The notes below the pieces were generated by a model. That model made no database searches. It worked only from the letters and a program-made list of their open reading frames with translations, and had not been told where the DNA came from. The translations under genes were made by a program, and so were the position numbers. From an uncultured Oscillospiraceae bacterium (GTDB taxonomy: Bacteria; Bacillota; Clostridia; Oscillospirales; Oscillospiraceae): DNA of 52,834 nt. Shown one piece after another: positions 1 through 52,834 of this stretch. Each line of letters opens with the position of its first letter. Position 1 is the first letter of the stretch. The stretch spans positions 1 through 52,834 of the forward strand of contig CAYPMJ010000001.1 of the NCBI GenBank assembly GCA_964411785.1, read 5' to 3'.

Positions 1-801
1 GGCCGTTGAATCCTTAAGCTCCACTCCGAAGACCTCCAGCTCCGTCAGTGCCGGGAACGGGCTGTCGTCCTGAGCCTTTTTAAGCTCCCTAAGCTCCAGC
101 CACTCCACTTCCCGCTGCTCCAGATGAAATGACTGCGGCGAGGCTGTCTTCACAGTATCCAGCCTCTCCACAGAGCCGTCACTGAAGAGCACAGTCACCT
201 GTTCCCACCAGCTGTCGTGGGGGAAATCCGCCCGTAATGTCAGCCGAATCTCGTCAACCAGCACCCTGCGGCCAAAGGAGAGGCGCAGCACCGCGTTCGG
301 ATCCCGGTTTATCCCCCAGCTCTCGTAAGGCCATGGGCCATGGGAGCTGTTCTCAAACACACCGTCTATCGCGTTTCTCGCGGCAAAGACCGCCTCGCCC
401 CGCGTCTCCACATTCGCCATGGCGTGTGGGAAGAAGCCATGCTCCCCGTGACAGTCATAGACGTTCCTCGCCAGGTCACGCCTGGCAGCTATCTCCTCAG
501 CTGAGGCAAAATGCGCCCGCAGAAGATGCCTTGAACCCGTAAAGCTCCTTGGAGAATAATTTGGTCTGTTATCTGCCGGCGGGATGGGGTAGTCCATTCT
601 GCTGCCAGGTATATAGACAAGCTCCGGCGGCAGTGTGTCCTCCAGCTGGATCACAAGGAAGCTCCCCTCCCTGTCCAGCTCCAGCACCACCCGATCCCCG
701 TCCTCATAGGGCTGATCCCAGAGAAAAGAGACCCGCTCCCCGGACCCGCTCTCCGCCAATGCTGTGCCCGCGGCGTTCTCAATTTTTATTGTAAGCTTCA
801 T
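1..801 (-). CDS. Partial CDS whose C-terminal end runs off the window. Hypothetical protein with a discoidin/F5-8-type-C-like beta-sandwich tail; the function is a guess.
   Basis: This ORF is absent from the supplied track because it has no stop in the window. The minus frame is open for 267 codons from the ATG at 801 to position 1 (MKLTIKIENAAGTALAE...WPYESWGINRDPNAVLRLSFGRRVLVDEIRLTLRADFPHDSWWEQVTVLFSDGSVERL...LTELEVFGVELKDSTA). Its ATG overlaps the upstream stop as ATGA (798-801). Codon usage matches the neighbouring genes. Confidence 0.6.
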   Translation of the reverse strand, partial: MKLTIKIENAAGTALAESGSGERVSFLWDQPYEDGDRVVLELDREGSFLVIQLEDTLPPELVYIPGSRMDYPIPPADNRPNYSPRSFTGSRHLLRAHFASAEEIAARRDLARNVYDCHGEHGFFPHAMANVETRGEAVFAARNAIDGVFENSSHGPWPYESWGINRDPNAVLRLSFGRRVLVDEIRLTLRADFPHDSWWEQVTVLFSDGSVERLDTVKTASPQSFHLEQREVEWLELRELKKAQDDSPFPALTELEVFGVELKDSTA

Positions 802-3113
802 TTCGTATTCCCCCTGACATCACAAGTCTGTCCAGCCAGGGAGCTCCCCCCTGGCTCCATCTCAAGCTCAACTCCCTGCGGGCCGCTGGCATCCAGTTCA
901 AGTCTCCCATTCACCATCCGCCAGCTGACCTTCACCACTCCGCGCGGAGTAATCACTTCCCCCTCGGCAGAGGTAAATATTCCCGGAAGCGGCTTTACCA
1001 GCAATCTCCCACATCCGGGCTCAGCCGGCCGCACACCCAGCACCGCCGACGGGAGCTCCCACAGCGCCAGTGCGCCCCAGGCGTGACAATCGCTGCGCGG
1101 ATTGCCCGCACTTTCAGCGCAGGTTGTCATATGATCCTCAACCATACGCCTCCACGCACTCCACAGCTCCCCTGTGTACTCATACAATTCACAGCGCTCC
1201 AGAGCCCTGAACAGATAAAACGCCATTGCCACAGAACATTGCGGATACTTCTCCGGTTCCTTAAGCGTCCTCTCAAGGACCGCCCGCCCCTGAGTCCTTG
1301 TGAGCGTACCTGTTAAGGCGCCGAACACCTGTCCGTGCTGGCTTATATCCTCCACCTCCGGGCCATCGCGCAGCAGTCCGTCGGCACCGAGACAGAATTT
1401 CCTGACAGCGCCTCTAAGCTCCTCGGCGCGGTTTTCCAGATCCGCGCGTTCCTCCTCAAGCTCCAGATACCCACACAGCTCTGCCGCGTATTCCAGCCCG
1501 AGCAGGTAAAGGAGGCTCTCCATTGTCAGCGGGCCGTGGTCCACTGCCGGAGGCACTCCCGTCCGCCACCGCGGCGTCCAGTCGATAAAGGACCACACCG
1601 GCCCCGCTCCATTGTAGCTTCCGAGTCTGTCCACCAGACCCCTTGAATCTCTTCTAGTATGAAAATAATTCAGTATTCCCCGCACCGTCGGCATGTGGCG
1701 TTCCAGCAGCGCTCTGTCACCGAAATACATCATGTGATCCCGGAGCATCCCGATGTAATAAATGGAAAATCCCGGTATGACATTGGGATCCACACTGGGA
1801 GCGCGGGCGTCCAGCATCCCATCCGGCCTCGCGGAGGCTCGGAAATCCTCCATGCACCGCCGCGCCAGACGGTCATCACCCGACACAGCGTAGGTATACA
1901 GCATCTCACTTCTGGCGTCCATAGTGTATTGAAGCTGCTCATAGAACGGACAGTCCTCATACGTCTCGTGCATACACAGGCGCAGGGAGCGGAGCGATAT
2001 GTCCCAGATTCCATCCATCCCCGGATCAGAGGTGGTCACATGAGTTCTGACCTCAAGCGGGTACTCCGTTTCGGTGTAGTCAAATCCAAGCAAGGTCAGA
2101 GGTTCGCCCGAGGTCTCCACCGTGAGGCGCACATATCTGAACGTTCTGAACCAGTACGGCTCATACACCTCCGGCAGCGCATCTGTGCCGCCTCCGCAGA
2201 CAGTGTACCTGTCCACATAGCCCACAAGCTCCCCTGATGCGTCAGAGCGGTCCCCCTTTCGGGGAAGTACCCTGTATCCCGCTTTCTCAGGCAGACTCTC
2301 CACATAGCACTCAGACTGCAGAAGCGTCACCTTTGCCCCCGCCCCTCCGGCGACAGCCAGGTGCAGATACCCTGTTGACAGCGCTCCGGCGTCAAAGTCC
2401 GCCCAAACGCAGCTTCCCGCCGGGACGCAAAGCGGATGCCCCTCACGAAACGCGTCCCAGGCACTCCTGGCGGCGTCGCAGGAGCATTTCGATATGCCTC
2501 TGAAGCCTCCGATCTCCTGTCTGAGAAGCGGTACAGGACGCGGTGAAAGCTCCCGTCCCGCAGCCGGAACGGCGTGGTTCCAGCCGCTGTCATCGTACAA
2601 TGGCTCCCTCCAGTTAAGGAGCGCTGCGTCCCCGGATGCCTCCTCATAAAACTGCAATGGCGCATACCAGGGATTCTCCGCAGCAAATCTGATTGAGCTG
2701 TCCCGGTGCGCACGCCAGTCAGGCCCAGTGGAGAAAGCCGGAACGCCATCCTCTCCTGCGGCGACGCTCACCACAGCAAGACCCGGAGTCCCGCTTCTCA
2801 GGACGCTCTGGTTCCCTGAGCGCCCCGGAGGGTAACGCAGCACGGCAACAGCCACCACGTTATCCCCTGCCCTTAGGGCTGCGGACAGATCCACTGTGTC
2901 AAAATAACGCTCCTCCCGGTTTCCCTTGGCCGGACCTGCCCCAAGAAAGACTCCGTTCACCCACAGCTTATACCTTGTCTCGGCGGCGACACGCACCGGG
3001 AAGCTCTCCGGAACATCGTCCAGAGTCAGCCGCCCACGGAAATATACCAGCTCCGTCTCAGCCGTCTCAGTCTTCTCAGCCTCGTCCGCCAGCCAGATAA
3101 AGCCGTGTTCCAT
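798..3113 (-). CDS. GH78-like alpha-L-rhamnosidase family protein (six-hairpin glycosidase)
   Basis: 771-aa ORF. The N-terminal YKLWVNGVFLGAGPAKG...YFDTVDL matches the rhamnosidase N-domain pattern. ETYEDCPFYEQLQYTMD resembles the DCPxRE-type catalytic-domain motif. Its start overlaps the upstream stop (TAATG at 3111-3115). There is no signal peptide. Confidence 0.65.
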   Translation of the reverse strand: MEHGFIWLADEAEKTETAETELVYFRGRLTLDDVPESFPVRVAAETRYKLWVNGVFLGAGPAKGNREERYFDTVDLSAALRAGDNVVAVAVLRYPPGRSGNQSVLRSGTPGLAVVSVAAGEDGVPAFSTGPDWRAHRDSSIRFAAENPWYAPLQFYEEASGDAALLNWREPLYDDSGWNHAVPAAGRELSPRPVPLLRQEIGGFRGISKCSCDAARSAWDAFREGHPLCVPAGSCVWADFDAGALSTGYLHLAVAGGAGAKVTLLQSECYVESLPEKAGYRVLPRKGDRSDASGELVGYVDRYTVCGGGTDALPEVYEPYWFRTFRYVRLTVETSGEPLTLLGFDYTETEYPLEVRTHVTTSDPGMDGIWDISLRSLRLCMHETYEDCPFYEQLQYTMDARSEMLYTYAVSGDDRLARRCMEDFRASARPDGMLDARAPSVDPNVIPGFSIYYIGMLRDHMMYFGDRALLERHMPTVRGILNYFHTRRDSRGLVDRLGSYNGAGPVWSFIDWTPRWRTGVPPAVDHGPLTMESLLYLLGLEYAAELCGYLELEEERADLENRAEELRGAVRKFCLGADGLLRDGPEVEDISQHGQVFGALTGTLTRTQGRAVLERTLKEPEKYPQCSVAMAFYLFRALERCELYEYTGELWSAWRRMVEDHMTTCAESAGNPRSDCHAWGALALWELPSAVLGVRPAEPGCGRLLVKPLPGIFTSAEGEVITPRGVVKVSWRMVNGRLELDASGPQGVELEMEPGGSSLAGQTCDVRGNTK

Positions 3114-4855
3114 TAAAAGGCGTCCTTGCCCGTCCAGCGTCTGCGTATGGCGTAGGCCGCCATTTTCGGCTGGCGCTGGCGTGTGAATACGCCCTTGCGG
3201 TTTCCATCCACGCGGCGCAGATCCGCGTTTGTATTGAAGTCCGCGAATGCCCAGATGTGCTCACCAATCACGAAGTCACACTCATCTATTGCCCTGTCGT
3301 TCTCCAGCAGGTACTGGACCTGGAACTCCTCGGTGAACATGACCTCCGGAAGCTTGTGAATCCCCGCCACGGCGTCAGCTCCGTACTCAGTTACCAGAAC
3401 CGGGCGTCTGTACTTCCTGAACCACTTCTGAAGGTCCTCTCTCATGATCGGGTAAATACGGTCCAGTCTGCCTGTGTCGCTGTACCAGCCAAAATAGCGG
3501 TTTACACATATCACATCCAGAAATTGCCCCACGCGGTCCGTCTCAGCATTGGAGTTTATAACCACAGTAACCGGCCTTGTGCTGTCCAATGAGCGCATGT
3601 GATCCGTTATCTCCTTGAAGTACGCCTCCGCGCCCTCCTCATCGGTCTTTGGCTCATTGGCTACACTCCACATAACAACGCACGGGTGGTTTCTGTCGCG
3701 GTTATAAAGCTCTGTCAGAGCTTCCTTGTGATAGGCCAGCGTGGCTTCATTCACCCGCTTCTCCTGGAAAACGGACTCGCTGGAGAAGAAATTCATTCCC
3801 ACAGCGGGCACCTCGTCTATAATAACGACGCCCTGCCTGTCGGCCATCTGCATTATCTCTTCGGAGTATGGATAGTGCGAGGTGCGGAAGGAATTTGCTC
3901 CTATCCATCGCAGCAGTTCAAAATCTCTGACGTTTACAGCCTCATCCAGGCCCTTGCCGCGGATATCGCTGTCCTCGTGCTTCCCGAAGCCTCTGAAGCG
4001 GAAGGGCTTTCCGTTTATGAGGAACTGCTTCTCCGTCACCTTCACCGTCCGTATGCCCACGGGAAGCTCATAGTGATCTCTCCCTGCCGTGATAACAAGG
4101 CTGTAAAGATACGCATTGCCAGGCTCCCACAGATGCGCAGAGGGGATCACAAGCGCACCGCAACTCCCGTCACAGGCCGCAACGCAGACACCGCCGGCAT
4201 CATAAGCCTCCGCCTTCACAGGTACGGATTCGCCCACGATCGACGCCTCATAGCGGATAATCCCGTCTTTTCCGCTTATCTGCGTATTTGTCCATATCTG
4301 ATCCACATATGTCCTCGGCGTCGTGTAAAGCACCACAGGCCTGTGCAGACCTGAGTAGTTGAAGAAATCGAAGTTATACTTCTGCTCCTGCTTCCCCAGG
4401 CAATCCTCTCTGACCCAGCCCACAGGCAGACAGCTCCAGTCAAGGACATTGGAGAGCGCGACGACAAGCCTGTTGCTTCCCGCCTTTACGAGGTCTGTCA
4501 CCTCCGCCTCGAAGGGCAGGAACCCGCCCTTGTGTCGCATAAGCTCCCTGCCGTTCACGTATACCACAGCGTGATGCGCCGCCGCGCCGAAGCGCAGCAC
4601 CACTCTCTCCTTCAGCCACGCCTCCGGAACCACAAGGTCCCGTTCATACCAGACCACACCCACATGGTCTCTCAGGCTCCTGTCAGTCGTTATATCGTTG
4701 TAGCTGGCCGGCACAGGCATCTCCATGGTGGGTGAGGGCAGCCCCTCACACCATTTATCCCGCTCACCCTCGCCTGGCTCAGACTCCGGGCGGAAGCGCC
4801 AGATGCCGTTCAGCTCCTTGCGCTGACGGACTTCATTTTCAATGGGATAGAGCAT
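3113..4855 (-). CDS. uidA: Beta-glucuronidase (GH2)
   Basis: 580 aa, collinear with E. coli GusA as I remember it: MLYPIENE..., FDFFNYSGLHR, SFRTSHYPY, acid/base WSVANEP, nucleophile VTEYGAD and the glucuronide-specific N-x-K motif (GNRKGVFT). An AGGAGGT SD site lies 4 nt upstream of the ATG. Confidence 0.95.
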   Translation of the reverse strand: MLYPIENEVRQRKELNGIWRFRPESEPGEGERDKWCEGLPSPTMEMPVPASYNDITTDRSLRDHVGVVWYERDLVVPEAWLKERVVLRFGAAAHHAVVYVNGRELMRHKGGFLPFEAEVTDLVKAGSNRLVVALSNVLDWSCLPVGWVREDCLGKQEQKYNFDFFNYSGLHRPVVLYTTPRTYVDQIWTNTQISGKDGIIRYEASIVGESVPVKAEAYDAGGVCVAACDGSCGALVIPSAHLWEPGNAYLYSLVITAGRDHYELPVGIRTVKVTEKQFLINGKPFRFRGFGKHEDSDIRGKGLDEAVNVRDFELLRWIGANSFRTSHYPYSEEIMQMADRQGVVIIDEVPAVGMNFFSSESVFQEKRVNEATLAYHKEALTELYNRDRNHPCVVMWSVANEPKTDEEGAEAYFKEITDHMRSLDSTRPVTVVINSNAETDRVGQFLDVICVNRYFGWYSDTGRLDRIYPIMREDLQKWFRKYRRPVLVTEYGADAVAGIHKLPEVMFTEEFQVQYLLENDRAIDECDFVIGEHIWAFADFNTNADLRRVDGNRKGVFTRQRQPKMAAYAIRRRWTGKDAF

Positions 4856-4876
4856 CTTTACCTCCTGAATTCATCT

Positions 4877-6370
4877 TTATTCGGCCGCAATAGTGAACGC
4901 CGCAACAGAGCATGGCGGCAGTACCGCCGAAAAGCCGTCCTCCGCCGCTGTGACGGCAAGGGGAACAGGGTGTACAGCGTCCGGCACCTCAAATGTGTTC
5001 CGGGCGTCAACGGCGCCGGTGAGCACCCTGGCTTCCACGGCCCCTCCCCTGCGCCCAGCGACTAAGCAGCGCACAGGTGCGCTCTCATTGTCACTGAGAT
5101 TTGCCGCTGTGAGAAGTATATTCCCGTTCTTCTGTTCGCTGGCTGAGACGCTGAGAGTCGGGACAGTATAGTCTGCAGCCCCGACAAGCCGCGTCTCGGC
5201 GTAGGTCTCAAGCTGCTTTGCGTCCTGGTGGTCCTTGTACATGTCAAACACATGATACGTTGGCGTCAGAATCATTTCAGGGCCCTCCGTCAGGACAAGG
5301 CTCTGGAGTACATTTGCAACCTGGGCTATGTTAGCCATGACCACTCTGTCGCAGCGGTCATTGAACAGATTCAGCGTCAAGGCCGCCACAATGGCGTCAC
5401 GCATCGTGTTCTGCTGGTACAGGAACCCCGGCTCTGTCCCCGGCTCCACATCGAACCATGTTCCCCACTCGTCCACAACAAGGCCGGTTTTTTCCTTCTT
5501 CTCCTCGGTCATCTTCTCATTCTGTTCTATCGCCCGGATGTGGTTATCAAGCAGCTCCTTCATCCTCAGTGCCTTGGCGAGAGTCACATAATATTCCTGC
5601 CTTGTAAAGTCCGTGGCACTGCCCTTGTGCTTCCAGTCGCCCGGAACGGTGTAGTAGTGAAGCGACACGGCGTTCACAAGCTCCCCAGCCTCCCGCGTCA
5701 CAACCTCTGTCCAGCGATAGTCATCCACATTGGCGCCCGACGCAATCTTATAAAGCGGGTGCTTCCGGTCATATGTCCGCAGGAAGGTTGAGTACTGACG
5801 GCACAGATCCGCGTAGTACTCCGGGCGCATGTTGCCGCCGCAGCCCCACGCCTCGTTGCCAAGGCCCCAGTATCTGACGTTCCATGGGTCTTCACGCCCA
5901 TTCTGTCTGCGGAGCGCCGCCATGGGTGATTCTCCGCCCATGTTGCAATACTCCACCCAGTCGGAAAACTCGTGTACTGTGCCGCTTCCGATATTTCCGC
6001 TTATGTACGGCTCACAGCCAAGCTTTTCGCAAAGCGTCAGAAACTCATGAGTGCCAAATGAGTTATCCTCCGTGACTCCGCCCCAGTTGGTATTCACAAT
6101 CGTCTTGCGGGCAGGCCCAGGGCCGATGCCGTCCATCCAGTGGTAGGTGTCCGCGAAGCAGCCCCCGGGCCAGCGCAGCACCGGCACTCGGACACGACGC
6201 AGCGCGTTCAGCACGTCGGTGCGCATTCCGTCCTCATTCGGTATCGCCGAGTTCTCCCCCACATACAGTCCCTCATAGATGCAGCGGCCCAGATGCTCAG
6301 AAAAATGGCCATAGATGTTCCGGTTGATGGTGCCCCTGGAACGGCCGGTATTTATAATGATATACGCCAT
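4877..6370 (-). CDS. abfA: Alpha-L-arabinofuranosidase (GH51)
   Basis: 497 aa. It contains NIYGHFSEHLGRCIYEG, LRWPGGCFAD, acid/base GLGNEAWGCGG and nucleophile VVDEWGTW. An AAGGAGAAGG SD site is present. Confidence 0.93.
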   Translation of the reverse strand: MAYIIINTGRSRGTINRNIYGHFSEHLGRCIYEGLYVGENSAIPNEDGMRTDVLNALRRVRVPVLRWPGGCFADTYHWMDGIGPGPARKTIVNTNWGGVTEDNSFGTHEFLTLCEKLGCEPYISGNIGSGTVHEFSDWVEYCNMGGESPMAALRRQNGREDPWNVRYWGLGNEAWGCGGNMRPEYYADLCRQYSTFLRTYDRKHPLYKIASGANVDDYRWTEVVTREAGELVNAVSLHYYTVPGDWKHKGSATDFTRQEYYVTLAKALRMKELLDNHIRAIEQNEKMTEEKKEKTGLVVDEWGTWFDVEPGTEPGFLYQQNTMRDAIVAALTLNLFNDRCDRVVMANIAQVANVLQSLVLTEGPEMILTPTYHVFDMYKDHQDAKQLETYAETRLVGAADYTVPTLSVSASEQKNGNILLTAANLSDNESAPVRCLVAGRRGGAVEARVLTGAVDARNTFEVPDAVHPVPLAVTAAEDGFSAVLPPCSVAAFTIAAE

Positions 6371-6400
6371 AACCTTCTCCTTGATTTAATTAAATGGGCG

Positions 6401-8128
6401 TCAGAGCTGTGGTTCCCCGACAAGCGTCACTGCGCCGGGGTCACGATCCTCCGTCTCAAAGAGTATAACCTCATTTTCTCCCGAATGCAATAGTGGAGCT
6501 GGAATATATAATCTTTTCTGTGGGCCGATCTCCCAGTAGCGGCCAAGGTTGAACCTGTTCACGAACGCACAGCCCTTGCCCCAGCCTGAGTAGTCCAGCC
6601 AGGTGTCATCCGGATCCCCATCCAGTTTAAATACAAATCGGTGAAAGCATGGCCCTGTGACCTCTGCCTTGCTGAACGCAAGTCCGTCAAGGTCAGTGAG
6701 GGGCAGCGAATACGCCTCCCATCCTCTAAGCACCTCCCCGTCCGCCAGGACAGGCCCTATCAATCCCTTTCTCTGGTTCCGCAGACGTGGCCCGTAATTC
6801 ACACGTCCCATATTTTCAACCAGAATATCCAGCGTACTCCCACTGTCTATGGAAACTGCGTGCTCACCGGGAATTTCCCTGTCCAGCAGCGTGAGTACTG
6901 TCCTTCCATCGACCAGAACCTTGACGCGATCCATGGCTGGAATGACCAGACTTTCTGCGTTTCTCTCCATTTTATGTCTGTAAAGTATATATCCATAGCT
7001 CTGCCCGAGCTTCTCCATACAGCATGGCTCCTGGAGCTTATACGAAGCTGCTACGGCGTCAAGCGATCCGAGGAGCGCCGCGCGGCCTGTCTCCTCAAGT
7101 CTGCCATATGCTGCGGTTTTCGGATTTTCGGGAACCGGGTCCTGGACGTCGCTATATTTCTCTAAGACTCTGCGGAAGGCAAGATATTTCTCCGTAATTG
7201 CGCCTCCCTCTGAAAGAGGCGCGTCATAATCGTAGCTTGTCACGTCAGGCGCAAGCTTTTCATAATAATTTGATCCGTTCATAAAGCCGAAGTTTGTGCC
7301 TCCGCAGAACATATAGATATTGACACTGCCCCGGCTGACAACCTCCTCCAGCTCTCTCGCGGCCTTTTCAGCGCTGGTGGTATTGTGGGCTTCGTCTCCC
7401 CACGCGTCAAACCAGCCGTCCCAGAACTCGGTACACATAAGCGGCCCGCCGCCGTTTACCTGAGCCAGCTTTTCAAATTTCTCCGCAGCGCCCGAGCCAA
7501 AGTTGGCCGTGGGCAGCGCGTCAGGCACTATCCCGCGTCTGAGGTCGTTTTCGAAGTTGTCCGACGTAATAAACGGGACAGTCGCCCCGTGGCGGCGAAG
7601 GATTGCGGCCATCTTTTTGAGATACTCCGTATCATTTCCGTACGCTCCGTACTCATTTTCAACCTGCATCAGCAGTATTGGCCCGCCCTCGTCTATCTGC
7701 AACGGTGCAAGCACCGGCATAAGGGCGCCGTAATAGCAGTCCATATAATCAAGAAACGGTCCCTCCCTCACCCGGACAGGAATTGGCTCCTCACCATCCA
7801 GCAGCCAGGCCGGCAGGCCCCCGAATTCCCATTCAGCACATATGAACGGCGACGGCCGTACTATTGCGTAAAGGCCGAGCTTCTGTGCTGTCCGCAGAAA
7901 TTCCCCCACATCAAGTCCGCGGGAAAAAACGTATTTTTCACGCTGCGGCTCGTGGAGATTCCAGGGTATGTATGTCTCCACTGTATTGAGTCCCATAGCC
8001 CGCAGCTTCCTCAGCCTGTCCTCCCACTGCTCCGGAACGACGCGAAAATAGTGCAGCGCGCCTGAGAGCAGCTTGAAAGGCTTTCCATCCAGTAAAAATT
8101 CACCTTTTCCAATAACAAATCGGCTCAT
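6401..8128 (-). CDS. Beta-galactosidase (GH35)
   Basis: It contains FLLDGKPFKLLSGALHYFR, TYIPWNLHEP, acid/base MQVENEYG and nucleophile CTEFWDGWF. I place the start at ATG 8128 (MSRFVIGKG...), which has an AAGGA SD site 9 nt upstream. The ORF-track start at 8263 adds 45 non-homologous residues with no SD site. Confidence 0.88.
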   Translation of the reverse strand: MSRFVIGKGEFLLDGKPFKLLSGALHYFRVVPEQWEDRLRKLRAMGLNTVETYIPWNLHEPQREKYVFSRGLDVGEFLRTAQKLGLYAIVRPSPFICAEWEFGGLPAWLLDGEEPIPVRVREGPFLDYMDCYYGALMPVLAPLQIDEGGPILLMQVENEYGAYGNDTEYLKKMAAILRRHGATVPFITSDNFENDLRRGIVPDALPTANFGSGAAEKFEKLAQVNGGGPLMCTEFWDGWFDAWGDEAHNTTSAEKAARELEEVVSRGSVNIYMFCGGTNFGFMNGSNYYEKLAPDVTSYDYDAPLSEGGAITEKYLAFRRVLEKYSDVQDPVPENPKTAAYGRLEETGRAALLGSLDAVAASYKLQEPCCMEKLGQSYGYILYRHKMERNAESLVIPAMDRVKVLVDGRTVLTLLDREIPGEHAVSIDSGSTLDILVENMGRVNYGPRLRNQRKGLIGPVLADGEVLRGWEAYSLPLTDLDGLAFSKAEVTGPCFHRFVFKLDGDPDDTWLDYSGWGKGCAFVNRFNLGRYWEIGPQKRLYIPAPLLHSGENEVILFETEDRDPGAVTLVGEPQL

Positions 8129-8196
8129 AAAATCTGTCCTTTTATACTCATCCATCGTATAAAAATCATTGTGGCTGCAACTTCTCCCAAATGAAG

Positions 8197-8225
8197 CAAA
8201 ATGGCCGCTGGAGGCGGCCATTTTG
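8197..8225 (-). terminator. Stem-loop immediately downstream of the SBP gene; intrinsic terminator or mRNA-stabilising hairpin
   Basis: A perfect 12-bp stem (CAAAATGGCCGC / GCGGCCATTTTG) closes a 5-nt loop. On the minus strand the GC core is followed by ATTTTGCTTCATTT. Confidence 0.6.
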
Positions 8226-8308
8226 CATCTGCAACCGGGCTGCGTTCCCGTAAGAATCTTCATCCCGCTGCAATTTTCAGTCAGAAACTTTCAAACCCCC
8301 GGGCTAAA

Positions 8309-9829
8309 TCAGCCGGCGTCCTCGTCAGTTACGTAGGTATCGATGAGCTCAGCCTCGTAGTCATAATCCTTCAGATCCTCGACAGCCTTGTCGATCTGCG
8401 ACTGATACGTCTCAAGAGCGGTGGCCGGCGTCATGCTGCCATTAGATACAGCGTCGAACATCGAGTTAACGGCACTGTTCAGGTCACTGAAGCCCTTAAT
8501 TGTATCAATCATCGACAGACCCTGAGATGTTATGTAGCTTACAAGCTCCACAGTCTCCTGATCGTCGCACCAGTTCTCAAGACGATCCTCAAGCAGCTCA
8601 TCCCACTCCTCGTCGGTGTCAGCAATGTCGGTGATCAGGTCATACATAAGAGCAACCTGGTCAGGATCCTCAACACCGTTCAGAATGAAGCGGGCGCCGA
8701 ACTCCTTGCCATAGCAGGACCAGTCAGTGGCGGACGGTCCCTTCGGGAACGGTACCCAGCCCCACTCATCGGACATCCCGGTATCCTCATCATTGAGATA
8801 GCTGTAGGAAATCCAGAACTCCTCAAGGCACATCATATACTTGCCGTCGCGGAAGTCCGTGATGAAGGAATCCCAGCTCTCAGTGGACCAGTCGATGGAT
8901 CCACGATATGTAACATTAGTAGTGAAGTCCTGAAGGGCTGTGAGCGCCTCCATAACCTTGGAATCGCTCAGGTCAACCTCAAGGCCGCTGTCGGTCTTTG
9001 TCGCCACATCCGCGCCGTTGGAGTAGATGTAGCACCAAGCAAGACTCTCGCGGGCGTTGAAGCCATAGATGGAGATGTTGCCGTCAGAATCGAGGATGTT
9101 CCCCTGCTGAGCAACCTCTTTGAACTTCTCCCATGTCCACTCGTCGTTCTCGACCAGCTCGTAAAGGTCAGGCAGACCGTAGCGGTCAAACAGTGTCTTG
9201 TTCCAGAAAATACCGTAGCGGATCTCAGGGTCCTTCATGAGCATCATGTACTGCTCGCCCTTGTAGGTACCAGCCTCAGTAACGTCGGAACGCCACTTGT
9301 ACTCTGAGAGGTCAAGAGCCTCACACTGGCTCAGAGGATAGGCTATGCCGCCCTCGATAAGGGACGGGAGCAGTCTGTAGGTCACAACATAACCGATGTC
9401 CACGATCGGATCTCCGGCAAGAACGCTCGTTACATACTCAGACATGTAGTCGCCGTCGATCTGCACAAACTCGATTGTGCAGTTGCACTTCTCCTCAACC
9501 TCCGCGATGCGGTTGGCAAGCGCCTCTTTAAGAGCACTCTCTGAGGGATCAGGGGTCATATCGTAGTAGCTGCCTATCTTGAAGACACGACCGCCGAAGT
9601 CAATTCCCTCAAGCTCGTCAACCTCTTCTTCTGTGTCGTTTCCAGTGCTGCTGTCGTTGTTTCCCGTGCTGCTGTCGTTGTTTCCAGTGCTGCTGTCGTT
9701 GTTTCCCGTGCTGCTGTCGTTGCCTGTGTCGCCATCTTCATCTGTTGTGCCTCCGCAGGCAGCCAGGGCAAAGAGCATAGCAAGACTCAGAACCAGGCAC
9801 ACCAGCTTTTTCAGGGTGTTCATTTTCAT
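8309..9829 (-). CDS. Sugar ABC transporter substrate-binding lipoprotein (family 1 SBP)
   Basis: The signal peptide and lipobox read MKMNTLKKLVCLVLSLAMLFALAAC-GG. I place the start at 9829, which has an AGGAGAGGTG SD site 6 nt upstream. The low-complexity linker (DSSTGNN)x4 is followed by an SBP-like body. Confidence 0.85.
   Translation of the reverse strand: MKMNTLKKLVCLVLSLAMLFALAACGGTTDEDGDTGNDSSTGNNDSSTGNNDSSTGNNDSSTGNDTEEEVDELEGIDFGGRVFKIGSYYDMTPDPSESALKEALANRIAEVEEKCNCTIEFVQIDGDYMSEYVTSVLAGDPIVDIGYVVTYRLLPSLIEGGIAYPLSQCEALDLSEYKWRSDVTEAGTYKGEQYMMLMKDPEIRYGIFWNKTLFDRYGLPDLYELVENDEWTWEKFKEVAQQGNILDSDGNISIYGFNARESLAWCYIYSNGADVATKTDSGLEVDLSDSKVMEALTALQDFTTNVTYRGSIDWSTESWDSFITDFRDGKYMMCLEEFWISYSYLNDEDTGMSDEWGWVPFPKGPSATDWSCYGKEFGARFILNGVEDPDQVALMYDLITDIADTDEEWDELLEDRLENWCDDQETVELVSYITSQGLSMIDTIKGFSDLNSAVNSMFDAVSNGSMTPATALETYQSQIDKAVEDLKDYDYEAELIDTYVTDEDAG
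9636..9727. repeat. About 4.3 copies of a 21-bp tandem repeat inside the SBP linker
   Basis: The unit GCTGCTGTCGTTGTTTCC(A/C)GT is repeated head to tail and encodes (DSSTGNN)n just after the lipobox cysteine. Confidence 0.85.
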
Positions 9830-9884
9830 TTTTCGCACCTCTCCTTTCCTGCTTTTCGCAGTCAAAAATAAATGTGTATGGACA

Positions 9885-9911
9885 GGCGGGTCTTTGCGGG
9901 AAAGACCCGCC
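9885..9911 (-). terminator. Intercistronic stem-loop between the permease and SBP genes; no adjacent U-tract, so more likely a processing or stability element than a terminator
   Basis: A perfect 11-bp stem (GGCGGGTCTTT / AAAGACCCGCC) closes a 5-nt loop within the 105-nt gap. Confidence 0.45.
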
Positions 9912-9934
9912 GTTATCCCGGTTTTTACGGCTTA

Positions 9935-10897
9935 TCAGCCGACGATACCAGAGCGCTCAATTCCCTCAACGAAGTACCTCTGGCACACAAGGTACAGAAT
10001 GATCAGCGGCACCACGGCGAGAATTGTTCCGGTGTTGTTCATCATAGACACAAAGCCCGGACTTATGAAGTTCATGCTGCCGCCAAAGTTCGTGTACTCG
10101 TTGTAGACCTGTGCAGCCAGTGATGACAGGGACGTGGGTATGATCTCCATATTCTTCATGAACAGGGATGTGTAGAAGGAATCCGTCCAGGACCACACAA
10201 ACCCGAACAGGAAAATCGTAACCATCATAGGAACTGAACTTGGAACTATGATCTGAAGGAATGTCCTCAGCTTGCCGCAGCCGTCCATGAAAGCGGCCTC
10301 TTCGAGCTCCTTCGGCATGCCCTTGAAGAACTGACGGAGCATGTAGATGTAAAGTCCGTTCTTAAGGCCGGTGCAGGTAGCTGCCATGATGACCGAAGGC
10401 CAGATCGAGTTAAGCAGATTCACCGGATTCCCCTTGATCAGGGAGACAATACCGAAGACATCAAAGAACCTGAAGTTCATGAACAGCGGGAGCATGATGA
10501 TCTGGGGCGGGACAATCAGGGTAAGAATGACTGCCCCGAATAGAAGTCCTTTAAGCGGGAATCGGAACCGCGCGAAGCCATATGCCGTCAGCATGCAGCT
10601 GCAAAGCTGAAGGAACGCTATAATCGCAGATATTATTATCGTGCGGGGAAGCGATTCCGTATAATTCATGCCCTTTATGGCAAGCTTGTAGTTATCCAAC
10701 GTGAAATGCTTCGGAATGTACTGTACGCTGGAATCATAAAGATCACGCTCGCTCATGAACGAAACGCTGACCTTCAGAATGAGGGGCTGCAAAATTGTAA
10801 AGCAGATCCCGATCACTATAACTCCGCGAATGATGCTCCACAGAAAGCTCCCAAGTCTCGGGAGGGAAAAACTGCGTCTTCTCTTTGCGGTCTCCAT
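9935..10897 (-). CDS. Carbohydrate ABC transporter permease (MalG-like)
   Basis: It has six hydrophobic segments and an EAA-type loop (ELEEAAFMDGCGKLRTFLQIIVP). I place the start at ATG 10897 (METAKRRR...), which follows a GGAGGAGGGTG SD site. The ORF-track start at 10969 would overlap the upstream gene by 53 nt. Confidence 0.88.
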   Translation of the reverse strand: METAKRRRSFSLPRLGSFLWSIIRGVIVIGICFTILQPLILKVSVSFMSERDLYDSSVQYIPKHFTLDNYKLAIKGMNYTESLPRTIIISAIIAFLQLCSCMLTAYGFARFRFPLKGLLFGAVILTLIVPPQIIMLPLFMNFRFFDVFGIVSLIKGNPVNLLNSIWPSVIMAATCTGLKNGLYIYMLRQFFKGMPKELEEAAFMDGCGKLRTFLQIIVPSSVPMMVTIFLFGFVWSWTDSFYTSLFMKNMEIIPTSLSSLAAQVYNEYTNFGGSMNFISPGFVSMMNNTGTILAVVPLIILYLVCQRYFVEGIERSGIVG

Positions 10898-10916
10898 AAG
10901 CTTCACCCTCCTCCCC

Positions 10917-11861
10917 TTACGGCTCGTCGTTGTAGTAGACGTGCTTGGATATGATGCCGCCCACCACAAGCAGTATGACCACTATACATATGAAGTAAAT
11001 CCATGCCATGGCTGAGCCAAGGCCGTACTTGACCTCCGTGAAGATGGTGTCCTCGATCTCCGTCATGATCTCATTCGTCTCACTGATAAACGAATCTATG
11101 ATCGTATAGATGCTGTTCACCAGAATCAGGGGACTTATCATCGGAAACGTTATCTTCCAGAATGTCTCCCAGGCCGTCGCGCCCTCCATGGATGCGGACT
11201 CATAGAGGGACGGGCTTATGGACTGAAGTCCTGAGAGGAAGATAAGTATCTGAACGCCCGAGGCTATGATGATATCATACACCCCGTTTACGGCATTTGC
11301 AAGGAATAAAACCACGCTCTCAGGAAGGTCAGTGTAATTGAGGAGCAGACTCGCCACATTGTGCATGGTGGCCAGATCCGCCGCTGTCTCTCCGGTTGGG
11401 TTCAGTGTGGAGATCAGAAGGTCTGAGTTCTCAAGGCCAAGTATGACTCCGGAGGTAAGAATGACCGGGAAGAACAGTATGCTTCTCGCGGCAGCCCTGC
11501 CATGGAACTTCTGGTTAAGGATATTTGCCATGAAGAAACTGAATATCAGCACCAGCGGAACTGTTGTACACATGTCCACAATGGCGTTCAGCAGCATCTG
11601 GTTAAAGTCCGGATCTATGGTCAGCGCGCGGATGTAGTGCTCAAGTCCCCCGTTGGCCGCCTTTGTGAGCTCGTACCCATTGTCTCCGACCGTCATGTTG
11701 CTGAAGCTGAACTGAATGGACTTGAATATCATCGGAAGGAATATACCGATAAAGCCTATCAAAAACGGGAGAATGAAAGTGTAACCCGCGAGGGCGTTCC
11801 GCCCCATCAGCGTAAGGCGGGCCTTGCCATCGACTCTTTTTACATATCCGCGTTTATTCAT
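10917..11861 (-). CDS. Sugar ABC transporter permease (MalF-like)
   Basis: This is a polytopic 314-aa protein containing LYESASMEGATAWETFWKITFPM (EAA loop). Its start forms an ATGA overlap with the upstream stop (11858-11861). Confidence 0.88.
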   Translation of the reverse strand: MNKRGYVKRVDGKARLTLMGRNALAGYTFILPFLIGFIGIFLPMIFKSIQFSFSNMTVGDNGYELTKAANGGLEHYIRALTIDPDFNQMLLNAIVDMCTTVPLVLIFSFFMANILNQKFHGRAAARSILFFPVILTSGVILGLENSDLLISTLNPTGETAADLATMHNVASLLLNYTDLPESVVLFLANAVNGVYDIIIASGVQILIFLSGLQSISPSLYESASMEGATAWETFWKITFPMISPLILVNSIYTIIDSFISETNEIMTEIEDTIFTEVKYGLGSAMAWIYFICIVVILLVVGGIISKHVYYNDEP

Positions 11862-14470
11862 GCTTCCACCACCGCGAAGCTCCTGGCCGCCACCTGGACG
11901 CCGTCCACAACGACATCCTCGTGGGTGTAATTGACCAGTACCTGCGTTCCTTTCTCATAGGTCACGCGAACCACATCATCCGACACTATCTCATGATCCA
12001 CTATTGTCTGACTCTGCAGGGATCCAAGTGCCTCATTCACCGTCTTATAGTCCTCCAGCGCCCTGTCAATCCACGCGGAGTAATTCACGGAATAGAGGTT
12101 CTCAAAGTCGGTCTCCTTCATCACTGAGTTGTCCTCGTATATCCACTGGAAATAGAGGCCAGCTCCGGACTCAATGCTCTTCAGCAGCGTCGTCTGGTAG
12201 TCATCCGACATGTTGAGCATGTCGCCGGCGAACTCGATGTATCCATGGATCACCATCTCATAGAAGGGGACTGTCTCATCAATGATCCGGGTGCGGTTGG
12301 AATCCATCGGGGCGTTAATCATCTCGTTAACATTGCCCAGAATATACGCGTTCACATTGTCGCCCAGAACCATGCCCTCGAAGGAATTGTTCAGACGGTC
12401 AACAGCAGCCTGGTTGTAAAGAGCCGCCTGCTGCCTGTCTGTATACCGCTCCGTGAGCTGGTCCGTATACAGATTCCAGCTTATCGTGCCGAGGTTTATT
12501 CCCGCGTTCACGTTGGAGAGCTTCTTAATCACCTTCTGAGCCACGCTGTCCACAAAATATGGACTTATGAGGTCAATCTCCTGTTCGTCGTCACGCTTGT
12601 TGTTGGAGAGATAGTACACACCCTGGGTGACGTTTGAACGGTCAAAGTATTTCGGCGCGTTGCTCATGGGGGAGTAGCCGTCAAAAAGCCCGTCATCATA
12701 GACGTACTGAAGCTGAAGCGTCAGGAACGTGTCCACGTCCTTTGAGCTCATCTCCTCCAGGAACTCCTTCTGGCTCATCCCGCCCTGGTTTAGCTTCTTG
12801 AGACTTGAAAGGCTCGTATACGGCCCGCCGTGCAGACCGCCCTTGGCCCATCCTGAGTAAACCACGTTCAGGTTCTTTACTCCGCCGGATATCAGCTCAT
12901 CCACTATCTCAGAAGCCTCAGCATAGGTGGTGACGGGGACGACAGAACTGTATTTTACTCCCAGGAACGTTGCGTACGTGTCGATGGCTCCCAGCATCTC
13001 AGCGTAAAACGGCACGTCAGTGGCCTCCACGCGGTTTCCAAGCACACCGTTGTCAAGCAGATACGTCCTGTATCCGTTCGCCATGCCCGCGTAGGTTGCG
13101 GCTCCCCCGTTGAGGAAGGAGAAACGCAGCCTATAACGACCGCTGAAGCCCGCCTCAGAGTACATCTGGAAGCTGTTCGAACCAACCATTCCGGTAAGCG
13201 AACTCTCGCCATACTCCAGGTACTGAAAGCTCGGATAAACTGAGTTGTAGCTTGTCAGCGTTCCGGAGACCGTTGCGTTCACAGACGCATAAGCGTCGCC
13301 GTCGTCTATAATGCAATACCACGCCGTATCCCCGGACTTAAGTCCGAACACAGGCATCTTTATGGTCAGATTCTGATCCACCTCCGACTGGCTCTCTAGG
13401 AGTGCGTTCATGGTGGCGTCCGTCCCATAGACCATGGCGCTATATGTATAGGTGCTGCCATTGTTGAGATTTATAAGTGCGCCGCACCCGTCAGGGACGA
13501 ATATATATCCTTCCTCATCAGTGCCAGCCGCCCCGAAAAACGGCATCAGTGAAACGGTCGTAAGGTAGTACCCGTCCGTGTTGTATACTATGGAATCAGG
13601 ATCCACCTCCACCATCAGGTTCTCCCCTGACAGGCGGTACGTCATCGGGACGTCAAACCACGCGCTGGTGTCCTCGGTGGAGTAGCCGTTCTCAGTGAGG
13701 TCGTAGTCGAGATCCTCCTCCGTGTAGCCGGCCTCCGCCAGGTACTCCGCCAGCTGATCTCTGATGTAGTCCTTGACGCTCGACCTTATGATATAGATCG
13801 GGAAATCTGCCAGGCTCGGATATGTCTCAAGATACTCCTTGTAATCGGCCTCGCTCAGTTCGTCCTTGTCAAGCTTCGTATAGTTGCGCAGAAGCTTCTT
13901 GGAATCAGATGAGTCCAGCCTCGAAGCAAACTCCTCCAGCCTCTCCACACTTATCACCTCAGGCAGAATCCGCTGTGATCCCGCGGTGCCCAGATGATAG
14001 AGGATGCTGACTCCATCCGTCAGATACTGAATCTCAAACGCCCCGTATTGTACTGAGTCGCTGTAATTGTCCATCAGATTTAGCTGGACCGACTCATTAT
14101 AATACTGGAGCTGTATCTGAGACTTAAGCTGACGGCGGTTGTAGTCGGAAGCTATGGGATCATCCTCCGCGTCGGGGGGATTTGAGTACCAGACATCCCC
14201 GGTAGCCTTCACTACAACAGCGACATCCGTCTCCTCCTCATCTATATACATGGCAAGGGAATCGTTCTCTGCCACCCACGTCATGTCACCAAGGCCCGGC
14301 TGCGCCGCCCTCTCCTCGTCCGTCATTGTTGAGGGGCTGTAATCGTCCTCCTTGTACAGCGCTGTCGCAGCCGGCGTATCAGCCGATGCATTCTGGGAGA
14401 CGCTCAGAGAGACGAGAAGCGCAGTCATCAGCAGCAGTGCCGTGACGCGAAGAACCCGTTTTTTCTTCAT
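11858..14470 (-). CDS. Secreted 870-aa protein of unknown function, DUF5696-like (assignment from memory)
   Basis: The signal peptide is MKKKRVLRVTALLLMTALLVSLSVSQNASA. A strong GGGAGGGGAAG SD site is present. The C-terminal half alternates beta and alpha segments (VPFYAEMLGAID, NLNVVYSGWAKGG, LTLQLQYVY, VPFYEMVIHGYIEF), which is compatible with a TIM-barrel glycosidase-like fold. I recognise no catalytic motif. Confidence 0.7.
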   Translation of the reverse strand: MKKKRVLRVTALLLMTALLVSLSVSQNASADTPAATALYKEDDYSPSTMTDEERAAQPGLGDMTWVAENDSLAMYIDEEETDVAVVVKATGDVWYSNPPDAEDDPIASDYNRRQLKSQIQLQYYNESVQLNLMDNYSDSVQYGAFEIQYLTDGVSILYHLGTAGSQRILPEVISVERLEEFASRLDSSDSKKLLRNYTKLDKDELSEADYKEYLETYPSLADFPIYIIRSSVKDYIRDQLAEYLAEAGYTEEDLDYDLTENGYSTEDTSAWFDVPMTYRLSGENLMVEVDPDSIVYNTDGYYLTTVSLMPFFGAAGTDEEGYIFVPDGCGALINLNNGSTYTYSAMVYGTDATMNALLESQSEVDQNLTIKMPVFGLKSGDTAWYCIIDDGDAYASVNATVSGTLTSYNSVYPSFQYLEYGESSLTGMVGSNSFQMYSEAGFSGRYRLRFSFLNGGAATYAGMANGYRTYLLDNGVLGNRVEATDVPFYAEMLGAIDTYATFLGVKYSSVVPVTTYAEASEIVDELISGGVKNLNVVYSGWAKGGLHGGPYTSLSSLKKLNQGGMSQKEFLEEMSSKDVDTFLTLQLQYVYDDGLFDGYSPMSNAPKYFDRSNVTQGVYYLSNNKRDDEQEIDLISPYFVDSVAQKVIKKLSNVNAGINLGTISWNLYTDQLTERYTDRQQAALYNQAAVDRLNNSFEGMVLGDNVNAYILGNVNEMINAPMDSNRTRIIDETVPFYEMVIHGYIEFAGDMLNMSDDYQTTLLKSIESGAGLYFQWIYEDNSVMKETDFENLYSVNYSAWIDRALEDYKTVNEALGSLQSQTIVDHEIVSDDVVRVTYEKGTQVLVNYTHEDVVVDGVQVAARSFAVVEA

Positions 14471-14485
14471 TCTCTTCCCCTCCCT

Positions 14486-15103
14486 CTAAAACCTGATCTC
14501 GCGGTAGATGGTAATCACGAAGTTCACCATCTGCTCTATCACGTTGAAGAACAGCAAGCCGATGAAAATGATAATTGCCATGCCCAGGATCGTACACAGC
14601 ACGGTCAGCACGGTCTTCTTGAAGGAATACTGATGTGTTACCATTGTCCCGAAAAAGACCAGGAACCCCGTCCAGATGTAGCTGAAGACATCGAAAATGT
14701 AGTAGAATGCCGCCTCATCCTGGGTAATGACCAGCGAGAGCAGAACCATCGGAAACCGAATCAGTATCAGCGGAAGAAGCGAGTATCCTGTCGCTATAAA
14801 GATATCCCGCATACCGCCCTCGCCGTCCATCAGCGAGGTCAGGCACCAGTTCGATACGCACCACAGGACATATATCATTCCCACCGTCAGGATGTCCACA
14901 ACCACGTTCACGTCAGACAGCCGAACCTCGTTGAAGAGGAACCCGGTCATCTGCTTCTGGAAGGTGATCAGGAAAACCGTAATGGCAACGAAGGTCAGCG
15001 CCGCGCGCAGCGACCCCCGGTGCTCCCTTTTCAGGTCCCAGTAGCCGTCGAAGGGATGAAAAATAACATGTAAGCCATATTTCAGTTCTTTGACATAACC
15101 CAT
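14486..15103 (-). CDS. Yip1-family integral membrane protein
   Basis: About five TM segments follow an N-terminal MGYVKELKYGLHVIFHPFDGYWDLKREHRGS, which is the typical Yip1-domain layout. I place the start at 15103, which has a GGAGGGAGAAAG SD site. It overlaps the end of the upstream gene by 22 nt. Confidence 0.7.
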   Translation of the reverse strand: MGYVKELKYGLHVIFHPFDGYWDLKREHRGSLRAALTFVAITVFLITFQKQMTGFLFNEVRLSDVNVVVDILTVGMIYVLWCVSNWCLTSLMDGEGGMRDIFIATGYSLLPLILIRFPMVLLSLVITQDEAAFYYIFDVFSYIWTGFLVFFGTMVTHQYSFKKTVLTVLCTILGMAIIIFIGLLFFNVIEQMVNFVITIYREIRF

Positions 15104-16581
15104 TTTACTTTCTCCCTCCATCTCCTGAATTTACCCACATAGGTGATGACCAGCGGAATCAGAACAGCCACCGCTATCACCGCCATGATCGTCCCGAAAT
15201 GGTCCTCCATCAGCTCCTTCCTGTAGTAATACAGCGCCTTGGAGTAGTACTTCCTGTTGTTCCCGTTCTTGAAATACTCCATGGCCGTCTTGTAATCTCC
15301 CTCAGCCAGGTAGTTCTTTCCAAGTCCGGTGTAGGCAAACTCGCTGTTGCTGTTCAGCCGCAGCACCTCTTTCCAGGCGGCAATGGACCCGTCCGAGTCG
15401 CCCTTGTCATTAAGGCGCAGTGCGGAGAGAAGGTAGTTGCCGTAGTCAGTCAGACTGTAGACGAGGATGCTGTTCAGCTGGTAGTCCAGTATGTAGAGCT
15501 CCGAGGCGTCCTCGTTGATCCCGAGAGCCACGGCGTTCTGGACGTTGCCCTCCCTGTTTCCCTTCCGCCCGAAGGCAAACAGTGAGTTACCGTCGTAATC
15601 GTACCCGAAAACCTTTCCGTTGGCGTTGTCCAGCAGGAAATAGCAGCCGTAGTCCGTCGCCGCCACATCAACAAAGGATGAGAAGTCTCCGTCGGTACTT
15701 GAATAGAGGTCTCCGGTTATATCGTAGTTGCCCAGACGGCGAAGTATGTCATCGCCGGTGGGGTTCAGCCTCCGGACCATGTCGCCGCCGTTCATTGCGT
15801 CCTCCGCGGTCAGGTTGCTTATGGTCGCGTAGATGAAATTGTCGCTGTCCACGAATATGTTGCTGTACTCGGTGGGGATGATGGTCGCCATACGAGCCTT
15901 CTGCTCATCAGTCGAGAAATAGTTCTTCCAGATATACTCAAATGTCGATACAGTCACCTTCGCAGCACCCATAAATGTCTGGAAGACACCGGCAGAGGAG
16001 AACTCAAGAAGTCCCATGTTGATTCCGTATGCCGTCACGTAAATCCGTCCGTCGTTATCCACCACAACCTTCTGCGGTGTGTAGACCACCGAGTCGTCAA
16101 TCAGGTCTGTCTCCGGCCGGCCTATCTCGCGTATAAACGTGCCGTCCACGTCGTACTCGACGAGCCGCCCGTTGCCGCTGTCCGCCACGTAGATGTGTCC
16201 CTCCTCCGTGACAAACACTCCCTGCGGCTTGCTAAGAGTGTCGCTCTCATCTCTCCCGCTTGTTATGATGAGGAGCGTCTCCTGCTTTTCGTTTGTCTTA
16301 ATAATACGGGAGTTGCCCGTGTCCGCGATGTAAAAATAACCATCCTTAACAAACATATCCTGAGGATTCTTAAGCGGCTCGTCCTTGAAGGTCAGCGTCT
16401 CCTCATAGATATATACGTGAGGCTGCGCCACGTCCTCCCCGTAGTAGTTATAGCTGTAGGTGTCGTAGGGCATATCCGCCAGGGCTGTCCCCGCGGATGT
16501 GAGCGCCAGTCCTCCCGCCATAATCAGCGCGGCGAAAACAGATCTGGCTCTCCTGCCTCGGTTCTTCTTCACTGAATCCAT
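15082..16581 (-). CDS. Membrane-anchored NHL-repeat beta-propeller / TPR protein
   Basis: It has an N-terminal signal peptide (…LTSAGTALA-DM), NHL-type repeats (YIADTGNSRII, YVADSGNGRLVEYD), a TPR-like segment (YTGLGKNYLAEGDYKTAMEYFKNG) and a C-terminal TM anchor (IMAVIAVAVLIPLVITYV). I place the start at ATG 16581, 7 nt downstream of a GAGGAGGG SD site. Confidence 0.78.
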   Translation of the reverse strand: MDSVKKNRGRRARSVFAALIMAGGLALTSAGTALADMPYDTYSYNYYGEDVAQPHVYIYEETLTFKDEPLKNPQDMFVKDGYFYIADTGNSRIIKTNEKQETLLIITSGRDESDTLSKPQGVFVTEEGHIYVADSGNGRLVEYDVDGTFIREIGRPETDLIDDSVVYTPQKVVVDNDGRIYVTAYGINMGLLEFSSAGVFQTFMGAAKVTVSTFEYIWKNYFSTDEQKARMATIIPTEYSNIFVDSDNFIYATISNLTAEDAMNGGDMVRRLNPTGDDILRRLGNYDITGDLYSSTDGDFSSFVDVAATDYGCYFLLDNANGKVFGYDYDGNSLFAFGRKGNREGNVQNAVALGINEDASELYILDYQLNSILVYSLTDYGNYLLSALRLNDKGDSDGSIAAWKEVLRLNSNSEFAYTGLGKNYLAEGDYKTAMEYFKNGNNRKYYSKALYYYRKELMEDHFGTIMAVIAVAVLIPLVITYVGKFRRWREKVKWVMSKN

Positions 16582-16594
16582 TCGCACGCCCTCC

Positions 16595-17449
16595 TCACTC
16601 TTTGATACCGGAGGATACCATCGTCTCGATGATATTGCTCTGGCACAGCATGAAAATTGTGATCGGGACGATCATCATGATAACAGACACTGCCGCCGTT
16701 GCTCCGGCCCTTGAAATACCGGCTGCGGAAATCTGTGACAGCGCGTAGGGCAGAGTCTTCAGCTCCTCGCTGTAGATGTATGTGGAGCCCTGCAGGTTCC
16801 ACAGGTCCTGGAAGCAGAAAATGATAAGCGTCAGCCAGGCGGGTTTCACGCTGGGCATGATGATGGTCCGGAAGATCTTAACCTCACCTGCTCCGTCAAG
16901 TCTCGCCGCCTCTATGAGGGAATCGGGGATCTGCTCCATGAACTGCTTCATGAGGAAGAGTCCCATCGGCTTCCCGATAGCGGGAACTATCAGCGACAGG
17001 TAGGTATCCAGCCAGTTCAGCTTCGACATAATGAGGTAGTTCGGTATCGCCGTAACCTGTGAGGAGAACATCAGCGCGGTCACTATGAACCAGAAGATGA
17101 TGTTCCGGCCGGGGAACTTGTGCTTCGCCAGGGCGTACGCGGCAAGGCTTGCAACTATCACGTGGCCCAGCGTACCGCACACCGTAATAAGCACCGTGTT
17201 AAAGATGTACCGGCTGAACGGCACCCACGACTCGCTCATCAGAACGAACACATCATGGTAGTTGGAGGTGGTCGGGTTGCGCACGAAGAAGCGCGGCGGG
17301 AACATGAACAGCTCCTCCAGCGGCTTCAGGGAGTTGCAGACGGCCAGGACCAGCGGCATTCCCATGAACGCGCCCATCACCACAAGGATGAAAATGCTGA
17401 ACGCATTACCCACCATGGAGTGGCTCTGTTTCGCTCTTCTCTTTGCCAT
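16595..17449 (-). CDS. Carbohydrate ABC transporter permease (MalG-like)
   Basis: 284 aa and polytopic, with the EAA loop LIEAARLDGAGEVKIFRTIIMP. There is a 1-nt gap to the upstream stop and an AAAGGTGGGA SD site. Confidence 0.9.
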   Translation of the reverse strand: MAKRRAKQSHSMVGNAFSIFILVVMGAFMGMPLVLAVCNSLKPLEELFMFPPRFFVRNPTTSNYHDVFVLMSESWVPFSRYIFNTVLITVCGTLGHVIVASLAAYALAKHKFPGRNIIFWFIVTALMFSSQVTAIPNYLIMSKLNWLDTYLSLIVPAIGKPMGLFLMKQFMEQIPDSLIEAARLDGAGEVKIFRTIIMPSVKPAWLTLIIFCFQDLWNLQGSTYIYSEELKTLPYALSQISAAGISRAGATAAVSVIMMIVPITIFMLCQSNIIETMVSSGIKE

Positions 17450-17450
17450 A

Positions 17451-18455
17451 TTACTGTCCCACCTTTCTGAGCAGCGCCTGAACGAGCTTATTGCACAGGA
17501 TCATGACCAGGAACAGCAGCGTTGCAATTGCGGATGCGTAGCCCATCTCAAATCGGATAGTACCGTAATCTATAAGGTGGGAGACCACCGTATGGGCTGC
17601 GTAGTTTACACTCGGGAACCCCGCCAGCGCGGCCAGCTGATCATGTATCCCGAAGGAGCTCGTGATGGTCATCACAGCGCCGAACATCAGCTGCGGCTTC
17701 ATCGATGGGAGAGTGATATACCACAGCTCCTGGAAACGGTTCGATATTCCGTCGATGTAGCCCGCCTCGTACAGCGTCTGATCCACATTCTGCAAGCCGG
17801 CTATGAATGAGAGGAACCCGGTGCCCATACTCATCCACAGCACCACTATAATCAGAATTGGCGCTATGTACGTCTCGTCCTCCAGCCAGAGGATCGGGCT
17901 GTAGGTAATTCCCAGCTTCATCAGCCACGCGTTTGCGAAGCCGTAGCTGTCGCTGGCGAAGATGTACTTCCAGACGATATACGCCTGGCCGGAAATCGTC
18001 GGCGCGTAGAAGAGCAGCGTCATGAACGCGCGGATCTTCTTATTCTGGATGTCGTTGATCATCCACGCGATGAAAAGCGCCATGAAGTACCCCACAGGCC
18101 CCGTTATCACCGCGAACATGAACGTATTCTTCACGGCCTTCAGGAAGACCTCGTCAGCGAAGAAGAGGTTCACGTAGTTCTGCCAGCCCACAAAGCGCGG
18201 CGGCTCAAGCACGTTGAAGTTCGTAAAGCTGTAGTACATCGACATGAGAACCGGCAGCAGGATGAACACTGCGAATATCAGGCAGTACGGCAGAATAAAG
18301 AGGTAGGAAACGCCATGTCTCTTCATCTCGCTCCATGTGTGCGCCAGTCTCCTCTTAGCGTACCTTGTGTAGATTGACCCCCCGGGGCCCGGCTGGGCCA
18401 CGCTGACGGCAGCGTCACTCTCAAGAAGAGCTGTGGAGCTTTTATTTTCTTTCAC
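17451..18455 (-). CDS. Sugar ABC transporter permease (MalF-like)
   Basis: The protein is polytopic and contains YLFILPYCLIFAVFILLPVLMSMYYSFTNF. I prefer a GTG start at 18455, 6 nt after a GAGGAGGTG SD site. The ORF-track ATG at 18494 lies inside the upstream gene. Confidence 0.82.
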   Translation of the reverse strand: MKENKSSTALLESDAAVSVAQPGPGGSIYTRYAKRRLAHTWSEMKRHGVSYLFILPYCLIFAVFILLPVLMSMYYSFTNFNVLEPPRFVGWQNYVNLFFADEVFLKAVKNTFMFAVITGPVGYFMALFIAWMINDIQNKKIRAFMTLLFYAPTISGQAYIVWKYIFASDSYGFANAWLMKLGITYSPILWLEDETYIAPILIIVVLWMSMGTGFLSFIAGLQNVDQTLYEAGYIDGISNRFQELWYITLPSMKPQLMFGAVMTITSSFGIHDQLAALAGFPSVNYAAHTVVSHLIDYGTIRFEMGYASAIATLLFLVMILCNKLVQALLRKVGQ

Positions 18456-18468
18456 CGTCTGCACCTCC

Positions 18469-21378
18469 TCAGTCCATAGCAAGGTTGAATTCAAGCCGCT
18501 TGCGCTCTATCTCGTAGTCGATCTGCTTCACGTAATCCTGAAGTGTCTCACGCGGATCCTCGTTATTGTTATAGACAGTATAGAACGCGTTGCGGATATG
18601 CCGCTCCGTGAAATAACCGCCTGGTACCTGCGGAAGCGCCTTCACCCACTCAAGCTGCGCAATCAGCTGTCTGTAATCCGTGCTTGCCCACGGCAGACTC
18701 TGCAGTGCCTCAAGGTTTGAGGTCGCCACACGTCCTGAAACTCCCAGGACATTTTCTATCTCGTTGCCGTACTCGGTCTGTGTCTCGGCGCTCATCCACC
18801 ACTTGAGGAATTCCCAACCGTTTGCCTGCTGGTCGCTGGTCGCCATGATAATGCATGCCGTTTCCCAGGCGGAAACCGAGTGGTCAATGGTGCCGTCCTC
18901 TCTCTCATAGCCCGGGACAACCGTAAAGCCCCAGTCGCCCTTTATCTCGGGAGCGAAAACAGACAGATAGTTATATTGCGTGTAGTCAGCGATAGCCAGC
19001 GGCATTTCGCCTGTGCGGAACCGGTTTGCCATATCAAAGGTCACCGGCATTCCATAGTTCACATAGTTTCCGGTCCACTGCTTGAAGGCAGCCACAGCCT
19101 CCTCAGAATCAAGTGCGCTGTGCTGCGAGTCCTCCGTGTAATACTGCCCACCGTGCTGATAGAGGAACATTGCGTATGTAGTCCAGTCCGGAGTAATACC
19201 AACGTTCATGTTGTTCTTCTGGATCACGGCCAGCGCCTGATAGAACTCATCCCAGGTGCGCGGCACCTCAAGTCCCAGCTCATCCAGAATGTCGGCACGG
19301 TAGAACATCACATGGAAGGACATTGTCTGCGGCAGTGCGTACACTCCGCCCTCCAGCGTAAACTGCTGCATGGCCTCTTCAAAGAACCAGCCGGACACCT
19401 CCTCAAAGTCGTCAAACTGAGTGAGGTCCACCACGGCGTGGCGCAGGGCGTAGTTCAGCGGTTCCTTCCCGTCCACGTTAAGCGCGACATCAGGTCCCTC
19501 GCCCGCAAGAGTAGCGGAAAGAAGCACGTCGCGGTTTACCAGCTTCACGTTCACCGGAATGTTGCTTGACGGAACGAAGTAGTTGTCAACCAGGGTCTTT
19601 ATTACATTTGCCTGATCACGTCCTCCTCCGCTGGATGTGGTTGACGTGCTGTCGGCAAGAATCCAGACCTCCAACGTCTCGGTGCCCTCGTCATACACTT
19701 CGCCTATGCTGTTGTAGTCCTCCACAAAGCTCGCGAAGAACTGTTTCATCTCATGCGCCAGGGAGGCGAAGAAGCCGGCCTTTACCTTCGGAGTCTCCGC
19801 ACCCTCGCCGCAGATCAGCATATAGTCTATCTCCAGCGGCTGCTCACTCATTGTCAGTGTCCATGAGCTGAGGGACACGATATTGTCCTTGAATGCGGAC
19901 CACTGCTTCGCAATGGACGAAGGCTTGGCCGTCATTTTCTCAAGCTGGTTTATCAGGTTGTCAATGGCCTGAGTCGCAGTGCCGCCCCGCCCCTGCGAGT
20001 AATCGTCCACCATTTCCTTGAGGTTTGAGATGACGACATACTGCTCAGCGAGGGTCTGAAGCGCACCGGGGGTCTTAAGCTCCAGCTGGTAATCGCGCAT
20101 CGTATCCGGGGAGCTGCCGATGACCATGAGAAGCTGCCGGTAGGCCTCGTTCAGCTTGTCTACCGCCCCGCTGGCAACCGAGAGAATCTCGGCGAGCTCT
20201 GTCCCAAGGCTGACCTCAAGCCTCAGCTCATGGGTCCCTGCCGTGAGATAGAACCAGTAGGGCTCCTCCCCGTCGCCCAGAACGGAGAGCTGCCAGTTGT
20301 TCTCGTAGAAGAAGTACAGCTCCTCTGCCTCCTGGAACGGGACCTCACCGTCTATCTGGAGTGACCGGCAGACGGTAACGCCGGTGTTCTGATTCTGGCG
20401 GTACTTTATCATTATCTGGTAAAGTCCGTCCTCCGGAACTTCTATTTCCCATTCTATCCACTGTCCCACAAGCTTCCAGTTTTCCCCGCCGATCGTGTTG
20501 AGCCTCGTCTTCGACGCGTTGTACGGCTCAGTCAGCGGCGATGTGCGGTCTGAGATGGGATACAAAGTGGAATTGGATTTGAGCGTCGCGGCCTCGCCCT
20601 GAATCTTGATGGACTCAACGGCGCTCGACGACACCTTTGTCCGACCGGCGGACTCATTTGCCGCACTGTACTCGGCATAGGTCGGCAGCTCCTCCTCCTG
20701 GGTAAGCACAAGCTCACCTATCACCATCGGCTCCTTGACAGAGGTGAACGTGATAGTGTTCTTGCCCTTCTCGAAATAGTACTGGAGCGCCCCAGTCACA
20801 TAGCCGTCGCTGTCCTTCAGCCATGAGGTCACCCATCTCGGAACCTCTACCTGGTTGGGACGCACGTCGTTGCCTCTGGAATCCTGCTCCACAGTCTCAA
20901 CAGCACTGGTCCACACACGCGTGAACTGAATGTCCTGAGACTCCTCAAAGGGAAGCTCCCCGTTGATGAAGACCTGTCTTTCAATGTCGTTGTTCTTGCC
21001 CTCGACGGGGTAGTAGGTCAGCTGCAGCTGGTAGAGACCCGTCTCCGGGATGTCCACCTCGTAGGTAACAGAGCCTTCCTCCAGGGTTAAAAGGCTCTCC
21101 CCCGCGCGTCCCTCATAGTCGGAGAGGACTTCAAAATCTTCCGAAGCCTCAAGGTAATCCCCGCCGGATATAACTATCTCATCCGTCGGGCGGGCGGCGT
21201 CCGCGTGAGCCTGCAAATACGCGCTGTAGCTCTCCGCATCGTAAACCATGGAGCTCAGGTCAATCGGTTCAGGCTCTGAGGCTGCCTTGGACATGCCTGA
21301 ACCCATTGAGACACAGCTTACCAGGATCAGAGCCACCATCACTGCGATCATGGCTCCCCGCCCAAAACGCTCTCTCAT
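18469..21378 (-). CDS. Giant (969-aa) extracellular solute-binding lipoprotein with two N-terminal CBM6/35-like modules
   Basis: I place the start at ATG 21378, preceded by a GAGAGGGGGAA SD site. The lipobox is LILVS-C. An internal duplication is visible (GLYQLQLTYYPVEGKNNDIERQVFINGELPFEE versus GLYQIMIKYRQNQNTGVTVCRSLQIDGEVPFQE). A helical linker follows, and the C-terminal roughly 420 aa look like a family-1 SBP. Confidence 0.82.
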   Translation of the reverse strand: MRERFGRGAMIAVMVALILVSCVSMGSGMSKAASEPEPIDLSSMVYDAESYSAYLQAHADAARPTDEIVISGGDYLEASEDFEVLSDYEGRAGESLLTLEEGSVTYEVDIPETGLYQLQLTYYPVEGKNNDIERQVFINGELPFEESQDIQFTRVWTSAVETVEQDSRGNDVRPNQVEVPRWVTSWLKDSDGYVTGALQYYFEKGKNTITFTSVKEPMVIGELVLTQEEELPTYAEYSAANESAGRTKVSSSAVESIKIQGEAATLKSNSTLYPISDRTSPLTEPYNASKTRLNTIGGENWKLVGQWIEWEIEVPEDGLYQIMIKYRQNQNTGVTVCRSLQIDGEVPFQEAEELYFFYENNWQLSVLGDGEEPYWFYLTAGTHELRLEVSLGTELAEILSVASGAVDKLNEAYRQLLMVIGSSPDTMRDYQLELKTPGALQTLAEQYVVISNLKEMVDDYSQGRGGTATQAIDNLINQLEKMTAKPSSIAKQWSAFKDNIVSLSSWTLTMSEQPLEIDYMLICGEGAETPKVKAGFFASLAHEMKQFFASFVEDYNSIGEVYDEGTETLEVWILADSTSTTSSGGGRDQANVIKTLVDNYFVPSSNIPVNVKLVNRDVLLSATLAGEGPDVALNVDGKEPLNYALRHAVVDLTQFDDFEEVSGWFFEEAMQQFTLEGGVYALPQTMSFHVMFYRADILDELGLEVPRTWDEFYQALAVIQKNNMNVGITPDWTTYAMFLYQHGGQYYTEDSQHSALDSEEAVAAFKQWTGNYVNYGMPVTFDMANRFRTGEMPLAIADYTQYNYLSVFAPEIKGDWGFTVVPGYEREDGTIDHSVSAWETACIIMATSDQQANGWEFLKWWMSAETQTEYGNEIENVLGVSGRVATSNLEALQSLPWASTDYRQLIAQLEWVKALPQVPGGYFTERHIRNAFYTVYNNNEDPRETLQDYVKQIDYEIERKRLEFNLAMD

Positions 21379-21610
21379 ACTGGTTCCCCCTCTCTGCCAT
21401 AATATTAGTATGCTCGTCAAGACGGTTTATCCCGCGCCCCGGATCGTAAGGCTTTAACAGCTTCGTAACATTTTTCCAGTCATTTGGCTGTTTTATCGTT
21501 TTTTCCACACGTTTCAAGCCGTTTTTAAGCGGATAAGCGAGAAGACGAAGGCCGTTTTAGGTCATATAGACGAAAAACATGTCCAAACCATCTCCATTTA
21601 AGACAAAACG

Positions 21611-21639
21611 ATTATAACGCGTCGTTCATCCTTTGTCAA
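21611..21639 (-). promoter_or_regulatory. Consensus sigma-A promoter for the 14-gene glycan operon
   Basis: The minus strand reads TTGACA, 17 nt, TATAAT. The -35 element is at 21634-21639 and the -10 at 21611-21616. The predicted 5' UTR is about 225 nt. Confidence 0.6.
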
Positions 21640-21647
21640 TATAATCA

Positions 21648-21661
21648 TGTAACCGGTTACT
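21648..21661. promoter_or_regulatory. cre / LacI-family operator-like palindrome
   Basis: ATGTAACCGGTTACT contains the perfect 12-bp palindrome GTAACCGGTTAC and fits the cre consensus WTGNAANCGNWNNCW at every position. It sits 9 nt upstream of the -35 element. Confidence 0.5.
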
Positions 21662-21756
21662 TTTTTCGGTGGTTTGAACAATTTGCCTTTCGTTTTTTTG
21701 TGCATTTTTACTACTGATTCTCCCTTTTTCCCGCTGTCTGACGTTTTTTATACACG

Positions 21757-21790
21757 CAAAATTCCGCCCGGCGCCATGTTCACCGGGCGG
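21757..21790 (-). terminator. Intrinsic terminator downstream of the LacI-family gene
   Basis: An 8-bp GC stem (CCGCCCGG / CCGGGCGG) is followed on the minus strand by AATTTTG. Confidence 0.5.
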
Positions 21791-21824
21791 AAAAAATATT
21801 AAGAATTGTTAAGCTGCGCTCCGG

Positions 21825-22859
21825 TCATGCAGGCGCTTTCCCGGAGCTCTTCCGCACCTTTAAGCGGGGCGTGATCCACTGCAGATCCGGCACCCTCTCT
21901 CCCTCGATGGCCGCGACAGCTGTCTCCACGAGAGTCTTTCCGAACAGCGGGTACTGGTAGTCCACGCTTGTGAGCGGAGGATCCTGCATCCGCACAAGCT
22001 CCGTGTTATCGTAGCTCACCAGCGATATGTCGTCCGGAATCTCAAATTCATGCTCTCTCAGGCTCTGGCGTATCCCCATAGCAGCATAATCGTTTATGGC
22101 GATGACGGCTGTGGGGCGAAGTCCTTTTTCAAATATCTCATTCATGCATCTGTAGCCGGATGAGAAGTTATAGCTCCCCTCCGCCACAAGCTCCTGCCGG
22201 AACGGTATGCCGCGCTTTTCAAGCATCTCCCTGTAGCATGCGCGTTTCTGGAACGTGGAGTAGACATCGGCCCGTCCGCCGACCATGGCTATGTCCGTGT
22301 GTCCCAGCTCAAGCAGGTGCTCCATCAGCAGCTGTGTGCAGCGGATGTGGTCGATGCACACCCTCAGTGCACCGGTGCCGTCAAGCTTCCCCGTGACCAC
22401 CAGCGGTATATCGCCCAGCATCTGACTGACGCTTGAGGCATAGTCCTCATCCGTATGAAGCTCATCTGGACTGCCGCCTATCTGTATGACGGCCTCCGTC
22501 CGCTGACCCAGAAATTTCTCAAGCTGCCGGATCTCCTGTCCACGGCTGTTCATGGTATTGCCCAGCAGCACAGTGTAGCCCATGGTATCGGCGGCCTCCT
22601 CGCAGGCCACGAACATCTCAGCGTAGTAGGGGTTGCGCACATCCGCCGTAAGTATCCCGATAGTCTTGCTCCTGGCGTCCGAAAGGCCCCTTGCAAGGGC
22701 GTTCGGGCGAAAGCCGTACTTTGCAACCAGGGAGAGGACCTTCTCCCGCTTCTCCCTGCTGACGCTGGCACTGCCTGACAATACGCGAGACACCGTAGCG
22801 GTTGAGACGCCGGCCTCCTGGGCTATATCATAGATTGTTACTGTCCTTTTATCCTTCAT
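21825..22859 (-). CDS. LacI-family transcriptional regulator
   Basis: The N-terminal helix-turn-helix is VTIYDIAQEAGVSTATVSRVLSG, and the periplasmic-binding-protein-like core contains TIGILTADVRNPYY. Confidence 0.95.
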   Translation of the reverse strand: MKDKRTVTIYDIAQEAGVSTATVSRVLSGSASVSREKREKVLSLVAKYGFRPNALARGLSDARSKTIGILTADVRNPYYAEMFVACEEAADTMGYTVLLGNTMNSRGQEIRQLEKFLGQRTEAVIQIGGSPDELHTDEDYASSVSQMLGDIPLVVTGKLDGTGALRVCIDHIRCTQLLMEHLLELGHTDIAMVGGRADVYSTFQKRACYREMLEKRGIPFRQELVAEGSYNFSSGYRCMNEIFEKGLRPTAVIAINDYAAMGIRQSLREHEFEIPDDISLVSYDNTELVRMQDPPLTSVDYQYPLFGKTLVETAVAAIEGERVPDLQWITPRLKVRKSSGKAPA

Positions 22860-22892
22860 ATTCCTTTCTTCCCAGTCTCATTTTATGCGAAT

Positions 22893-22921
22893 ATAATATC
22901 AGATTTGTAATGTTGCGTCAA
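22893..22921 (-). promoter_or_regulatory. Putative promoter of the LacI-family gene
   Basis: The minus strand reads TTGACG, 17 nt, TATTAT. A GAAAGGAA SD site precedes the ATG at 22859. Confidence 0.45.
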
Positions 22922-22958
22922 GTCCGTCCCCATGCTCCGCTTCAACAGACTTTTTTCA

Positions 22959-22976
22959 AATGTAACCGGTTGCATT
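22959..22976. promoter_or_regulatory. cre / LacI-family operator-like palindrome in the divergent intergenic region
   Basis: AATGTAACCGGTTGCATT is symmetric at 16 of 18 positions. It shares ATGTAACCGGTT with the site at 21648 and fits the cre consensus. Confidence 0.55.
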
Positions 22977-23025
22977 CGCCGTTTTTCATGGTTCATTTCA
23001 CATAGACATAAGGAAGCTTTTTAGC

Positions 23026-23054
23026 TTGACCTTCACCCCAGGGTATGGTAGAAT
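23026..23054 (+). promoter_or_regulatory. Putative promoter of the GH42 gene
   Basis: The sequence reads TTGACC, 17 nt, TAGAAT, with an extended -10 TG (TGGTAGAAT). Confidence 0.5.
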
Positions 23055-23073
23055 AGCCGCGTAACGGTTATTC
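23051..23073. promoter_or_regulatory. Inverted repeat overlapping the -10 element and transcription start of the GH42 promoter
   Basis: GAATAGCCG-N5-CGGTTATTC has 8 of 9 paired positions. Its centre, GTAACGGTTA, resembles the operator core with one base missing. Confidence 0.3.
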
Positions 23074-23222
23074 TGCTTATTTTAAGGCTGCGCTTGAAGG
23101 CTGTGCATTTTATCCGCAGCCGCATCCGCAGGAACGAGGGAAGGCATCAGGCTCGTGTAAATATGTCATACACATATCATATGAAGCTTATTATGGAAAT
23201 GGAAATCAGGAGGATATGAGAA

Positions 23223-25265
23223 ATGATTGAAAACCGTCTCGCCGCCATCGGAGCTCCGCTGAGGCTGCTCCACGGCGGAGACTACAACCCCGATCAGTGG
23301 CTGGATCACCCGGAGATTCTTGAGGAGGATGTGGAGCTGATGAAGAAAGCCCACGTCAACTGCGTATCGCTGGGCATATTCGCGTGGTCGCGTCTGGAGC
23401 CGGAGGAGGGAAGGTTTGACTTTGACTGGCTCCAGAAAATCATGGACAACCTTTATGCGAACGGCATCTACACCATCCTTGCAACGCCCACCGGGGCTAT
23501 GCCGAGGTGGCTCACCGACAACTACCCGGAGGCCAATAAGGTCACTGCGCTGGGACTGAGGCGCATTCACGGCGAGAGGCACAACTTCTGCCCGTCGTCT
23601 CCGGTGGTACGCTCCCGCATGCACGCCATAGACAGTGCGCTCTCCGAGCGCTTCGGAAAGCACCCCGGACTTGTGGCGTGGCACATATCCAACGAGTACG
23701 GCGGTGACTCTGAAGCTGCCGCCTGCCACTGCCCCCACTGTGAGGCGGCGTTCCGCGAATGGCTTAAAGCGAGGTACGGGACAATAGAGGAGCTGAACCG
23801 CGCCTGGTGGACGGACTTCTGGTCAAATCGCGTGTCCAGCTGGGATGAGATACACAGTCCCATGCGCATTGGCGAGCAGTCCCTTCACGGGCTGAAGCTG
23901 GACTGGCACCGTTTTGTCAGCGACCGGATCGCCGATTTCTGCCGCGCAGAAATAGCCGCGGTGCGGGAGCACAGCGACGCACCTGCTGTCGCAAATCTCA
24001 TGGGCGCTTTCTATCCTCTGGACTACTTCAGGCTGTCCGAGGAGCTGGACATGGCCTCCTATGACAGCTACCCGCACTGGCACAGCGAGGAGAGCGACGT
24101 GAAGCTTGCCTCAGACACATCCTTCTACCTCTCCATCACAAGGAGCTTCAAGAAACAGCCGTTTCTCCTCATGGAGAGTGTCCCATCCGCTGTGAACTGG
24201 GCGAAGCGCTGCACATTGAAGAGGCCCGGGATGCACATGCTCTCCTCCATGCAGGCTGTCGCCAACGGCTCCGACAGCGTCCAGTACTTCCAGTGGCGGA
24301 AGAGCCGCGGAGGCAGCGAGAAGTTCCACGGTGCCGTGGTTGACCACAAGAACGGCAGCGACACCAGAGTGTTCCGGGAGGTGGCGCAGGTGGGGGCGCG
24401 GCTCGAGGCTCTCTCCCCGAAGGTCCTCGGGACATGCAACCGCCCTGACGTCGCCATTCTCTTTGACTGGGAGAACCGCTGGGCAGTTGATGATGCTCAG
24501 GCGGTAGTGAACGGAATGGACTACGCCAAAAAGGTGATGGACTACTACCGTCCCTTCTGGGAGCAGGGTGTCGATGTAGATCTGGTGAATATGGACTCCG
24601 ACATCTCCGGCTATTCCCTGGTGGTAGCTCCCCTTAACTACATGTACCGGGGCAAATGGCTGGAACACATCCGGGAATACGTGAAAAACGGAGGCACCTT
24701 CGTCACCACCTACTGGAGCGGTGAGGTGGACGGCGAGGATATGTGTTTCCTTGGCAGTCACCCGCTGCGGGATATGCTGGGCATACGGACTGAGGAGATC
24801 GATGTCCGTCCGCTTCACAGCGAGAACGCGGTTCTCTGGGACGGCAGACGGTATGCCATACGGGATCTGTGCGCTGTTGTTCACAGCGAGGGTGCGCAGG
24901 TGCTTGCAACCTACGAAAAGGATTTCTATGCCGGCTATCCCGCGCTCACGAGGAACAACTATGGTAAGGGCACGGCGTATTTTGTTGCCGCCGAATGCGG
25001 CGAGGACTTCCTCCGCGATTTAACAGTGCATCTCACCCATGAGACAGGAACCTCATGCACGTTGGCAGCCAGCTTTCCTGAGGGAGTCACCGTCTCTCGC
25101 CGCGTCCGCGATGACGGGAGCGGGCTCTGGTTCGTCCAGAATTTCAACGACCACAGCTTAACTATCAGTCTTCATGAGTCTCTCCGCGACGCGGAGACAG
25201 GCGAAACGCTCTCAGGGGACGTTAAGCTTGACACATTCCAGTGCCTTGTGCTGGAGAAGGCATAA
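23223..25265 (+). CDS. Beta-galactosidase (GH42)
   Basis: It contains GGDYNPDQW, acid/base HISNEYGG, the Zn-cluster cysteines (FCPSS, CHCPHC) and the nucleophile LLMESVPS. An AGGAGGA SD site lies 8 nt upstream. Confidence 0.95.
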   Translation: MIENRLAAIGAPLRLLHGGDYNPDQWLDHPEILEEDVELMKKAHVNCVSLGIFAWSRLEPEEGRFDFDWLQKIMDNLYANGIYTILATPTGAMPRWLTDNYPEANKVTALGLRRIHGERHNFCPSSPVVRSRMHAIDSALSERFGKHPGLVAWHISNEYGGDSEAAACHCPHCEAAFREWLKARYGTIEELNRAWWTDFWSNRVSSWDEIHSPMRIGEQSLHGLKLDWHRFVSDRIADFCRAEIAAVREHSDAPAVANLMGAFYPLDYFRLSEELDMASYDSYPHWHSEESDVKLASDTSFYLSITRSFKKQPFLLMESVPSAVNWAKRCTLKRPGMHMLSSMQAVANGSDSVQYFQWRKSRGGSEKFHGAVVDHKNGSDTRVFREVAQVGARLEALSPKVLGTCNRPDVAILFDWENRWAVDDAQAVVNGMDYAKKVMDYYRPFWEQGVDVDLVNMDSDISGYSLVVAPLNYMYRGKWLEHIREYVKNGGTFVTTYWSGEVDGEDMCFLGSHPLRDMLGIRTEEIDVRPLHSENAVLWDGRRYAIRDLCAVVHSEGAQVLATYEKDFYAGYPALTRNNYGKGTAYFVAAECGEDFLRDLTVHLTHETGTSCTLAASFPEGVTVSRRVRDDGSGLWFVQNFNDHSLTISLHESLRDAETGETLSGDVKLDTFQCLVLEKA

Positions 25266-25279
25266 GGCAGTGTTCGAAA

Positions 25280-25313
25280 GAACGGGGGCCCTCATGAAGG
25301 AGGACCCCCGTTC
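25280..25313 (+). terminator. Possible terminator after the GH42 gene
   Basis: A 9-bp stem (GAACGGGGG / CCCCCGTTC) is present, but the downstream T-tract is weak (TGCCTGTATCCGCTTTCTG). Confidence 0.4.
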
Positions 25314-25352
25314 TGCCTGTATCCGCTTTCTGCGCAGAAGCTCGATTTGCGC

Positions 25353-25381
25353 TTGATTTACGCCCCAGCGGGAATTATAAT
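25353..25381 (+). promoter_or_regulatory. Putative promoter of the PilB/MshE-like ATPase gene
   Basis: The sequence reads TTGATT, 17 nt, TATAAT. Confidence 0.5.
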
Positions 25382-25431
25382 TTAAGCGCAGTAATGCCTT
25401 ATATGAAGTCAGATTGTCAAGGTGGTATTAA

Positions 25432-27114
25432 GTGGAAATGCATCGGAGAATGGGTGAGCTCCTTCTGTCTGACGGTCTTATAAGCCGCGAACAGCTGAGC
25501 GCTGCGCTGTCAGCGCAGGAGACAAGCGACAAGCGCCTGGGTCAGATTCTCGTTGAGGCAGGCAGTATCAGCGAGGAGCAGCTGCTTGACGTGCTTGGCA
25601 GACAGATGGGTGTGGACAGCGTCGACCTCTCAGGGATGGTCATACCCGGTGAGCTTGCGGAATTCGTGCCCCTGGACGTGGCGCGGGGACGGAGCGCAGT
25701 GCCCTTTGATATAAGGGATGACCGCCTGTATGTTGCCATGATCGATCCGCAGGATCATGCCGCTGTTAAGGAAATAGAACAGGCCGCGTCCATGTCGGTA
25801 GTCCCGAATATAGCCTCCGAGAGAATGGTAAAGGGCGCATTTTACGCCCTTTACGGCCATGAGGAGGCGGCTGACATTATCAGCAGACTGTGCGCCACCG
25901 TGACGAAGACGCCTTACTCCGGCGGGGAGCCGCAGTACGAGAAGCTCGACATCAGTGAAAACACCGCCCTGTGCATCAAGCTTGTGAACCTTATCATAAT
26001 TGACGCCTGCATCGCCAACGCCTCAGACATCCACCTGGAGCCGCAGAAAACAGATATGCAGGTCAGGATACGGGTGGACGGTTTTCTCCACACAACCCTC
26101 AGAATACCACGCAAGCTCCAGGACATGATAATATCCAGGTTGAAAATCATGGGCAGAATGGACATATCTGAGCACAGGACTCCCCAGGACGGCAGCGTCA
26201 CTGTCCAGCTTGGTGACGGCTCCCTGGATCTTCGCATCTCCACAATACCCATAATTTATGGGGAGAAGGCAGTGATACGCATCCTTGACAGCTCCTCCAG
26301 GCTGACAGACCTCAGGTCGCTTGGCATGGAGGGCAGTAACCTTGAAAAATGCATGAAGCTGCTCAGGTGCAGCAGCGGGATCACAATGATAGTCGGTCCG
26401 ACTGGCTCAGGAAAATCCTCCACCATGCGCGCCATGATCCGGGAGCTTAACAACGATGAGATCAATTTAGTAACGCTGGAGGATCCGGTTGAATATCACA
26501 TTTCCGGCGTAAATCAGATTCAGATCAACGAGAAGACCGGACTGACCTTTGCTGCAGGTCTGCGCGCCATTCTCCGTCAGGATCCCGACGTAATAGCCGT
26601 GGGCGAAATACGTGACGGTGATACTGCGAAGATCGCCATGCAGGCCGCTGTGACAGGTCATATGGTGCTGACGACAATACATACGTCCGATACCGCTTCC
26701 AGTATAGACAGGCTTTGCAGCATGGGAGTGGAACCATACATCATCGCCGAGGCGCTGAGAGGCGTAATTTCACAGCGTCTGGTCCGGCGCATCTGCCCTG
26801 ACTGCCGGGCGGCCTACACCGCCTCCGCCCAGGAGCTTGCCTGGCTTGGTCTTCCCGAGGGGAGCAATGTCCGGCTCTGGCGCGGGTCGGGCTGTCCCAG
26901 GTGCTATCACACGGGCTACTCCGGCAGGACAGGTATTTTTGAGGTTCTGGAATTAAACGCAGAGGCAAGGCAGCTTATTGCGGCGGGCTATCACAGCACC
27001 GACATCCTCCCTGTACTTGAAAATCAGGGCTTTCAGGATCTGCGCCAGAACGGAATTCAGCTTGTGCTGGACGGCGTCACGACGATAGATGAAGTCGTCC
27101 GGGTTCTCAGCTGA
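25432..27114 (+). CDS. GspE/PilB/MshE-family secretion ATPase with an N-terminal MshEN (c-di-GMP-binding) domain
   Basis: It has Walker A GPTGSGKSST, Walker B with Asp box DPDVIAVGEIRD, His box GHMVLTTIHT and a tetracysteine motif (CPDC...CPRC). Two N-terminal 24-residue RxGxxLLxxGxIxxxxLxxxLxxQ motifs are present. I place the start at GTG 25432 (AAGGTGG SD site 6 nt upstream); ATG 25438 is the alternative. Confidence 0.92.
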   Translation: MEMHRRMGELLLSDGLISREQLSAALSAQETSDKRLGQILVEAGSISEEQLLDVLGRQMGVDSVDLSGMVIPGELAEFVPLDVARGRSAVPFDIRDDRLYVAMIDPQDHAAVKEIEQAASMSVVPNIASERMVKGAFYALYGHEEAADIISRLCATVTKTPYSGGEPQYEKLDISENTALCIKLVNLIIIDACIANASDIHLEPQKTDMQVRIRVDGFLHTTLRIPRKLQDMIISRLKIMGRMDISEHRTPQDGSVTVQLGDGSLDLRISTIPIIYGEKAVIRILDSSSRLTDLRSLGMEGSNLEKCMKLLRCSSGITMIVGPTGSGKSSTMRAMIRELNNDEINLVTLEDPVEYHISGVNQIQINEKTGLTFAAGLRAILRQDPDVIAVGEIRDGDTAKIAMQAAVTGHMVLTTIHTSDTASSIDRLCSMGVEPYIIAEALRGVISQRLVRRICPDCRAAYTASAQELAWLGLPEGSNVRLWRGSGCPRCYHTGYSGRTGIFEVLELNAEARQLIAAGYHSTDILPVLENQGFQDLRQNGIQLVLDGVTTIDEVVRVLS

Positions 27115-27181
27115 CCGGCCCTGCAAAGAAACCGGCCAGCCGACCGGCAGGAGCCGTGGGTCAATAATGAAAGGACAGGTG

Positions 27182-27586
27182 ATGACAGCTGTGAGAAAGG
27201 AATGCGGCCCCGTTAATCTGCCGATGGGAGGAGAGCCGTCTCCGGATGCAGGAGTACCCAGGGAAAGATGCCGCGGCGTCCGCAGCGGAAAGTCGGGGCG
27301 CGATAAGCTCGCCTCCGATTCCGGCGAGACGCTGGTGGAGTGTCTTATAAGTGTACTTATAATCAGCCTGTCTGTCAGTCTGCTGCTTGTGATTGTATCG
27401 GACGCTGTCGCGCTAGACCAGCTCGCCCTTGATAAGGACAACACCCTTAGTATGGAGCTTGAGGGCGCTGAGATGAAAACTGAATGTGCCGGCTCCGCCG
27501 TAGTCACCATCTCCGGCAGCGGCCTTGAGGACATCTGTTTTTCTGTCCGGAGATATGGCGGCAGTTCCATTGTCTCATATAAATAA
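27182..27586 (+). CDS. Small membrane protein with a degenerate prepilin-like motif; possible pseudopilin
   Basis: AAGGA lies 6 nt before the ATG at 27182. The sequence SG-ETLVE-CLISVLIISLSVSLLLVIV resembles a class III signal (Gly, Glu at +5, hydrophobic helix). The +1 residue is Glu rather than Phe/Met, and the leader is unusually long at about 47 aa. Codon usage is plausible. Confidence 0.4.
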   Translation: MTAVRKECGPVNLPMGGEPSPDAGVPRERCRGVRSGKSGRDKLASDSGETLVECLISVLIISLSVSLLLVIVSDAVALDQLALDKDNTLSMELEGAEMKTECAGSAVVTISGSGLEDICFSVRRYGGSSIVSYK

Positions 27587-27699
27587 AGGCACAGGTATCC
27601 CGCATGTATTCTCCGTCCCGCTCCGCACAGGCCCTGCTGCAGACCTCATGCGTCCCCGGGGTGAGCGTAAACGGTGCAGACTGGCAGATCAAGGCTTTT

Positions 27700-29061
27700 T
27701 TATGCTTTTGCTGCGCCGGCTTCCATCCTCTTTCTCAGCGCAAAGCAGCCGATGGCGATAACAAACGCCGTCACGGACAGACTCACCGGATAGACCAGCA
27801 TAAGGGATGAGTATGTACCGATTTTTCTGAATATGGTGAACACCCACAGAATACGTGTTCCGCAGATAAAGACGATGGAGCACACAGCCGGTGTCATGCT
27901 CATGCCGAAGCCCCGCATATACCCGGAAATCACCTCCAGGACCAGGTAAAACAGCTGCCCGAAGTACATGTACCTGAACCTTAAAAGTCCCATCTCAATG
28001 GTCTGCGCGTCGCTGCTGAATATCCCCAGGAGCCTCCTGGCGAAGGTCAGCAGCACTGCTCCGCCCAGCAGCATGACGATCTCTCCTGTGAGCAGCGTGA
28101 CCCACAGCCCCCTGCGGCAGCGCCTCAGATCCCGCGCTCCGCAGTTCTGCCCCGTAAATGTGGTGCAGGCCTGGCCGAAGGATGTCACAAACTGAAACGT
28201 CATCGTCTCTATATTGCTCGCAGCGGTGGATGCCGCCATCGCCGTATCGCCAAGGGAGTTGACCGCCGACTGGACACAGGCGTTGGCCAGGGAGAAGACC
28301 ATCCTCTGCACCCCCGCCGGGACGCCGATTTTCAGCATCTTCACAAGCGTCTGCCAGTCCACTCTCAGCGACCGGAGGTCGATATGCACCTCTCCGCGGC
28401 TTCTTATTAGCAGGATGAAGAGCGTTCCCGCGCTTATGAAATTGGATACCACCGTAGCTATGGCCACGCCGTCCACCGAGCGGTGCAGCTTCAGCACGAA
28501 GAAGAAATTCAGCGCAACATTGACGATCCCCGCCGTCAACAGCACCAGCAGAGGCGTTCTCGTGTCACCGATGCTTCGGAGGATTGCCGCCTCAAAGTTA
28601 TATAGGAGGATCACGGGCATACCCAGCATGTAGATGCGAAAATACAGCTCAGACATCTCCGCCACGTTTTCCGGAACGCCCATAATCCTGACGACAGGCC
28701 CCGCAGCGACCTGGCCGATTATGGCCAGCGCCGCTCCGCACACAAGGGCCGTCACCACTGAGGTGTGCACCGCGCTTTTTACTCCCTCCCGGTCTCCTGA
28801 CCCCAGGCACCGGGAGATGAGCACATTTGCGCCCGTTGAAACGCCCACTGAGAGGTTTATGAACAGGTTGATAACAGAGGTGTTGCTCCCCACTGCCGCC
28901 ATGGCCTGGTTGCTGACCCGCTGTCCCACCACCGCCACGTCGGCGGCGTTGAAGAGCTGCTGAAGCATCCCCGTTGCCGCCAACGGCAGTGCGAACATGA
29001 GAATCTTATCCCAGATAGTGCCGCTGAGCATGTCCACCTCACCGCGTTTTTTTGCTGACAT
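27700..29061 (-). CDS. MATE-family efflux transporter
   Basis: It has 12 hydrophobic segments. The N-terminal WDKILMFALPLAATGMLQQLFNAADVAVVGQ is the classic MATE signature region. I place the start at ATG 29061, 7 nt after the stop of the lyase gene; GTG 29076 is the alternative. Confidence 0.88.
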   Translation of the reverse strand: MSAKKRGEVDMLSGTIWDKILMFALPLAATGMLQQLFNAADVAVVGQRVSNQAMAAVGSNTSVINLFINLSVGVSTGANVLISRCLGSGDREGVKSAVHTSVVTALVCGAALAIIGQVAAGPVVRIMGVPENVAEMSELYFRIYMLGMPVILLYNFEAAILRSIGDTRTPLLVLLTAGIVNVALNFFFVLKLHRSVDGVAIATVVSNFISAGTLFILLIRSRGEVHIDLRSLRVDWQTLVKMLKIGVPAGVQRMVFSLANACVQSAVNSLGDTAMAASTAASNIETMTFQFVTSFGQACTTFTGQNCGARDLRRCRRGLWVTLLTGEIVMLLGGAVLLTFARRLLGIFSSDAQTIEMGLLRFRYMYFGQLFYLVLEVISGYMRGFGMSMTPAVCSIVFICGTRILWVFTIFRKIGTYSSLMLVYPVSLSVTAFVIAIGCFALRKRMEAGAAKA

Positions 29062-29068
29062 ATGTATG

Positions 29069-32000
29069 CTATTCACCCAGGTATCTTGAAATTATCTCCG
29101 CCATCTCCGCCCTTGCGGCGATGCACTCCGGCATAAGGCGTCCATCGCCGTAGCCCACAACGAGTCCGGTTCTCACTCCCCAGGCCATGGCGTCAACGGC
29201 GTATTCTGAGATTCCGGAGGAGTCCGTGAAGTCCTCAAGCGCGGCCCTGTCCGCAGTGACATCCTCGCCGCAGGACATGGCATAGTGCCAGAGTGCGGCT
29301 ATCAGGTCCTCCCTTGTGATGCACTCGTCCGGGCCGAAGGTCCCGTCGTCCCGAACGGCGATGCAGCCGCTCTCCACTGCCCAGCCGGCGGCCTTTCCGT
29401 ACCACGCGCCGGCGTCCACGTCGTCAAGCTCCGGATCTGTCTGAACTTCCGGAGTCCCTGCAAGGCGGTAGAGAACTGTGGCGGCCTGGGCGCGGGTAAC
29501 CGGCAAATCAGGGGCAAACCGATCCTCGCTTACCCCGTTTGTCAGTCCCTCCCTCACGAGGGCTGCCACGGCGTCATAATACCAATCCTCGGGGGAAACA
29601 TCCTCAAAAAGCTGCTGCTTATCGGGCTCAACAGAGCCTGTCCAGATGATAAGGTCATCCACGTGGTAGCTGGTAAACCTGGCGTTCTCCGCAGAGAAGC
29701 ACAGCTCGTCGATGGTGGAATAATCGACCTTGTTTTCAAAGCCCTCCAGAAGCTTTTCGCCGTTAATGTACACGTCGGTGGTGTCCGGCCCGCCGACGTC
29801 TATTGTCGTGACCAGAGTCAGAGTGTTCCACTCGGTGATGTCGTAGTCGCCGGGCAGCGGCGTGTAGCTGCTGCCGGAGGTGTTGTAGCTGAAATATGTG
29901 TTGTCAGAGCGGATACAGAAGGACTCCCTTGCTGTGGTGGTGATGCCGCCGGTGCCAAAGGCGATTCTGAATCCCCTCCTGCAGTCCTCCACCTCCTGGC
30001 CGTTCACGTCGGGGTCAACCTTGAATCTGAACTGGATGGTGAGCGTGCCGCCGGTGGGATCGAATTTCAGGGTGGCCTTGGGCTGTCCGGCGCTGTTGGC
30101 GTCCACCACGTTCATGCTTCCATTCTCCATGGTGACGGATGTGTTCTGGACGTTGGCCGACGACATTGTCCACTCCGGGCCGAAGACACCGCTCTCAAAG
30201 TCGTTGCTGTAAATGACTGTCCCGGCCTCAACCGCCTTTGTGACGCTGATCTCCGCCACGGCATATGCCTCCGGATTGTCAAGGCTGGTCACCTGCACTC
30301 TCGCGGTCCCCACGGCAAGGCCGGTGACATTGCCGTCCTCACTTACTAAGACTGCGTCCCCACCCGACAGGACAGTGTATTTAAGTCCCTTCTCGGTGGC
30401 GGAATCCGGCGCAGCCGATGCATCGAGCGTGCTTTGTTCGCCTACAGTGAGACTTATTCTGTCGGCTCCCAGGGACACGCTCTCAACCCGAACCATGTCG
30501 GCTGCCTCCTTCACGGTGACGGTCTTCTCCGCGTATACTGAGCTGTCAAGGGCGCTCTCAACGCGAATTGTGGCCGTGCCGGCCCTGACTGCCGTGACAA
30601 ATCCGTCCCTTGTAACTGCAACGGCGCTGCCGCTGACGGAAAAGCTCACCTCATTGTTGCTTGTCACCGGATCTGCTGTCACCTCTGACTGGGCGCTGTC
30701 CTGGACTCCCATGACGGATGGAAGGCCTGAGAGAGTGAGCGCTGCGGGCACGACGGCGTTTCCTCCCTCAGGGGGGTTTGCGCCTGTGAAAATTTTCACA
30801 TCGTCGATACTGTATGTCAGCACGTCGGCGGAGCCCGTCTGGATGTTGAGCTGATTTACATAATCTATCGAATTTCTGTTGGCCAGTCCCAGGCCGACGG
30901 CATACCCGTTAATGTACACGTCGGTGGTGTTGGCTCTGGACGTGCCGTCATTCGGAGTTACCACGAACACAATCTCCGCCCACTCGCCGAAATCGAAGAT
31001 CGCCTTATCTGCGTTCATGGTGGGCTTGGAATAGGAGCTCGTCAGCCCGTAGGTGAGCGCTGTGAAATTCGGGTAGGAACCGCTGGCTGTATTTCTGATT
31101 CTGAAAAGCTCCGTATCATTGGTGTACCAGCTGTCGGAGCCGGATGCGACGATATAGAGATACCCGGGGTCGTTTTTTGCGGAATGGGTTCCCAGCTCGT
31201 CTATTCTGATGCGGAAGGAGATGGTGGTGGTCTGGTACTGGGCCGGGAATACGATGGCGAGCTTTGCAGGGGATGCGCCGGTGTCTCTGAGCTCAACTGC
31301 CACGTTTCCGTCCGGGTCGGCGACCAGGGATGTAGTCGCGTCGGCGGCGGATTCGGCATAGACCGTCACCTCGCCGCTGCTGAGAGATCCGATCCCGGCT
31401 CCCGGATCTGTCCCGAAATCCGTCTCAAAAAGCGCCTCCACCGGCGCGTCCGGCATGTCAGCCACAGTGACGGTACAGACCGCTGACGCCCCCGGATTGG
31501 AAGCGCTGACCGCTCTGACGGTGGCTGTCCCCACGGCAAGGGCGGTGACATTGCCGTATCTGTCCACCACCGCACACTCATCGCCCTCTGTCACGCTCCA
31601 GCTGACAGAGGTGTCTGTGGCCTTGACTGGAACCATGGCCGCCTGAAGGGTCGCTTTTTCACCGGGTCTTAGCGTCAGGCTGTCTGCGGAGAGCTCAAGT
31701 CCCTCCACAGGGATTTCGGTGACCTCGTCCGTGTGGGTGATCTTCCCCGAGTACACAAGCACATCGGCGTACTCATCCATGTTGTAGTTTTTGGAGTCCT
31801 GGAGGTAATTGCCCAGCTTGAAGTAGTAGAGCGTCTCCTTCCAGCCGGGGTCACCGGCGACGAAGTCGTAGGAATATGTCTCCTCGCGCACCTCCCCACC
31901 GGGGTCCGTGGTACCGATGGTCACGAAGGCGCGTCCGTCCACCACCTGGATCTCCGTGGAAAATTTCTGTCCCAGTGCGACATCCGGGAACGTGAACCGT

Positions 32001-32614
32001 CTGTCCGCTGAGGACGCCGAGGTGGTCTCCTTGAGCTCCACCACGATGTTTCCTGTCCCGGCTGTGAAGTCGTAGTTGTACGACACCTTCACCAGCGGGT
32101 TGGCGTTGCTGCCGTCCTTCTCGATGCCGTGGATCTGAGAGGTGATGACCTTTCCGGTGGGCGATACGTGGGTCACGCTCTCGACGGCTGTGAGGGTGTG
32201 TGTCCCCTCCCACCCCCAGTTGACGGTGGTGTGAGAGCCGTCAATGAGCTCCCGCAGCTCCGTGCGGGTGTAGGATGTGTTGGCCGTCTTCGCCCCGTCC
32301 ACGGTGCAGTGAAAGACGATGACTTCCTCGCCGTTTTCGTCAGTGCTGGCGTAGAAGTACTGATCCTCATACCCGGCTGCAAGCTCCTCCGGCATGACCT
32401 CCATCACTGATGTGAGCTTGTCGGGGTCCCACTCGGGCAACTGGATCTTCCAGCCGTCCGCTGCAAAATCCAATATCCCCGTATCGGCGGGAGTCCTGCT
32501 CCCCTTCTTAATCGTCCCGTCCCCGACCCCTCCGGAGGCCGCAGCTATCGCCGCAGAGCCCGAGGCCAACGCCAGGGTGAGTGCGGAGGCAAGAATGCGC
32601 TTCCATATATTCAT
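29069..32614 (-). CDS. Cell-surface multi-modular polysaccharide lyase: PL7 (alginate_lyase2-like) + Big_2 x3 + LamG-like x2 + SLH x3
   Basis: The signal peptide is MNIWKRILASALTLALASGSAAIAAA. I place the start at 32614, downstream of an AGGAG SD site. PL7 hallmarks are present: WKIQLP, RTELRE, QIH and YYFKLGNYLQ. Big_2-like modules include TLQAAMVPVKATDTSVSWSV...GTATVRAV. Two concanavalin-like modules carry TTDVYING. The C-terminal SLH repeats include FEDVSPEDWYYDAVAALVREGLTNG. Confidence 0.82.
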   Translation of the reverse strand: MNIWKRILASALTLALASGSAAIAAASGGVGDGTIKKGSRTPADTGILDFAADGWKIQLPEWDPDKLTSVMEVMPEELAAGYEDQYFYASTDENGEEVIVFHCTVDGAKTANTSYTRTELRELIDGSHTTVNWGWEGTHTLTAVESVTHVSPTGKVITSQIHGIEKDGSNANPLVKVSYNYDFTAGTGNIVVELKETTSASSADRRFTFPDVALGQKFSTEIQVVDGRAFVTIGTTDPGGEVREETYSYDFVAGDPGWKETLYYFKLGNYLQDSKNYNMDEYADVLVYSGKITHTDEVTEIPVEGLELSADSLTLRPGEKATLQAAMVPVKATDTSVSWSVTEGDECAVVDRYGNVTALAVGTATVRAVSASNPGASAVCTVTVADMPDAPVEALFETDFGTDPGAGIGSLSSGEVTVYAESAADATTSLVADPDGNVAVELRDTGASPAKLAIVFPAQYQTTTISFRIRIDELGTHSAKNDPGYLYIVASGSDSWYTNDTELFRIRNTASGSYPNFTALTYGLTSSYSKPTMNADKAIFDFGEWAEIVFVVTPNDGTSRANTTDVYINGYAVGLGLANRNSIDYVNQLNIQTGSADVLTYSIDDVKIFTGANPPEGGNAVVPAALTLSGLPSVMGVQDSAQSEVTADPVTSNNEVSFSVSGSAVAVTRDGFVTAVRAGTATIRVESALDSSVYAEKTVTVKEAADMVRVESVSLGADRISLTVGEQSTLDASAAPDSATEKGLKYTVLSGGDAVLVSEDGNVTGLAVGTARVQVTSLDNPEAYAVAEISVTKAVEAGTVIYSNDFESGVFGPEWTMSSANVQNTSVTMENGSMNVVDANSAGQPKATLKFDPTGGTLTIQFRFKVDPDVNGQEVEDCRRGFRIAFGTGGITTTARESFCIRSDNTYFSYNTSGSSYTPLPGDYDITEWNTLTLVTTIDVGGPDTTDVYINGEKLLEGFENKVDYSTIDELCFSAENARFTSYHVDDLIIWTGSVEPDKQQLFEDVSPEDWYYDAVAALVREGLTNGVSEDRFAPDLPVTRAQAATVLYRLAGTPEVQTDPELDDVDAGAWYGKAAGWAVESGCIAVRDDGTFGPDECITREDLIAALWHYAMSCGEDVTADRAALEDFTDSSGISEYAVDAMAWGVRTGLVVGYGDGRLMPECIAARAEMAEIISRYLGE

Positions 32615-32660
32615 CTTCTTTTTTCTCCTCATCGTTTTTAACTCGAATTCAATTTAAACC

Positions 32661-32689
32661 TTGATTTCGGTGAATATTGATGATACAAT
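32661..32689 (+). promoter_or_regulatory. Putative promoter of the IclR-family gene
   Basis: The sequence reads TTGATT, 17 nt, TACAAT, with an extended -10 TG (TGATACAAT). Confidence 0.45.
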
Positions 32690-32766
32690 TACATGGATAT
32701 TTATGCTTTGCTTCGGAGCGGGCCGGGTTCACACACCCGGCGCGTTTTGCCGAAAAGGTGGAATTT

Positions 32767-33528
32767 ATGAACAGAACAGTTGAGAGAACCATGGCCATTC
32801 TTCGCCTGATCTCAGAGAACAGCCGCGGTATAACGCTCCAGGAAATTGCCACAGACATGGACATGGCCAAAAGCAGCGCTTCGGTCATCGTACATACGCT
32901 CCTTGAACTTGGCTTTATCAAGTCAAAGGAGGACAACAGCAGAAAATACGTCCTGGGGGTTGAGACCTTCGCCCTCGGAATGAAGTATTTAGACGAGGTG
33001 AGCCTGGTCTCCATCTGTGCAAACTTCCTTCCCGGGCTTGCTGAGCGGCACAACCGCACCGCCTTTGTGGGTGTGCTCAGCGGGACGAATGTGGTGTACC
33101 TCTACAAGTACGTCTCCAGCCATGCGAGGCTCGCCACCTGTGCCATAGGCTCCTCAAGGGCCGCCTACGCCACTGCCCTCGGCAAGGCGCTCATCGCCTT
33201 TCTCCCGGAAAAGGACAGGCAGCGGATTATCTCGGAGATTGATTTCAAGGCATTTACCAGGTTCACCATTGCGGACAGGGAGTCCTTCACAAGGGAGATG
33301 GACATAACCCGCACCAGGGGGTACGCCAGGGAGCGCGGGGAGCTGGAGGATCTCACACTGTGCTTCGCTGCGCCGGTCTTCGACTATTCCGGGAAGGTTG
33401 TGGCAGCCATTTCCCTCTCCGACATCTACAGCCCCGGAGGGGAGCTGGATGAGCCATCCATCACCGCAGACCTGATGGAGGTCTCCGGAGCCATCTCCAG
33501 GAATCTGGGCTACACCGGTGATAAATAA
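32767..33528 (+). CDS. IclR-family (KdgR-like) transcriptional regulator
   Basis: MNRTVERTMAILRLISENSRGITLQEIATDMDMAKSSASVIVHTLLELGFI is a winged helix-turn-helix, followed by an IclR effector domain. I place the start at ATG 32767, preceded by an AAAGGTGGA SD site. The protein is 253 aa, typical for the family. Confidence 0.9.
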   Translation: MNRTVERTMAILRLISENSRGITLQEIATDMDMAKSSASVIVHTLLELGFIKSKEDNSRKYVLGVETFALGMKYLDEVSLVSICANFLPGLAERHNRTAFVGVLSGTNVVYLYKYVSSHARLATCAIGSSRAAYATALGKALIAFLPEKDRQRIISEIDFKAFTRFTIADRESFTREMDITRTRGYARERGELEDLTLCFAAPVFDYSGKVVAAISLSDIYSPGGELDEPSITADLMEVSGAISRNLGYTGDK

Positions 33529-33557
33529 CAGGATAAAATGGGATAGTTTTCTTAATT

Positions 33558-33583
33558 CCCCGCGCCGTAAAAACGGCGCGGGG
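33558..33583. terminator. Bidirectional intrinsic terminator between convergent genes
   Basis: A perfect 10-bp GC stem (CCCCGCGCCG / CGGCGCGGGG) closes a 6-nt loop. It is followed by AATTTTT on the plus strand and AATTAAGAAAA on the minus strand. Confidence 0.7.
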
Positions 33584-33599
33584 AATTTTTAAGAGCTCT

Positions 33600-33926
33600 T
33601 TAGTCAGTAAGAAAATCTGCCCTCTGGGGCGTAAAGACATCTATGAGAACCGAGTCCTCAAGAGCCGTCACTCCATGTTCAGCTCCGGCCGGCACAAAAT
33701 AGCTGTCGCCCGCCTTCAGGAGGTGCTTTTCTCCCTCCTCACAGTACTCGAACGAGCCGGATACCACATATGTGACCTGTCTGTGCGGGTGGGAGTGGGC
33801 GCTGCCCACCGCGCCCTTCCGGAAAGTCACGTGGACTGCCATGATGTCGTCGCCGCGGGCTATGACGCGCCGGGTCACTCCCGGTTCGGGGCTTGTCGGC
33901 GTTACGGAATCAAACTCAACTACCAT
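33600..33926 (-). CDS. Cupin-domain protein, KdgF-like
   Basis: 108 aa. Cupin motif 1 is GSAHSHPHRQ (HxHxxxQ) and motif 2 is GDSYFVPAGAEHG. The size and uronate-locus context fit KdgF. An AAGGAGAGGTGA SD site is present. Confidence 0.7.
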   Translation of the reverse strand: MVVEFDSVTPTSPEPGVTRRVIARGDDIMAVHVTFRKGAVGSAHSHPHRQVTYVVSGSFEYCEEGEKHLLKAGDSYFVPAGAEHGVTALEDSVLIDVFTPQRADFLTD

Positions 33927-33939
33927 CTCTCACCTCTCC

Positions 33940-34698
33940 TTAAATGAACGCCTGGCCGCCGTTTACCTGAATGACCTCGCCGGTGAGGAAGGAGGACTTC
34001 TCCGAGGCGAGGAAGCCTATGACGGATGCGACCTCCTCGGGCTGTCCCAGGCGGCCCAGGACGATGTCCTTCGCCCAGGACTCCAGAACCTCGCGCGGTG
34101 TAGCCGCATGGAAGAGCGTGTCGATTGTACCTGGGGACACTGCGTTTACGCGGATGCCGTACTCCGCCAGATCCTTGGCCAGAGCGCGGGTGATGCCCTC
34201 GACGGCCCCCTTGGCCGCGGCGTAGATTCCGGCTCCTCTGCCTGCGCCGGAGGTAACGGCAATGGAGCTGAAGTTTATGATAGACGGGCATTTCCCTTTC
34301 TTAAGGAGCGGGATCGCCGCGCGGCTGGCAAAGAAGACGCTGTCAAAGTTAAGAGCCATGACGCTGCGCATGAAGCTGGTCTCCATGCCCTCAAAGCGCT
34401 GGCGCCCGCCAAGGCCGCCGACGTTGTTCACGAGGACATCGATGGAGTCGTATTTCTCCGCCAGCTTCTCAAAGACGGCGTTGACCTCCTCCTCCTTCGT
34501 GGAATCCGCAAAATAGAACTCCGCTCTGACTCCCTTCTCCTCAAGCTCCTTAACTGCCCTGTCGGAATCCTCCTTTGAAACACCCGTGAGGATGATATCA
34601 TATCCGCCAAGCCCAAGCTCAACGGCTGTGGCAAGTCCGATGCCTCTTGTTCCCCCCGTGATGACTGCTCGCATATTTCTTTCTCCCTTCAAAGTCAT
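33940..34698 (-). CDS. SDR-family oxidoreductase (KduD/DEH-reductase-like by context)
   Basis: It carries TGGTRGIG, NNVG and a catalytic S...YAAAKGA. Its start forms an ATGA overlap with the upstream stop; ATG 34674 is the alternative start. Confidence 0.9.
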   Translation of the reverse strand: MTLKGERNMRAVITGGTRGIGLATAVELGLGGYDIILTGVSKEDSDRAVKELEEKGVRAEFYFADSTKEEEVNAVFEKLAEKYDSIDVLVNNVGGLGGRQRFEGMETSFMRSVMALNFDSVFFASRAAIPLLKKGKCPSIINFSSIAVTSGAGRGAGIYAAAKGAVEGITRALAKDLAEYGIRVNAVSPGTIDTLFHAATPREVLESWAKDIVLGRLGQPEEVASVIGFLASEKSSFLTGEVIQVNGGQAFI

Positions 34699-36587
34699 AT
34701 GATTTCAATATTGAGACGGAATCTGTTTACCTGTCCGCGGGAGCGGACCATAAGTGTTGTCCTGGTGCGGTCTACCGGGTTATCCATGGTCCTCATGATG
34801 AAGGCCTCCTGCCCCTCCTCCAGCGTCAGCGTGAGGTGAAGGCTGAGATCCCCGGTCTCAAGCTGGAGGTTGACGCATGCCGTCTCCTTGAACCGGCGCA
34901 CATCCCTCATATGCTGATATCCGTTTTCGGAAAAGCCGGTTCCCGCAGGCTCCGTCTCCAGCCCGCAGTGAACGGCGATCCCGGGTTCCAGGTGGAAAAA
35001 CCAGTCGTAAACGCCATCCTCCCCGCATGCGGAAAACTCATCTGTGTATTCCGTGGGGGTTATCCCGATGGTCCGCGTGTAATCGACGCCCTCGTAGACG
35101 TTCCTGGCGACAGCTCTGACTGCGTTCTCACAGAAGGACAGACACTCCCCGGGGCTCACTGATGTTATGTCCTCCCCGTTCCGGCAGACGGTGTTGTGGC
35201 AGACGGTTCTTCTGTGCCACTCGTTGCACAGTCTTGAACGGTAGCCCGCATTTGAGAGATCCCTTGAGACGCGCATTTTGCGGCACATGAGCTCCACCCC
35301 CATGATGTCAGGGTGGTGGTGAGAGCTGCCGTTCAGGCCGTATTTCAGAAACACGTTCCAGCTCCCGTTCCGGAGCACGGCGAAGTTTGACGCGGGGAAG
35401 AGTCTTGATTCACGGCGTATCTCATGATAATCGTCGTAATCAAAGTCGATGTTGAAGAGGAGCCTCTCCATACAGACCTCGTTAAAGCAGTAGTACGGCT
35501 CGGAGAGCGGCAGTATGGTTCTTGGTGCGGGGTTGGCCTCGATGAGCTTTACGAGGTTCCCCACAGGCGAATTCTCCCCGAAGAAGCGGGCAGCCGTGTG
35601 ATAGACGTAGCCGTAGGTCTTCAGGTTGATGTCCGGCCAGCCGTCGTTGGGGTTGGGGAGATACTGGTTGTCAAAGGCGTAATCGTAGGCGTTGAGAAAC
35701 ATGTTCTCAAAGATCCCGGTGCTCTCCTCGCCCATGTCGTGACCGTAAATCCCGGCAAACAGGAAGAGATATGAGACGCCCTCCAGCAGGAAGAAATTGT
35801 AGTGTATGCTCCCCTCGTACCAGAAGCAGTCCCCTGTCACACCGCGCTTAAGCTGCTCATGGATGTTGAGCGGACCTGTGAACGCAAAGTCCCGCATCTC
35901 CCGGTCGTCCAGCGCCAGGCCCATGACGCCTATTGCCGCGATCTCCCAGGCGCTGATGTTGTGTATCTGCGTCACCTGCGGGCGCAGAAGCTCATAAATT
36001 GGGCAAAAGAGCTTCCTATGGAGCTTTTCAAGCCAGGAGGGATCCAGCTCCTCCCGGAGTATCTCAATGGTGTCAATGAACCTTATGGCGATAATCGCCT
36101 CATTCAGATTCTGAGGCATCACTCTCCCGCAGCCCCACTTCATCTCTCCTATGGAATCAAAGATCTGATCCTCCTTGTTGTGGAGAGGAAACAGGTGGTA
36201 GTTCTCCGCGTACCAGTCTATAACGTTCACCGCGTAATCGTAATAGCTTCTCTCCCCAGTCACCCGGTAGACCATGGCTGAAACCATAGTCATGGTAACT
36301 GCTCTGTTTCGATAGAAGGTGGTCCAGACTCTGTCCAGGTACTCGTCCTCAAACTCCTTCCCGCAGACCGTGCATCTGTGTCGATGCGGGGAATTGAGAT
36401 CGAATATGAGGCGTCCGCCGTCCTCGTTGCAGAAGTAGGCGTGCCCCCAGCCGCTGAGCTTATCGGGGGAATCGGAGAAGCCGGGCATGAACTCGTCCAC
36501 ATCGGCGCGCATCCTGTCCAGAACCCGCGCGTTTTCGGGCTTGCGCATGTACTCGCAGAAGTGCTCATTTACATATTTCAATGTCAC
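34695..36587 (-). CDS. Heparinase II/III-like family protein (cytoplasmic; probable oligo-uronide lyase)
   Basis: It has no signal peptide. NGSSHHHPDIMGVEL is typical of the heparinase II/III C-terminal domain. The start is uncertain: GTG 36587 gives a GTGA overlap, TTG 36581 lies 7 nt after GGGAGG, and the ORF-track GTG 36632 has no SD site. Confidence 0.72.
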   Translation of the reverse strand: MTLKYVNEHFCEYMRKPENARVLDRMRADVDEFMPGFSDSPDKLSGWGHAYFCNEDGGRLIFDLNSPHRHRCTVCGKEFEDEYLDRVWTTFYRNRAVTMTMVSAMVYRVTGERSYYDYAVNVIDWYAENYHLFPLHNKEDQIFDSIGEMKWGCGRVMPQNLNEAIIAIRFIDTIEILREELDPSWLEKLHRKLFCPIYELLRPQVTQIHNISAWEIAAIGVMGLALDDREMRDFAFTGPLNIHEQLKRGVTGDCFWYEGSIHYNFFLLEGVSYLFLFAGIYGHDMGEESTGIFENMFLNAYDYAFDNQYLPNPNDGWPDINLKTYGYVYHTAARFFGENSPVGNLVKLIEANPAPRTILPLSEPYYCFNEVCMERLLFNIDFDYDDYHEIRRESRLFPASNFAVLRNGSWNVFLKYGLNGSSHHHPDIMGVELMCRKMRVSRDLSNAGYRSRLCNEWHRRTVCHNTVCRNGEDITSVSPGECLSFCENAVRAVARNVYEGVDYTRTIGITPTEYTDEFSACGEDGVYDWFFHLEPGIAVHCGLETEPAGTGFSENGYQHMRDVRRFKETACVNLQLETGDLSLHLTLTLEEGQEAFIMRTMDNPVDRTRTTLMVRSRGQVNRFRLNIEII

Positions 36588-38554
36588 ACCTCCCAGCTTC
36601 TGCCGCCCGCTGTCACCTGAACTGCAAGACACCCGTCATCGTTTACGCCGTCGGTGATACGGGCCTTGTACTCACAGCCGTCCAGCGTGACCGTAAGTGT
36701 GCAGTCCTTAAATTCGACCCTGGCCCCGCTTCCCTCAAAGGTGAAGCACTCAAAAAACACCTGCTCGCACGTCGGGCTCTCAGATGCCAGGGAGAGCGTC
36801 TTCATATCAGACCTCGTCAGCTTATCCGGCTCCTGCGGCGTCATATTGCTGATTACGGTCTGTTCATACTGCGTGGCCTTAAGGGGAAGGTCGGAGAACG
36901 TCCTGCACCGCACATTCCCGGATGCCATGCGGTAGAGCGCACCGTCACCGGTGAGCTCAGCTGCTGTGTCGGTATTTCTGATGACCTCAAAGATGTGGGG
37001 CTTATCGCTGCGCATGACATCCACGAAGACCCAGAATTTAAGCCCGTCCGTTATGAGCAGGCGGCTCACCTCCCGCATCTCAAGTTCCCAGGGGTATATC
37101 CCCGACGTCTCTCCCCGGTAGAGCACCACTCCACCATCGGTGACCAGCCTTGTGACTCTCCCGGTGTACGCTGCGGGGTCGAAGCTGTCTCCCCTCGTCT
37201 CCTCCCTTAGTCTGGCGGAGGCCATGTAGATATCGGAGACGCCCTGGCAGTCTGTGTATTGCCCGTCCGCCAGCAGGACGCTGTGATGGGTCGGAAGGAT
37301 CGACCTGTTGTAGCCGTCCTCACAGATCAGGTAGTCGCTGCCCTCGGTGAATATGTATGAGAGGTTGTCCGGGTGGTGGTGGGACAGTGAGAGGGGCCTG
37401 ATATGCTCGCTCCTCGCAAGCTCCCAGCCAAGCTTCCACTGCTTTTTCCCGCCTGGGGCGCCGCATTTTATGGTCAGGACCCTGGCCTCGGGACTCCAGC
37501 CGTCCCGCACGGTCAAAAGTCCCAGATCCCCGAAGTACCTGGTGAGCGGCAGATCCGTAAAGTCACGCTCCTCCACCGTCGGGTCGTACCAGAGCAGCTC
37601 AAACATGGCCTCCGGAAGAATGCCGGGACGCACCCCGCTGCACCTGGCCTCCTCCTCCAGGAATCTGTCAACCACCATATTGCCCAGCTTCTGTGCGTAA
37701 CCGTTCCGGTACTCAGCGGCGATCTTGAAATAGACACAGGCAGGGTGCCCGCTGTGGCGGTCGTGGCAGTCGCCGAAATTAAGCTGCATCCGCAGATCCG
37801 CACAGGACTGGTACAGCCTGTACCAGAAGGTGTTCTTCAGATAGTCCGACTTCCGGAACCAGTCGATGCCCTCCCGCTCCTTAAGAAGGTGGGCGTATAC
37901 AAAGAGCCACATGCCCCCGTAACGCCAATAGCAGACACCCTCATAATTGGAGCCGTCGTCGGCCAGAAGCGAATAGACTCTCTCAAAATTCTCTTTTGCC
38001 TCCTCTATGTAACTGTTCGCCTCATCGCACTCCCCCAGAAGTGCATAGCCGGCTGCGGCGATGCCCGTCATATTGATCCAGTTGTGGTTCTGCCAGAAGT
38101 CTGTAGACCAGCCTCGGCCGTATGTCTCGCGCCGATAGTCATAGAGTATCCTGGCATGATGTCTGATCTTCTCCCGGATGCGAGCCCTCTCCTCAGCGTC
38201 GAGCTCAGGCTTGAGCCAGTCGTATCCCAGGGACAGCCCGAACAGGATCCAGGAGGCGGACAGATCCACATTGACCATGTGGTTGTAGCCCCACTCGTCC
38301 CAGCATAGCACAGTGTCCATGAATCGGCGGGCCTCATTGAGATACTTCTCCTCTCCTGAGAGAAGATGCGCCAATGCCAGATTGGCAATTCCGACCCCCA
38401 TGTATGTGGTGCTCTCCTTTGGGGGCTGTGCTGAAAGCTGGAATTCTGAGCACCTGTCCGCCTCGTTTAAGAGGCGTCTTAACTGTCTTTTCCTGTCAGT
38501 ATATAGACCGCGCATGTACTCCGTGAGGTCACCTATAAACAAATATCTTTTCAT
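36584..38554 (-). CDS. Alginate-lyase-like N-domain + heparinase II/III-like protein (cytoplasmic)
   Basis: It has no signal peptide. The alpha/alpha-toroid-like N-terminal half contains WQNHNWINMTGIAAAGYALLGE, and LSLSHHHPDNLSYIF lies in the C-terminal beta domain. Its start forms an ATGA overlap with the upstream stop. Confidence 0.78.
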   Translation of the reverse strand: MKRYLFIGDLTEYMRGLYTDRKRQLRRLLNEADRCSEFQLSAQPPKESTTYMGVGIANLALAHLLSGEEKYLNEARRFMDTVLCWDEWGYNHMVNVDLSASWILFGLSLGYDWLKPELDAEERARIREKIRHHARILYDYRRETYGRGWSTDFWQNHNWINMTGIAAAGYALLGECDEANSYIEEAKENFERVYSLLADDGSNYEGVCYWRYGGMWLFVYAHLLKEREGIDWFRKSDYLKNTFWYRLYQSCADLRMQLNFGDCHDRHSGHPACVYFKIAAEYRNGYAQKLGNMVVDRFLEEEARCSGVRPGILPEAMFELLWYDPTVEERDFTDLPLTRYFGDLGLLTVRDGWSPEARVLTIKCGAPGGKKQWKLGWELARSEHIRPLSLSHHHPDNLSYIFTEGSDYLICEDGYNRSILPTHHSVLLADGQYTDCQGVSDIYMASARLREETRGDSFDPAAYTGRVTRLVTDGGVVLYRGETSGIYPWELEMREVSRLLITDGLKFWVFVDVMRSDKPHIFEVIRNTDTAAELTGDGALYRMASGNVRCRTFSDLPLKATQYEQTVISNMTPQEPDKLTRSDMKTLSLASESPTCEQVFFECFTFEGSGARVEFKDCTLTVTLDGCEYKARITDGVNDDGCLAVQVTAGGRSWEV

Positions 38555-39093
38555 TCCGCTCTGACTCTCCCCTTTTCAGGTATGATCCTTCTCAGACTCT
38601 CTGCAAGTCCGGCGAGCAGCCAGTGAAAGAAGACGAACAGCGCTGCAAAGCCGAACGGCTCACCCGGAATGACCACAGTATCCTCAGGAAGCTCAGCGAG
38701 CCTGACAAGTATCATGTTGATATTCTGATATGTGAGATACACCAGGAACACGATGAGGAGCGACCTTGCAACCTCCGCGAGGTTTTCCATGGCCCTTTTC
38801 CACCCCGTGGTGCCCTTGTAGCGTCTGCTCAGGTTGACGCCTTTCCGCCTCACGTCAAAAGCGCCGTAGGCGACAGGTTCATAGATGACAACTGTGGCAA
38901 GTCCCGTGCCAATCCCCAGCAGGAGAATGAGATCCAGCGGGGATTCAGACATGCCGACCTCAAGTCCCATGGCAACGAGGTAGTAGCACATCCCGACGAT
39001 CCACCAGCGCAGTATTCCGGCCTTCACACTATCTGAGATGCGTTTTTTCGGAGCATCCGGCTTATCAGTCAGTTTTTTCACGTTTATCACCAC
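38551..39093 (-). CDS. Small polytopic membrane protein, unknown family (180 aa)
   Basis: It has about four TM segments, a basic N-terminus and a basic central loop (RRKGVNLSRRYKGTTGWKR). The start is GTG. Its stop overlaps the next gene's start as ATGA. No SD site is visible, so the exact start is uncertain. Confidence 0.55.
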   Translation of the reverse strand: MVINVKKLTDKPDAPKKRISDSVKAGILRWWIVGMCYYLVAMGLEVGMSESPLDLILLLGIGTGLATVVIYEPVAYGAFDVRRKGVNLSRRYKGTTGWKRAMENLAEVARSLLIVFLVYLTYQNINMILVRLAELPEDTVVIPGEPFGFAALFVFFHWLLAGLAESLRRIIPEKGRVRAE

Positions 39094-39502
39094 GTTTGGA
39101 AAGTGTCATGTCGATAACAAGCAGCAGCGATGCCGCCAGAAAAGCGGCAAGCATTGCGACGCTCAGGACAACTGCCCTCATCACCACCGCCGTGTCAAGC
39201 TGCTGCTGCGTCCGGCATGCGGAGAGGTAGATCCTTATGAGCAGGACCGCAGGTACAGCCGTCACGAGAGTGAAGACCACGGTCATGATTCCGGGCAGGT
39301 AATGCTCGGGCTTGATCTGCGTGCACTCGAAAAGCAGCACCAGCCCCATCAGGACAAAAGCAAACATATAAAACCCGCATATCTCGTTTTCAAGGAGAAG
39401 CAGCGCACGAGTATGAACGTTGGTGAAAATGAGATGGGCGATGGCCGCAGCTGCGATAAGCACTCGGGCGGCATTTGTAAGTGGGGAATTGGTCTTTGTC
39501 AA
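39065..39502 (-). CDS. Small polytopic membrane protein, unknown family (145 aa)
   Basis: It has four TM segments. The TTG start lies 7 nt after a GGGGAGGTGA SD site and overlaps the ATPase stop as TTGA. Confidence 0.62.
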   Translation of the reverse strand: MTKTNSPLTNAARVLIAAAAIAHLIFTNVHTRALLLLENEICGFYMFAFVLMGLVLLFECTQIKPEHYLPGIMTVVFTLVTAVPAVLLIRIYLSACRTQQQLDTAVVMRAVVLSVAMLAAFLAASLLLVIDMTLSKRGDKREKTD

Positions 39503-40602
39503 CTCTTTTTCACCTCCCCGTGGACTATGAGCTCCTCCGAGGCGCTGTCGAAGAAATAGAAATGCCTCATGAGCGGTCTTATATAGACTGTCCTTCCCAG
39601 GTCCGGCATGCCCTTAGAGCAGCTGATCTCGCATACGAGGCTCTGTCTGCCAAGGCGCAGATGGAGGATAAAGGAGCTCCCCAGGTACTCAGAGGCCTCA
39701 AGCTCCGCTGCGAATACGTCCTCCCCCGGCCCCTCGGCAATCTCAAACATATTGGGTCTCAGGCCCATGGTCAGCTCCGCGCCCTCATATTTAAGGAGCT
39801 TCTCATTTGCCGGCGCGGGAACGGTCACTGTTTTCCCGTCAAAGGTGAAGACACCGCCTTCATATTTTCCAGGAATAAAATTCATCTGCGGAATTCCGAT
39901 GAAGCCGGCGACAAACATGTTGGCAGGTTCGAAGTAAACCTCAGACGGCGTGCCGGCCTGCTGAATGACCCCCTCCTTCATGACAATGATCCTGTCCGCC
40001 ATGCTCATGGCCTCTGTCTGGTCATGGGTGACGTATACGGTAGTGACGCCCAGGGATCTCTGCAGCTTCACAAGCTCCAGCCTGGTCGAGCTGCGCAGCT
40101 TCGCGTCCAGGTTTGAAAGGGGTTCATCCATCAGAAAGGCCTTCGGCGTCCTGACGATGGCCCTGCCCAGGGCCGCCCGCTGCTTCTGCCCTCCGGAGAG
40201 CTGCCCGGGAAGGCGGTTCAGGTACGGCACCATATCCACCGTCCTGCCGGCCTCCATTACGCTGTCATAAATCTCGGTCTCGTCCTCATGGCGTATACGC
40301 AGGCTCATGCCTATGTTGTCATAGATGGACATGTTGGCGTAGAGAGCATAGTCCTGAAAAACCATTGCTATGTTCCTGTCAACAGGCGGCTTTGAGTTTA
40401 CAACCTCGCCGTCGATGCTCAGCTCCCCGCTGGTGATGAGCTCAAGTCCGGCCAGCATGCGCAGCACCGTGGACTTCCCGCATCCCGATGGCCCCACAAG
40501 GACGACAAACTCCCCGTCCCTCGCCTCAAAAGTGAAATCCGTCACAGCGTGGACGCCGCCGGTGTAGATCTTGTTGACTCTGTCAAATCTGATGCTTCCC
40601 AT
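39499..40602 (-). CDS. Sugar ABC transporter ATP-binding protein (MsmX/MalK/UgpC type)
   Basis: It has Walker A GPSGCGKST, the Q-loop, signature LSGGQKQR, Walker B FLMDEPLSNLD and a C-terminal TOBE-like regulatory domain. A GAGGAGG SD site is present. Confidence 0.95.
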   Translation of the reverse strand: MGSIRFDRVNKIYTGGVHAVTDFTFEARDGEFVVLVGPSGCGKSTVLRMLAGLELITSGELSIDGEVVNSKPPVDRNIAMVFQDYALYANMSIYDNIGMSLRIRHEDETEIYDSVMEAGRTVDMVPYLNRLPGQLSGGQKQRAALGRAIVRTPKAFLMDEPLSNLDAKLRSSTRLELVKLQRSLGVTTVYVTHDQTEAMSMADRIIVMKEGVIQQAGTPSEVYFEPANMFVAGFIGIPQMNFIPGKYEGGVFTFDGKTVTVPAPANEKLLKYEGAELTMGLRPNMFEIAEGPGEDVFAAELEASEYLGSSFILHLRLGRQSLVCEISCSKGMPDLGRTVYIRPLMRHFYFFDSASEELIVHGEVKKS

Positions 40603-40612
40603 GGCCGCCTCC

Positions 40613-41059
40613 TCACACGCTGCTCCTGCCGAGCCTGTTTAAAAGTGCTGTCCGCTTTCCGGTTCTCACAAGTCCCAGTGCGCCGGCCGCCGTGAGCAGG
40701 ATGACCGTCGCTATATTGAGTATCAGTATCCTTGTCTCCCTGCCTGTGGGCTTGATCACAAACGGTATCAGCACCAGCTGCCTGAAGAGAACATACGCCG
40801 CAGCAGCGATGGTTACCCAGGACCAGAAGGTGCTGTAGACATTCACCTTCACGGCACATGTAAAGAGGAGAAACAGCGCGAGTATGTTCACCATCACGGT
40901 GGCGCCCATGATCCAGCTTATCCTCATCCGATCCAGAACGCTCACCACGTAGACGAACTCCAGCGCAGTCGCCAGAAGGATGAGTGCGTAGCAGGACTTG
41001 TTCTTCTTATAAAGCGACACATATACTTTCTTGTCGAAATCGTTTTCCGCGCCATTCAC
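40613..41059 (-). CDS. Small polytopic membrane protein, unknown family (148 aa)
   Basis: It has four TM segments. The GTG start overlaps the upstream stop as GTGA. TM2 (ALFLLFTCAVKV) resembles TM2 of the 145-aa protein (GLVLLFECTQIK). Confidence 0.58.
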   Translation of the reverse strand: MNGAENDFDKKVYVSLYKKNKSCYALILLATALEFVYVVSVLDRMRISWIMGATVMVNILALFLLFTCAVKVNVYSTFWSWVTIAAAAYVLFRQLVLIPFVIKPTGRETRILILNIATVILLTAAGALGLVRTGKRTALLNRLGRSSV

Positions 41060-41598
41060 TCCGCTTCACCCCGCTGTCTCAGTTTTACAAATGTGATGTG
41101 GCTGACGATGAGGCTCACAAGGTACAGCACGCAGACGGCAATCTGCGCCGCGTACAGGCCTATCCCGATGTAGAATGTTCCGAACCTCAAGGTGTAGTCC
41201 TCAATTCCCTCAAGATAGAGCGAGGAGATGTCCATGTTCCTGTAGAAGGACATAATGGCGGGCAGATTCTGCAGCGCATATACTGAGCCGTAGGCGCAGA
41301 CGCACAGCACTGCAGCCATGAGAATAAGGGCAAACCTGTCCGGAACCTTTGTAAGCGTCTCCAGCATGAACGCGAACAGCACGCCCACAACCCCCACTAT
41401 TGCCCATATGAGGATCCCTTTGTTGAACGGCTGAAGGATGCTGTCGTGGAAAAGAGCTACCTGGCTGTTGCCCTGAAGTCTGAGTCCGAAGAGATTCTCA
41501 TAGTCCGTCATGAAGGCGAGAGCATAGACGAAAATGACGACCACAACAATGATATAGAGGATCGCCGCGGCCTTCTGCGCCCTGAAGATTTTTCTCAT
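41056..41598 (-). CDS. Small polytopic membrane protein, unknown family (180 aa)
   Basis: It has about four TM segments. A very strong AAGGAGGTGA SD site lies 4 nt from the ATG. Confidence 0.65.
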   Translation of the reverse strand: MRKIFRAQKAAAILYIIVVVVIFVYALAFMTDYENLFGLRLQGNSQVALFHDSILQPFNKGILIWAIVGVVGVLFAFMLETLTKVPDRFALILMAAVLCVCAYGSVYALQNLPAIMSFYRNMDISSLYLEGIEDYTLRFGTFYIGIGLYAAQIAVCVLYLVSLIVSHITFVKLRQRGEAE

Positions 41599-41618
41599 AA
41601 CTCACCTCCTTGTATCCT

Positions 41619-41645
41619 CGGGGAGGAGTTTCCCGCTCCTCCCCG
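41619..41645 (-). terminator. Stable stem-loop just downstream of the 720-aa SBP gene; no U-tract, so probably an mRNA stability or processing element
   Basis: A perfect 10-bp stem (CGGGGAGGAG / CTCCTCCCCG) closes a 7-nt loop. Confidence 0.5.
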
Positions 41646-41660
41646 TGAAACGCGCCCGTG

Positions 41661-43823
41661 TCAGTTGTCTGCTGTCATGACGGCGTAGGCCGCCTGATAC
41701 ACAGATACGTAGGTGTCAAGGCCCTTGTCCTCGAAGTACTTAAGGTACTCCCCGTATGTCTCCGGGATATCAACGCCCGCCGGAGCGTTCCCCTTTGTCT
41801 TGTAGCGGATGATGTTGAAAAGATACTCTGTGGTGTCGTCCATCTCGATGGATGTCTCGGAGCTCAGCTGCTCCTGCTGACGGTCGGTCATGGAGAACGC
41901 GGAGGGTATCATCTTGTAGTAGTTCGGGTTATCGCCCTCCAGGCCCAGGTCGCCCTCGTAGTTGGCGAAGCCGGTGGTGGAGTTGTTCAGAAGCTCCCAA
42001 CCTGCGAAGCCGCGATCTGAGGTGTACTGATACTCAAAGCCTATGTTCTTCTGATAGCCTATGGGGATCTGAGAGCCGATCCAGTCGCGCAGGAATGTAG
42101 AGAGGTCGCCGTTGGCAACGTCCAGGGTGTCATAGACCCACTCGTTGTACTTCGGATATTCGATGCCGTCCGGGCCCTCGTAGGTCTCACCATCCACCAG
42201 AATCTGGTCAATGCCGTAGTTCTGGAGCTTGTCTCCCTCCTCGGAGAAGAAGTAGTCCAGAAGTGCGCAGGAGCGATAGAGCTCCGCATCCGTGGCATTG
42301 CCCTTCACCGAGATCGCCCAGCCGTCACTCTTGATGGCGCGGCCATTGTCGATATAATACTGCCACACGCCGTTTACCTCGGCCACGGGCGGGAGCATCA
42401 CGGTTGTGTCCCCATTGAGGCTGTCCGTGGTGGATGAGGCGATCCAGTCGATGGTCATCCAGCCGTACGCGGGAGAGTCGCTGTCATCCGTACCCCACAG
42501 CTTGCTGCGGAAGTTGGTCTTGTTAGTCAGATCATAGGTGTCCGCGTAGATGAGGCCCTCGGCCTCCATGTCGGAGAGATAGTTAAGAACGTCGTATATG
42601 CCCTCGGTTGAGTAGGTGTACTGAACTGTCCCGTTTTCATCAATGTACCAGCGGGAGCTGTAGGAGTCGGCTCCGAAGGCCTTAACCCCGCCAAAATAGG
42701 TGCCAAAGCGCAGAAGATCCTCGCGGTAGCTGGACTGGCGGACAAAGAATGGCCATACAACATCCGCCGACCCGTCGGTGAGATAGCTCGGATTGGCCTT
42801 GATGCAGCGCATCAGTGCGATGAGCTCGTCAATGTCATATGCCGCCTTCTCGCCAAGATACAGCTCTGATGGAGTGCTGTAGTCGTAGTTATCGTTGATG
42901 TACTGGATAAGCGCCTCGGTCAGTGTTTTCCCGTTCTTCACGGTCAGTGCGTTCTGGATCTCGATGATATTCTGGTCGGTCTTCTTGGTGACGGTGACGC
43001 CCTCCTTCGGGATAACGGAGCCTCCGTTGCTGCCGGTACGGGCGTTGTCGCCGACAAGGTACCCGCCGTAGTAGGTGGTGAAGCTGGCGGTATCGTAGTT
43101 TGCCCCGCTGACGTCCAGAAGCTCGGTGACCCATGTCTCCCTAGCTACAAAGGCCCGGGCGTAGGTGTTTATCTCAGCGATGTACGGTACATAGTAGATG
43201 CCCCCGTCGTAGGCCGTAATTGCGCTGCGTATGGAGGGGTTCTCCTCCAGGTACTTGGCGAAGTTGGGCATATAGCCCTCGTTCATCATATCCACCAGGT
43301 TTACGAACATTCCTCTTGAGCCATAGTTCATGAAGTCGGTGGCGATGGAGTTTCCTCCAAAGATATTTGCGCCGGCAAATGCGTCGGTGGATGCGGTCTG
43401 GATCATCTCAGAGGCCTTCTGGTCCTGGGTGGTCACGTCCTCAATGTCAATGTTGAGGGCGCTCTCTACCTGCGTCCACACGGGCTTGAGCATTCCGGCA
43501 GTCACCACGGTTCCGTCAGGCAGCGTCATGGGGGATTCTTTGTAATAGGTAAGGACCCTGTCCTTGTTGCCGGTGGTGAAGTTGATCTTCAGGGTGACGT
43601 GTTCGGTAAGGTCCGTCTTGTCCTCGACCCCGGTATTGATTGGCGAATTGTCATCTGCATTGGAAGCTCCGTCGTCGACGTTGCCGGAGTCACCGTTTCC
43701 GGAGCCGCCGTCACCTGACTGGCTGCCCTGGGCCTCATCAACAATGGTGCCTCCGCATCCGGCAAGTGCCCCCATAAGGAGCGCTGCCACGAGAATTAGA
43801 CTGATGATCCCTGTTTTTTTCAT
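41661..43823 (-). CDS. Large (720-aa) extracellular solute-binding lipoprotein, LplA-like
   Basis: The signal peptide and lipobox read MKKTGIISLILVAALLMGALAG-C, followed by a Gly/Ser/Asp-rich linker. A GGGAGGAAG SD site is present. The gene sits next to LplB/LplC-type permeases. Confidence 0.85.
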   Translation of the reverse strand: MKKTGIISLILVAALLMGALAGCGGTIVDEAQGSQSGDGGSGNGDSGNVDDGASNADDNSPINTGVEDKTDLTEHVTLKINFTTGNKDRVLTYYKESPMTLPDGTVVTAGMLKPVWTQVESALNIDIEDVTTQDQKASEMIQTASTDAFAGANIFGGNSIATDFMNYGSRGMFVNLVDMMNEGYMPNFAKYLEENPSIRSAITAYDGGIYYVPYIAEINTYARAFVARETWVTELLDVSGANYDTASFTTYYGGYLVGDNARTGSNGGSVIPKEGVTVTKKTDQNIIEIQNALTVKNGKTLTEALIQYINDNYDYSTPSELYLGEKAAYDIDELIALMRCIKANPSYLTDGSADVVWPFFVRQSSYREDLLRFGTYFGGVKAFGADSYSSRWYIDENGTVQYTYSTEGIYDVLNYLSDMEAEGLIYADTYDLTNKTNFRSKLWGTDDSDSPAYGWMTIDWIASSTTDSLNGDTTVMLPPVAEVNGVWQYYIDNGRAIKSDGWAISVKGNATDAELYRSCALLDYFFSEEGDKLQNYGIDQILVDGETYEGPDGIEYPKYNEWVYDTLDVANGDLSTFLRDWIGSQIPIGYQKNIGFEYQYTSDRGFAGWELLNNSTTGFANYEGDLGLEGDNPNYYKMIPSAFSMTDRQQEQLSSETSIEMDDTTEYLFNIIRYKTKGNAPAGVDIPETYGEYLKYFEDKGLDTYVSVYQAAYAVMTADN

Positions 43824-43895
43824 GTTCTTCCTCCCTGTAAATTGTTCTTGTCTGGTAAACTGATTTTTATTTCCGATCCTTCCGGACAGCCCCCG

Positions 43896-44759
43896 TCAGC
43901 CCTTCACTCCGCCCATATTCACGCCCTTTGCAAAGTACTTCTGTATGTATGGATAAATAATGAGCACGGGGATGATTGAGCAGATGATAATGGCGTATGC
44001 CAGGCTGTCCGCCGCATATGGCAGGACAACGGGTGACTCCTCATAGAGCTTCTGATAGCTCTCAATCTGCTGCCTCAGAAACACCTGCAGCGGCTGCTGA
44101 TAGGTGTCGCTGAGAAGCATTCTTGACCAGTAGTAGGCGTTCCAGCGGCTGACAGCATAGAAGAGCGTCACTGTGGCAATGCTGGCCTTGGACATGGGGA
44201 TATAGACGCGGTAGAACACCTGGAACTCGCTGGCCCCGTCCATGACAGCCGCCTCCTCGATCTCCTTCGGGATGCTGCTGAAGTAGTTGCGAAGGAGGAT
44301 GATGTTGTATGCCTGCACGCCGAAGGCGACGACGAGGCCCCAGCGGTTGTCCACATTCATGCTCTTGTAGTTGAGGTATTGCGGGATCATGCCGGCGGAG
44401 AACCACATGGTGAAGACCAGCAGGAAATTCCACTGGCGTCGGAACAGGAGCTTCCTCTTCTGCAGTGCGTAGGCTCCGGTGAGGGAGATGAGCATGCTCC
44501 AGGCCGTACCCATGACGGTGTAGAACAGCGTGTTGGCGTAGGCAATCCAGAAGCCCTTGCTGTGGAGAACAATGTCGTAGGCCTGGAAATTGACATCCTT
44601 CGGCAGGAGGGTTATCTCGCCGCTCTCGTAAGCCAGCTTTCCGCTGATGGACACGCTGAATGCGTAAATCACGGGATACAGTGTGATTGCCGCAAAGACA
44701 ATGACAAGTATATACGCAAATACCTTGAAGGCTTTCTCGCTTCTGTTGAGCAGTTCCAT
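43896..44759 (-). CDS. Carbohydrate ABC transporter permease (LplC-like)
   Basis: The protein is polytopic, with the EAA loop IEEAAVMDGASEFQVFYRVYIPM. An AAGGGAGGGAA SD site is present. Confidence 0.9.
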   Translation of the reverse strand: MELLNRSEKAFKVFAYILVIVFAAITLYPVIYAFSVSISGKLAYESGEITLLPKDVNFQAYDIVLHSKGFWIAYANTLFYTVMGTAWSMLISLTGAYALQKRKLLFRRQWNFLLVFTMWFSAGMIPQYLNYKSMNVDNRWGLVVAFGVQAYNIILLRNYFSSIPKEIEEAAVMDGASEFQVFYRVYIPMSKASIATVTLFYAVSRWNAYYWSRMLLSDTYQQPLQVFLRQQIESYQKLYEESPVVLPYAADSLAYAIIICSIIPVLIIYPYIQKYFAKGVNMGGVKG

Positions 44760-44774
44760 ACGTATTCCCTCCCT

Positions 44775-45719
44775 TCACCAGAGTGACGTGTCTGAGATGT
44801 TGCGGCTTATGGTGTTTGCGCCTATGACCAGTGCAAAGCCTATGAGCGAGTTGAAGAGACTCACCGACGCCCCCACGCCGTAATTTGCGTTGACGATTCC
44901 GATGCGCTGCTCAAAGGTGGACAGCACGTCCGCCGTGGTGTAAATGTTGGCGTTGTAGAGAAGCAGCACCCTCTCATAGCCCACCGAGAGCATATTGCCT
45001 ATCCTCATGATTATCATGATGATGAGCGTCGGCGCAATGCACGGGAGCGTCACATACCTGAGCTCCTGGAACTTGTTGGCTCCGTCCACCTTCATGGCCT
45101 CGTACAGCGTCGGCGCGATGCCCATGATGGCCGCGAAGTAGACAATGGAGTTGTAACCGCTCTCCTTCCATATCCCCACAGCTATATACAGCGGCCTGAA
45201 GTAGTTGGCCTTGGAGAGCAGAGAGACTCCGCTCTCAATAAGTCCGAGGCGCTGGAAGATGGCGGCTATTACGCCGGTGGAGCTTGCGCCGCTGTAGACC
45301 AGCATGATGGTGATACTGGTTATGGTGACCTCGGAGAGGAAGTGCGGCAGATAGATGGCCGTCTGGGTAAACTTCCTGACAAAGCTGTTGCCAATCTCCG
45401 AGAAGAGAAGCGCCAGAATTATAGGTATCGGGAAACCGAACACGAGCCCGTAGGCATTGATTACGAAGGTATTCCTGAAGGCCTGCCAGAAGCTCTCCTT
45501 ATAGACGCCCGTCACCAGGTTGAAGAAGTTCGCCACCCCCCTGAATTCGCTGTTCCAGGTTCCAAGCAGGGGATCAAACCGCTTGAACGCGATCAGCAGT
45601 CCGCCCATCGGCTTATAGGCCCATAGGGCCAGCCAGATGATCAGCGGCGCTAAGAGGACGTAGAGCCGCCACTCGCTGAGAATGCCGCGCACCAGCTTCC
45701 CCGCTCTGGGGGTTCGCAT
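44775..45719 (-). CDS. Sugar ABC transporter permease (LplB-like)
   Basis: WRLYVLLAPLIIWLALWAYKPMGGLLIAFKRF is the typical LplB-type N-terminus, and YEAMKVDGANKFQELRYVTLP is the EAA loop. I place the start at ATG 45719, preceded by a GGAAGGAA SD site. Confidence 0.88.
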   Translation of the reverse strand: MRTPRAGKLVRGILSEWRLYVLLAPLIIWLALWAYKPMGGLLIAFKRFDPLLGTWNSEFRGVANFFNLVTGVYKESFWQAFRNTFVINAYGLVFGFPIPIILALLFSEIGNSFVRKFTQTAIYLPHFLSEVTITSITIMLVYSGASSTGVIAAIFQRLGLIESGVSLLSKANYFRPLYIAVGIWKESGYNSIVYFAAIMGIAPTLYEAMKVDGANKFQELRYVTLPCIAPTLIIMIIMRIGNMLSVGYERVLLLYNANIYTTADVLSTFEQRIGIVNANYGVGASVSLFNSLIGFALVIGANTISRNISDTSLW

Positions 45720-45820
45720 TTCTATTCCTTCCGTATTGATTTCAACCACCTCCCAAACAGCATATTTTTTACACCTTCCATCCTTATCATCTCCTCAAAA
45801 TTATCTGCTTATTTTTCACG

Positions 45821-45838
45821 TTCCATTCATGAACGGAA
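45821..45838. promoter_or_regulatory. Near-palindrome in the 5' UTR of the uronate operon
   Basis: TTCCATTCATGAACGGAA is symmetric at 16 of 18 positions. Confidence 0.35.
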
Positions 45839-45870
45839 AATAATCCCCTGCCCGTCGGGAAATTCACATA

Positions 45871-45887
45871 TATGAACTCGATTCATA
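45871..45887. promoter_or_regulatory. Inverted repeat just downstream of the -10 element; candidate IclR/KdgR-type operator
   Basis: TATGAA-N5-TTCATA lies 14-30 nt downstream of the -10 hexamer. ATGAA/TTCAT half-sites recall the enterobacterial KdgR box as I remember it. Confidence 0.4.
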
Positions 45888-45900
45888 ATTCTATGACGTT

Positions 45901-45929
45901 ATTATACAATAATAGTCATAACTTGTCAA
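45901..45929 (-). promoter_or_regulatory. Consensus sigma-A promoter of the 12-gene uronate operon
   Basis: The minus strand reads TTGACA, 17 nt, TATAAT. The -35 element is at 45924-45929 and the -10 at 45901-45906. Confidence 0.6.
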
Positions 45930-46170
45930 CAGAATCTTCATCAAGGTTAAAAAATTGTCATATTGCCGAATTTCCTCCCTCTCCGCTTTCTTCAAGGAAG
46001 CTTGAGAAGAAATCGGCGGGTTCTGTTTAAAAGAGCTTTTCGCCGGAAAAAGGCGCAAAAGCGCGGAAAAACTCCATGCATTTAAGGCTTGAGAGCGCAT
46101 TTACAGCAGAAAGAAGCCGCTGATCTCATACGGCACATTTACCTTAAGCTTCCTTTCGGGGTTCAGGCGT

Positions 46171-46200
46171 AAAAAATGAGAGCGGCCTTTTTAAGGCCGC
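46171..46200 (-). terminator. Intrinsic terminator about 215 nt downstream of the kinase gene
   Basis: A GCGGCCTT / AAGGCCGC stem is followed on the minus strand by CTCATTTTTT. Confidence 0.55.
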
Positions 46201-46413
46201 CCTTATGGCATCGGTTTTTCATATTGTGTATTCAACAGCTCTGTCTTTGAACAGTCAGCCGCGGCGCAGTCGCGATACGGTGGGGATAAAAGAGGCGTGA
46301 AAGCGCAGATATCCCGTTAATTTCAGGTTTAAAGCAGCGCATTCCGGCGAAAAAGTCCACCGGCCGCCGATAAGCATCTGTCCTAAGCTTCCCCCATCTT
46401 GCCGTTTAAGGTC

Positions 46414-49392
46414 TCAATCGTATGTCAGAACCTCGACATCACCATTACTCAGGCTTTCCGGCATAGAGCAGCTCCTGCTCACCGTCACCTCCTTCACCCC
46501 GGTGTCCCAGAGCGCATATTCGCCTATCGCCTCCACACTTGAGGGTATCTCAAGTTCAACCAGATGTTTGCAGTGGCAGAAAGCATACTCGCCAATCTCC
46601 CGCGTTCCATCGGGAACCGAATAGGAGCCGCCGGCTATGCTGCTGGGGAATGACACCAGCTTACCCATATCCTTTGTAAAGAGCACTCCGTCCAGGGCAG
46701 TGTAATATTCGTTGTCACTGTCAACGACGAACTCTTTAAACTCAGCTATCGGCCTAACCGCAAACGCGCCGTAGCCGATACTCTCCACCGAGGCCGGGAT
46801 CGTCACACCTGCAAGCTTCGTCTCCGCAAAGGCCAGAGCGCCTATGGTGACAAGGCCGCCCGGCAGATCCATCTGCGACAGCCTGTCTGCGTTCAGAAAA
46901 GCGGCGTAGCCCACCTCCTCAAGTCCATCCGGCAGGCCGATGAACGTCAGATTATCACAGTCCTTAAAGGCATCATCGCCAATGGTCACAACGCCTCTTG
47001 GCAGCCCTACCTGCTCCAGCGTGTCATCATCCTCAAAGGCGCTCTCGCCTATCGACACAACCTTCTGTCCATCTATGAAGTCGGGGATGGAAAAGCTCTT
47101 CTTTGTACCTGTATAGCCCGTTACGCTGATGCCGCTCCCCTCCTCCTCATACTCAAAGAAGACCGGGCTCTCAACCTCCAGCTCCCAGTTCGTGCCCGGG
47201 AACAGATCTATGTGGCGCTCTGAACCGTCATAGTATACGAAATTTGCCCTCCACAGCTGCTGATGCTCCCGCCCGGAGTCCTTCATCTCCATGAACCACA
47301 AAAAGTCATCTGAGAAGGACATCACTCCCGCCGTGTGATCCTCCAGCACAAGGGAGTCGCCTGTGCCGTTCAGACGTACACGGCGGATATCCTGTTCCTC
47401 CGAATCCACATAGTATATCCAGCCATTGCCGCAGCAGAACGCGAAGTTCGGGTCGATCCGGCAGTCGTACAGCCTATCATACCCCTCTTCTCTCTCCCCG
47501 TCCAGGTTCAGAGCCACAAGCGCACCCTCATTCTCGGACCACAGGTAAATCGTATCCTCGTCAATAAACCCGCTGACATAGCGCTTGTCCTCGTTCAGCA
47601 CCTGCAGCCCGCTGCCGTCAAGGCAGCATCTGAGCAGTCTCGTCCTGCGGTCCCCCGTCAGCAGCTCCGTATAGTAGATGAACTCCCTGTCTATATTGTA
47701 CCAGAGAATGCTGCCCTCAAGCACAGTCTCAGGTCCCCCGGCTATGTTGCTCAGATCCAGTCTGCACAGCCTGCGTGTGCTGTCATCCGGCTGTCCTGTC
47801 GGAGTATCCCCCTCCAGGAAATACAGCACTCTGCTGCCGTCGGAGAGCTCAGCGTACTCAAGGCCCGACAGATAATACCCATCGCCGGTGGTGGTGTAAA
47901 TCGGCGCAGCCCCGCTTCCATCCTTCTCCATCTCAAATATGCTTATCTGGGCGTAGTCAGTGGAGATGAAGTACACCTTGTCGTCTCCCTCCGATATGCC
48001 GCTTGCCGCCTCGTTCACCAGCACAGCGTCATATATGGGAAAGCTCCCGGACTCCTCATCATATCTGCACATATACAGGCCGTTGTCCCCGCCCACAAAG
48101 TAGACGTATTGATATGGTATCTTCAGCCAGCCGCAGCTGTTCTGAAGGCTTGAATTCGGTGTGCCCAATGTGACCGCTGTGAGCGGCTCAGACACAGATC
48201 CCTGGTCCGCGCCGGACAGTCCCTGTCCCTGAGCCGGATCAGAAGTCTGCATGTCGGAGGGGTCAGAGCTCGCCTCAGGCTCCTCATCAGTGCCCGAACC
48301 ATCCCGCTTCTCCTGCCAGCTTCTCTGGACAAGTCCCACAGTCAGAGCCAGCACCAGAAGGCCCGCCGCGCCAACGAGCGACGGCACAAGCCATTTCTTC
48401 CGTTTTGCCGGGGTCTGCGGCCCGAGTGCGGCGTCAAGCCTGTCGCACAGCACCCCCACGCTCTGGATCCGCTCCCGCCAATCCAGTGCCAGTCCATCCC
48501 ACAAAACAGCGGCTATCGGGTCCGGCACAACCGGCGGTATCACAAGCTTCGCTCCACCTGCTCTGTCAAGAGCGGAAGGCACGCTGTATCCCATCACACA
48601 GTAGTACATGGTCGCGCAGATTGAGTACACATCCGTCCATGGGCCTATGTTCCCCGCCTCCATATACTGCTCCATCGGGCTGAAGCCGTCCTTTGTCACC
48701 AGGTGCGTGGTGCTCCGACTCTGATCCCTCAGCTCCCTCGCAGCGCCCAGATCCAGCAGTCTCAGCTGTCCGTCCGGCTGTATCATTATATTGTCCGGGC
48801 TTATATCGCGGTGTACGAAGCCCTGCTGGTGAACCTTTTCCAATGCAAGAAGGAGCGGGCGAAGCATTGCGGCGCACTGCTCCGGCCTCATCAGGCCGTT
48901 TTGCTCCAGCCACTGCTTGAGCGTCACGCCCTCCACAAACTCCATGATGATATAGGCTGTATTATTCTCCTCAAAGGTATCCTGAACGCGAACCACCTCA
49001 GGTATATCCTTCATTTTCGCCAGCTTGCGCGCCTCTCTCAGGAAGCTCCCGCAGCTCTCCTTCCACCTGTCCCCCTGGAGCATCCCGCCGCTCCACTGAA
49101 GCGAGTTGGTGACGCTGCAGCTCCTGGACGCCTGACTCTGAGGAAAGCACTCCTTTATGGCAACCTTTACATCCAGCACCAGGTCCAGCCCCAGATATGT
49201 TATGCCAAAGCCTCCCTGCCCGAGCACTCTTCCCACAAGGTATTTCCCGTGCAGTACGGAAAGCGGTCTTAAACAGTAATCCGGCTGCTGTATCTGCCGG
49301 ACAGGCTGTCCGCACCTGGGACAGTATGGACTCCGGCTCGGTCCAAGCGGCGCCATGCAATGCACACAGCGGTTCAGATTATTATCATACAT
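46414..49392 (-). CDS. Hanks-type Ser/Thr protein kinase with an N-terminal zinc ribbon, one TM segment, a propeller-like region and a BspA-type LRR ectodomain
   Basis: The zinc ribbon is CVHC...CPRC. Kinase motifs are GQGGFGITY, VAIKE, HRDISPDNIM, DLGAA and SPMEQ. The TM segment is LVPSLVGAAGLLVLALTVGLV. Repeated IYY/YFV beta-strand motifs follow. The C-terminal repeats read IGxxAFxxCxxLxxIxLP. A GAGGAGAGGGGA SD site is present. Confidence 0.9.
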   Translation of the reverse strand: MYDNNLNRCVHCMAPLGPSRSPYCPRCGQPVRQIQQPDYCLRPLSVLHGKYLVGRVLGQGGFGITYLGLDLVLDVKVAIKECFPQSQASRSCSVTNSLQWSGGMLQGDRWKESCGSFLREARKLAKMKDIPEVVRVQDTFEENNTAYIIMEFVEGVTLKQWLEQNGLMRPEQCAAMLRPLLLALEKVHQQGFVHRDISPDNIMIQPDGQLRLLDLGAARELRDQSRSTTHLVTKDGFSPMEQYMEAGNIGPWTDVYSICATMYYCVMGYSVPSALDRAGGAKLVIPPVVPDPIAAVLWDGLALDWRERIQSVGVLCDRLDAALGPQTPAKRKKWLVPSLVGAAGLLVLALTVGLVQRSWQEKRDGSGTDEEPEASSDPSDMQTSDPAQGQGLSGADQGSVSEPLTAVTLGTPNSSLQNSCGWLKIPYQYVYFVGGDNGLYMCRYDEESGSFPIYDAVLVNEAASGISEGDDKVYFISTDYAQISIFEMEKDGSGAAPIYTTTGDGYYLSGLEYAELSDGSRVLYFLEGDTPTGQPDDSTRRLCRLDLSNIAGGPETVLEGSILWYNIDREFIYYTELLTGDRRTRLLRCCLDGSGLQVLNEDKRYVSGFIDEDTIYLWSENEGALVALNLDGEREEGYDRLYDCRIDPNFAFCCGNGWIYYVDSEEQDIRRVRLNGTGDSLVLEDHTAGVMSFSDDFLWFMEMKDSGREHQQLWRANFVYYDGSERHIDLFPGTNWELEVESPVFFEYEEEGSGISVTGYTGTKKSFSIPDFIDGQKVVSIGESAFEDDDTLEQVGLPRGVVTIGDDAFKDCDNLTFIGLPDGLEEVGYAAFLNADRLSQMDLPGGLVTIGALAFAETKLAGVTIPASVESIGYGAFAVRPIAEFKEFVVDSDNEYYTALDGVLFTKDMGKLVSFPSSIAGGSYSVPDGTREIGEYAFCHCKHLVELEIPSSVEAIGEYALWDTGVKEVTVSRSCSMPESLSNGDVEVLTYD

Positions 49393-49420
49393 AGCGCGTC
49401 CCCTCTCCTCTTTGGCCGGG

Positions 49421-50452
49421 TTACCAGCCCAGAATCAGTGCGGTAAAATTGTCCTGCAGCGGATCCTGCAGCGCCGCCACACGTTCCTCAAGGGCTATTG
49501 CAATATGTTCAACCTCTGTGTCCTCTTTGATAATCTCAGCAATGGTATCATCCGTAAGTTTATTAAAGACGCCATCTGTCATCAGCAGCAGCCTGTCCCC
49601 CGCCTCAAGCCGGATCGGTCCTGCGGACTCATCCACGTACCTGAGTCTGCCCATGCCGAAGAAGCTGGTGAGTCCTCTTTTCTGCGGATCATTGTCGGCT
49701 TCCTCTCGGGTGATCTCTCCGCGCATGACCATCCTGTTAAGCTCCACCTCGTAGGTATGCTCCTGATTCAGCTGAAAAATCCTGCCGCCTCTGTACAGAT
49801 ATATCCTGCTGTCGCCCACAGAGGCCCAATGGAAAAATCCGTCTCTGACCAGCACTGCCACCATAGTGGAGCCGCTCCGGTATATGCGCTCCGGACCCAG
49901 AAGAGCGTTTACTGCCTCATTCACCCTCTGCACCATTCCGCCCAGTGCGCCGTCCATCTGTCCGGGCGCAAGCTCCACTGCCTCCTTAAGCATTGACGCG
50001 ACCACGCACTGGCTGACCTCGTCCCCTGACGCAAGGCCGCCCATTCCGTCGGCCACCACCGCCAGTACCCCATCTGACAGCCCCGCCACCCCAAGGCTGT
50101 CCTGCTGGCCGGATCTGCGGCCTATGTTGTGAAACTTGGCTATCTGCACCGCGGGCAGCTGCGGCGTCTCCATGGCGTCTCCCGTCTCCTCAGCGCCTGT
50201 CTGCGGCATATTGGAACACGTCACTCCGTCGTCTGTCCTTCTCCTGCCACGGTGTTTTAATAGCAGCAGCAAAGCTGCGGCAACCACAGCAAGTGCCGCT
50301 AAAACCCCGCAAAGCGCGACTATCCGCCATGAACTGCGGGAGGAGCCGCCGTCTGCGGCAGCGCCCTTTATCGCGATTCCCACCGTCATCGACAGAAGGC
50401 AAACTGACATCGCTCTTGAAAAAGCCGTGCGCCTCCGCCTCCTAGTTTTCAT
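49421..50452 (-). CDS. PP2C-family (PPM) Ser/Thr phosphatase with an N-terminal membrane anchor
   Basis: It contains VVADGMGG, GSTMVAVLV, SVGDSRIYLY and LLLMTDGV. I place the start at ATG 50452 (MKTRRRRRTAF...), downstream of the upstream stop. The ORF-track start at 50587 overlaps the previous gene by 74 nt. Confidence 0.88.
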   Translation of the reverse strand: MKTRRRRRTAFSRAMSVCLLSMTVGIAIKGAAADGGSSRSSWRIVALCGVLAALAVVAAALLLLLKHRGRRRTDDGVTCSNMPQTGAEETGDAMETPQLPAVQIAKFHNIGRRSGQQDSLGVAGLSDGVLAVVADGMGGLASGDEVSQCVVASMLKEAVELAPGQMDGALGGMVQRVNEAVNALLGPERIYRSGSTMVAVLVRDGFFHWASVGDSRIYLYRGGRIFQLNQEHTYEVELNRMVMRGEITREEADNDPQKRGLTSFFGMGRLRYVDESAGPIRLEAGDRLLLMTDGVFNKLTDDTIAEIIKEDTEVEHIAIALEERVAALQDPLQDNFTALILGW

Positions 50453-50513
50453 ATTATCCCCCCAGATTCTGTAAATGGCAAGCGGGAGAGCCGAATGTCT
50501 CTCCCGCAGGTTA

Positions 50514-52079
50514 TCAGCGAACAACAAAAGCGTTGCTTCTGTCCGCCAGCCAGAACATCTCCCCTGGCCGAAGCGGCTGAGGAACATTGGGTGGGACGCG
50601 TACGTCCGATATATACGTTCCGCAGCTTGAAGTGTCTGTCAGGTACAGCGCACCGTTCTGAATTGACAGTGTGCAGTGCCTTCGGCTGACTCCCTGTGTA
50701 TCCGCGGCAAACCGCACTGTGCAGCCTGTGTCACGGCCAATCGTAACCGGCTGCGCTCCCAATGGCCACGAGCGTCCAGCCATCTCCCCTCCAACAGCGT
50801 AGATTCTCAATGCTGTCTGCTGAACGGCAGCGCCAGGGGTATAGGCCGGCTGCCGCACGCCGCCCGGCGGCACACGGTCAGGTGTCCTTCGTGCTTTCTT
50901 TCTCCGGGAAGCGCCGGCAATCAGGACTATGAGCAGCACTGCAAGGACCAGAACCGCAGCGCCTGCTATGATAGCCGTTGTCCCGGGAAGGCCCAGGAGT
51001 TCCCACTCTCTTACCCTGTCGCTTCCCCTTTCGTCCTCGCCGTCCCCATCCTTCTCCTCATCCGTTCTTCCGGTGTCCTGCGCTGCGCCCTCAACGCTCT
51101 CCTGCGCACCCCCGGTCTCATCACTGGACTCGGACGCGTCAGGTTCGTCTCCGCCTGGCCCGGCATCAGGCGTCTCGGAGGTCTGAGCCGTGTAAACATC
51201 GTACTCTATGCCAAGGCTGTCCAGAGCCTCCATCGCGTAGTCTATGAATATTGACTGGCAGTATATATCATCCTCCGTATTGCCGTAGGTGTTGATACCC
51301 ACCACTGCCCCGTTTCCCAGCAGCAGCGGGCCGCCGGAATTCCCGTGGTTTATGTGCGCGTCATGGGTAAAGGCCATGGTATCATCGGCCCACCTCAGTG
51401 TGGCTATGCGCGTGATGCTCCCCTTGGTAACCGTCACATCCTCCACTGCCGACAGGTAGCGGTAGGTGACGACGCTATCGCTCTGCGTGGCCGCGTCCGC
51501 GTCCACCGCGGCGGGGTACCCAAGGGCATAGACCGTGTCCAGCACCTTTGCGTTCTCGCTCGCCAGCAGCGGCAGCGCCTTGATCCCTGAAACCGGGGAT
51601 GTCGCCTGTATCACAGCCACATCCGGATAACCGGTGGTGGTGTACAGCACTCTGCACGGTATTGCCTGGCTGTCAAAGTTCTCGCCCCTTATAAGCTCAG
51701 TGGACACAGCGACGCCCCAGGAGTTGTACGTGGTCTGTATAGACAGCGCATCCGTATCCAGCAGAAGATAGATCTCGTCGGCTATCTCCCCGTCGTCTGT
51801 GACCACATGCCAATTTGTCACAAACGTGTCGGTATCCTCGCCCGAGATTCCCACGCCGAAAGCAGTCCCGGAGGCGATCATGCAGCTGCCGTCACTGTAA
51901 CGGCTTATGCTGATAACGCGGACTACACCGTTCCTTGCATTGCGGATAATCCGGCTCTCTTCGTCATCGGCTCTCACCTTCGGTGCCGGAGTCGACAGTG
52001 CAGCGGCTAACAGCATAACTGCCGACAGCAGCGGCGCCAGGATCGAGCGAAAACCTTTCTTCCTCATGCTCTTCCTCAT
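50514..52079 (-). CDS. Trypsin-like serine protease ectodomain, TM segment and cytoplasmic FHA domain in one fusion protein
   Basis: It has a signal peptide and a catalytic triad context of TNWHVV (His) and GNSGGPLL (Ser). An acidic linker precedes the TM segment IIAGAAVLVLAVLLIVLIAGA. The C-terminal FHA domain contains GRDTGC...VSRRHCTL...TDTSSCGTY. An AGGGAGGT SD site is present. Confidence 0.85.
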   Translation of the reverse strand: MRKSMRKKGFRSILAPLLSAVMLLAAALSTPAPKVRADDEESRIIRNARNGVVRVISISRYSDGSCMIASGTAFGVGISGEDTDTFVTNWHVVTDDGEIADEIYLLLDTDALSIQTTYNSWGVAVSTELIRGENFDSQAIPCRVLYTTTGYPDVAVIQATSPVSGIKALPLLASENAKVLDTVYALGYPAAVDADAATQSDSVVTYRYLSAVEDVTVTKGSITRIATLRWADDTMAFTHDAHINHGNSGGPLLLGNGAVVGINTYGNTEDDIYCQSIFIDYAMEALDSLGIEYDVYTAQTSETPDAGPGGDEPDASESSDETGGAQESVEGAAQDTGRTDEEKDGDGEDERGSDRVREWELLGLPGTTAIIAGAAVLVLAVLLIVLIAGASRRKKARRTPDRVPPGGVRQPAYTPGAAVQQTALRIYAVGGEMAGRSWPLGAQPVTIGRDTGCTVRFAADTQGVSRRHCTLSIQNGALYLTDTSSCGTYISDVRVPPNVPQPLRPGEMFWLADRSNAFVVR

Positions 52080-52106
52080 GCCGAACCTCCCTGTCCAATC
52101 GGCCTC

Positions 52107-52834
52107 TCATCCGGCGTGGAATACAAACGTGTTGCTCCTGTCCGCTATATAGAATGAGTCGCCATTGTTGAGTGCCGCCGGCTGGTTCGGAGGCAGCTGC
52201 ACCCCATTGAGGAACGTTCCGCAGCTGGAGCCTGTATCCATGAGCAAAGGCGTTGTTCCCTGCCAGTACACCCGACAGTGCTGGCGGCTCACCCCAGGTG
52301 CGCCGGGGCTGAACAGTACGCCGCAGCTCGCATCCCTTCCGAAGGTAATCCCTGTCTCGGGCACATCGAACCTCCGTCCGGCAAGCTCCCCGCTCTCACA
52401 GACCACTGTCGCTCCCTCGCGCACTGTTCCGGCCGGCTGCGCCTGAGGCGTCTCCGGAGCAATCGGCGCGGTGGGCGGTATCGGGCTCGGGCCCGCTGCA
52501 GGATGATAATTCTGCTGGTAGTCCTGCTGCTGGTACTGCTGCTGCTGATATGGCTCCTGGTAATTTGGCTGCTGGTACTGCTGCTGATATGGCTCCTGAT
52601 AATTTGGCTGCTGGTAGGTCTGCTGATAATTCTGCTGCTGGTAATCCTGTTGCTGGTATGGCTGCTGGTAATTTTGCTGCTGGTAATCCTGTTGCTGGTA
52701 CGGCTGCTGCTGATAGGGCTGCTGATATCCCTGGTAGCTCTGGGCTTCAGCCGCCCACGGCTGTGCCTGGTTTTTCGGCTGCTTCTTTCTCGTGAGAAGT
52801 ATAATCACCACCAGAATCGCAGCAAACGCCACAA
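52107..52834 (-). CDS. Partial CDS whose N-terminus lies outside the window: TM segment, Q/Y-rich low-complexity region and FHA domain
   Basis: The frame is open to the window edge. It contains a TM segment (FAAILVVIILL), a roughly 80-aa (YQQ)n region, and a C-terminal FHA domain (GRDASC...VSRQHCRV...DTGSSCGTF) paralogous to the downstream gene's FHA. Confidence 0.8.
   Translation of the reverse strand, partial: VAFAAILVVIILLTRKKQPKNQAQPWAAEAQSYQGYQQPYQQQPYQQQDYQQQNYQQPYQQQDYQQQNYQQTYQQPNYQEPYQQQYQQPNYQEPYQQQQYQQQDYQQNYHPAAGPSPIPPTAPIAPETPQAQPAGTVREGATVVCESGELAGRRFDVPETGITFGRDASCGVLFSPGAPGVSRQHCRVYWQGTTPLLMDTGSSCGTFLNGVQLPPNQPAALNNGDSFYIADRSNTFVFHAG
52506..52742. repeat. Imperfect tandem DNA repeats encoding the Q/Y-rich region
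   Basis: CTGCTGGTA/CTGCTGATA-type units are repeated. Two longer duplicated blocks encode QQPYQQQDYQQQNY x2 and QQPNYQEPYQQQ x2. Confidence 0.8.

Follow-up and report, generated by a model that had tools for sequence, protein, structure and literature searches.

A nine-gene sugar-uptake cassette with NHL/TPR, Yip1 and DUF5696 proteins between two ABC importer modules in an uncultured Oscillospiraceae bacterium

The three genes highlighted by the initial annotation of a 52,834-nucleotide stretch of DNA from an uncultured Oscillospiraceae bacterium (the window), which encode an NHL/TPR, a Yip1-family and a DUF5696 protein (the trio), are a real part of a nine-gene sugar-uptake cassette. All cassette genes lie on the minus strand, in the order giant binding protein (SBP), two permeases, NHL/TPR, Yip1, DUF5696, two permeases and second SBP. 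The extent first proposed, 11858-21378, contained genes that are all real and stopped short of the end of the unit, which reaches to 8309. The features of the region are:

39499-40602, minus strand: stand-alone MalK/MsmX-type ABC ATPase gene (ABC_tran and OB_MalK)
21825-22859, minus strand: gene for a LacI-family repressor, preceding the cassette (Pfam LacI and Peripla_BP_1/3)
21762-21792: terminator after the LacI gene (terminator scan)
21649-21660, minus strand: palindrome GTAACCGGTTAC, directly upstream of the -35 box, read in the sequence
21611-21639, minus strand: sigma-70 promoter TTGACA-17-TATAAT (promoter scan, 12/12 matches)
18469-21378, minus strand: giant lipoprotein SBP of 969 aa, with lipobox LVSC in the sequence
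17451-18455, minus strand: permease A1 (BPD_transp_1), GTG start preceded by GGAGG
16595-17449, minus strand: permease A2 (BPD_transp_1)
15082-16587, minus strand: NHL/TPR protein, 501 aa (GTG start) or 499 aa (ATG start)
14486-15121 or 14486-15103, minus strand: multi-pass membrane protein of the Yip1 family, 211 or 205 aa, respectively
11858-14470, minus strand: secreted DUF5696 protein, 870 aa
10917-11861, minus strand: permease B1 (BPD_transp_1)
9935-10897, minus strand: permease B2 (BPD_transp_1), start preceded by GGGGAGGAGGG
9886-9910, minus strand: 10-bp stem-loop GCGGGTCTTT-CCCGC-AAAGACCCGC between permease B2 and the second SBP
8309-9829, minus strand: second lipoprotein SBP, about 506 aa (Pfam SBP_bac_1), lipobox LAAC
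8196-8226, minus strand: intrinsic terminator ending the nine-gene operon, 13-bp stem and T-run
798-8128, minus strand: downstream exo-glycosidases (Pfam), namely GH35 beta-galactosidase, GH51 arabinofuranosidase, GH2 beta-glucuronidase and GH78-type rhamnosidase

The gene sizes, overlaps and SD site described earlier were confirmed, and the reading frames of the trio are translationally coupled. Direct reading of the junctions showed that the second ATG of Yip1 (15103) has GGAGG upstream and overlaps the stop of the NHL gene by 22 nt, that DUF5696 starts 15 nt past the Yip1 stop with the SD site AGGGAGGGG, and that an ATGA is common to the DUF5696 stop and the permease B1 start. The nine genes would form a single LacI-controlled operon, with the palindrome GTAACCGGTTAC as candidate LacI operator; the stem-loop at 9886-9910 was not called in the terminator scan. 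LacI genes likewise preceded many cassettes of Lachnospiraceae and of the mannan class.

Relatives of the 870-aa DUF5696 protein were found in at least 596 genome stretches, and the gene order was near-identical across the 80 Firmicutes loci examined. When only related loci with enough flank were counted, 58 out of 59 carried the complete nine-gene set. Synteny was nearly invariant in Lachnospiraceae, Oscillospiraceae, Paenibacillaceae and Bacillaceae, the order being kept over two classes of Bacillota, and further cassettes were present in Gracilibacillus and on plasmid pNP243 of Butyrivibrio fibrisolvens D1. In the Paenibacillaceae loci tabulated, the second SBP gene stood in front of the giant SBP gene, with the other order unchanged. 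The order was permuted in locus L084, and locus L076 had no module A (giant SBP, permeases A1 and A2); in both, the trio was still attached to permeases B1 and B2, and permease B1 was always immediately 3′ of DUF5696. Among about 85 loci, none carried the trio without the B permeases. The nine proteins also co-diverged as a unit (r 0.80-0.96), the tightest pair being NHL and DUF5696 (r 0.96, partial r 0.83), a weak signal given that all components co-diverge. Between-class identity was 73% for permease A1, among the most conserved components, and 70% for permease A2. The second SBP (62% within class vs 32% between classes), the most class-specific component, and DUF5696 (36% between classes) diverged most. 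Near-invariant synteny and co-divergence support the initial proposal that the trio works with the transporters, and the co-occurrence of giant SBP, Yip1 and DUF5696 genes in Firmicutes, given in the initial annotation, was verified.

Pfam searches bore out the DUF5696, Yip1, NHL and, weakly, TPR assignments. The NHL protein reached 51.6 bits for NHL, matched further propeller families including DUF5128 and SGL, and had the NHL propellers Pizza, TRIM71 and PknD as PDB sequence matches. Its TPR segment, below the Pfam cut-offs, matched consensus-TPR chains in the PDB (about 1e-13 to 1e-10) and is juxtamembrane, the hydrophobicity scan giving an N-terminal signal segment and a single C-terminal TM segment (467-485). 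In the same scan, the Yip1 protein (54.8 bits vs a cut-off of 28.6) presented several hydrophobic peaks, consistent with about five TM segments. Both proteins were fused in a single ORF in 10 loci (L023, L042, L043, L057, L061, L062, L076, L079, L084 and L086), which argues for NHL and Yip1 being one functional unit.

The 870-aa protein matched Pfam DUF5696 over residues 255-865 (603 bits) and had one N-terminal hydrophobic segment in the hydrophobicity scan; most homologues carried a cleavable-type signal peptide with an AXA-type cleavage motif and no anchor. Its AF2 model (pLDDT 89.4, pTM 0.85) predicted an N-terminal beta-sandwich with a helical insert, a (beta/alpha)8 barrel and a C-terminal beta-sandwich. 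A Foldseek search, the structural check proposed at the outset, gave the GH129 structures 5opq/8rzk (E 9e-29) and NagBb (1e-22) followed by GH101 (1e-13), with target TM-scores of 0.69-0.73 for GH129 and weaker matches for GH101, GH36 and GH31. At the sequence level, the DUF5696 profile matched ZgGH129 (1e-6), hhalign against a NagBb-like protein gave a probability of 97% (E 1e-10), and a NagBb-like GH129 protein scored 60 bits on Pfam DUF5696, exceeding its own GH101 and GH129 scores. By profile homology and predicted fold, the DUF5696 protein is thus a distant relative of GH129/GH101 glycosidases, which speaks against the initial statement that no catalytic motif is recognisable in the trio. 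Position 666 is the alignment column paired with the NagBb nucleophile, and Asp670 follows predicted barrel strand 657-660. Six loci and four A1 sequences lacked Asp670 and all of them had Asp or Glu at 666, so that a carboxylate was present at 670 or 666 in every DUF5696 sequence examined. No acid/base residue could be assigned in the alignment: the column beside NagBb Glu478 varied by clade (Asp, Glu, Ser, Thr, Asn or Ala). This says little, because the acid/base differs between NagBb and DagB (PMC5698469).

Regarding the importers, Pfam SBP_bac_1/8 matches in the giant SBP were confined to residues 617-872. Its AF2 model (pLDDT 76) contained strands at 68-226 and 257-390, helices at 393-511 and the SBP at 515-969, predicting a pair of beta-sandwich domains, a bundle of long helices and an SBP fold of the oligosaccharide type; Foldseek retrieved oligosaccharide SBPs (about 410-445 alignment columns, E 1e-15), and homologues showed weak CBM_35/Golvesin_C matches. 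The absence of an ATPase gene from the cassette, first presented as a peculiarity, proved ordinary: a MalK/MsmX-type gene lies 18 kb away in the same window, and a UgpC-type gene stands immediately upstream of the divergent cassette L086. MsmX/MsmK-type ATPases are common to several Firmicutes sugar importers, and for this reason the ATPase encoded at 39499-40602 likely energises both permease pairs.

The DUF5696 tree split by neighbouring enzymes (GH10/GH43, GH26/GH113, GH53 and GH43/GH35), and cassette paralogues track flanking enzymes for xylan (GH10/GH43), mannan (GH26/GH113) and galactan (GH53). In the window, the flanking glycosidases comprised GH35, GH42, GH51, a GH2 beta-glucuronidase (PDB match E 1e-252) and a GH78-type rhamnosidase (PDB rhamnosidase B match E 6e-50), and none of their N-termini showed a signal peptide-like start. 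Because these flanks are beta-galactosidases, an arabinofuranosidase, a beta-glucuronidase and a rhamnosidase, the substrate is most likely type II arabinogalactan or a gum-arabic-like glycan, in keeping with the original guess of arabinogalactan.

These data are best explained by a Gram-positive polysaccharide-uptake platform, to which we assign a probability of about one half, in which a membrane-held GH129-like DUF5696 enzyme feeds two ABC importers. The region would be the central part of a polysaccharide-utilisation locus of the Gram-positive kind, its nine products all being predicted extracytoplasmic or membrane proteins. In module A, permeases A1 and A2 would work with the giant, CBM-bearing lipoprotein SBP; in module B, the second lipoprotein SBP would serve permeases B1 and B2. 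Both modules would be energised in trans by the common MalK/MsmX-type ATPase. Between the modules, and always adjoining module B, a single membrane unit made of the Yip1 protein and the NHL propeller-TPR-TM protein would keep secreted DUF5696 on the cell surface. Such anchoring would fit the anchorless DUF5696 homologues, the membrane anchor and juxtamembrane TPR of the NHL protein, and the close co-divergence of NHL and DUF5696. We infer that DUF5696 acts as a retaining-type glycosidase/transglycosylase of the GH129/GH101 superfamily, trimming or cleaving the captured glycan into oligosaccharides that are imported by modules A and B, and that cytoplasmic exo-glycosidases from adjoining genes complete the breakdown. 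Paralogous cassettes elsewhere would serve xylan, mannan and beta-1,4-galactan. Points against this reading are the unassigned acid/base residue, the alpha-specificity of the known relatives set beside beta-linked backbones in the associated polysaccharides, the monooxygenase neighbours of L086 and the secreted endo-enzymes encoded at several loci.

A rather unlikely alternative is that DUF5696 is a glycosidase-derived, non-catalytic subunit for glycan binding or gating, with the trio as a structural adaptor that unites both importers and their SBPs in one surface complex and depolymerisation left to other enzymes. It would agree with the unconserved acid/base position, with the Asp731 and Asp704 columns, which vary by clade (Asp731 is missing in a few sequences), and with the use of cassettes for glycans of differing chemistry and even outside a glycosidase setting, since flavin monooxygenases of the YtnJ/MoxC type, not glycosidases, are linked to L086. 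TPR, propeller and Yip1 are, moreover, typical interaction or scaffold modules, and secreted GH26-CBM35 and GH53 endo-enzymes are encoded beside many cassettes; therefore, DUF5696 need not be the depolymerase. However, the carboxylate at 670 or 666 is kept throughout, with a compensating shift, the L086 protein retained Asp327, Asp351 and Glu767 at 28% identity, the acid/base already differs between NagBb and DagB in this superfamily, and in the window no secreted glycosidase gene other than DUF5696 adjoins the cassette. A narrower form of the preferred platform, which we regard as unlikely, would make DUF5696 an extracellular alpha-debranching enzyme that simplifies oligosaccharides before import, removing alpha-glucuronosyl or alpha-arabinosyl groups from xylan, alpha-galactosyl groups from mannan or alpha-linked decorations from arabinogalactan. 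The known structural relatives (GH129, GH101, GH36 and GH31) all cleave alpha-linkages, and the associated polysaccharides have beta-linked backbones. Class-specific residues 666, 678 and 704 map to predicted barrel strands 657-660 and 701-704 or shortly behind them, and within about 8 kb of the xylan and mannan cassettes neither GH67/GH115 nor GH27/GH36 was seen as a recurrent neighbour. Yet the flank surveyed spanned about 5-8 kb, debranching genes may sit elsewhere in the genome, and the window encodes a cytoplasmic GH51 arabinofuranosidase.

That the trio has a role apart from uptake, for instance in remodelling or sensing the envelope or the cell's own exopolysaccharide, and is merely co-operonic with the importers is very improbable. 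Sensor kinases such as PknD do contain NHL propellers, and YknW, a Yip1-family protein from Bacillus subtilis, aids an ABC exporter. By Pfam, however, the cassette has no cytoplasmic signalling domain, exporter-type component or glycosyltransferase, the trio accompanied the B permeases in all of about 85 loci, and its divergence tracks the adjoining catabolic enzymes. As for an ordinary enzyme gene placed by chance beside unrelated membrane-protein genes, the initial annotation had tied this to a match with a characterised glycosidase together with absent synteny. The match is distant, and the completeness and order of the cassette over two classes refute the idea; the NHL-Yip1 fusions and the coupled frames also speak against it.

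The literature searched contained no mention of DUF5696/PF18952 or of the cassette, in line with the earlier statement that these genes have no experimentally assigned role, and the nine-gene assembly is undescribed in it. The closest relatives of DUF5696 are in GH129: NagBb, the alpha-N-acetylgalactosaminidase of Bifidobacterium bifidum (5WZN), and DagB/ZGAL_3152 of Zobellia (5OPQ, 8RZK), a GH129-like 3,6-anhydro-D-galactosidase with which the DUF5696 N-terminus is collinear. They share the three-domain fold, profile-level homology, with NagBb-like proteins scoring above the Pfam DUF5696 threshold, and a carboxylate at the nucleophile position or close to it. In contrast, identity is only 12-13%, the protein did not match the Pfam Glyco_hydro_129 model, it has about 200 extra residues including the helical insert, and no conserved acid/base occupies the NagBb position. 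DUF5696 is secreted whereas NagBb is cytoplasmic, and DUF5696 is always within the nine-gene cassette while a NagBb-like gene in locus L081 lies outside it.

Gram-positive loci with CUT1-type importers and a common MsmX/MsmK ATPase include the Roseburia/Faecalibacterium mannan systems and those of the LplABC/YesOPQ type in Bacillus subtilis. Like them, the cassette has a regulator, a lipoprotein SBP, two BPD_transp_1 permeases, glycosidase neighbours and an ATPase encoded elsewhere. To our knowledge, its three conserved accessory proteins come from no described locus. The cassette further differs in its fixed importer pair, in a 969-aa SBP with two predicted beta-sandwich domains and a helical bundle, and in adding those accessory proteins; a 2026 review on the glycoside transporters of bacteria mentions neither Yip1 and NHL nor accessory proteins. 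Bacteroidota SusC/SusD utilisomes resemble the cassette in their conserved transport core with interchangeable substrate-specific enzymes and binding proteins and in the several paralogous copies possible per genome, but they are not homologous and transport through a TonB-dependent outer-membrane barrel instead of single-membrane ABC importers. Finally, in the YknWXYZ system of B. subtilis the Yip1-family membrane protein YknW accompanies, and presumably assists, an ABC transporter encoded with it. YknXYZ, however, is an exporter that comes with a membrane-fusion protein and an ATPase of its own; the partners in the cassette are binding-protein-dependent importers, and the Yip1 protein there is coupled, or in some loci fused, to an NHL-TPR ectodomain.

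The ORF listing of the window revealed an uninterrupted minus-strand array running from a giant substrate-binding protein (SBP) gene to a second SBP gene, with the following order:

18469-21378, minus strand, giant SBP, 969 aa
17451-18455, minus strand, permease A1, BPD_transp_1
16595-17449, minus strand, permease A2, BPD_transp_1
15082-16587, minus strand, NHL/TPR protein, 499 or 501 aa
14486-15103 or 15121, minus strand, Yip1 protein, 205 or 211 aa
11858-14470, minus strand, DUF5696 protein, 870 aa
10917-11861, minus strand, permease B1, BPD_transp_1
9935-10897, minus strand, permease B2, BPD_transp_1
8309-9829, minus strand, second SBP, about 506 aa

A perfect TTGACA-17-TATAAT promoter (21611-21639) followed the terminator of the upstream LacI gene, and a strong terminator (8196-8226) lay downstream of the second SBP gene. 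The nine genes therefore constitute an operon that continues 3.5 kb past position 11858, where the initial annotation had ended its finding. The trio junctions described in that annotation (overlap, 15-nt spacing and SD site) were the same on direct reading of the sequence: the NHL gene overlapped the Yip1 ATG (15103) by 22 nt, and the Yip1 stop was separated by 15 nt from the DUF5696 start, which was preceded by AGGGAGGGG. An ATGA was common to the DUF5696 stop and the permease B1 start. Inside the operon, a 10-bp GC-rich stem-loop (9886-9910, minus strand) located between the permease B2 and second SBP genes may set the SBP-to-permease transcript ratio. At 8128-8263 (minus strand), the first ATG of the GH35 ORF (8263) fell upstream of the operon terminator, and translation probably begins at the codon-46 ATG instead (MSRFVIGK...).

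The conservation of this cassette was analysed by scanning one genome per GTDB species with a 66-homologue DUF5696 alignment. Relatives were present in at least 596 genome stretches, and the cassette make-up was examined in the best 80 of these loci. Their gene order was giant SBP, A1, A2, NHL, Yip1, DUF5696, B1 and B2, with the second SBP at the end in Clostridia and at the front in Paenibacillaceae. All nine genes occurred in 58 out of 59 loci with enough flank; the association of the trio with a giant SBP and permeases, on which the initial annotation had built its proposal, was thus found at each of these 58, and a chance juxtaposition of trio and importers is excluded. The carriers include Lachnospiraceae from rumen and gut as well as Paenibacillaceae from soil, and the cassette was likewise present in Gracilibacillus and on plasmid pNP243 of Butyrivibrio fibrisolvens D1, where the RefSeq names of the trio go no further than 'NHL repeat-containing', 'YIP1 family' and 'DUF5696 domain-containing' proteins. 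NHL and Yip1 formed a single polypeptide, spanning both proteins nearly end to end, in 8 of the 80 loci, and also in the related loci L084 and L086. One locus (L076, 7529-14803) was devoid of module A (giant SBP, A1 and A2) and kept the fused NHL-Yip1, DUF5696 and B1/B2. In L084 (6473-20026) the order was permuted so that the trio and module B (B1, B2 and second SBP) came ahead of module A. These variants indicate that the trio travels with the B permeases and that module A can be separated from them as a block. Pairwise distances across the nine proteins correlated strongly (r 0.80-0.96), the top pair being NHL/DUF5696 (r 0.96, partial r 0.83), which is weak evidence for any given contact because all components co-diverge.

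Profile-HMM searches confirmed the three families proposed for the trio. DUF5696 (PF18952) scored 603.2 bits against a gathering threshold of 25.6 (model positions 5-612 of 612), Yip1 (PF04893) 54.8 bits against 28.6 (positions 2-171 of 173) and NHL 51.6 bits against 20. The TPR segment stayed below the Pfam cut-offs (TPR_11, TPR_2 and TPR_12), and residues 394-442 were similar to consensus-TPR proteins (about 1e-13 to 1e-10). The NHL protein, with a predicted signal peptide and a single C-terminal TM segment, resembled solved propellers among PDB sequences (Pizza, TRIM71 and PknD chains, E 1e-27 to 1e-12). The Yip1 protein displayed several hydrophobic peaks in a hydrophobicity scan, which fits about five TM segments.

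As for the transport proteins, SBP_bac_1 was found by Pfam in both SBPs, whose sequences carried lipoboxes, and BPD_transp_1 in four out of four permeases. The initial annotation had highlighted both importers as "ATPase-less". ATPase-less sugar importers are normal in Firmicutes, and this peculiarity was discarded when a stand-alone MalK/MsmX-type ATPase gene (ABC_tran and OB_MalK) was identified in the window at 39499-40602 on the minus strand. A family-1 SBP, two BPD_transp_1 permeases and a MalK-type ATPase are the set of a CUT1-like, binding-protein-dependent (type I) sugar importer. This ATPase is the probable energy source for several of the genome's ATPase-less sugar importers, both cassette importers included. 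None of the genes that accompany Yip1 in YknWXYZ-type exporters (membrane-fusion protein, exporter permease and dedicated ATPase) was found in the cassette, whose four permeases were all importer-type.

The giant SBP model (pLDDT 76) comprised beta-sandwiches at about 68-226 and 257-390, a long-helix bundle at 393-511 and then the SBP fold. The latter resembled oligosaccharide-binding proteins in Foldseek (about E 1e-15 to 1e-12) that bind sophoro-oligosaccharides, maltodextrin, cycloisomalto-oligosaccharides, cellodextrins and manno-oligosaccharides. When the whole protein was searched, the 50 matches listed covered the SBP part only and none covered the beta-sandwiches or the helical bundle; some giant-SBP homologues gave weak CBM_35 or Golvesin_C matches. 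In the second SBP, the linker after the lipobox (about 9637-9730, minus strand) contained about four tandem TGNNDSS copies, a low-complexity tether. Tandem second-SBP paralogues (four full-length ORFs and two shorter pieces) followed one cassette in another genome (L039, 10498-18090), an array suggesting that several SBPs can serve module B.

The initial annotation recognised no catalytic motif in the trio. For DUF5696, the lack of such a motif is not supported, since Foldseek uncovered a GH129/GH101 fold and profile comparison supported the homology. The AlphaFold2 model (pLDDT 89.4, pTM 0.85) best matched the Zobellia GH129-like 3,6-anhydro-D-galactosidase (DagB; 5OPQ/8RZK) with an E of 9e-29 and a target TM-score of 0.69, followed by the structures of NagBb, the Bifidobacterium bifidum GH129 alpha-N-acetylgalactosaminidase (5wzn-5wzr, about E 1e-22). 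Target TM-scores for GH129 were 0.69-0.73, GH101 was matched at E 1e-13, and GH36 and GH31 were weaker still. As modelled, the protein has the three domains and the GH101/GH13-like (beta/alpha)8 barrel of GH129. At the sequence level, neither of the Pfam models Glyco_hydro_129 and Glyco_hydro_101 matched the window protein (E up to 10), and a direct search of PDB chains gave no match, GH129 being found only by profile and fold searches. The family profile detected the Zobellia enzyme at 1e-6 and NagBb at 1e-3; the homology found was at the profile level only. The window protein is about 200 residues longer than these GH129 enzymes and is secreted, with a predicted cleavable-type signal peptide shared with most homologues.

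A protein search with a NagBb fragment returned gene fragments only, and a near-full NagBb-like sequence was rebuilt from a frameshifted contig (L081, 470-2368); over one fragment its identity to NagBb was 84%, and its junctions may include errors. Hhalign aligned this protein with the DUF5696 family over the barrel and C-terminal domain (97% probability, E 1e-10). In Pfam, it scored higher with DUF5696 (60 bits, cut-off 25.6) than with Glyco_hydro_101 (37) or Glyco_hydro_129 (30). DUF5696 therefore belongs to the GH129/GH101 superfamily, and the 'unknown function' label hides a characterised enzyme family. This family is large, with 7,014 clusters at 50% identity (E up to 1e-3) or 4,099 (E up to 1e-30). 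A tblastn of a DagB fragment against plasmids produced matches in Bacillus mycoides only.

To locate putative catalytic residues, we take Asp435 to be the NagBb nucleophile and Glu478 its acid/base. The nucleophile paired with DUF5696 column 666 in hhalign, and a near-invariant Asp670 lay four residues further, after a predicted strand (657-660). Asp670 was missing in 6 out of 81 sequences (80 loci and the window) and in 4 of the 66 alignment rows, all of which had Asp or Glu at 666; no sequence in either set lacked an acid at both positions. Judged from these sequences, the 666-670 loop seems to need a carboxylate, and the shift probably represents only two or three independent events. No conserved acid/base was found at the position of NagBb Glu478, where column 704 was D/E/S/T/N/A and column 705 N/G depending on the clade. 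Asp704, considered as acid/base, was dropped as its column is variable. Further conserved acids were Asp257 (in the helical insert), Asp327, Asp351, Asp731 and Glu767, and Asp327, Asp351, Asp670 and Glu767 were retained in a 28%-identical outlier (L086). Asp731 and Glu767 are candidate acid/base residues. Within GH129 itself, Asp435 (Asp486 in the Zobellia enzyme) is reported to be the only one of these residues that NagBb and the Zobellia enzyme share, and the acid/base residue at NagBb Glu478 differs between NagBb and DagB (PMC5698469). The Zobellia enzyme requires Glu517, Glu531 and Asp202, the latter provided by a helix of the partner monomer (PMC5698469).

The substrates of the cassettes were approached by clustering the ORFs flanking them in the 80 loci, scanning representatives with Pfam and building a DUF5696 neighbour-joining tree. 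Two clades were Paenibacillaceae. The xylan class carried same-strand GH10, GH43 (some with CBM6) and esterase genes downstream together with AraC regulators, and the mannan class GH26-CBM35, GH113, GH2 beta-mannosidase-like and GDSL genes together with LacI regulators. A Lachnospiraceae clade with GH53 defined a beta-1,4-galactan class, another Lachnospiraceae clade with a 738-aa GH43 and GH35 had the neighbours closest to those of the window, and smaller groups carried GH38/GH35 or GH106. Cohnella luojiensis and Paenibacillus harenae had two cassettes per genome.

Protein identity of each component in the xylan and mannan classes (Paenibacillaceae only)
second SBP: 62% within class, 32% between classes
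DUF5696: 57% within class, 36% between classes
NHL: 63% within class, 42% between classes
Yip1: 67% within class, 47% between classes
permease B1: 71% within class, 49% between classes
permease B2: 75% within class, 53% between classes
giant SBP: 70% within class, 50% between classes
permease A1: 80% within class, 73% between classes
permease A2: 84% within class, 70% between classes

Thus, the second SBP and DUF5696 were the most class-specific parts. The idea of a substrate-agnostic SBP in module A was weakened by the giant SBP values (70% vs 50%); its class divergence was strongest in the helical region, at residues 421-480. The window neighbours encoded two beta-galactosidases (GH35 and GH42), an arabinofuranosidase (GH51), a beta-glucuronidase (GH2, E 1e-252) and a rhamnosidase (GH78-type); no signal peptide-like start was seen in any of these proteins. 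With LacI, two importers, GH35, GH51, GH2-GUS, GH78 and GH42, the gene content is that of a Gram-positive polysaccharide utilisation locus, and from the sugar set of these enzymes we infer type II arabinogalactan or gum-arabic side chains as the window substrate. A divergent cassette was present on plasmid NZ_CP054609.1 of Paenibacillus cellulosilyticus (L086, 1663-21816). A UgpC-type ATPase gene immediately preceded this cassette, and its DUF5696 protein was shorter (757 aa) and lacked the helical insert. Downstream, the place of the glycosidases was taken by YtnJ/MoxC-like LLM flavin monooxygenases (at least four), together with an NADPH oxidoreductase, an aldo/keto reductase and extra SBPs. 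The platform is therefore not strictly bound to hemicellulose, and this locus suggests its use for an organosulfur-type or otherwise different substrate.

Altogether, the best-supported reading is that the cassette would be a Gram-positive polysaccharide-uptake platform made of two ABC importers and a surface-processing module, in which an NHL-TPR-TM/Yip1 membrane unit would retain the secreted GH129-like DUF5696 protein. DUF5696 is predicted to be catalytically competent, which we consider likely. The main rival explanation is that it acts as a non-catalytic binding or gating subunit, a reading with which the variable column at the Glu478 position is compatible. A narrower version of the processing role proposes that DUF5696 performs alpha-debranching, in line with the alpha-specificity of every structural relative. 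More tentatively, and with roughly three chances in ten, the nine proteins could form one defined cell-surface machine, a Gram-positive counterpart of the Bacteroidota utilisome. In such a machine NHL-TPR-Yip1 would dock the GH129-derived subunit and a CBM-bearing giant SBP onto two ABC importers, and the capture, processing and import of a polysaccharide chain would be coupled in a single step. Duplicated copies of the whole machine would have been adapted to xylan, mannan, galactan, arabinogalactan and even organosulfur-linked substrates. If true, a physical complex would explain how surface capture and processing are coupled to import in Gram-positives without an outer membrane, and would extend the textbook picture of the ABC importer by accessory subunits.

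Each component (ABC importer, glycosidase superfamily, propeller, TPR, Yip1) is of a known kind; the fixed nine-gene assembly with its accessory trio is undescribed in the literature searched, where no mention of DUF5696, PF18952 or the cassette was found. Yip1, NHL and accessory proteins also go unmentioned in a review on the glycoside transporters of bacteria from September 2026. The cassette is widespread and its Lachnospiraceae and Paenibacillaceae carriers are major plant-fibre degraders. The link between DUF5696 and GH129/GH101 provides an immediate hypothesis for enzyme assays, and the class-specific paralogues a natural experiment on specificity determinants. 'GH129-like' metagenome matches need not imply mucin or carrageenan degradation, and may include cassette proteins unrelated to mucin.

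Other genes of the window also deserve mention. Close to the cassette, 29069-32632 (minus strand) encoded a secreted protein of 1187 aa that combines an Alginate_lyase2 (PL7-like) domain with Big_2 repeats and C-terminal SLH domains; it resembles a lyase-like enzyme anchored to the cell wall. Heparinase II/III-like and DUF4962 proteins, followed by a further permease pair and a 720-aa protein without Pfam match, were encoded at 34695-38554 and 41661-45749 (both minus strand) and may represent another uronate-glycan uptake locus. The region 46414-52079 (minus strand) carried a Ser/Thr kinase with a BspA-type LRR and DUF5050 ectodomain, then a PP2C phosphatase and an FHA-trypsin-like protease. 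Finally, a type II/IV secretion ATPase (T2SSE with an MshEN domain) at 25432-27114 on the plus strand probably belongs to a type IV pilus or to a competence system.

Follow-up and report, generated by a model that had tools for sequence, protein, structure and literature searches.

A conserved cassette of four small membrane proteins and a divergent MsmX-type ATPase within polyuronate importer operons of Clostridia and spirochaetes

The composition of type I ABC sugar importers is regarded as settled: an SBP, a pair of permeases and two copies of an ATPase. The AlgM1-AlgM2-AlgS2/AlgQ1,Q2 importer of Sphingomonas sp. A1 (PDB 4TQU) takes up alginate oligomers and is encoded alongside lyases and a reductase. 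The clostridial locus described here shares this substrate class and gene neighborhood and encodes homologs of both permeases, the SBP and the ATPase; however, its SBP is ~200 aa longer and is a lipoprotein, its ATPase carries cassette-specific substitutions, and such loci are hosted by Clostridia and spirochaetes. It also contains four genes for small membrane proteins (hereafter A, B, C and D) which are not known to have counterparts in the Sphingomonas AlgM1M2SS/AlgQ2 importer; A-D would thus not be intrinsically needed by a transporter of this type. The MsmX-dependent CUT1 importers of pectin fragments in B. subtilis (YtcQP-YteP, YesOPQ, LplABC) similarly combine LplB/LplC-type permeases with an MsmX-type ATPase and act on acidic plant polysaccharides, but in Bacillus the ATPase is shared and encoded elsewhere, whereas here its gene lies in the middle of the four small ones. 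TogMNAB of Dickeya (Erwinia chrysanthemi), a CUT1 importer for oligogalacturonides, is comparable to the pectin-type relatives of the cassette, which adjoin GH28, GH105/88 and KduI genes; it is not known to include small membrane subunits beside its four components.

The locus lies in a 52,834-nucleotide stretch (the window) of contig CAYPMJ010000001.1 from an uncultured Oscillospiraceae bacterium (GCA_964411785.1), and all its genes are on the minus strand. Transcription would start at a sigma-70 promoter with a 12/12 consensus match (TTGACA-17-TATAAT; 45901..45929), upstream of which a strong terminator of the preceding gene is predicted (46179-46203). This single consensus promoter is followed by genes whose stops and starts overlap or are closely spaced, and no convincing internal terminator was seen in the operon. 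The first two genes encode an AlgM1/LplB-type permease (perm1, 44775..45749; AlgM1, 4TQU_M, E=1.6e-73) and an AlgM2/LplC-type permease (perm2, 43896..44759; AlgM2, 4TQU_N, E=1e-85), both matching the BPD_transp_1 Pfam family, the former with an EAM...G...LP coupling loop and the latter with a canonical EAA loop. They are followed by a 720-aa lipoprotein SBP (41661..43823), which has no Pfam match and is partly AlgQ1/AlgQ2-like (AlgQ, E=1e-28). Downstream of the small genes are a PL15 oligoalginate-lyase-like protein with a DUF4962/DSE-like_N domain (36584..38554), a PL17-like protein with Heparinase II/III-C and Alginate_lyase domains (34695..36632), a KduD/DEH-reductase-like SDR reductase whose position is kept in related loci (33940..34698), and a secreted PL7 alginate lyase with Big_2 and three SLH domains (29069..32632). 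The latter is predicted to be anchored to the cell wall through its SLH domains, and its products may well be the oligomers that the importer takes up. Since PL15-, PL17- and PL7-like lyases are encoded downstream of clear homologs of the Sphingomonas alginate importer, this operon is an alginate operon. Homologs of AlgM1, AlgM2, AlgS and AlgQ are thus encoded together with alginate lyases, as in an AlgM1M2SS/AlgQ-type importer, but the composition of such an importer (two permeases, one ATPase and SBP(s)) is exceeded by four additional conserved membrane protein genes inside the operon. The first-pass annotation of this DNA had regarded these four proteins as surplus to a complete importer, and this is supported by the SBP and the two permeases, homologs of AlgQ, AlgM1 and AlgM2, encoded just upstream.

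The ORF list and the sequence bear out the gene order initially proposed, namely 180 aa, 148 aa, MsmX-like ATPase, 145 aa and 180 aa. Gene A (41056..41598; 180 aa) starts with ATG preceded by the SD site AAGGAGGTG, and overlaps by GTGA the GTG start of gene B (40613..41059; 148 aa, with a basic N-terminal tail). A 10-nt spacer containing GGAGG separates B from the cassette ATPase gene (39499..40602; 367 aa), which in turn overlaps by TTGA the TTG start of gene C (39065..39502; 145 aa, SD GGAGGTG, motif ALLLLENEICGF). The five genes had been described as chained by 4-nt overlaps or short gaps; this is correct for A/B, B-ATPase and ATPase/C, but not for C/D. The longest ORF of D (38551..39093; 180 aa) shares 29 nt with C. 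Homologs of D are 164-185 aa long, and translation from the GTG codon at 39081, which has GGTGA in front of it, is more likely; this yields a 176-aa protein and a 17-nt overlap with C. The stop of D overlaps by ATGA the start of the PL15-like gene.

A, B, C and D belong to four new families of four-helix inner-membrane proteins, best explained as unrelated, D representing a new superfamily. Pfam and NCBIfam searches of the four proteins returned no family match, and no description of them was found in the literature searched. The DUF624/YesL proteins are extra membrane proteins with no assigned role found in some sugar operons, but neither A-D nor the pectin-type protein E has any sequence relationship to DUF624 or to any Pfam family. 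In hmmscan searches DUF624 was absent for A-D of the window (E<=1), among the matches of 16 A and 9 D members (E<=5), for distant relatives of D (E<=0.1) and for the pectin-type A, B, C and E (E<=1). The view that these proteins belong to no recognized family therefore stands, including with respect to DUF624/YesL. Type I ABC permeases are defined by a PF00528 (BPD_transp_1) match and a cytoplasmic EAA---G---------I-LP coupling loop; A-D have no PF00528 match at E<=1, and a regex search detected no EAA-type motif in them, whereas perm2 has the EAA loop and perm1 its EAM variant. As originally proposed, A-D are thus not classical ABC permeases. Transporters of the SMR or paired SMR type, which have a Multi_Drug_Res Pfam match, ~110 aa and a conserved membrane-embedded Glu in TM1, were rejected in view of the lengths of A-D (145-180 aa) and of the missing Multi_Drug_Res match. 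ECF S or T components were rejected as well: no ECF family was matched in Pfam or NCBIfam, and the cassette ATPase, with its OB_MalK and TOBE_2 domains and UgpC as best NCBIfam match, differs from EcfA-type ATPases, which lack the MalK regulatory domain.

The first-pass annotation also hinted that B and C are paralogs sharing a TM2 motif, in a pseudo-symmetric arrangement around the ATPase. Two paralogous pairs (A/D and B/C) would account for the paired lengths (180/180 and 148/145 aa) and for the LF-rich stretch followed by K in TM2 of both B and C. Nonetheless, BLASTP yields no alignment between B and C and only E=0.016 across 46 residues between A and D, and profile-profile comparison with hhalign gives probabilities of 0.1-4.7% for all six pairs, the best B/C match being in TM4 and not at the TM2 motif. 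The length of D also varies: near relatives have 164-185 aa, while distant members of the superfamily reach 283 aa, so the symmetry in gene length, which is all that remains of this proposal, is local. We consider such a paralogy very improbable.

Hydropathy analysis indicates four TM segments in A, B and C and three to four in D, and the AF2 models of A and D (pLDDT 84.7 and 84.8, respectively) each consist of four long helices, in agreement with the four or so helices first noticed. The helices of A are 31-40 residues long, and for two conserved loops of this protein an external location is predicted. D features the motifs RWWxxGMxYF, PxDLIF, YQxxN and GEPFGFA, and a basic TM2-TM3 loop of ~30 residues which is predicted to be cytoplasmic by the positive-inside rule. 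Polar residues are conserved in all locus types: in B, N58 is conserved at 96% and R93 at 100% across locus types, and these two residues, like D54 and N126 of D, are located inside TM helices or at their margins. Foldseek searches of the PDB (cut-off E<=0.001) detected no significant fold match for D (best E=0.68, TM ~0.2) or for A, whose best matches were de novo four-helix bundles (E=0.046). The weak matches of A are of the generic four-helix-bundle type and include tetraspan auxiliary subunits. Tetraspan and other small accessory subunits (TARP/claudin-like, MS4A/FcεRIβ, KdpF, AcrZ) may ride on a larger transport core as 4-TM bundles, but with no significant similarity in structure or sequence the analogy with A-D is functional only.

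All the related loci retrieved encode each of A-D as a conserved protein (38-61% identity), and the gene order does not change among them. These ORFs are therefore not due to chance; they are real, conserved genes. A forms 18 clusters (44-82% identity), profile searches retrieved 149 clusters for D and 126 for B, and a set of 1.84 billion proteins contains 167 clusters (50% identity) of the D superfamily. The order perm1-perm2-SBP-A-B-ATPase-C-D is found in every alginate-type locus with enough sequence, including those of Clostridia, and also in a Spirochaetales MAG, a GH88/KduI locus, another alginate-type locus and a pectin locus. The profiles of A, B, C and D each match the protein encoded at the corresponding position of the spirochaete locus (1e-12 to 3e-25), and those of A, B and D do so in the pectin locus too. 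Among 80 pectin-type metagenome loci, C-D is conserved in 56/56 cases, ATPase-C-D in 39/39 and the full set in 14/14. The gene order is invariant across hundreds of loci and several substrates, and in the loci examined the cassette always accompanied the permeases and the SBP. The five-gene block is conserved as a unit far more widely than could be known when it was first noticed, and the small genes clearly keep their syntenic link to the ATPase, contrary to what would have refuted the initial proposal.

The cassette ATPase is an MsmX/UgpC/MalK-type NBD, with all the catalytic motifs (Walker A, Q-loop, LSGGQ, Walker B, H-loop) and a C-terminal MalK-type regulatory domain (Pfam ABC_tran, OB_MalK, TOBE_2); it is close to MsmX (6YIR, E=6e-94) and to AlgS of the Sphingomonas importer (E=7e-85). 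It is nevertheless a distinct subtype. Its UgpC subfamily score (406.8 bits) is below the curated NCBIfam cut-off of 432, and 19 derived consensus residues are common to the cassette ATPases of alginate-type and pectin-type loci. One of these changes is the loss of the proline following the Q-loop (YALYP), which is retained in MsmX, SugC and MalK but is replaced here by alanine (YALYA) and in most cassette ATPases by glycine; other changes fall in the helical subdomain, the region contacting membrane subunits. In pectin-type loci, a second, canonical MsmX-like ATPase (ATP2, an orthologue group of its own) is encoded close by, and it keeps both the proline and the canonical residues of the helical subdomain. 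This pattern, together with the invariable embedding of the cassette ATPase among the four genes, speaks for the main rival explanation, which we find somewhat unlikely: A+B and C+D, with 8 TM helices on each side of the ATPase, would provide the membrane moiety of a second ABC-type system driven by the cassette ATPase, while the permeases would depend on a different MsmX-type ATPase (ATP2 in pectin loci, or an MsmX encoded elsewhere in the genome and shared). Many Firmicute CUT1 operons indeed have no ATPase gene and share MsmX. Such a machine could move counter-cations, a monomer or a signal coupled to polyuronate uptake, or perform extra-membrane mechanical work, as FtsEX or MacB do. Residual mirror-tree correlations, although weak, also pair A with B, C with D and D with the ATPase, and not the small proteins with the permeases. 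However, A-D have no coupling motif of the EAA type, the loop of D that is the cytoplasmic candidate varies in sequence between subfamilies, and the models of A and D match no ABC membrane domain in the PDB. To our knowledge, no ABC membrane domain is built of four separate 4-TM chains. Moreover, only one ATPase is visible within ~10 kb in alginate-type loci, and the one between the small genes is the single MsmX-like ATPase of the window; the constant company of the permeases and the SBP also speaks against an independent machine.

We favor, with a probability of about one half, the reading that A-D are dedicated, auxiliary membrane subunits of a polyuronate ABC importer, their physical association and the roles outlined below being inferred. 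Accessory subunits, or a second set of partners for the ATPase, are the best-supported of the three options initially listed, the other being a separate transporter. A-D and their own divergent MsmX/AlgS-type ATPase constitute a fixed five-gene cassette inside an AlgM1/AlgM2/AlgQ-type (CUT1) importer operon, for oligosaccharides derived from acidic polyuronates (alginate in the window, pectin or other unsaturated uronides elsewhere). According to the favored scheme, A-D would be stoichiometric and translated beside the ATPase, and the importer would become a larger complex that unites them with the ATPase and both canonical permeases. In A, the helices that protrude and the conserved loops on the outside (Q56, N59, D123, Y135) may contact the SBP, which is unusually large in these systems (about 650-720 aa), or the substrate. 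The intramembrane polar residues (N58 and R93 of B; D54, Y122 and N126 of D) might form an inter-subunit polar network or, alternatively, help to handle the polyanionic substrate and its counter-ions. The N-terminal tail of B and loop 79-110 of D, both basic and predicted to be cytoplasmic by the positive-inside rule, could touch the ATPase. Against a subunit role, A-D evolve 3-4 times faster than the permeases, no natural fusion of A-D to a permease or ATPase was found (apparent fusions were rejected as frameshift artefacts), and the second ATPase of pectin-type loci is explained no less well if the cassette ATPase serves A-D and the canonical enzyme the permeases.

The same polar and charged TM residues, and the fact that the substrates are all Ca2+-binding polyanions, would also suit an ATPase-independent function in the same pathway, with A-D acting as a channel, secondary carrier or sensor (e.g. 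cation/proton compensation, uptake of DEH/uronate monomers, signaling to an IclR-type regulator) and interleaved for co-expression only; the resemblance of A to nothing but generic four-helix bundles is compatible with this. We regard this as distinctly unlikely: the strict A-B-ATPase-C-D order and the overlapping or closely spaced stops and starts in distant lineages are difficult to account for unless there is a link to the ATPase, and A-D match no known channel, carrier or SMR family (Pfam, NCBIfam and, for the A and D models, Foldseek). A more speculative and, in our opinion, unlikely proposal is that the cassette is an unrecognized ABC machinery, made of four 4-TM polypeptides without EAA loops and a specialized MalK-like ATPase, which would work beside the type I importer when Gram-positive and spirochaete cells take up polyanionic oligosaccharides (alginate, pectin), contributing for instance counter-ion movement or importer gating.

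Altogether these data suggest that a textbook transporter has an accessory module not described before. The subgroup concerned, importers of alginate and pectin oligosaccharides in Clostridia and spirochaetes of gut and rumen, is large and ecologically important; it always has four extra conserved membrane proteins, and in most lineages five. Should A-D be subunits, polyanion import would have an architecture, and perhaps a mechanism, unlike that of the Sphingomonas and E. coli models; should they instead constitute a second machine, this would be a new type of ABC membrane module. In either case there are four or five new families to name, and the cassette is a marker for polyuronate utilization loci in metagenomes. 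It occurs in hundreds of metagenome sequences, of gut, rumen and other origin, and in a few cultured bacteria, the latter including, among the B and D profile matches, Clostridium sp. MCC353 and chh4-2, Lacrimispora celerecrescens and L. brassicae.

The operon that spans 33.9-45.9 kb of the window on the minus strand is an alginate (polyuronate) utilization operon with a complete AlgM1M2S/AlgQ-like importer. Its start is marked jointly by a strong terminator with an 11-bp stem (46203-46179, minus strand) and, just downstream of it, a sigma-70 promoter with a perfect 12/12 match to the consensus (45929-45901, minus strand); terminator-like sites within the operon are no more frequent than in shuffled sequence. 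The first gene encodes the permease perm1 (44775-45749; this and all following operon genes lie on the minus strand) and is followed by that of a second permease, perm2 (43896-44759). They match AlgM1 (E=1.6e-73) and AlgM2 (E=1e-85), respectively, of the alginate importer of Sphingomonas sp. A1 (PDB 4TQU), the next-best permease matches reaching only ~1e-11; the coupling loop is a canonical EAA loop in perm2 and an EAM variant in perm1. The solute-binding protein (SBP; 41661-43823) has a lipoprotein signal, a low-complexity Gly/Ser/Asp/Asn linker and an unusual length of 720 aa. Its similarity to AlgQ1/AlgQ2 is partial (residues ~113-235 and 326-615, 1e-28) and it matched no Pfam model at E<=1. 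The operon ends with genes for a DUF4962/DSE-like protein resembling a PL15 oligoalginate lyase or dermatan-sulfate epimerase (36584-38554), a heparinase II/III-C plus Alginate_lyase protein resembling PL17 alginate lyases (34695-36632) and an SDR (33940-34698). The secreted PL7 alginate lyase encoded at 29069-32632 (1187 aa), with its two Big_2 and three SLH domains, suggests a depolymerase anchored to the cell wall that feeds the importer. Its gene is followed by that of a MatE transporter (27700-29076); the related locus L017 also carries a MatE gene, after its SDR gene.

Between the SBP and DUF4962-like genes lie the genes for four small membrane proteins, A (41056-41598, 180 aa), B (40613-41059, 148 aa), C (39065-39502, 145 aa) and D (38551-39093, 180 aa by the longest ORF), with the only MsmX-like ATPase of the window placed between B and C (39499-40602, 367 aa). 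This ATPase resembles MsmX (6e-94) and AlgS (7e-85), and has ABC_tran, OB_MalK and TOBE_2 domains with all catalytic motifs. The ORFs, junctions and hydropathy confirm the first-pass annotation as to this gene order (referred to as the cassette), the small transmembrane proteins and the single ATPase. Its description of short start/stop junctions holds for A/B (GTGA overlap), B-ATPase (10-nt gap containing GGAGG) and ATPase/C (TTGA overlap), but not for C/D, whose overlap is 29 nt if the longest D ORF is taken. The GTG at 39081 is the likelier start of D, given the GGTGA five bases upstream and a 176-aa product similar in length to its homologues (164-185 aa); D in turn overlaps the DUF4962-like gene by ATGA. 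Four transmembrane (TM) segments are apparent in each of A, B and C and three to four in D, and the positive-inside rule predicts an N-in/C-in topology for all four proteins. A-D are predicted to be expressed as part of the importer operon. The AlgM1M2S/AlgQ-like set is complete in this operon without them, which bears out the initial suggestion that they are surplus to a canonical importer.

The order perm1-perm2-SBP-A-B-ATPase-C-D-DUF4962-heparinase-SDR was found, as far as the sequence extends, in every alignment-confirmed alginate-type locus fetched; these loci were reached via A or D and come from Clostridiaceae, Lachnospiraceae, Oscillospiraceae, Faecalibacterium and Bacillota MAGs plus one isolate. 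Four further settings were examined through remote D relatives (E 1e-10 to 1e-27 against the D profile), and the same cassette is present in an alginate locus of a Spirochaetales MAG, in a locus with GH88, GH3, KduI and KduD, in a further alginate-type locus with a 446-aa ATPase and in a pectin locus with pectinesterase, KduI, GH28 and GH88/105. Local HMMs recognized the positional equivalents in the spirochaete (A 1.4e-12, B 5.9e-18, C 1.6e-13, D 3e-25) and in the pectin locus (A 4e-10, B 3e-6, D 5e-15), C of the latter being recognizable by position only. A metagenome scan with the pectin-type D subfamily yielded 325 relatives, from which 80 loci were kept. Among those whose flanks are long enough, the gene immediately upstream of D is C in 56/56, ATPase-C-D is found in 39/39 and the full string E-perm1-perm2-SBP-A-B-ATPase-C in 14/14, E being a fifth small membrane protein. 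In the loci examined, the cassette was never seen apart from the permeases and SBP (the latter ~650-720 aa in all cassette loci and 647-720 aa in the alginate-type ones), D was never seen without C, nor without the ATPase where upstream sequence was sufficient. The five genes are therefore conserved as a unit in alginate-type loci (including that of the spirochaete), the GH88/KduI locus and pectin-type loci, and this invariant synteny clearly establishes both the conservation of the ORFs and their link to the ATPase gene. Selection is shown to keep A-D beside their dedicated ATPase subtype in all occurrences of this importer type; the module is of ancient origin and follows importers of acidic (uronate) oligosaccharides rather than alginate alone.

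A-D are new to the family databases. Besides the window proteins, 16 homologues of A, 9 of D, distant D relatives and the pectin-type versions of A, B, C and E were scanned against Pfam and NCBIfam, and no member of these families reached the cut-offs. Weak matches such as DUF6688, DUF202 and ABC2_membrane_3 were scattered hydrophobic noise, below the cut-offs and inconsistent between members, and the DUF624/YesL family, proposed at the outset as a possible affiliation, did not appear among the results. Among 5.8 billion proteins, A is represented by 18 clusters (44-82% identity), all of metagenomic origin. Profile searches gave 149 clusters for D and 126 for B, all annotated 'hypothetical protein', and some of their members come from the cultured Clostridium sp. 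MCC353 and chh4-2, Lacrimispora celerecrescens and L. brassicae. An exhaustive D profile search of 1.84 billion representatives retrieved 167 clusters at E<=1e-3, 91 at <=1e-10 and 29 at <=1e-30, and a tblastn search of a plasmid collection with D gave no match. One 1404-aa protein (P0321; E=2.9e-14 against the D profile) consists of ~16 copies of a hydrophobic repeat and resembles a translated DNA repeat more than a relative. The family alignments contain numerous invariant polar and aromatic residues, and the probability that A-D are artefactual or non-coding is negligible. Residues conserved across all locus types, at a threshold of 85% of sequences or more, are Q8, T31, Q56, N59, D123 and Y135 in A, N58, R93, F66 and Y75 in B, and K24, W31, G43, D54, Y122, N126, E145, P146 and F149 in D. 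Several of these are polar and located within TM helices or at helix ends, which would fit a channel, carrier or sensor acting independently of the ATPase; however, such a role does not fit the rigid interleaving with the ATPase gene, and we consider it improbable.

The AF2 model of D (57-sequence alignment, pLDDT 84.8, pTM 0.76) has four TM helices, with a hairpin and a short helix between TM2 and TM3 that the positive-inside rule predicts to be cytoplasmic; a fold search of the PDB found nothing significant (best E=0.68, TM ~0.2). The model of A (16 sequences, pLDDT 84.7, pTM 0.79) is a four-helix bundle whose helices of 31-40 residues exceed the bilayer span, and its PDB search likewise returned nothing significant, only de novo four-helix bundles and generic tetraspans (E>=0.046).

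Paralogy among the four proteins was not substantiated. The first-pass annotation had read a TM2 motif common to B and C as a hint of it, but BLASTP produced no B/C alignment, hhalign of the family alignments was negative and its best B/C alignment falls in TM4. For A and D, BLASTP gave E=0.016 over 46 residues and hhalign was again negative, the probabilities for all six pairs being 0.1-4.7%. The supposed pseudo-symmetry around the ATPase is confined to gene lengths. No usable Rosetta-stone fusion was found among the candidates: C and D share a frame in two Clostridium-like genomes (L011:8525-9469 and L012:12104-13057) with a single in-frame stop codon between them; P0103 (304 aa, L020/L021:793-1707, two ENA assemblies) joins C and D after an apparent frameshift in the fourth helix of C; the apparent B-ATPase fusion P0237 is from a frameshifted contig of low quality; and P0131 joins an SDR to a D fragment. 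Compared with the window, the alginate-type loci show ~76-85% identity in the permeases (69-75% in the Faecalibacterium locus, the most divergent one), 52-67% in the ATPase and 38-61% in A-D. Among pectin-type loci, ATPase and permeases are equally conserved, and the evolutionary rate of A-D is 3-4 times higher. An exploratory mirror-tree analysis of 16 non-redundant pectin-type loci, with the common signal removed, left small positive residuals for perm1-perm2 (0.20), A-B (0.22), ATPase-D (0.22) and C-D (0.18), pairings that are suggestive only.

Two further components distinguish the related loci. E (179-195 aa, with an RWG motif) belongs to an unknown membrane-protein family; pectin-type E had no match in Pfam. 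It is encoded immediately upstream of perm1 in most related loci, often overlapping the perm1 start (L005:1235-1789; L017:2835-3374; L019:2809-3387; L025:2419-3006; L027:2825-3382; L028:2724-3296), and is present in all 14 full pectin-type loci; it is absent upstream of perm1 in the window (upstream of 45749) and from L002, L008 and L014-L016. ATP2, a second, canonical MsmX-like ATPase, occurs in most pectin-type loci with enough downstream sequence, either after GH28-GH88 or right after D (L025:13551-14627; L029:10607-11692; directly after D in L046, L056, L067, L083, L091 and L100). The ATP2 proteins constitute a separate orthologue group, with ~70-80% identity between loci and ~50% identity to the cassette ATPase, which is the sole one nearby in alginate-type loci, including the window. 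Nineteen consensus residues common to the cassette ATPases of both locus types differ from ATP2; E. coli MalK, in the sequence and numbering that we take to be correct, agrees with ATP2 at five of these 19 positions. The most striking change is next to the Q-loop, where the proline of YALYP, retained in 25/25 ATP2 and in the solved MsmX and SugC, is replaced by Gly or Ala. AFGL is likewise changed to xxSL in the helical subdomain, the region contacting the membrane subunits. For instance, the window ATPase (residues ~84-100) has YALYANM versus YALYPHM of MsmX and SugC, and GMSL versus AFGL or AFPL; MalK presumably also keeps the YALYP proline, with YALYPHM and AFGL/AFPL.

The second ATPase of the pectin loci and the altered Q-loop neighbourhood favour the main rival of the model given below, in which the cassette ATPase would power a second machine with A+B and C+D as its membrane part, the permeases using ATP2 or a shared MsmX. 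This is rather unlikely: A-D have no conserved coupling-helix-like motif, a membrane domain of such build is without precedent and alginate loci have a single ATPase. The simplest model, to which we assign a probability of about one half, is that the importer complex is enlarged by A-D as auxiliary membrane subunits. The protruding helices and conserved outer loops of A would face the oversized SBP or the substrate, and B and D would turn their basic tails and loops, cytoplasmic by the positive-inside rule, towards the ATPase; the Arg, Asp and Asn residues conserved within the membrane may form a polar network between subunits or a charge-handling site.

The closest system is AlgM1M2SS/AlgQ, whose four core components are homologous to those of the window and which, to our knowledge, has no counterparts of A-D. 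The MsmX-dependent pectin importers of Bacillus use the same permease and ATPase types; however, their ATPase is encoded elsewhere and their extra membrane protein (DUF624), if any, is unrelated to A-D. A full-text literature search found no mention of such subunits; a genome-wide structural survey of ABC systems in B. subtilis and a 2026 review on bacterial glycoside transporters were among the papers covered. We regard these importers as a type I ABC subgroup with four or five novel conserved membrane components and a dedicated NBD subtype, and the cultured Lacrimispora and Clostridium strains make the role of the cassette testable.

Upstream of the operon, the window carries a signalling cluster (46414-52832) encoding a Ser/Thr kinase of 992 aa, whose N-terminus is zinc-ribbon-like and whose C-terminal part contains repeats, a membrane protein of 388 aa that by its sequence is a putative PP2C-like phosphatase, a 521-aa secreted trypsin-like protein with an FHA-like C-terminal domain, and a Q/Y-rich repeat protein that ends in an FHA-like region. 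On the other side, genes for a GH42 beta-galactosidase (23223-25265, plus strand) and a type II/IV secretion ATPase (T2SSE; 25432-27114, plus strand) sit between the alginate genes and that of a LacI regulator (21825-22859).
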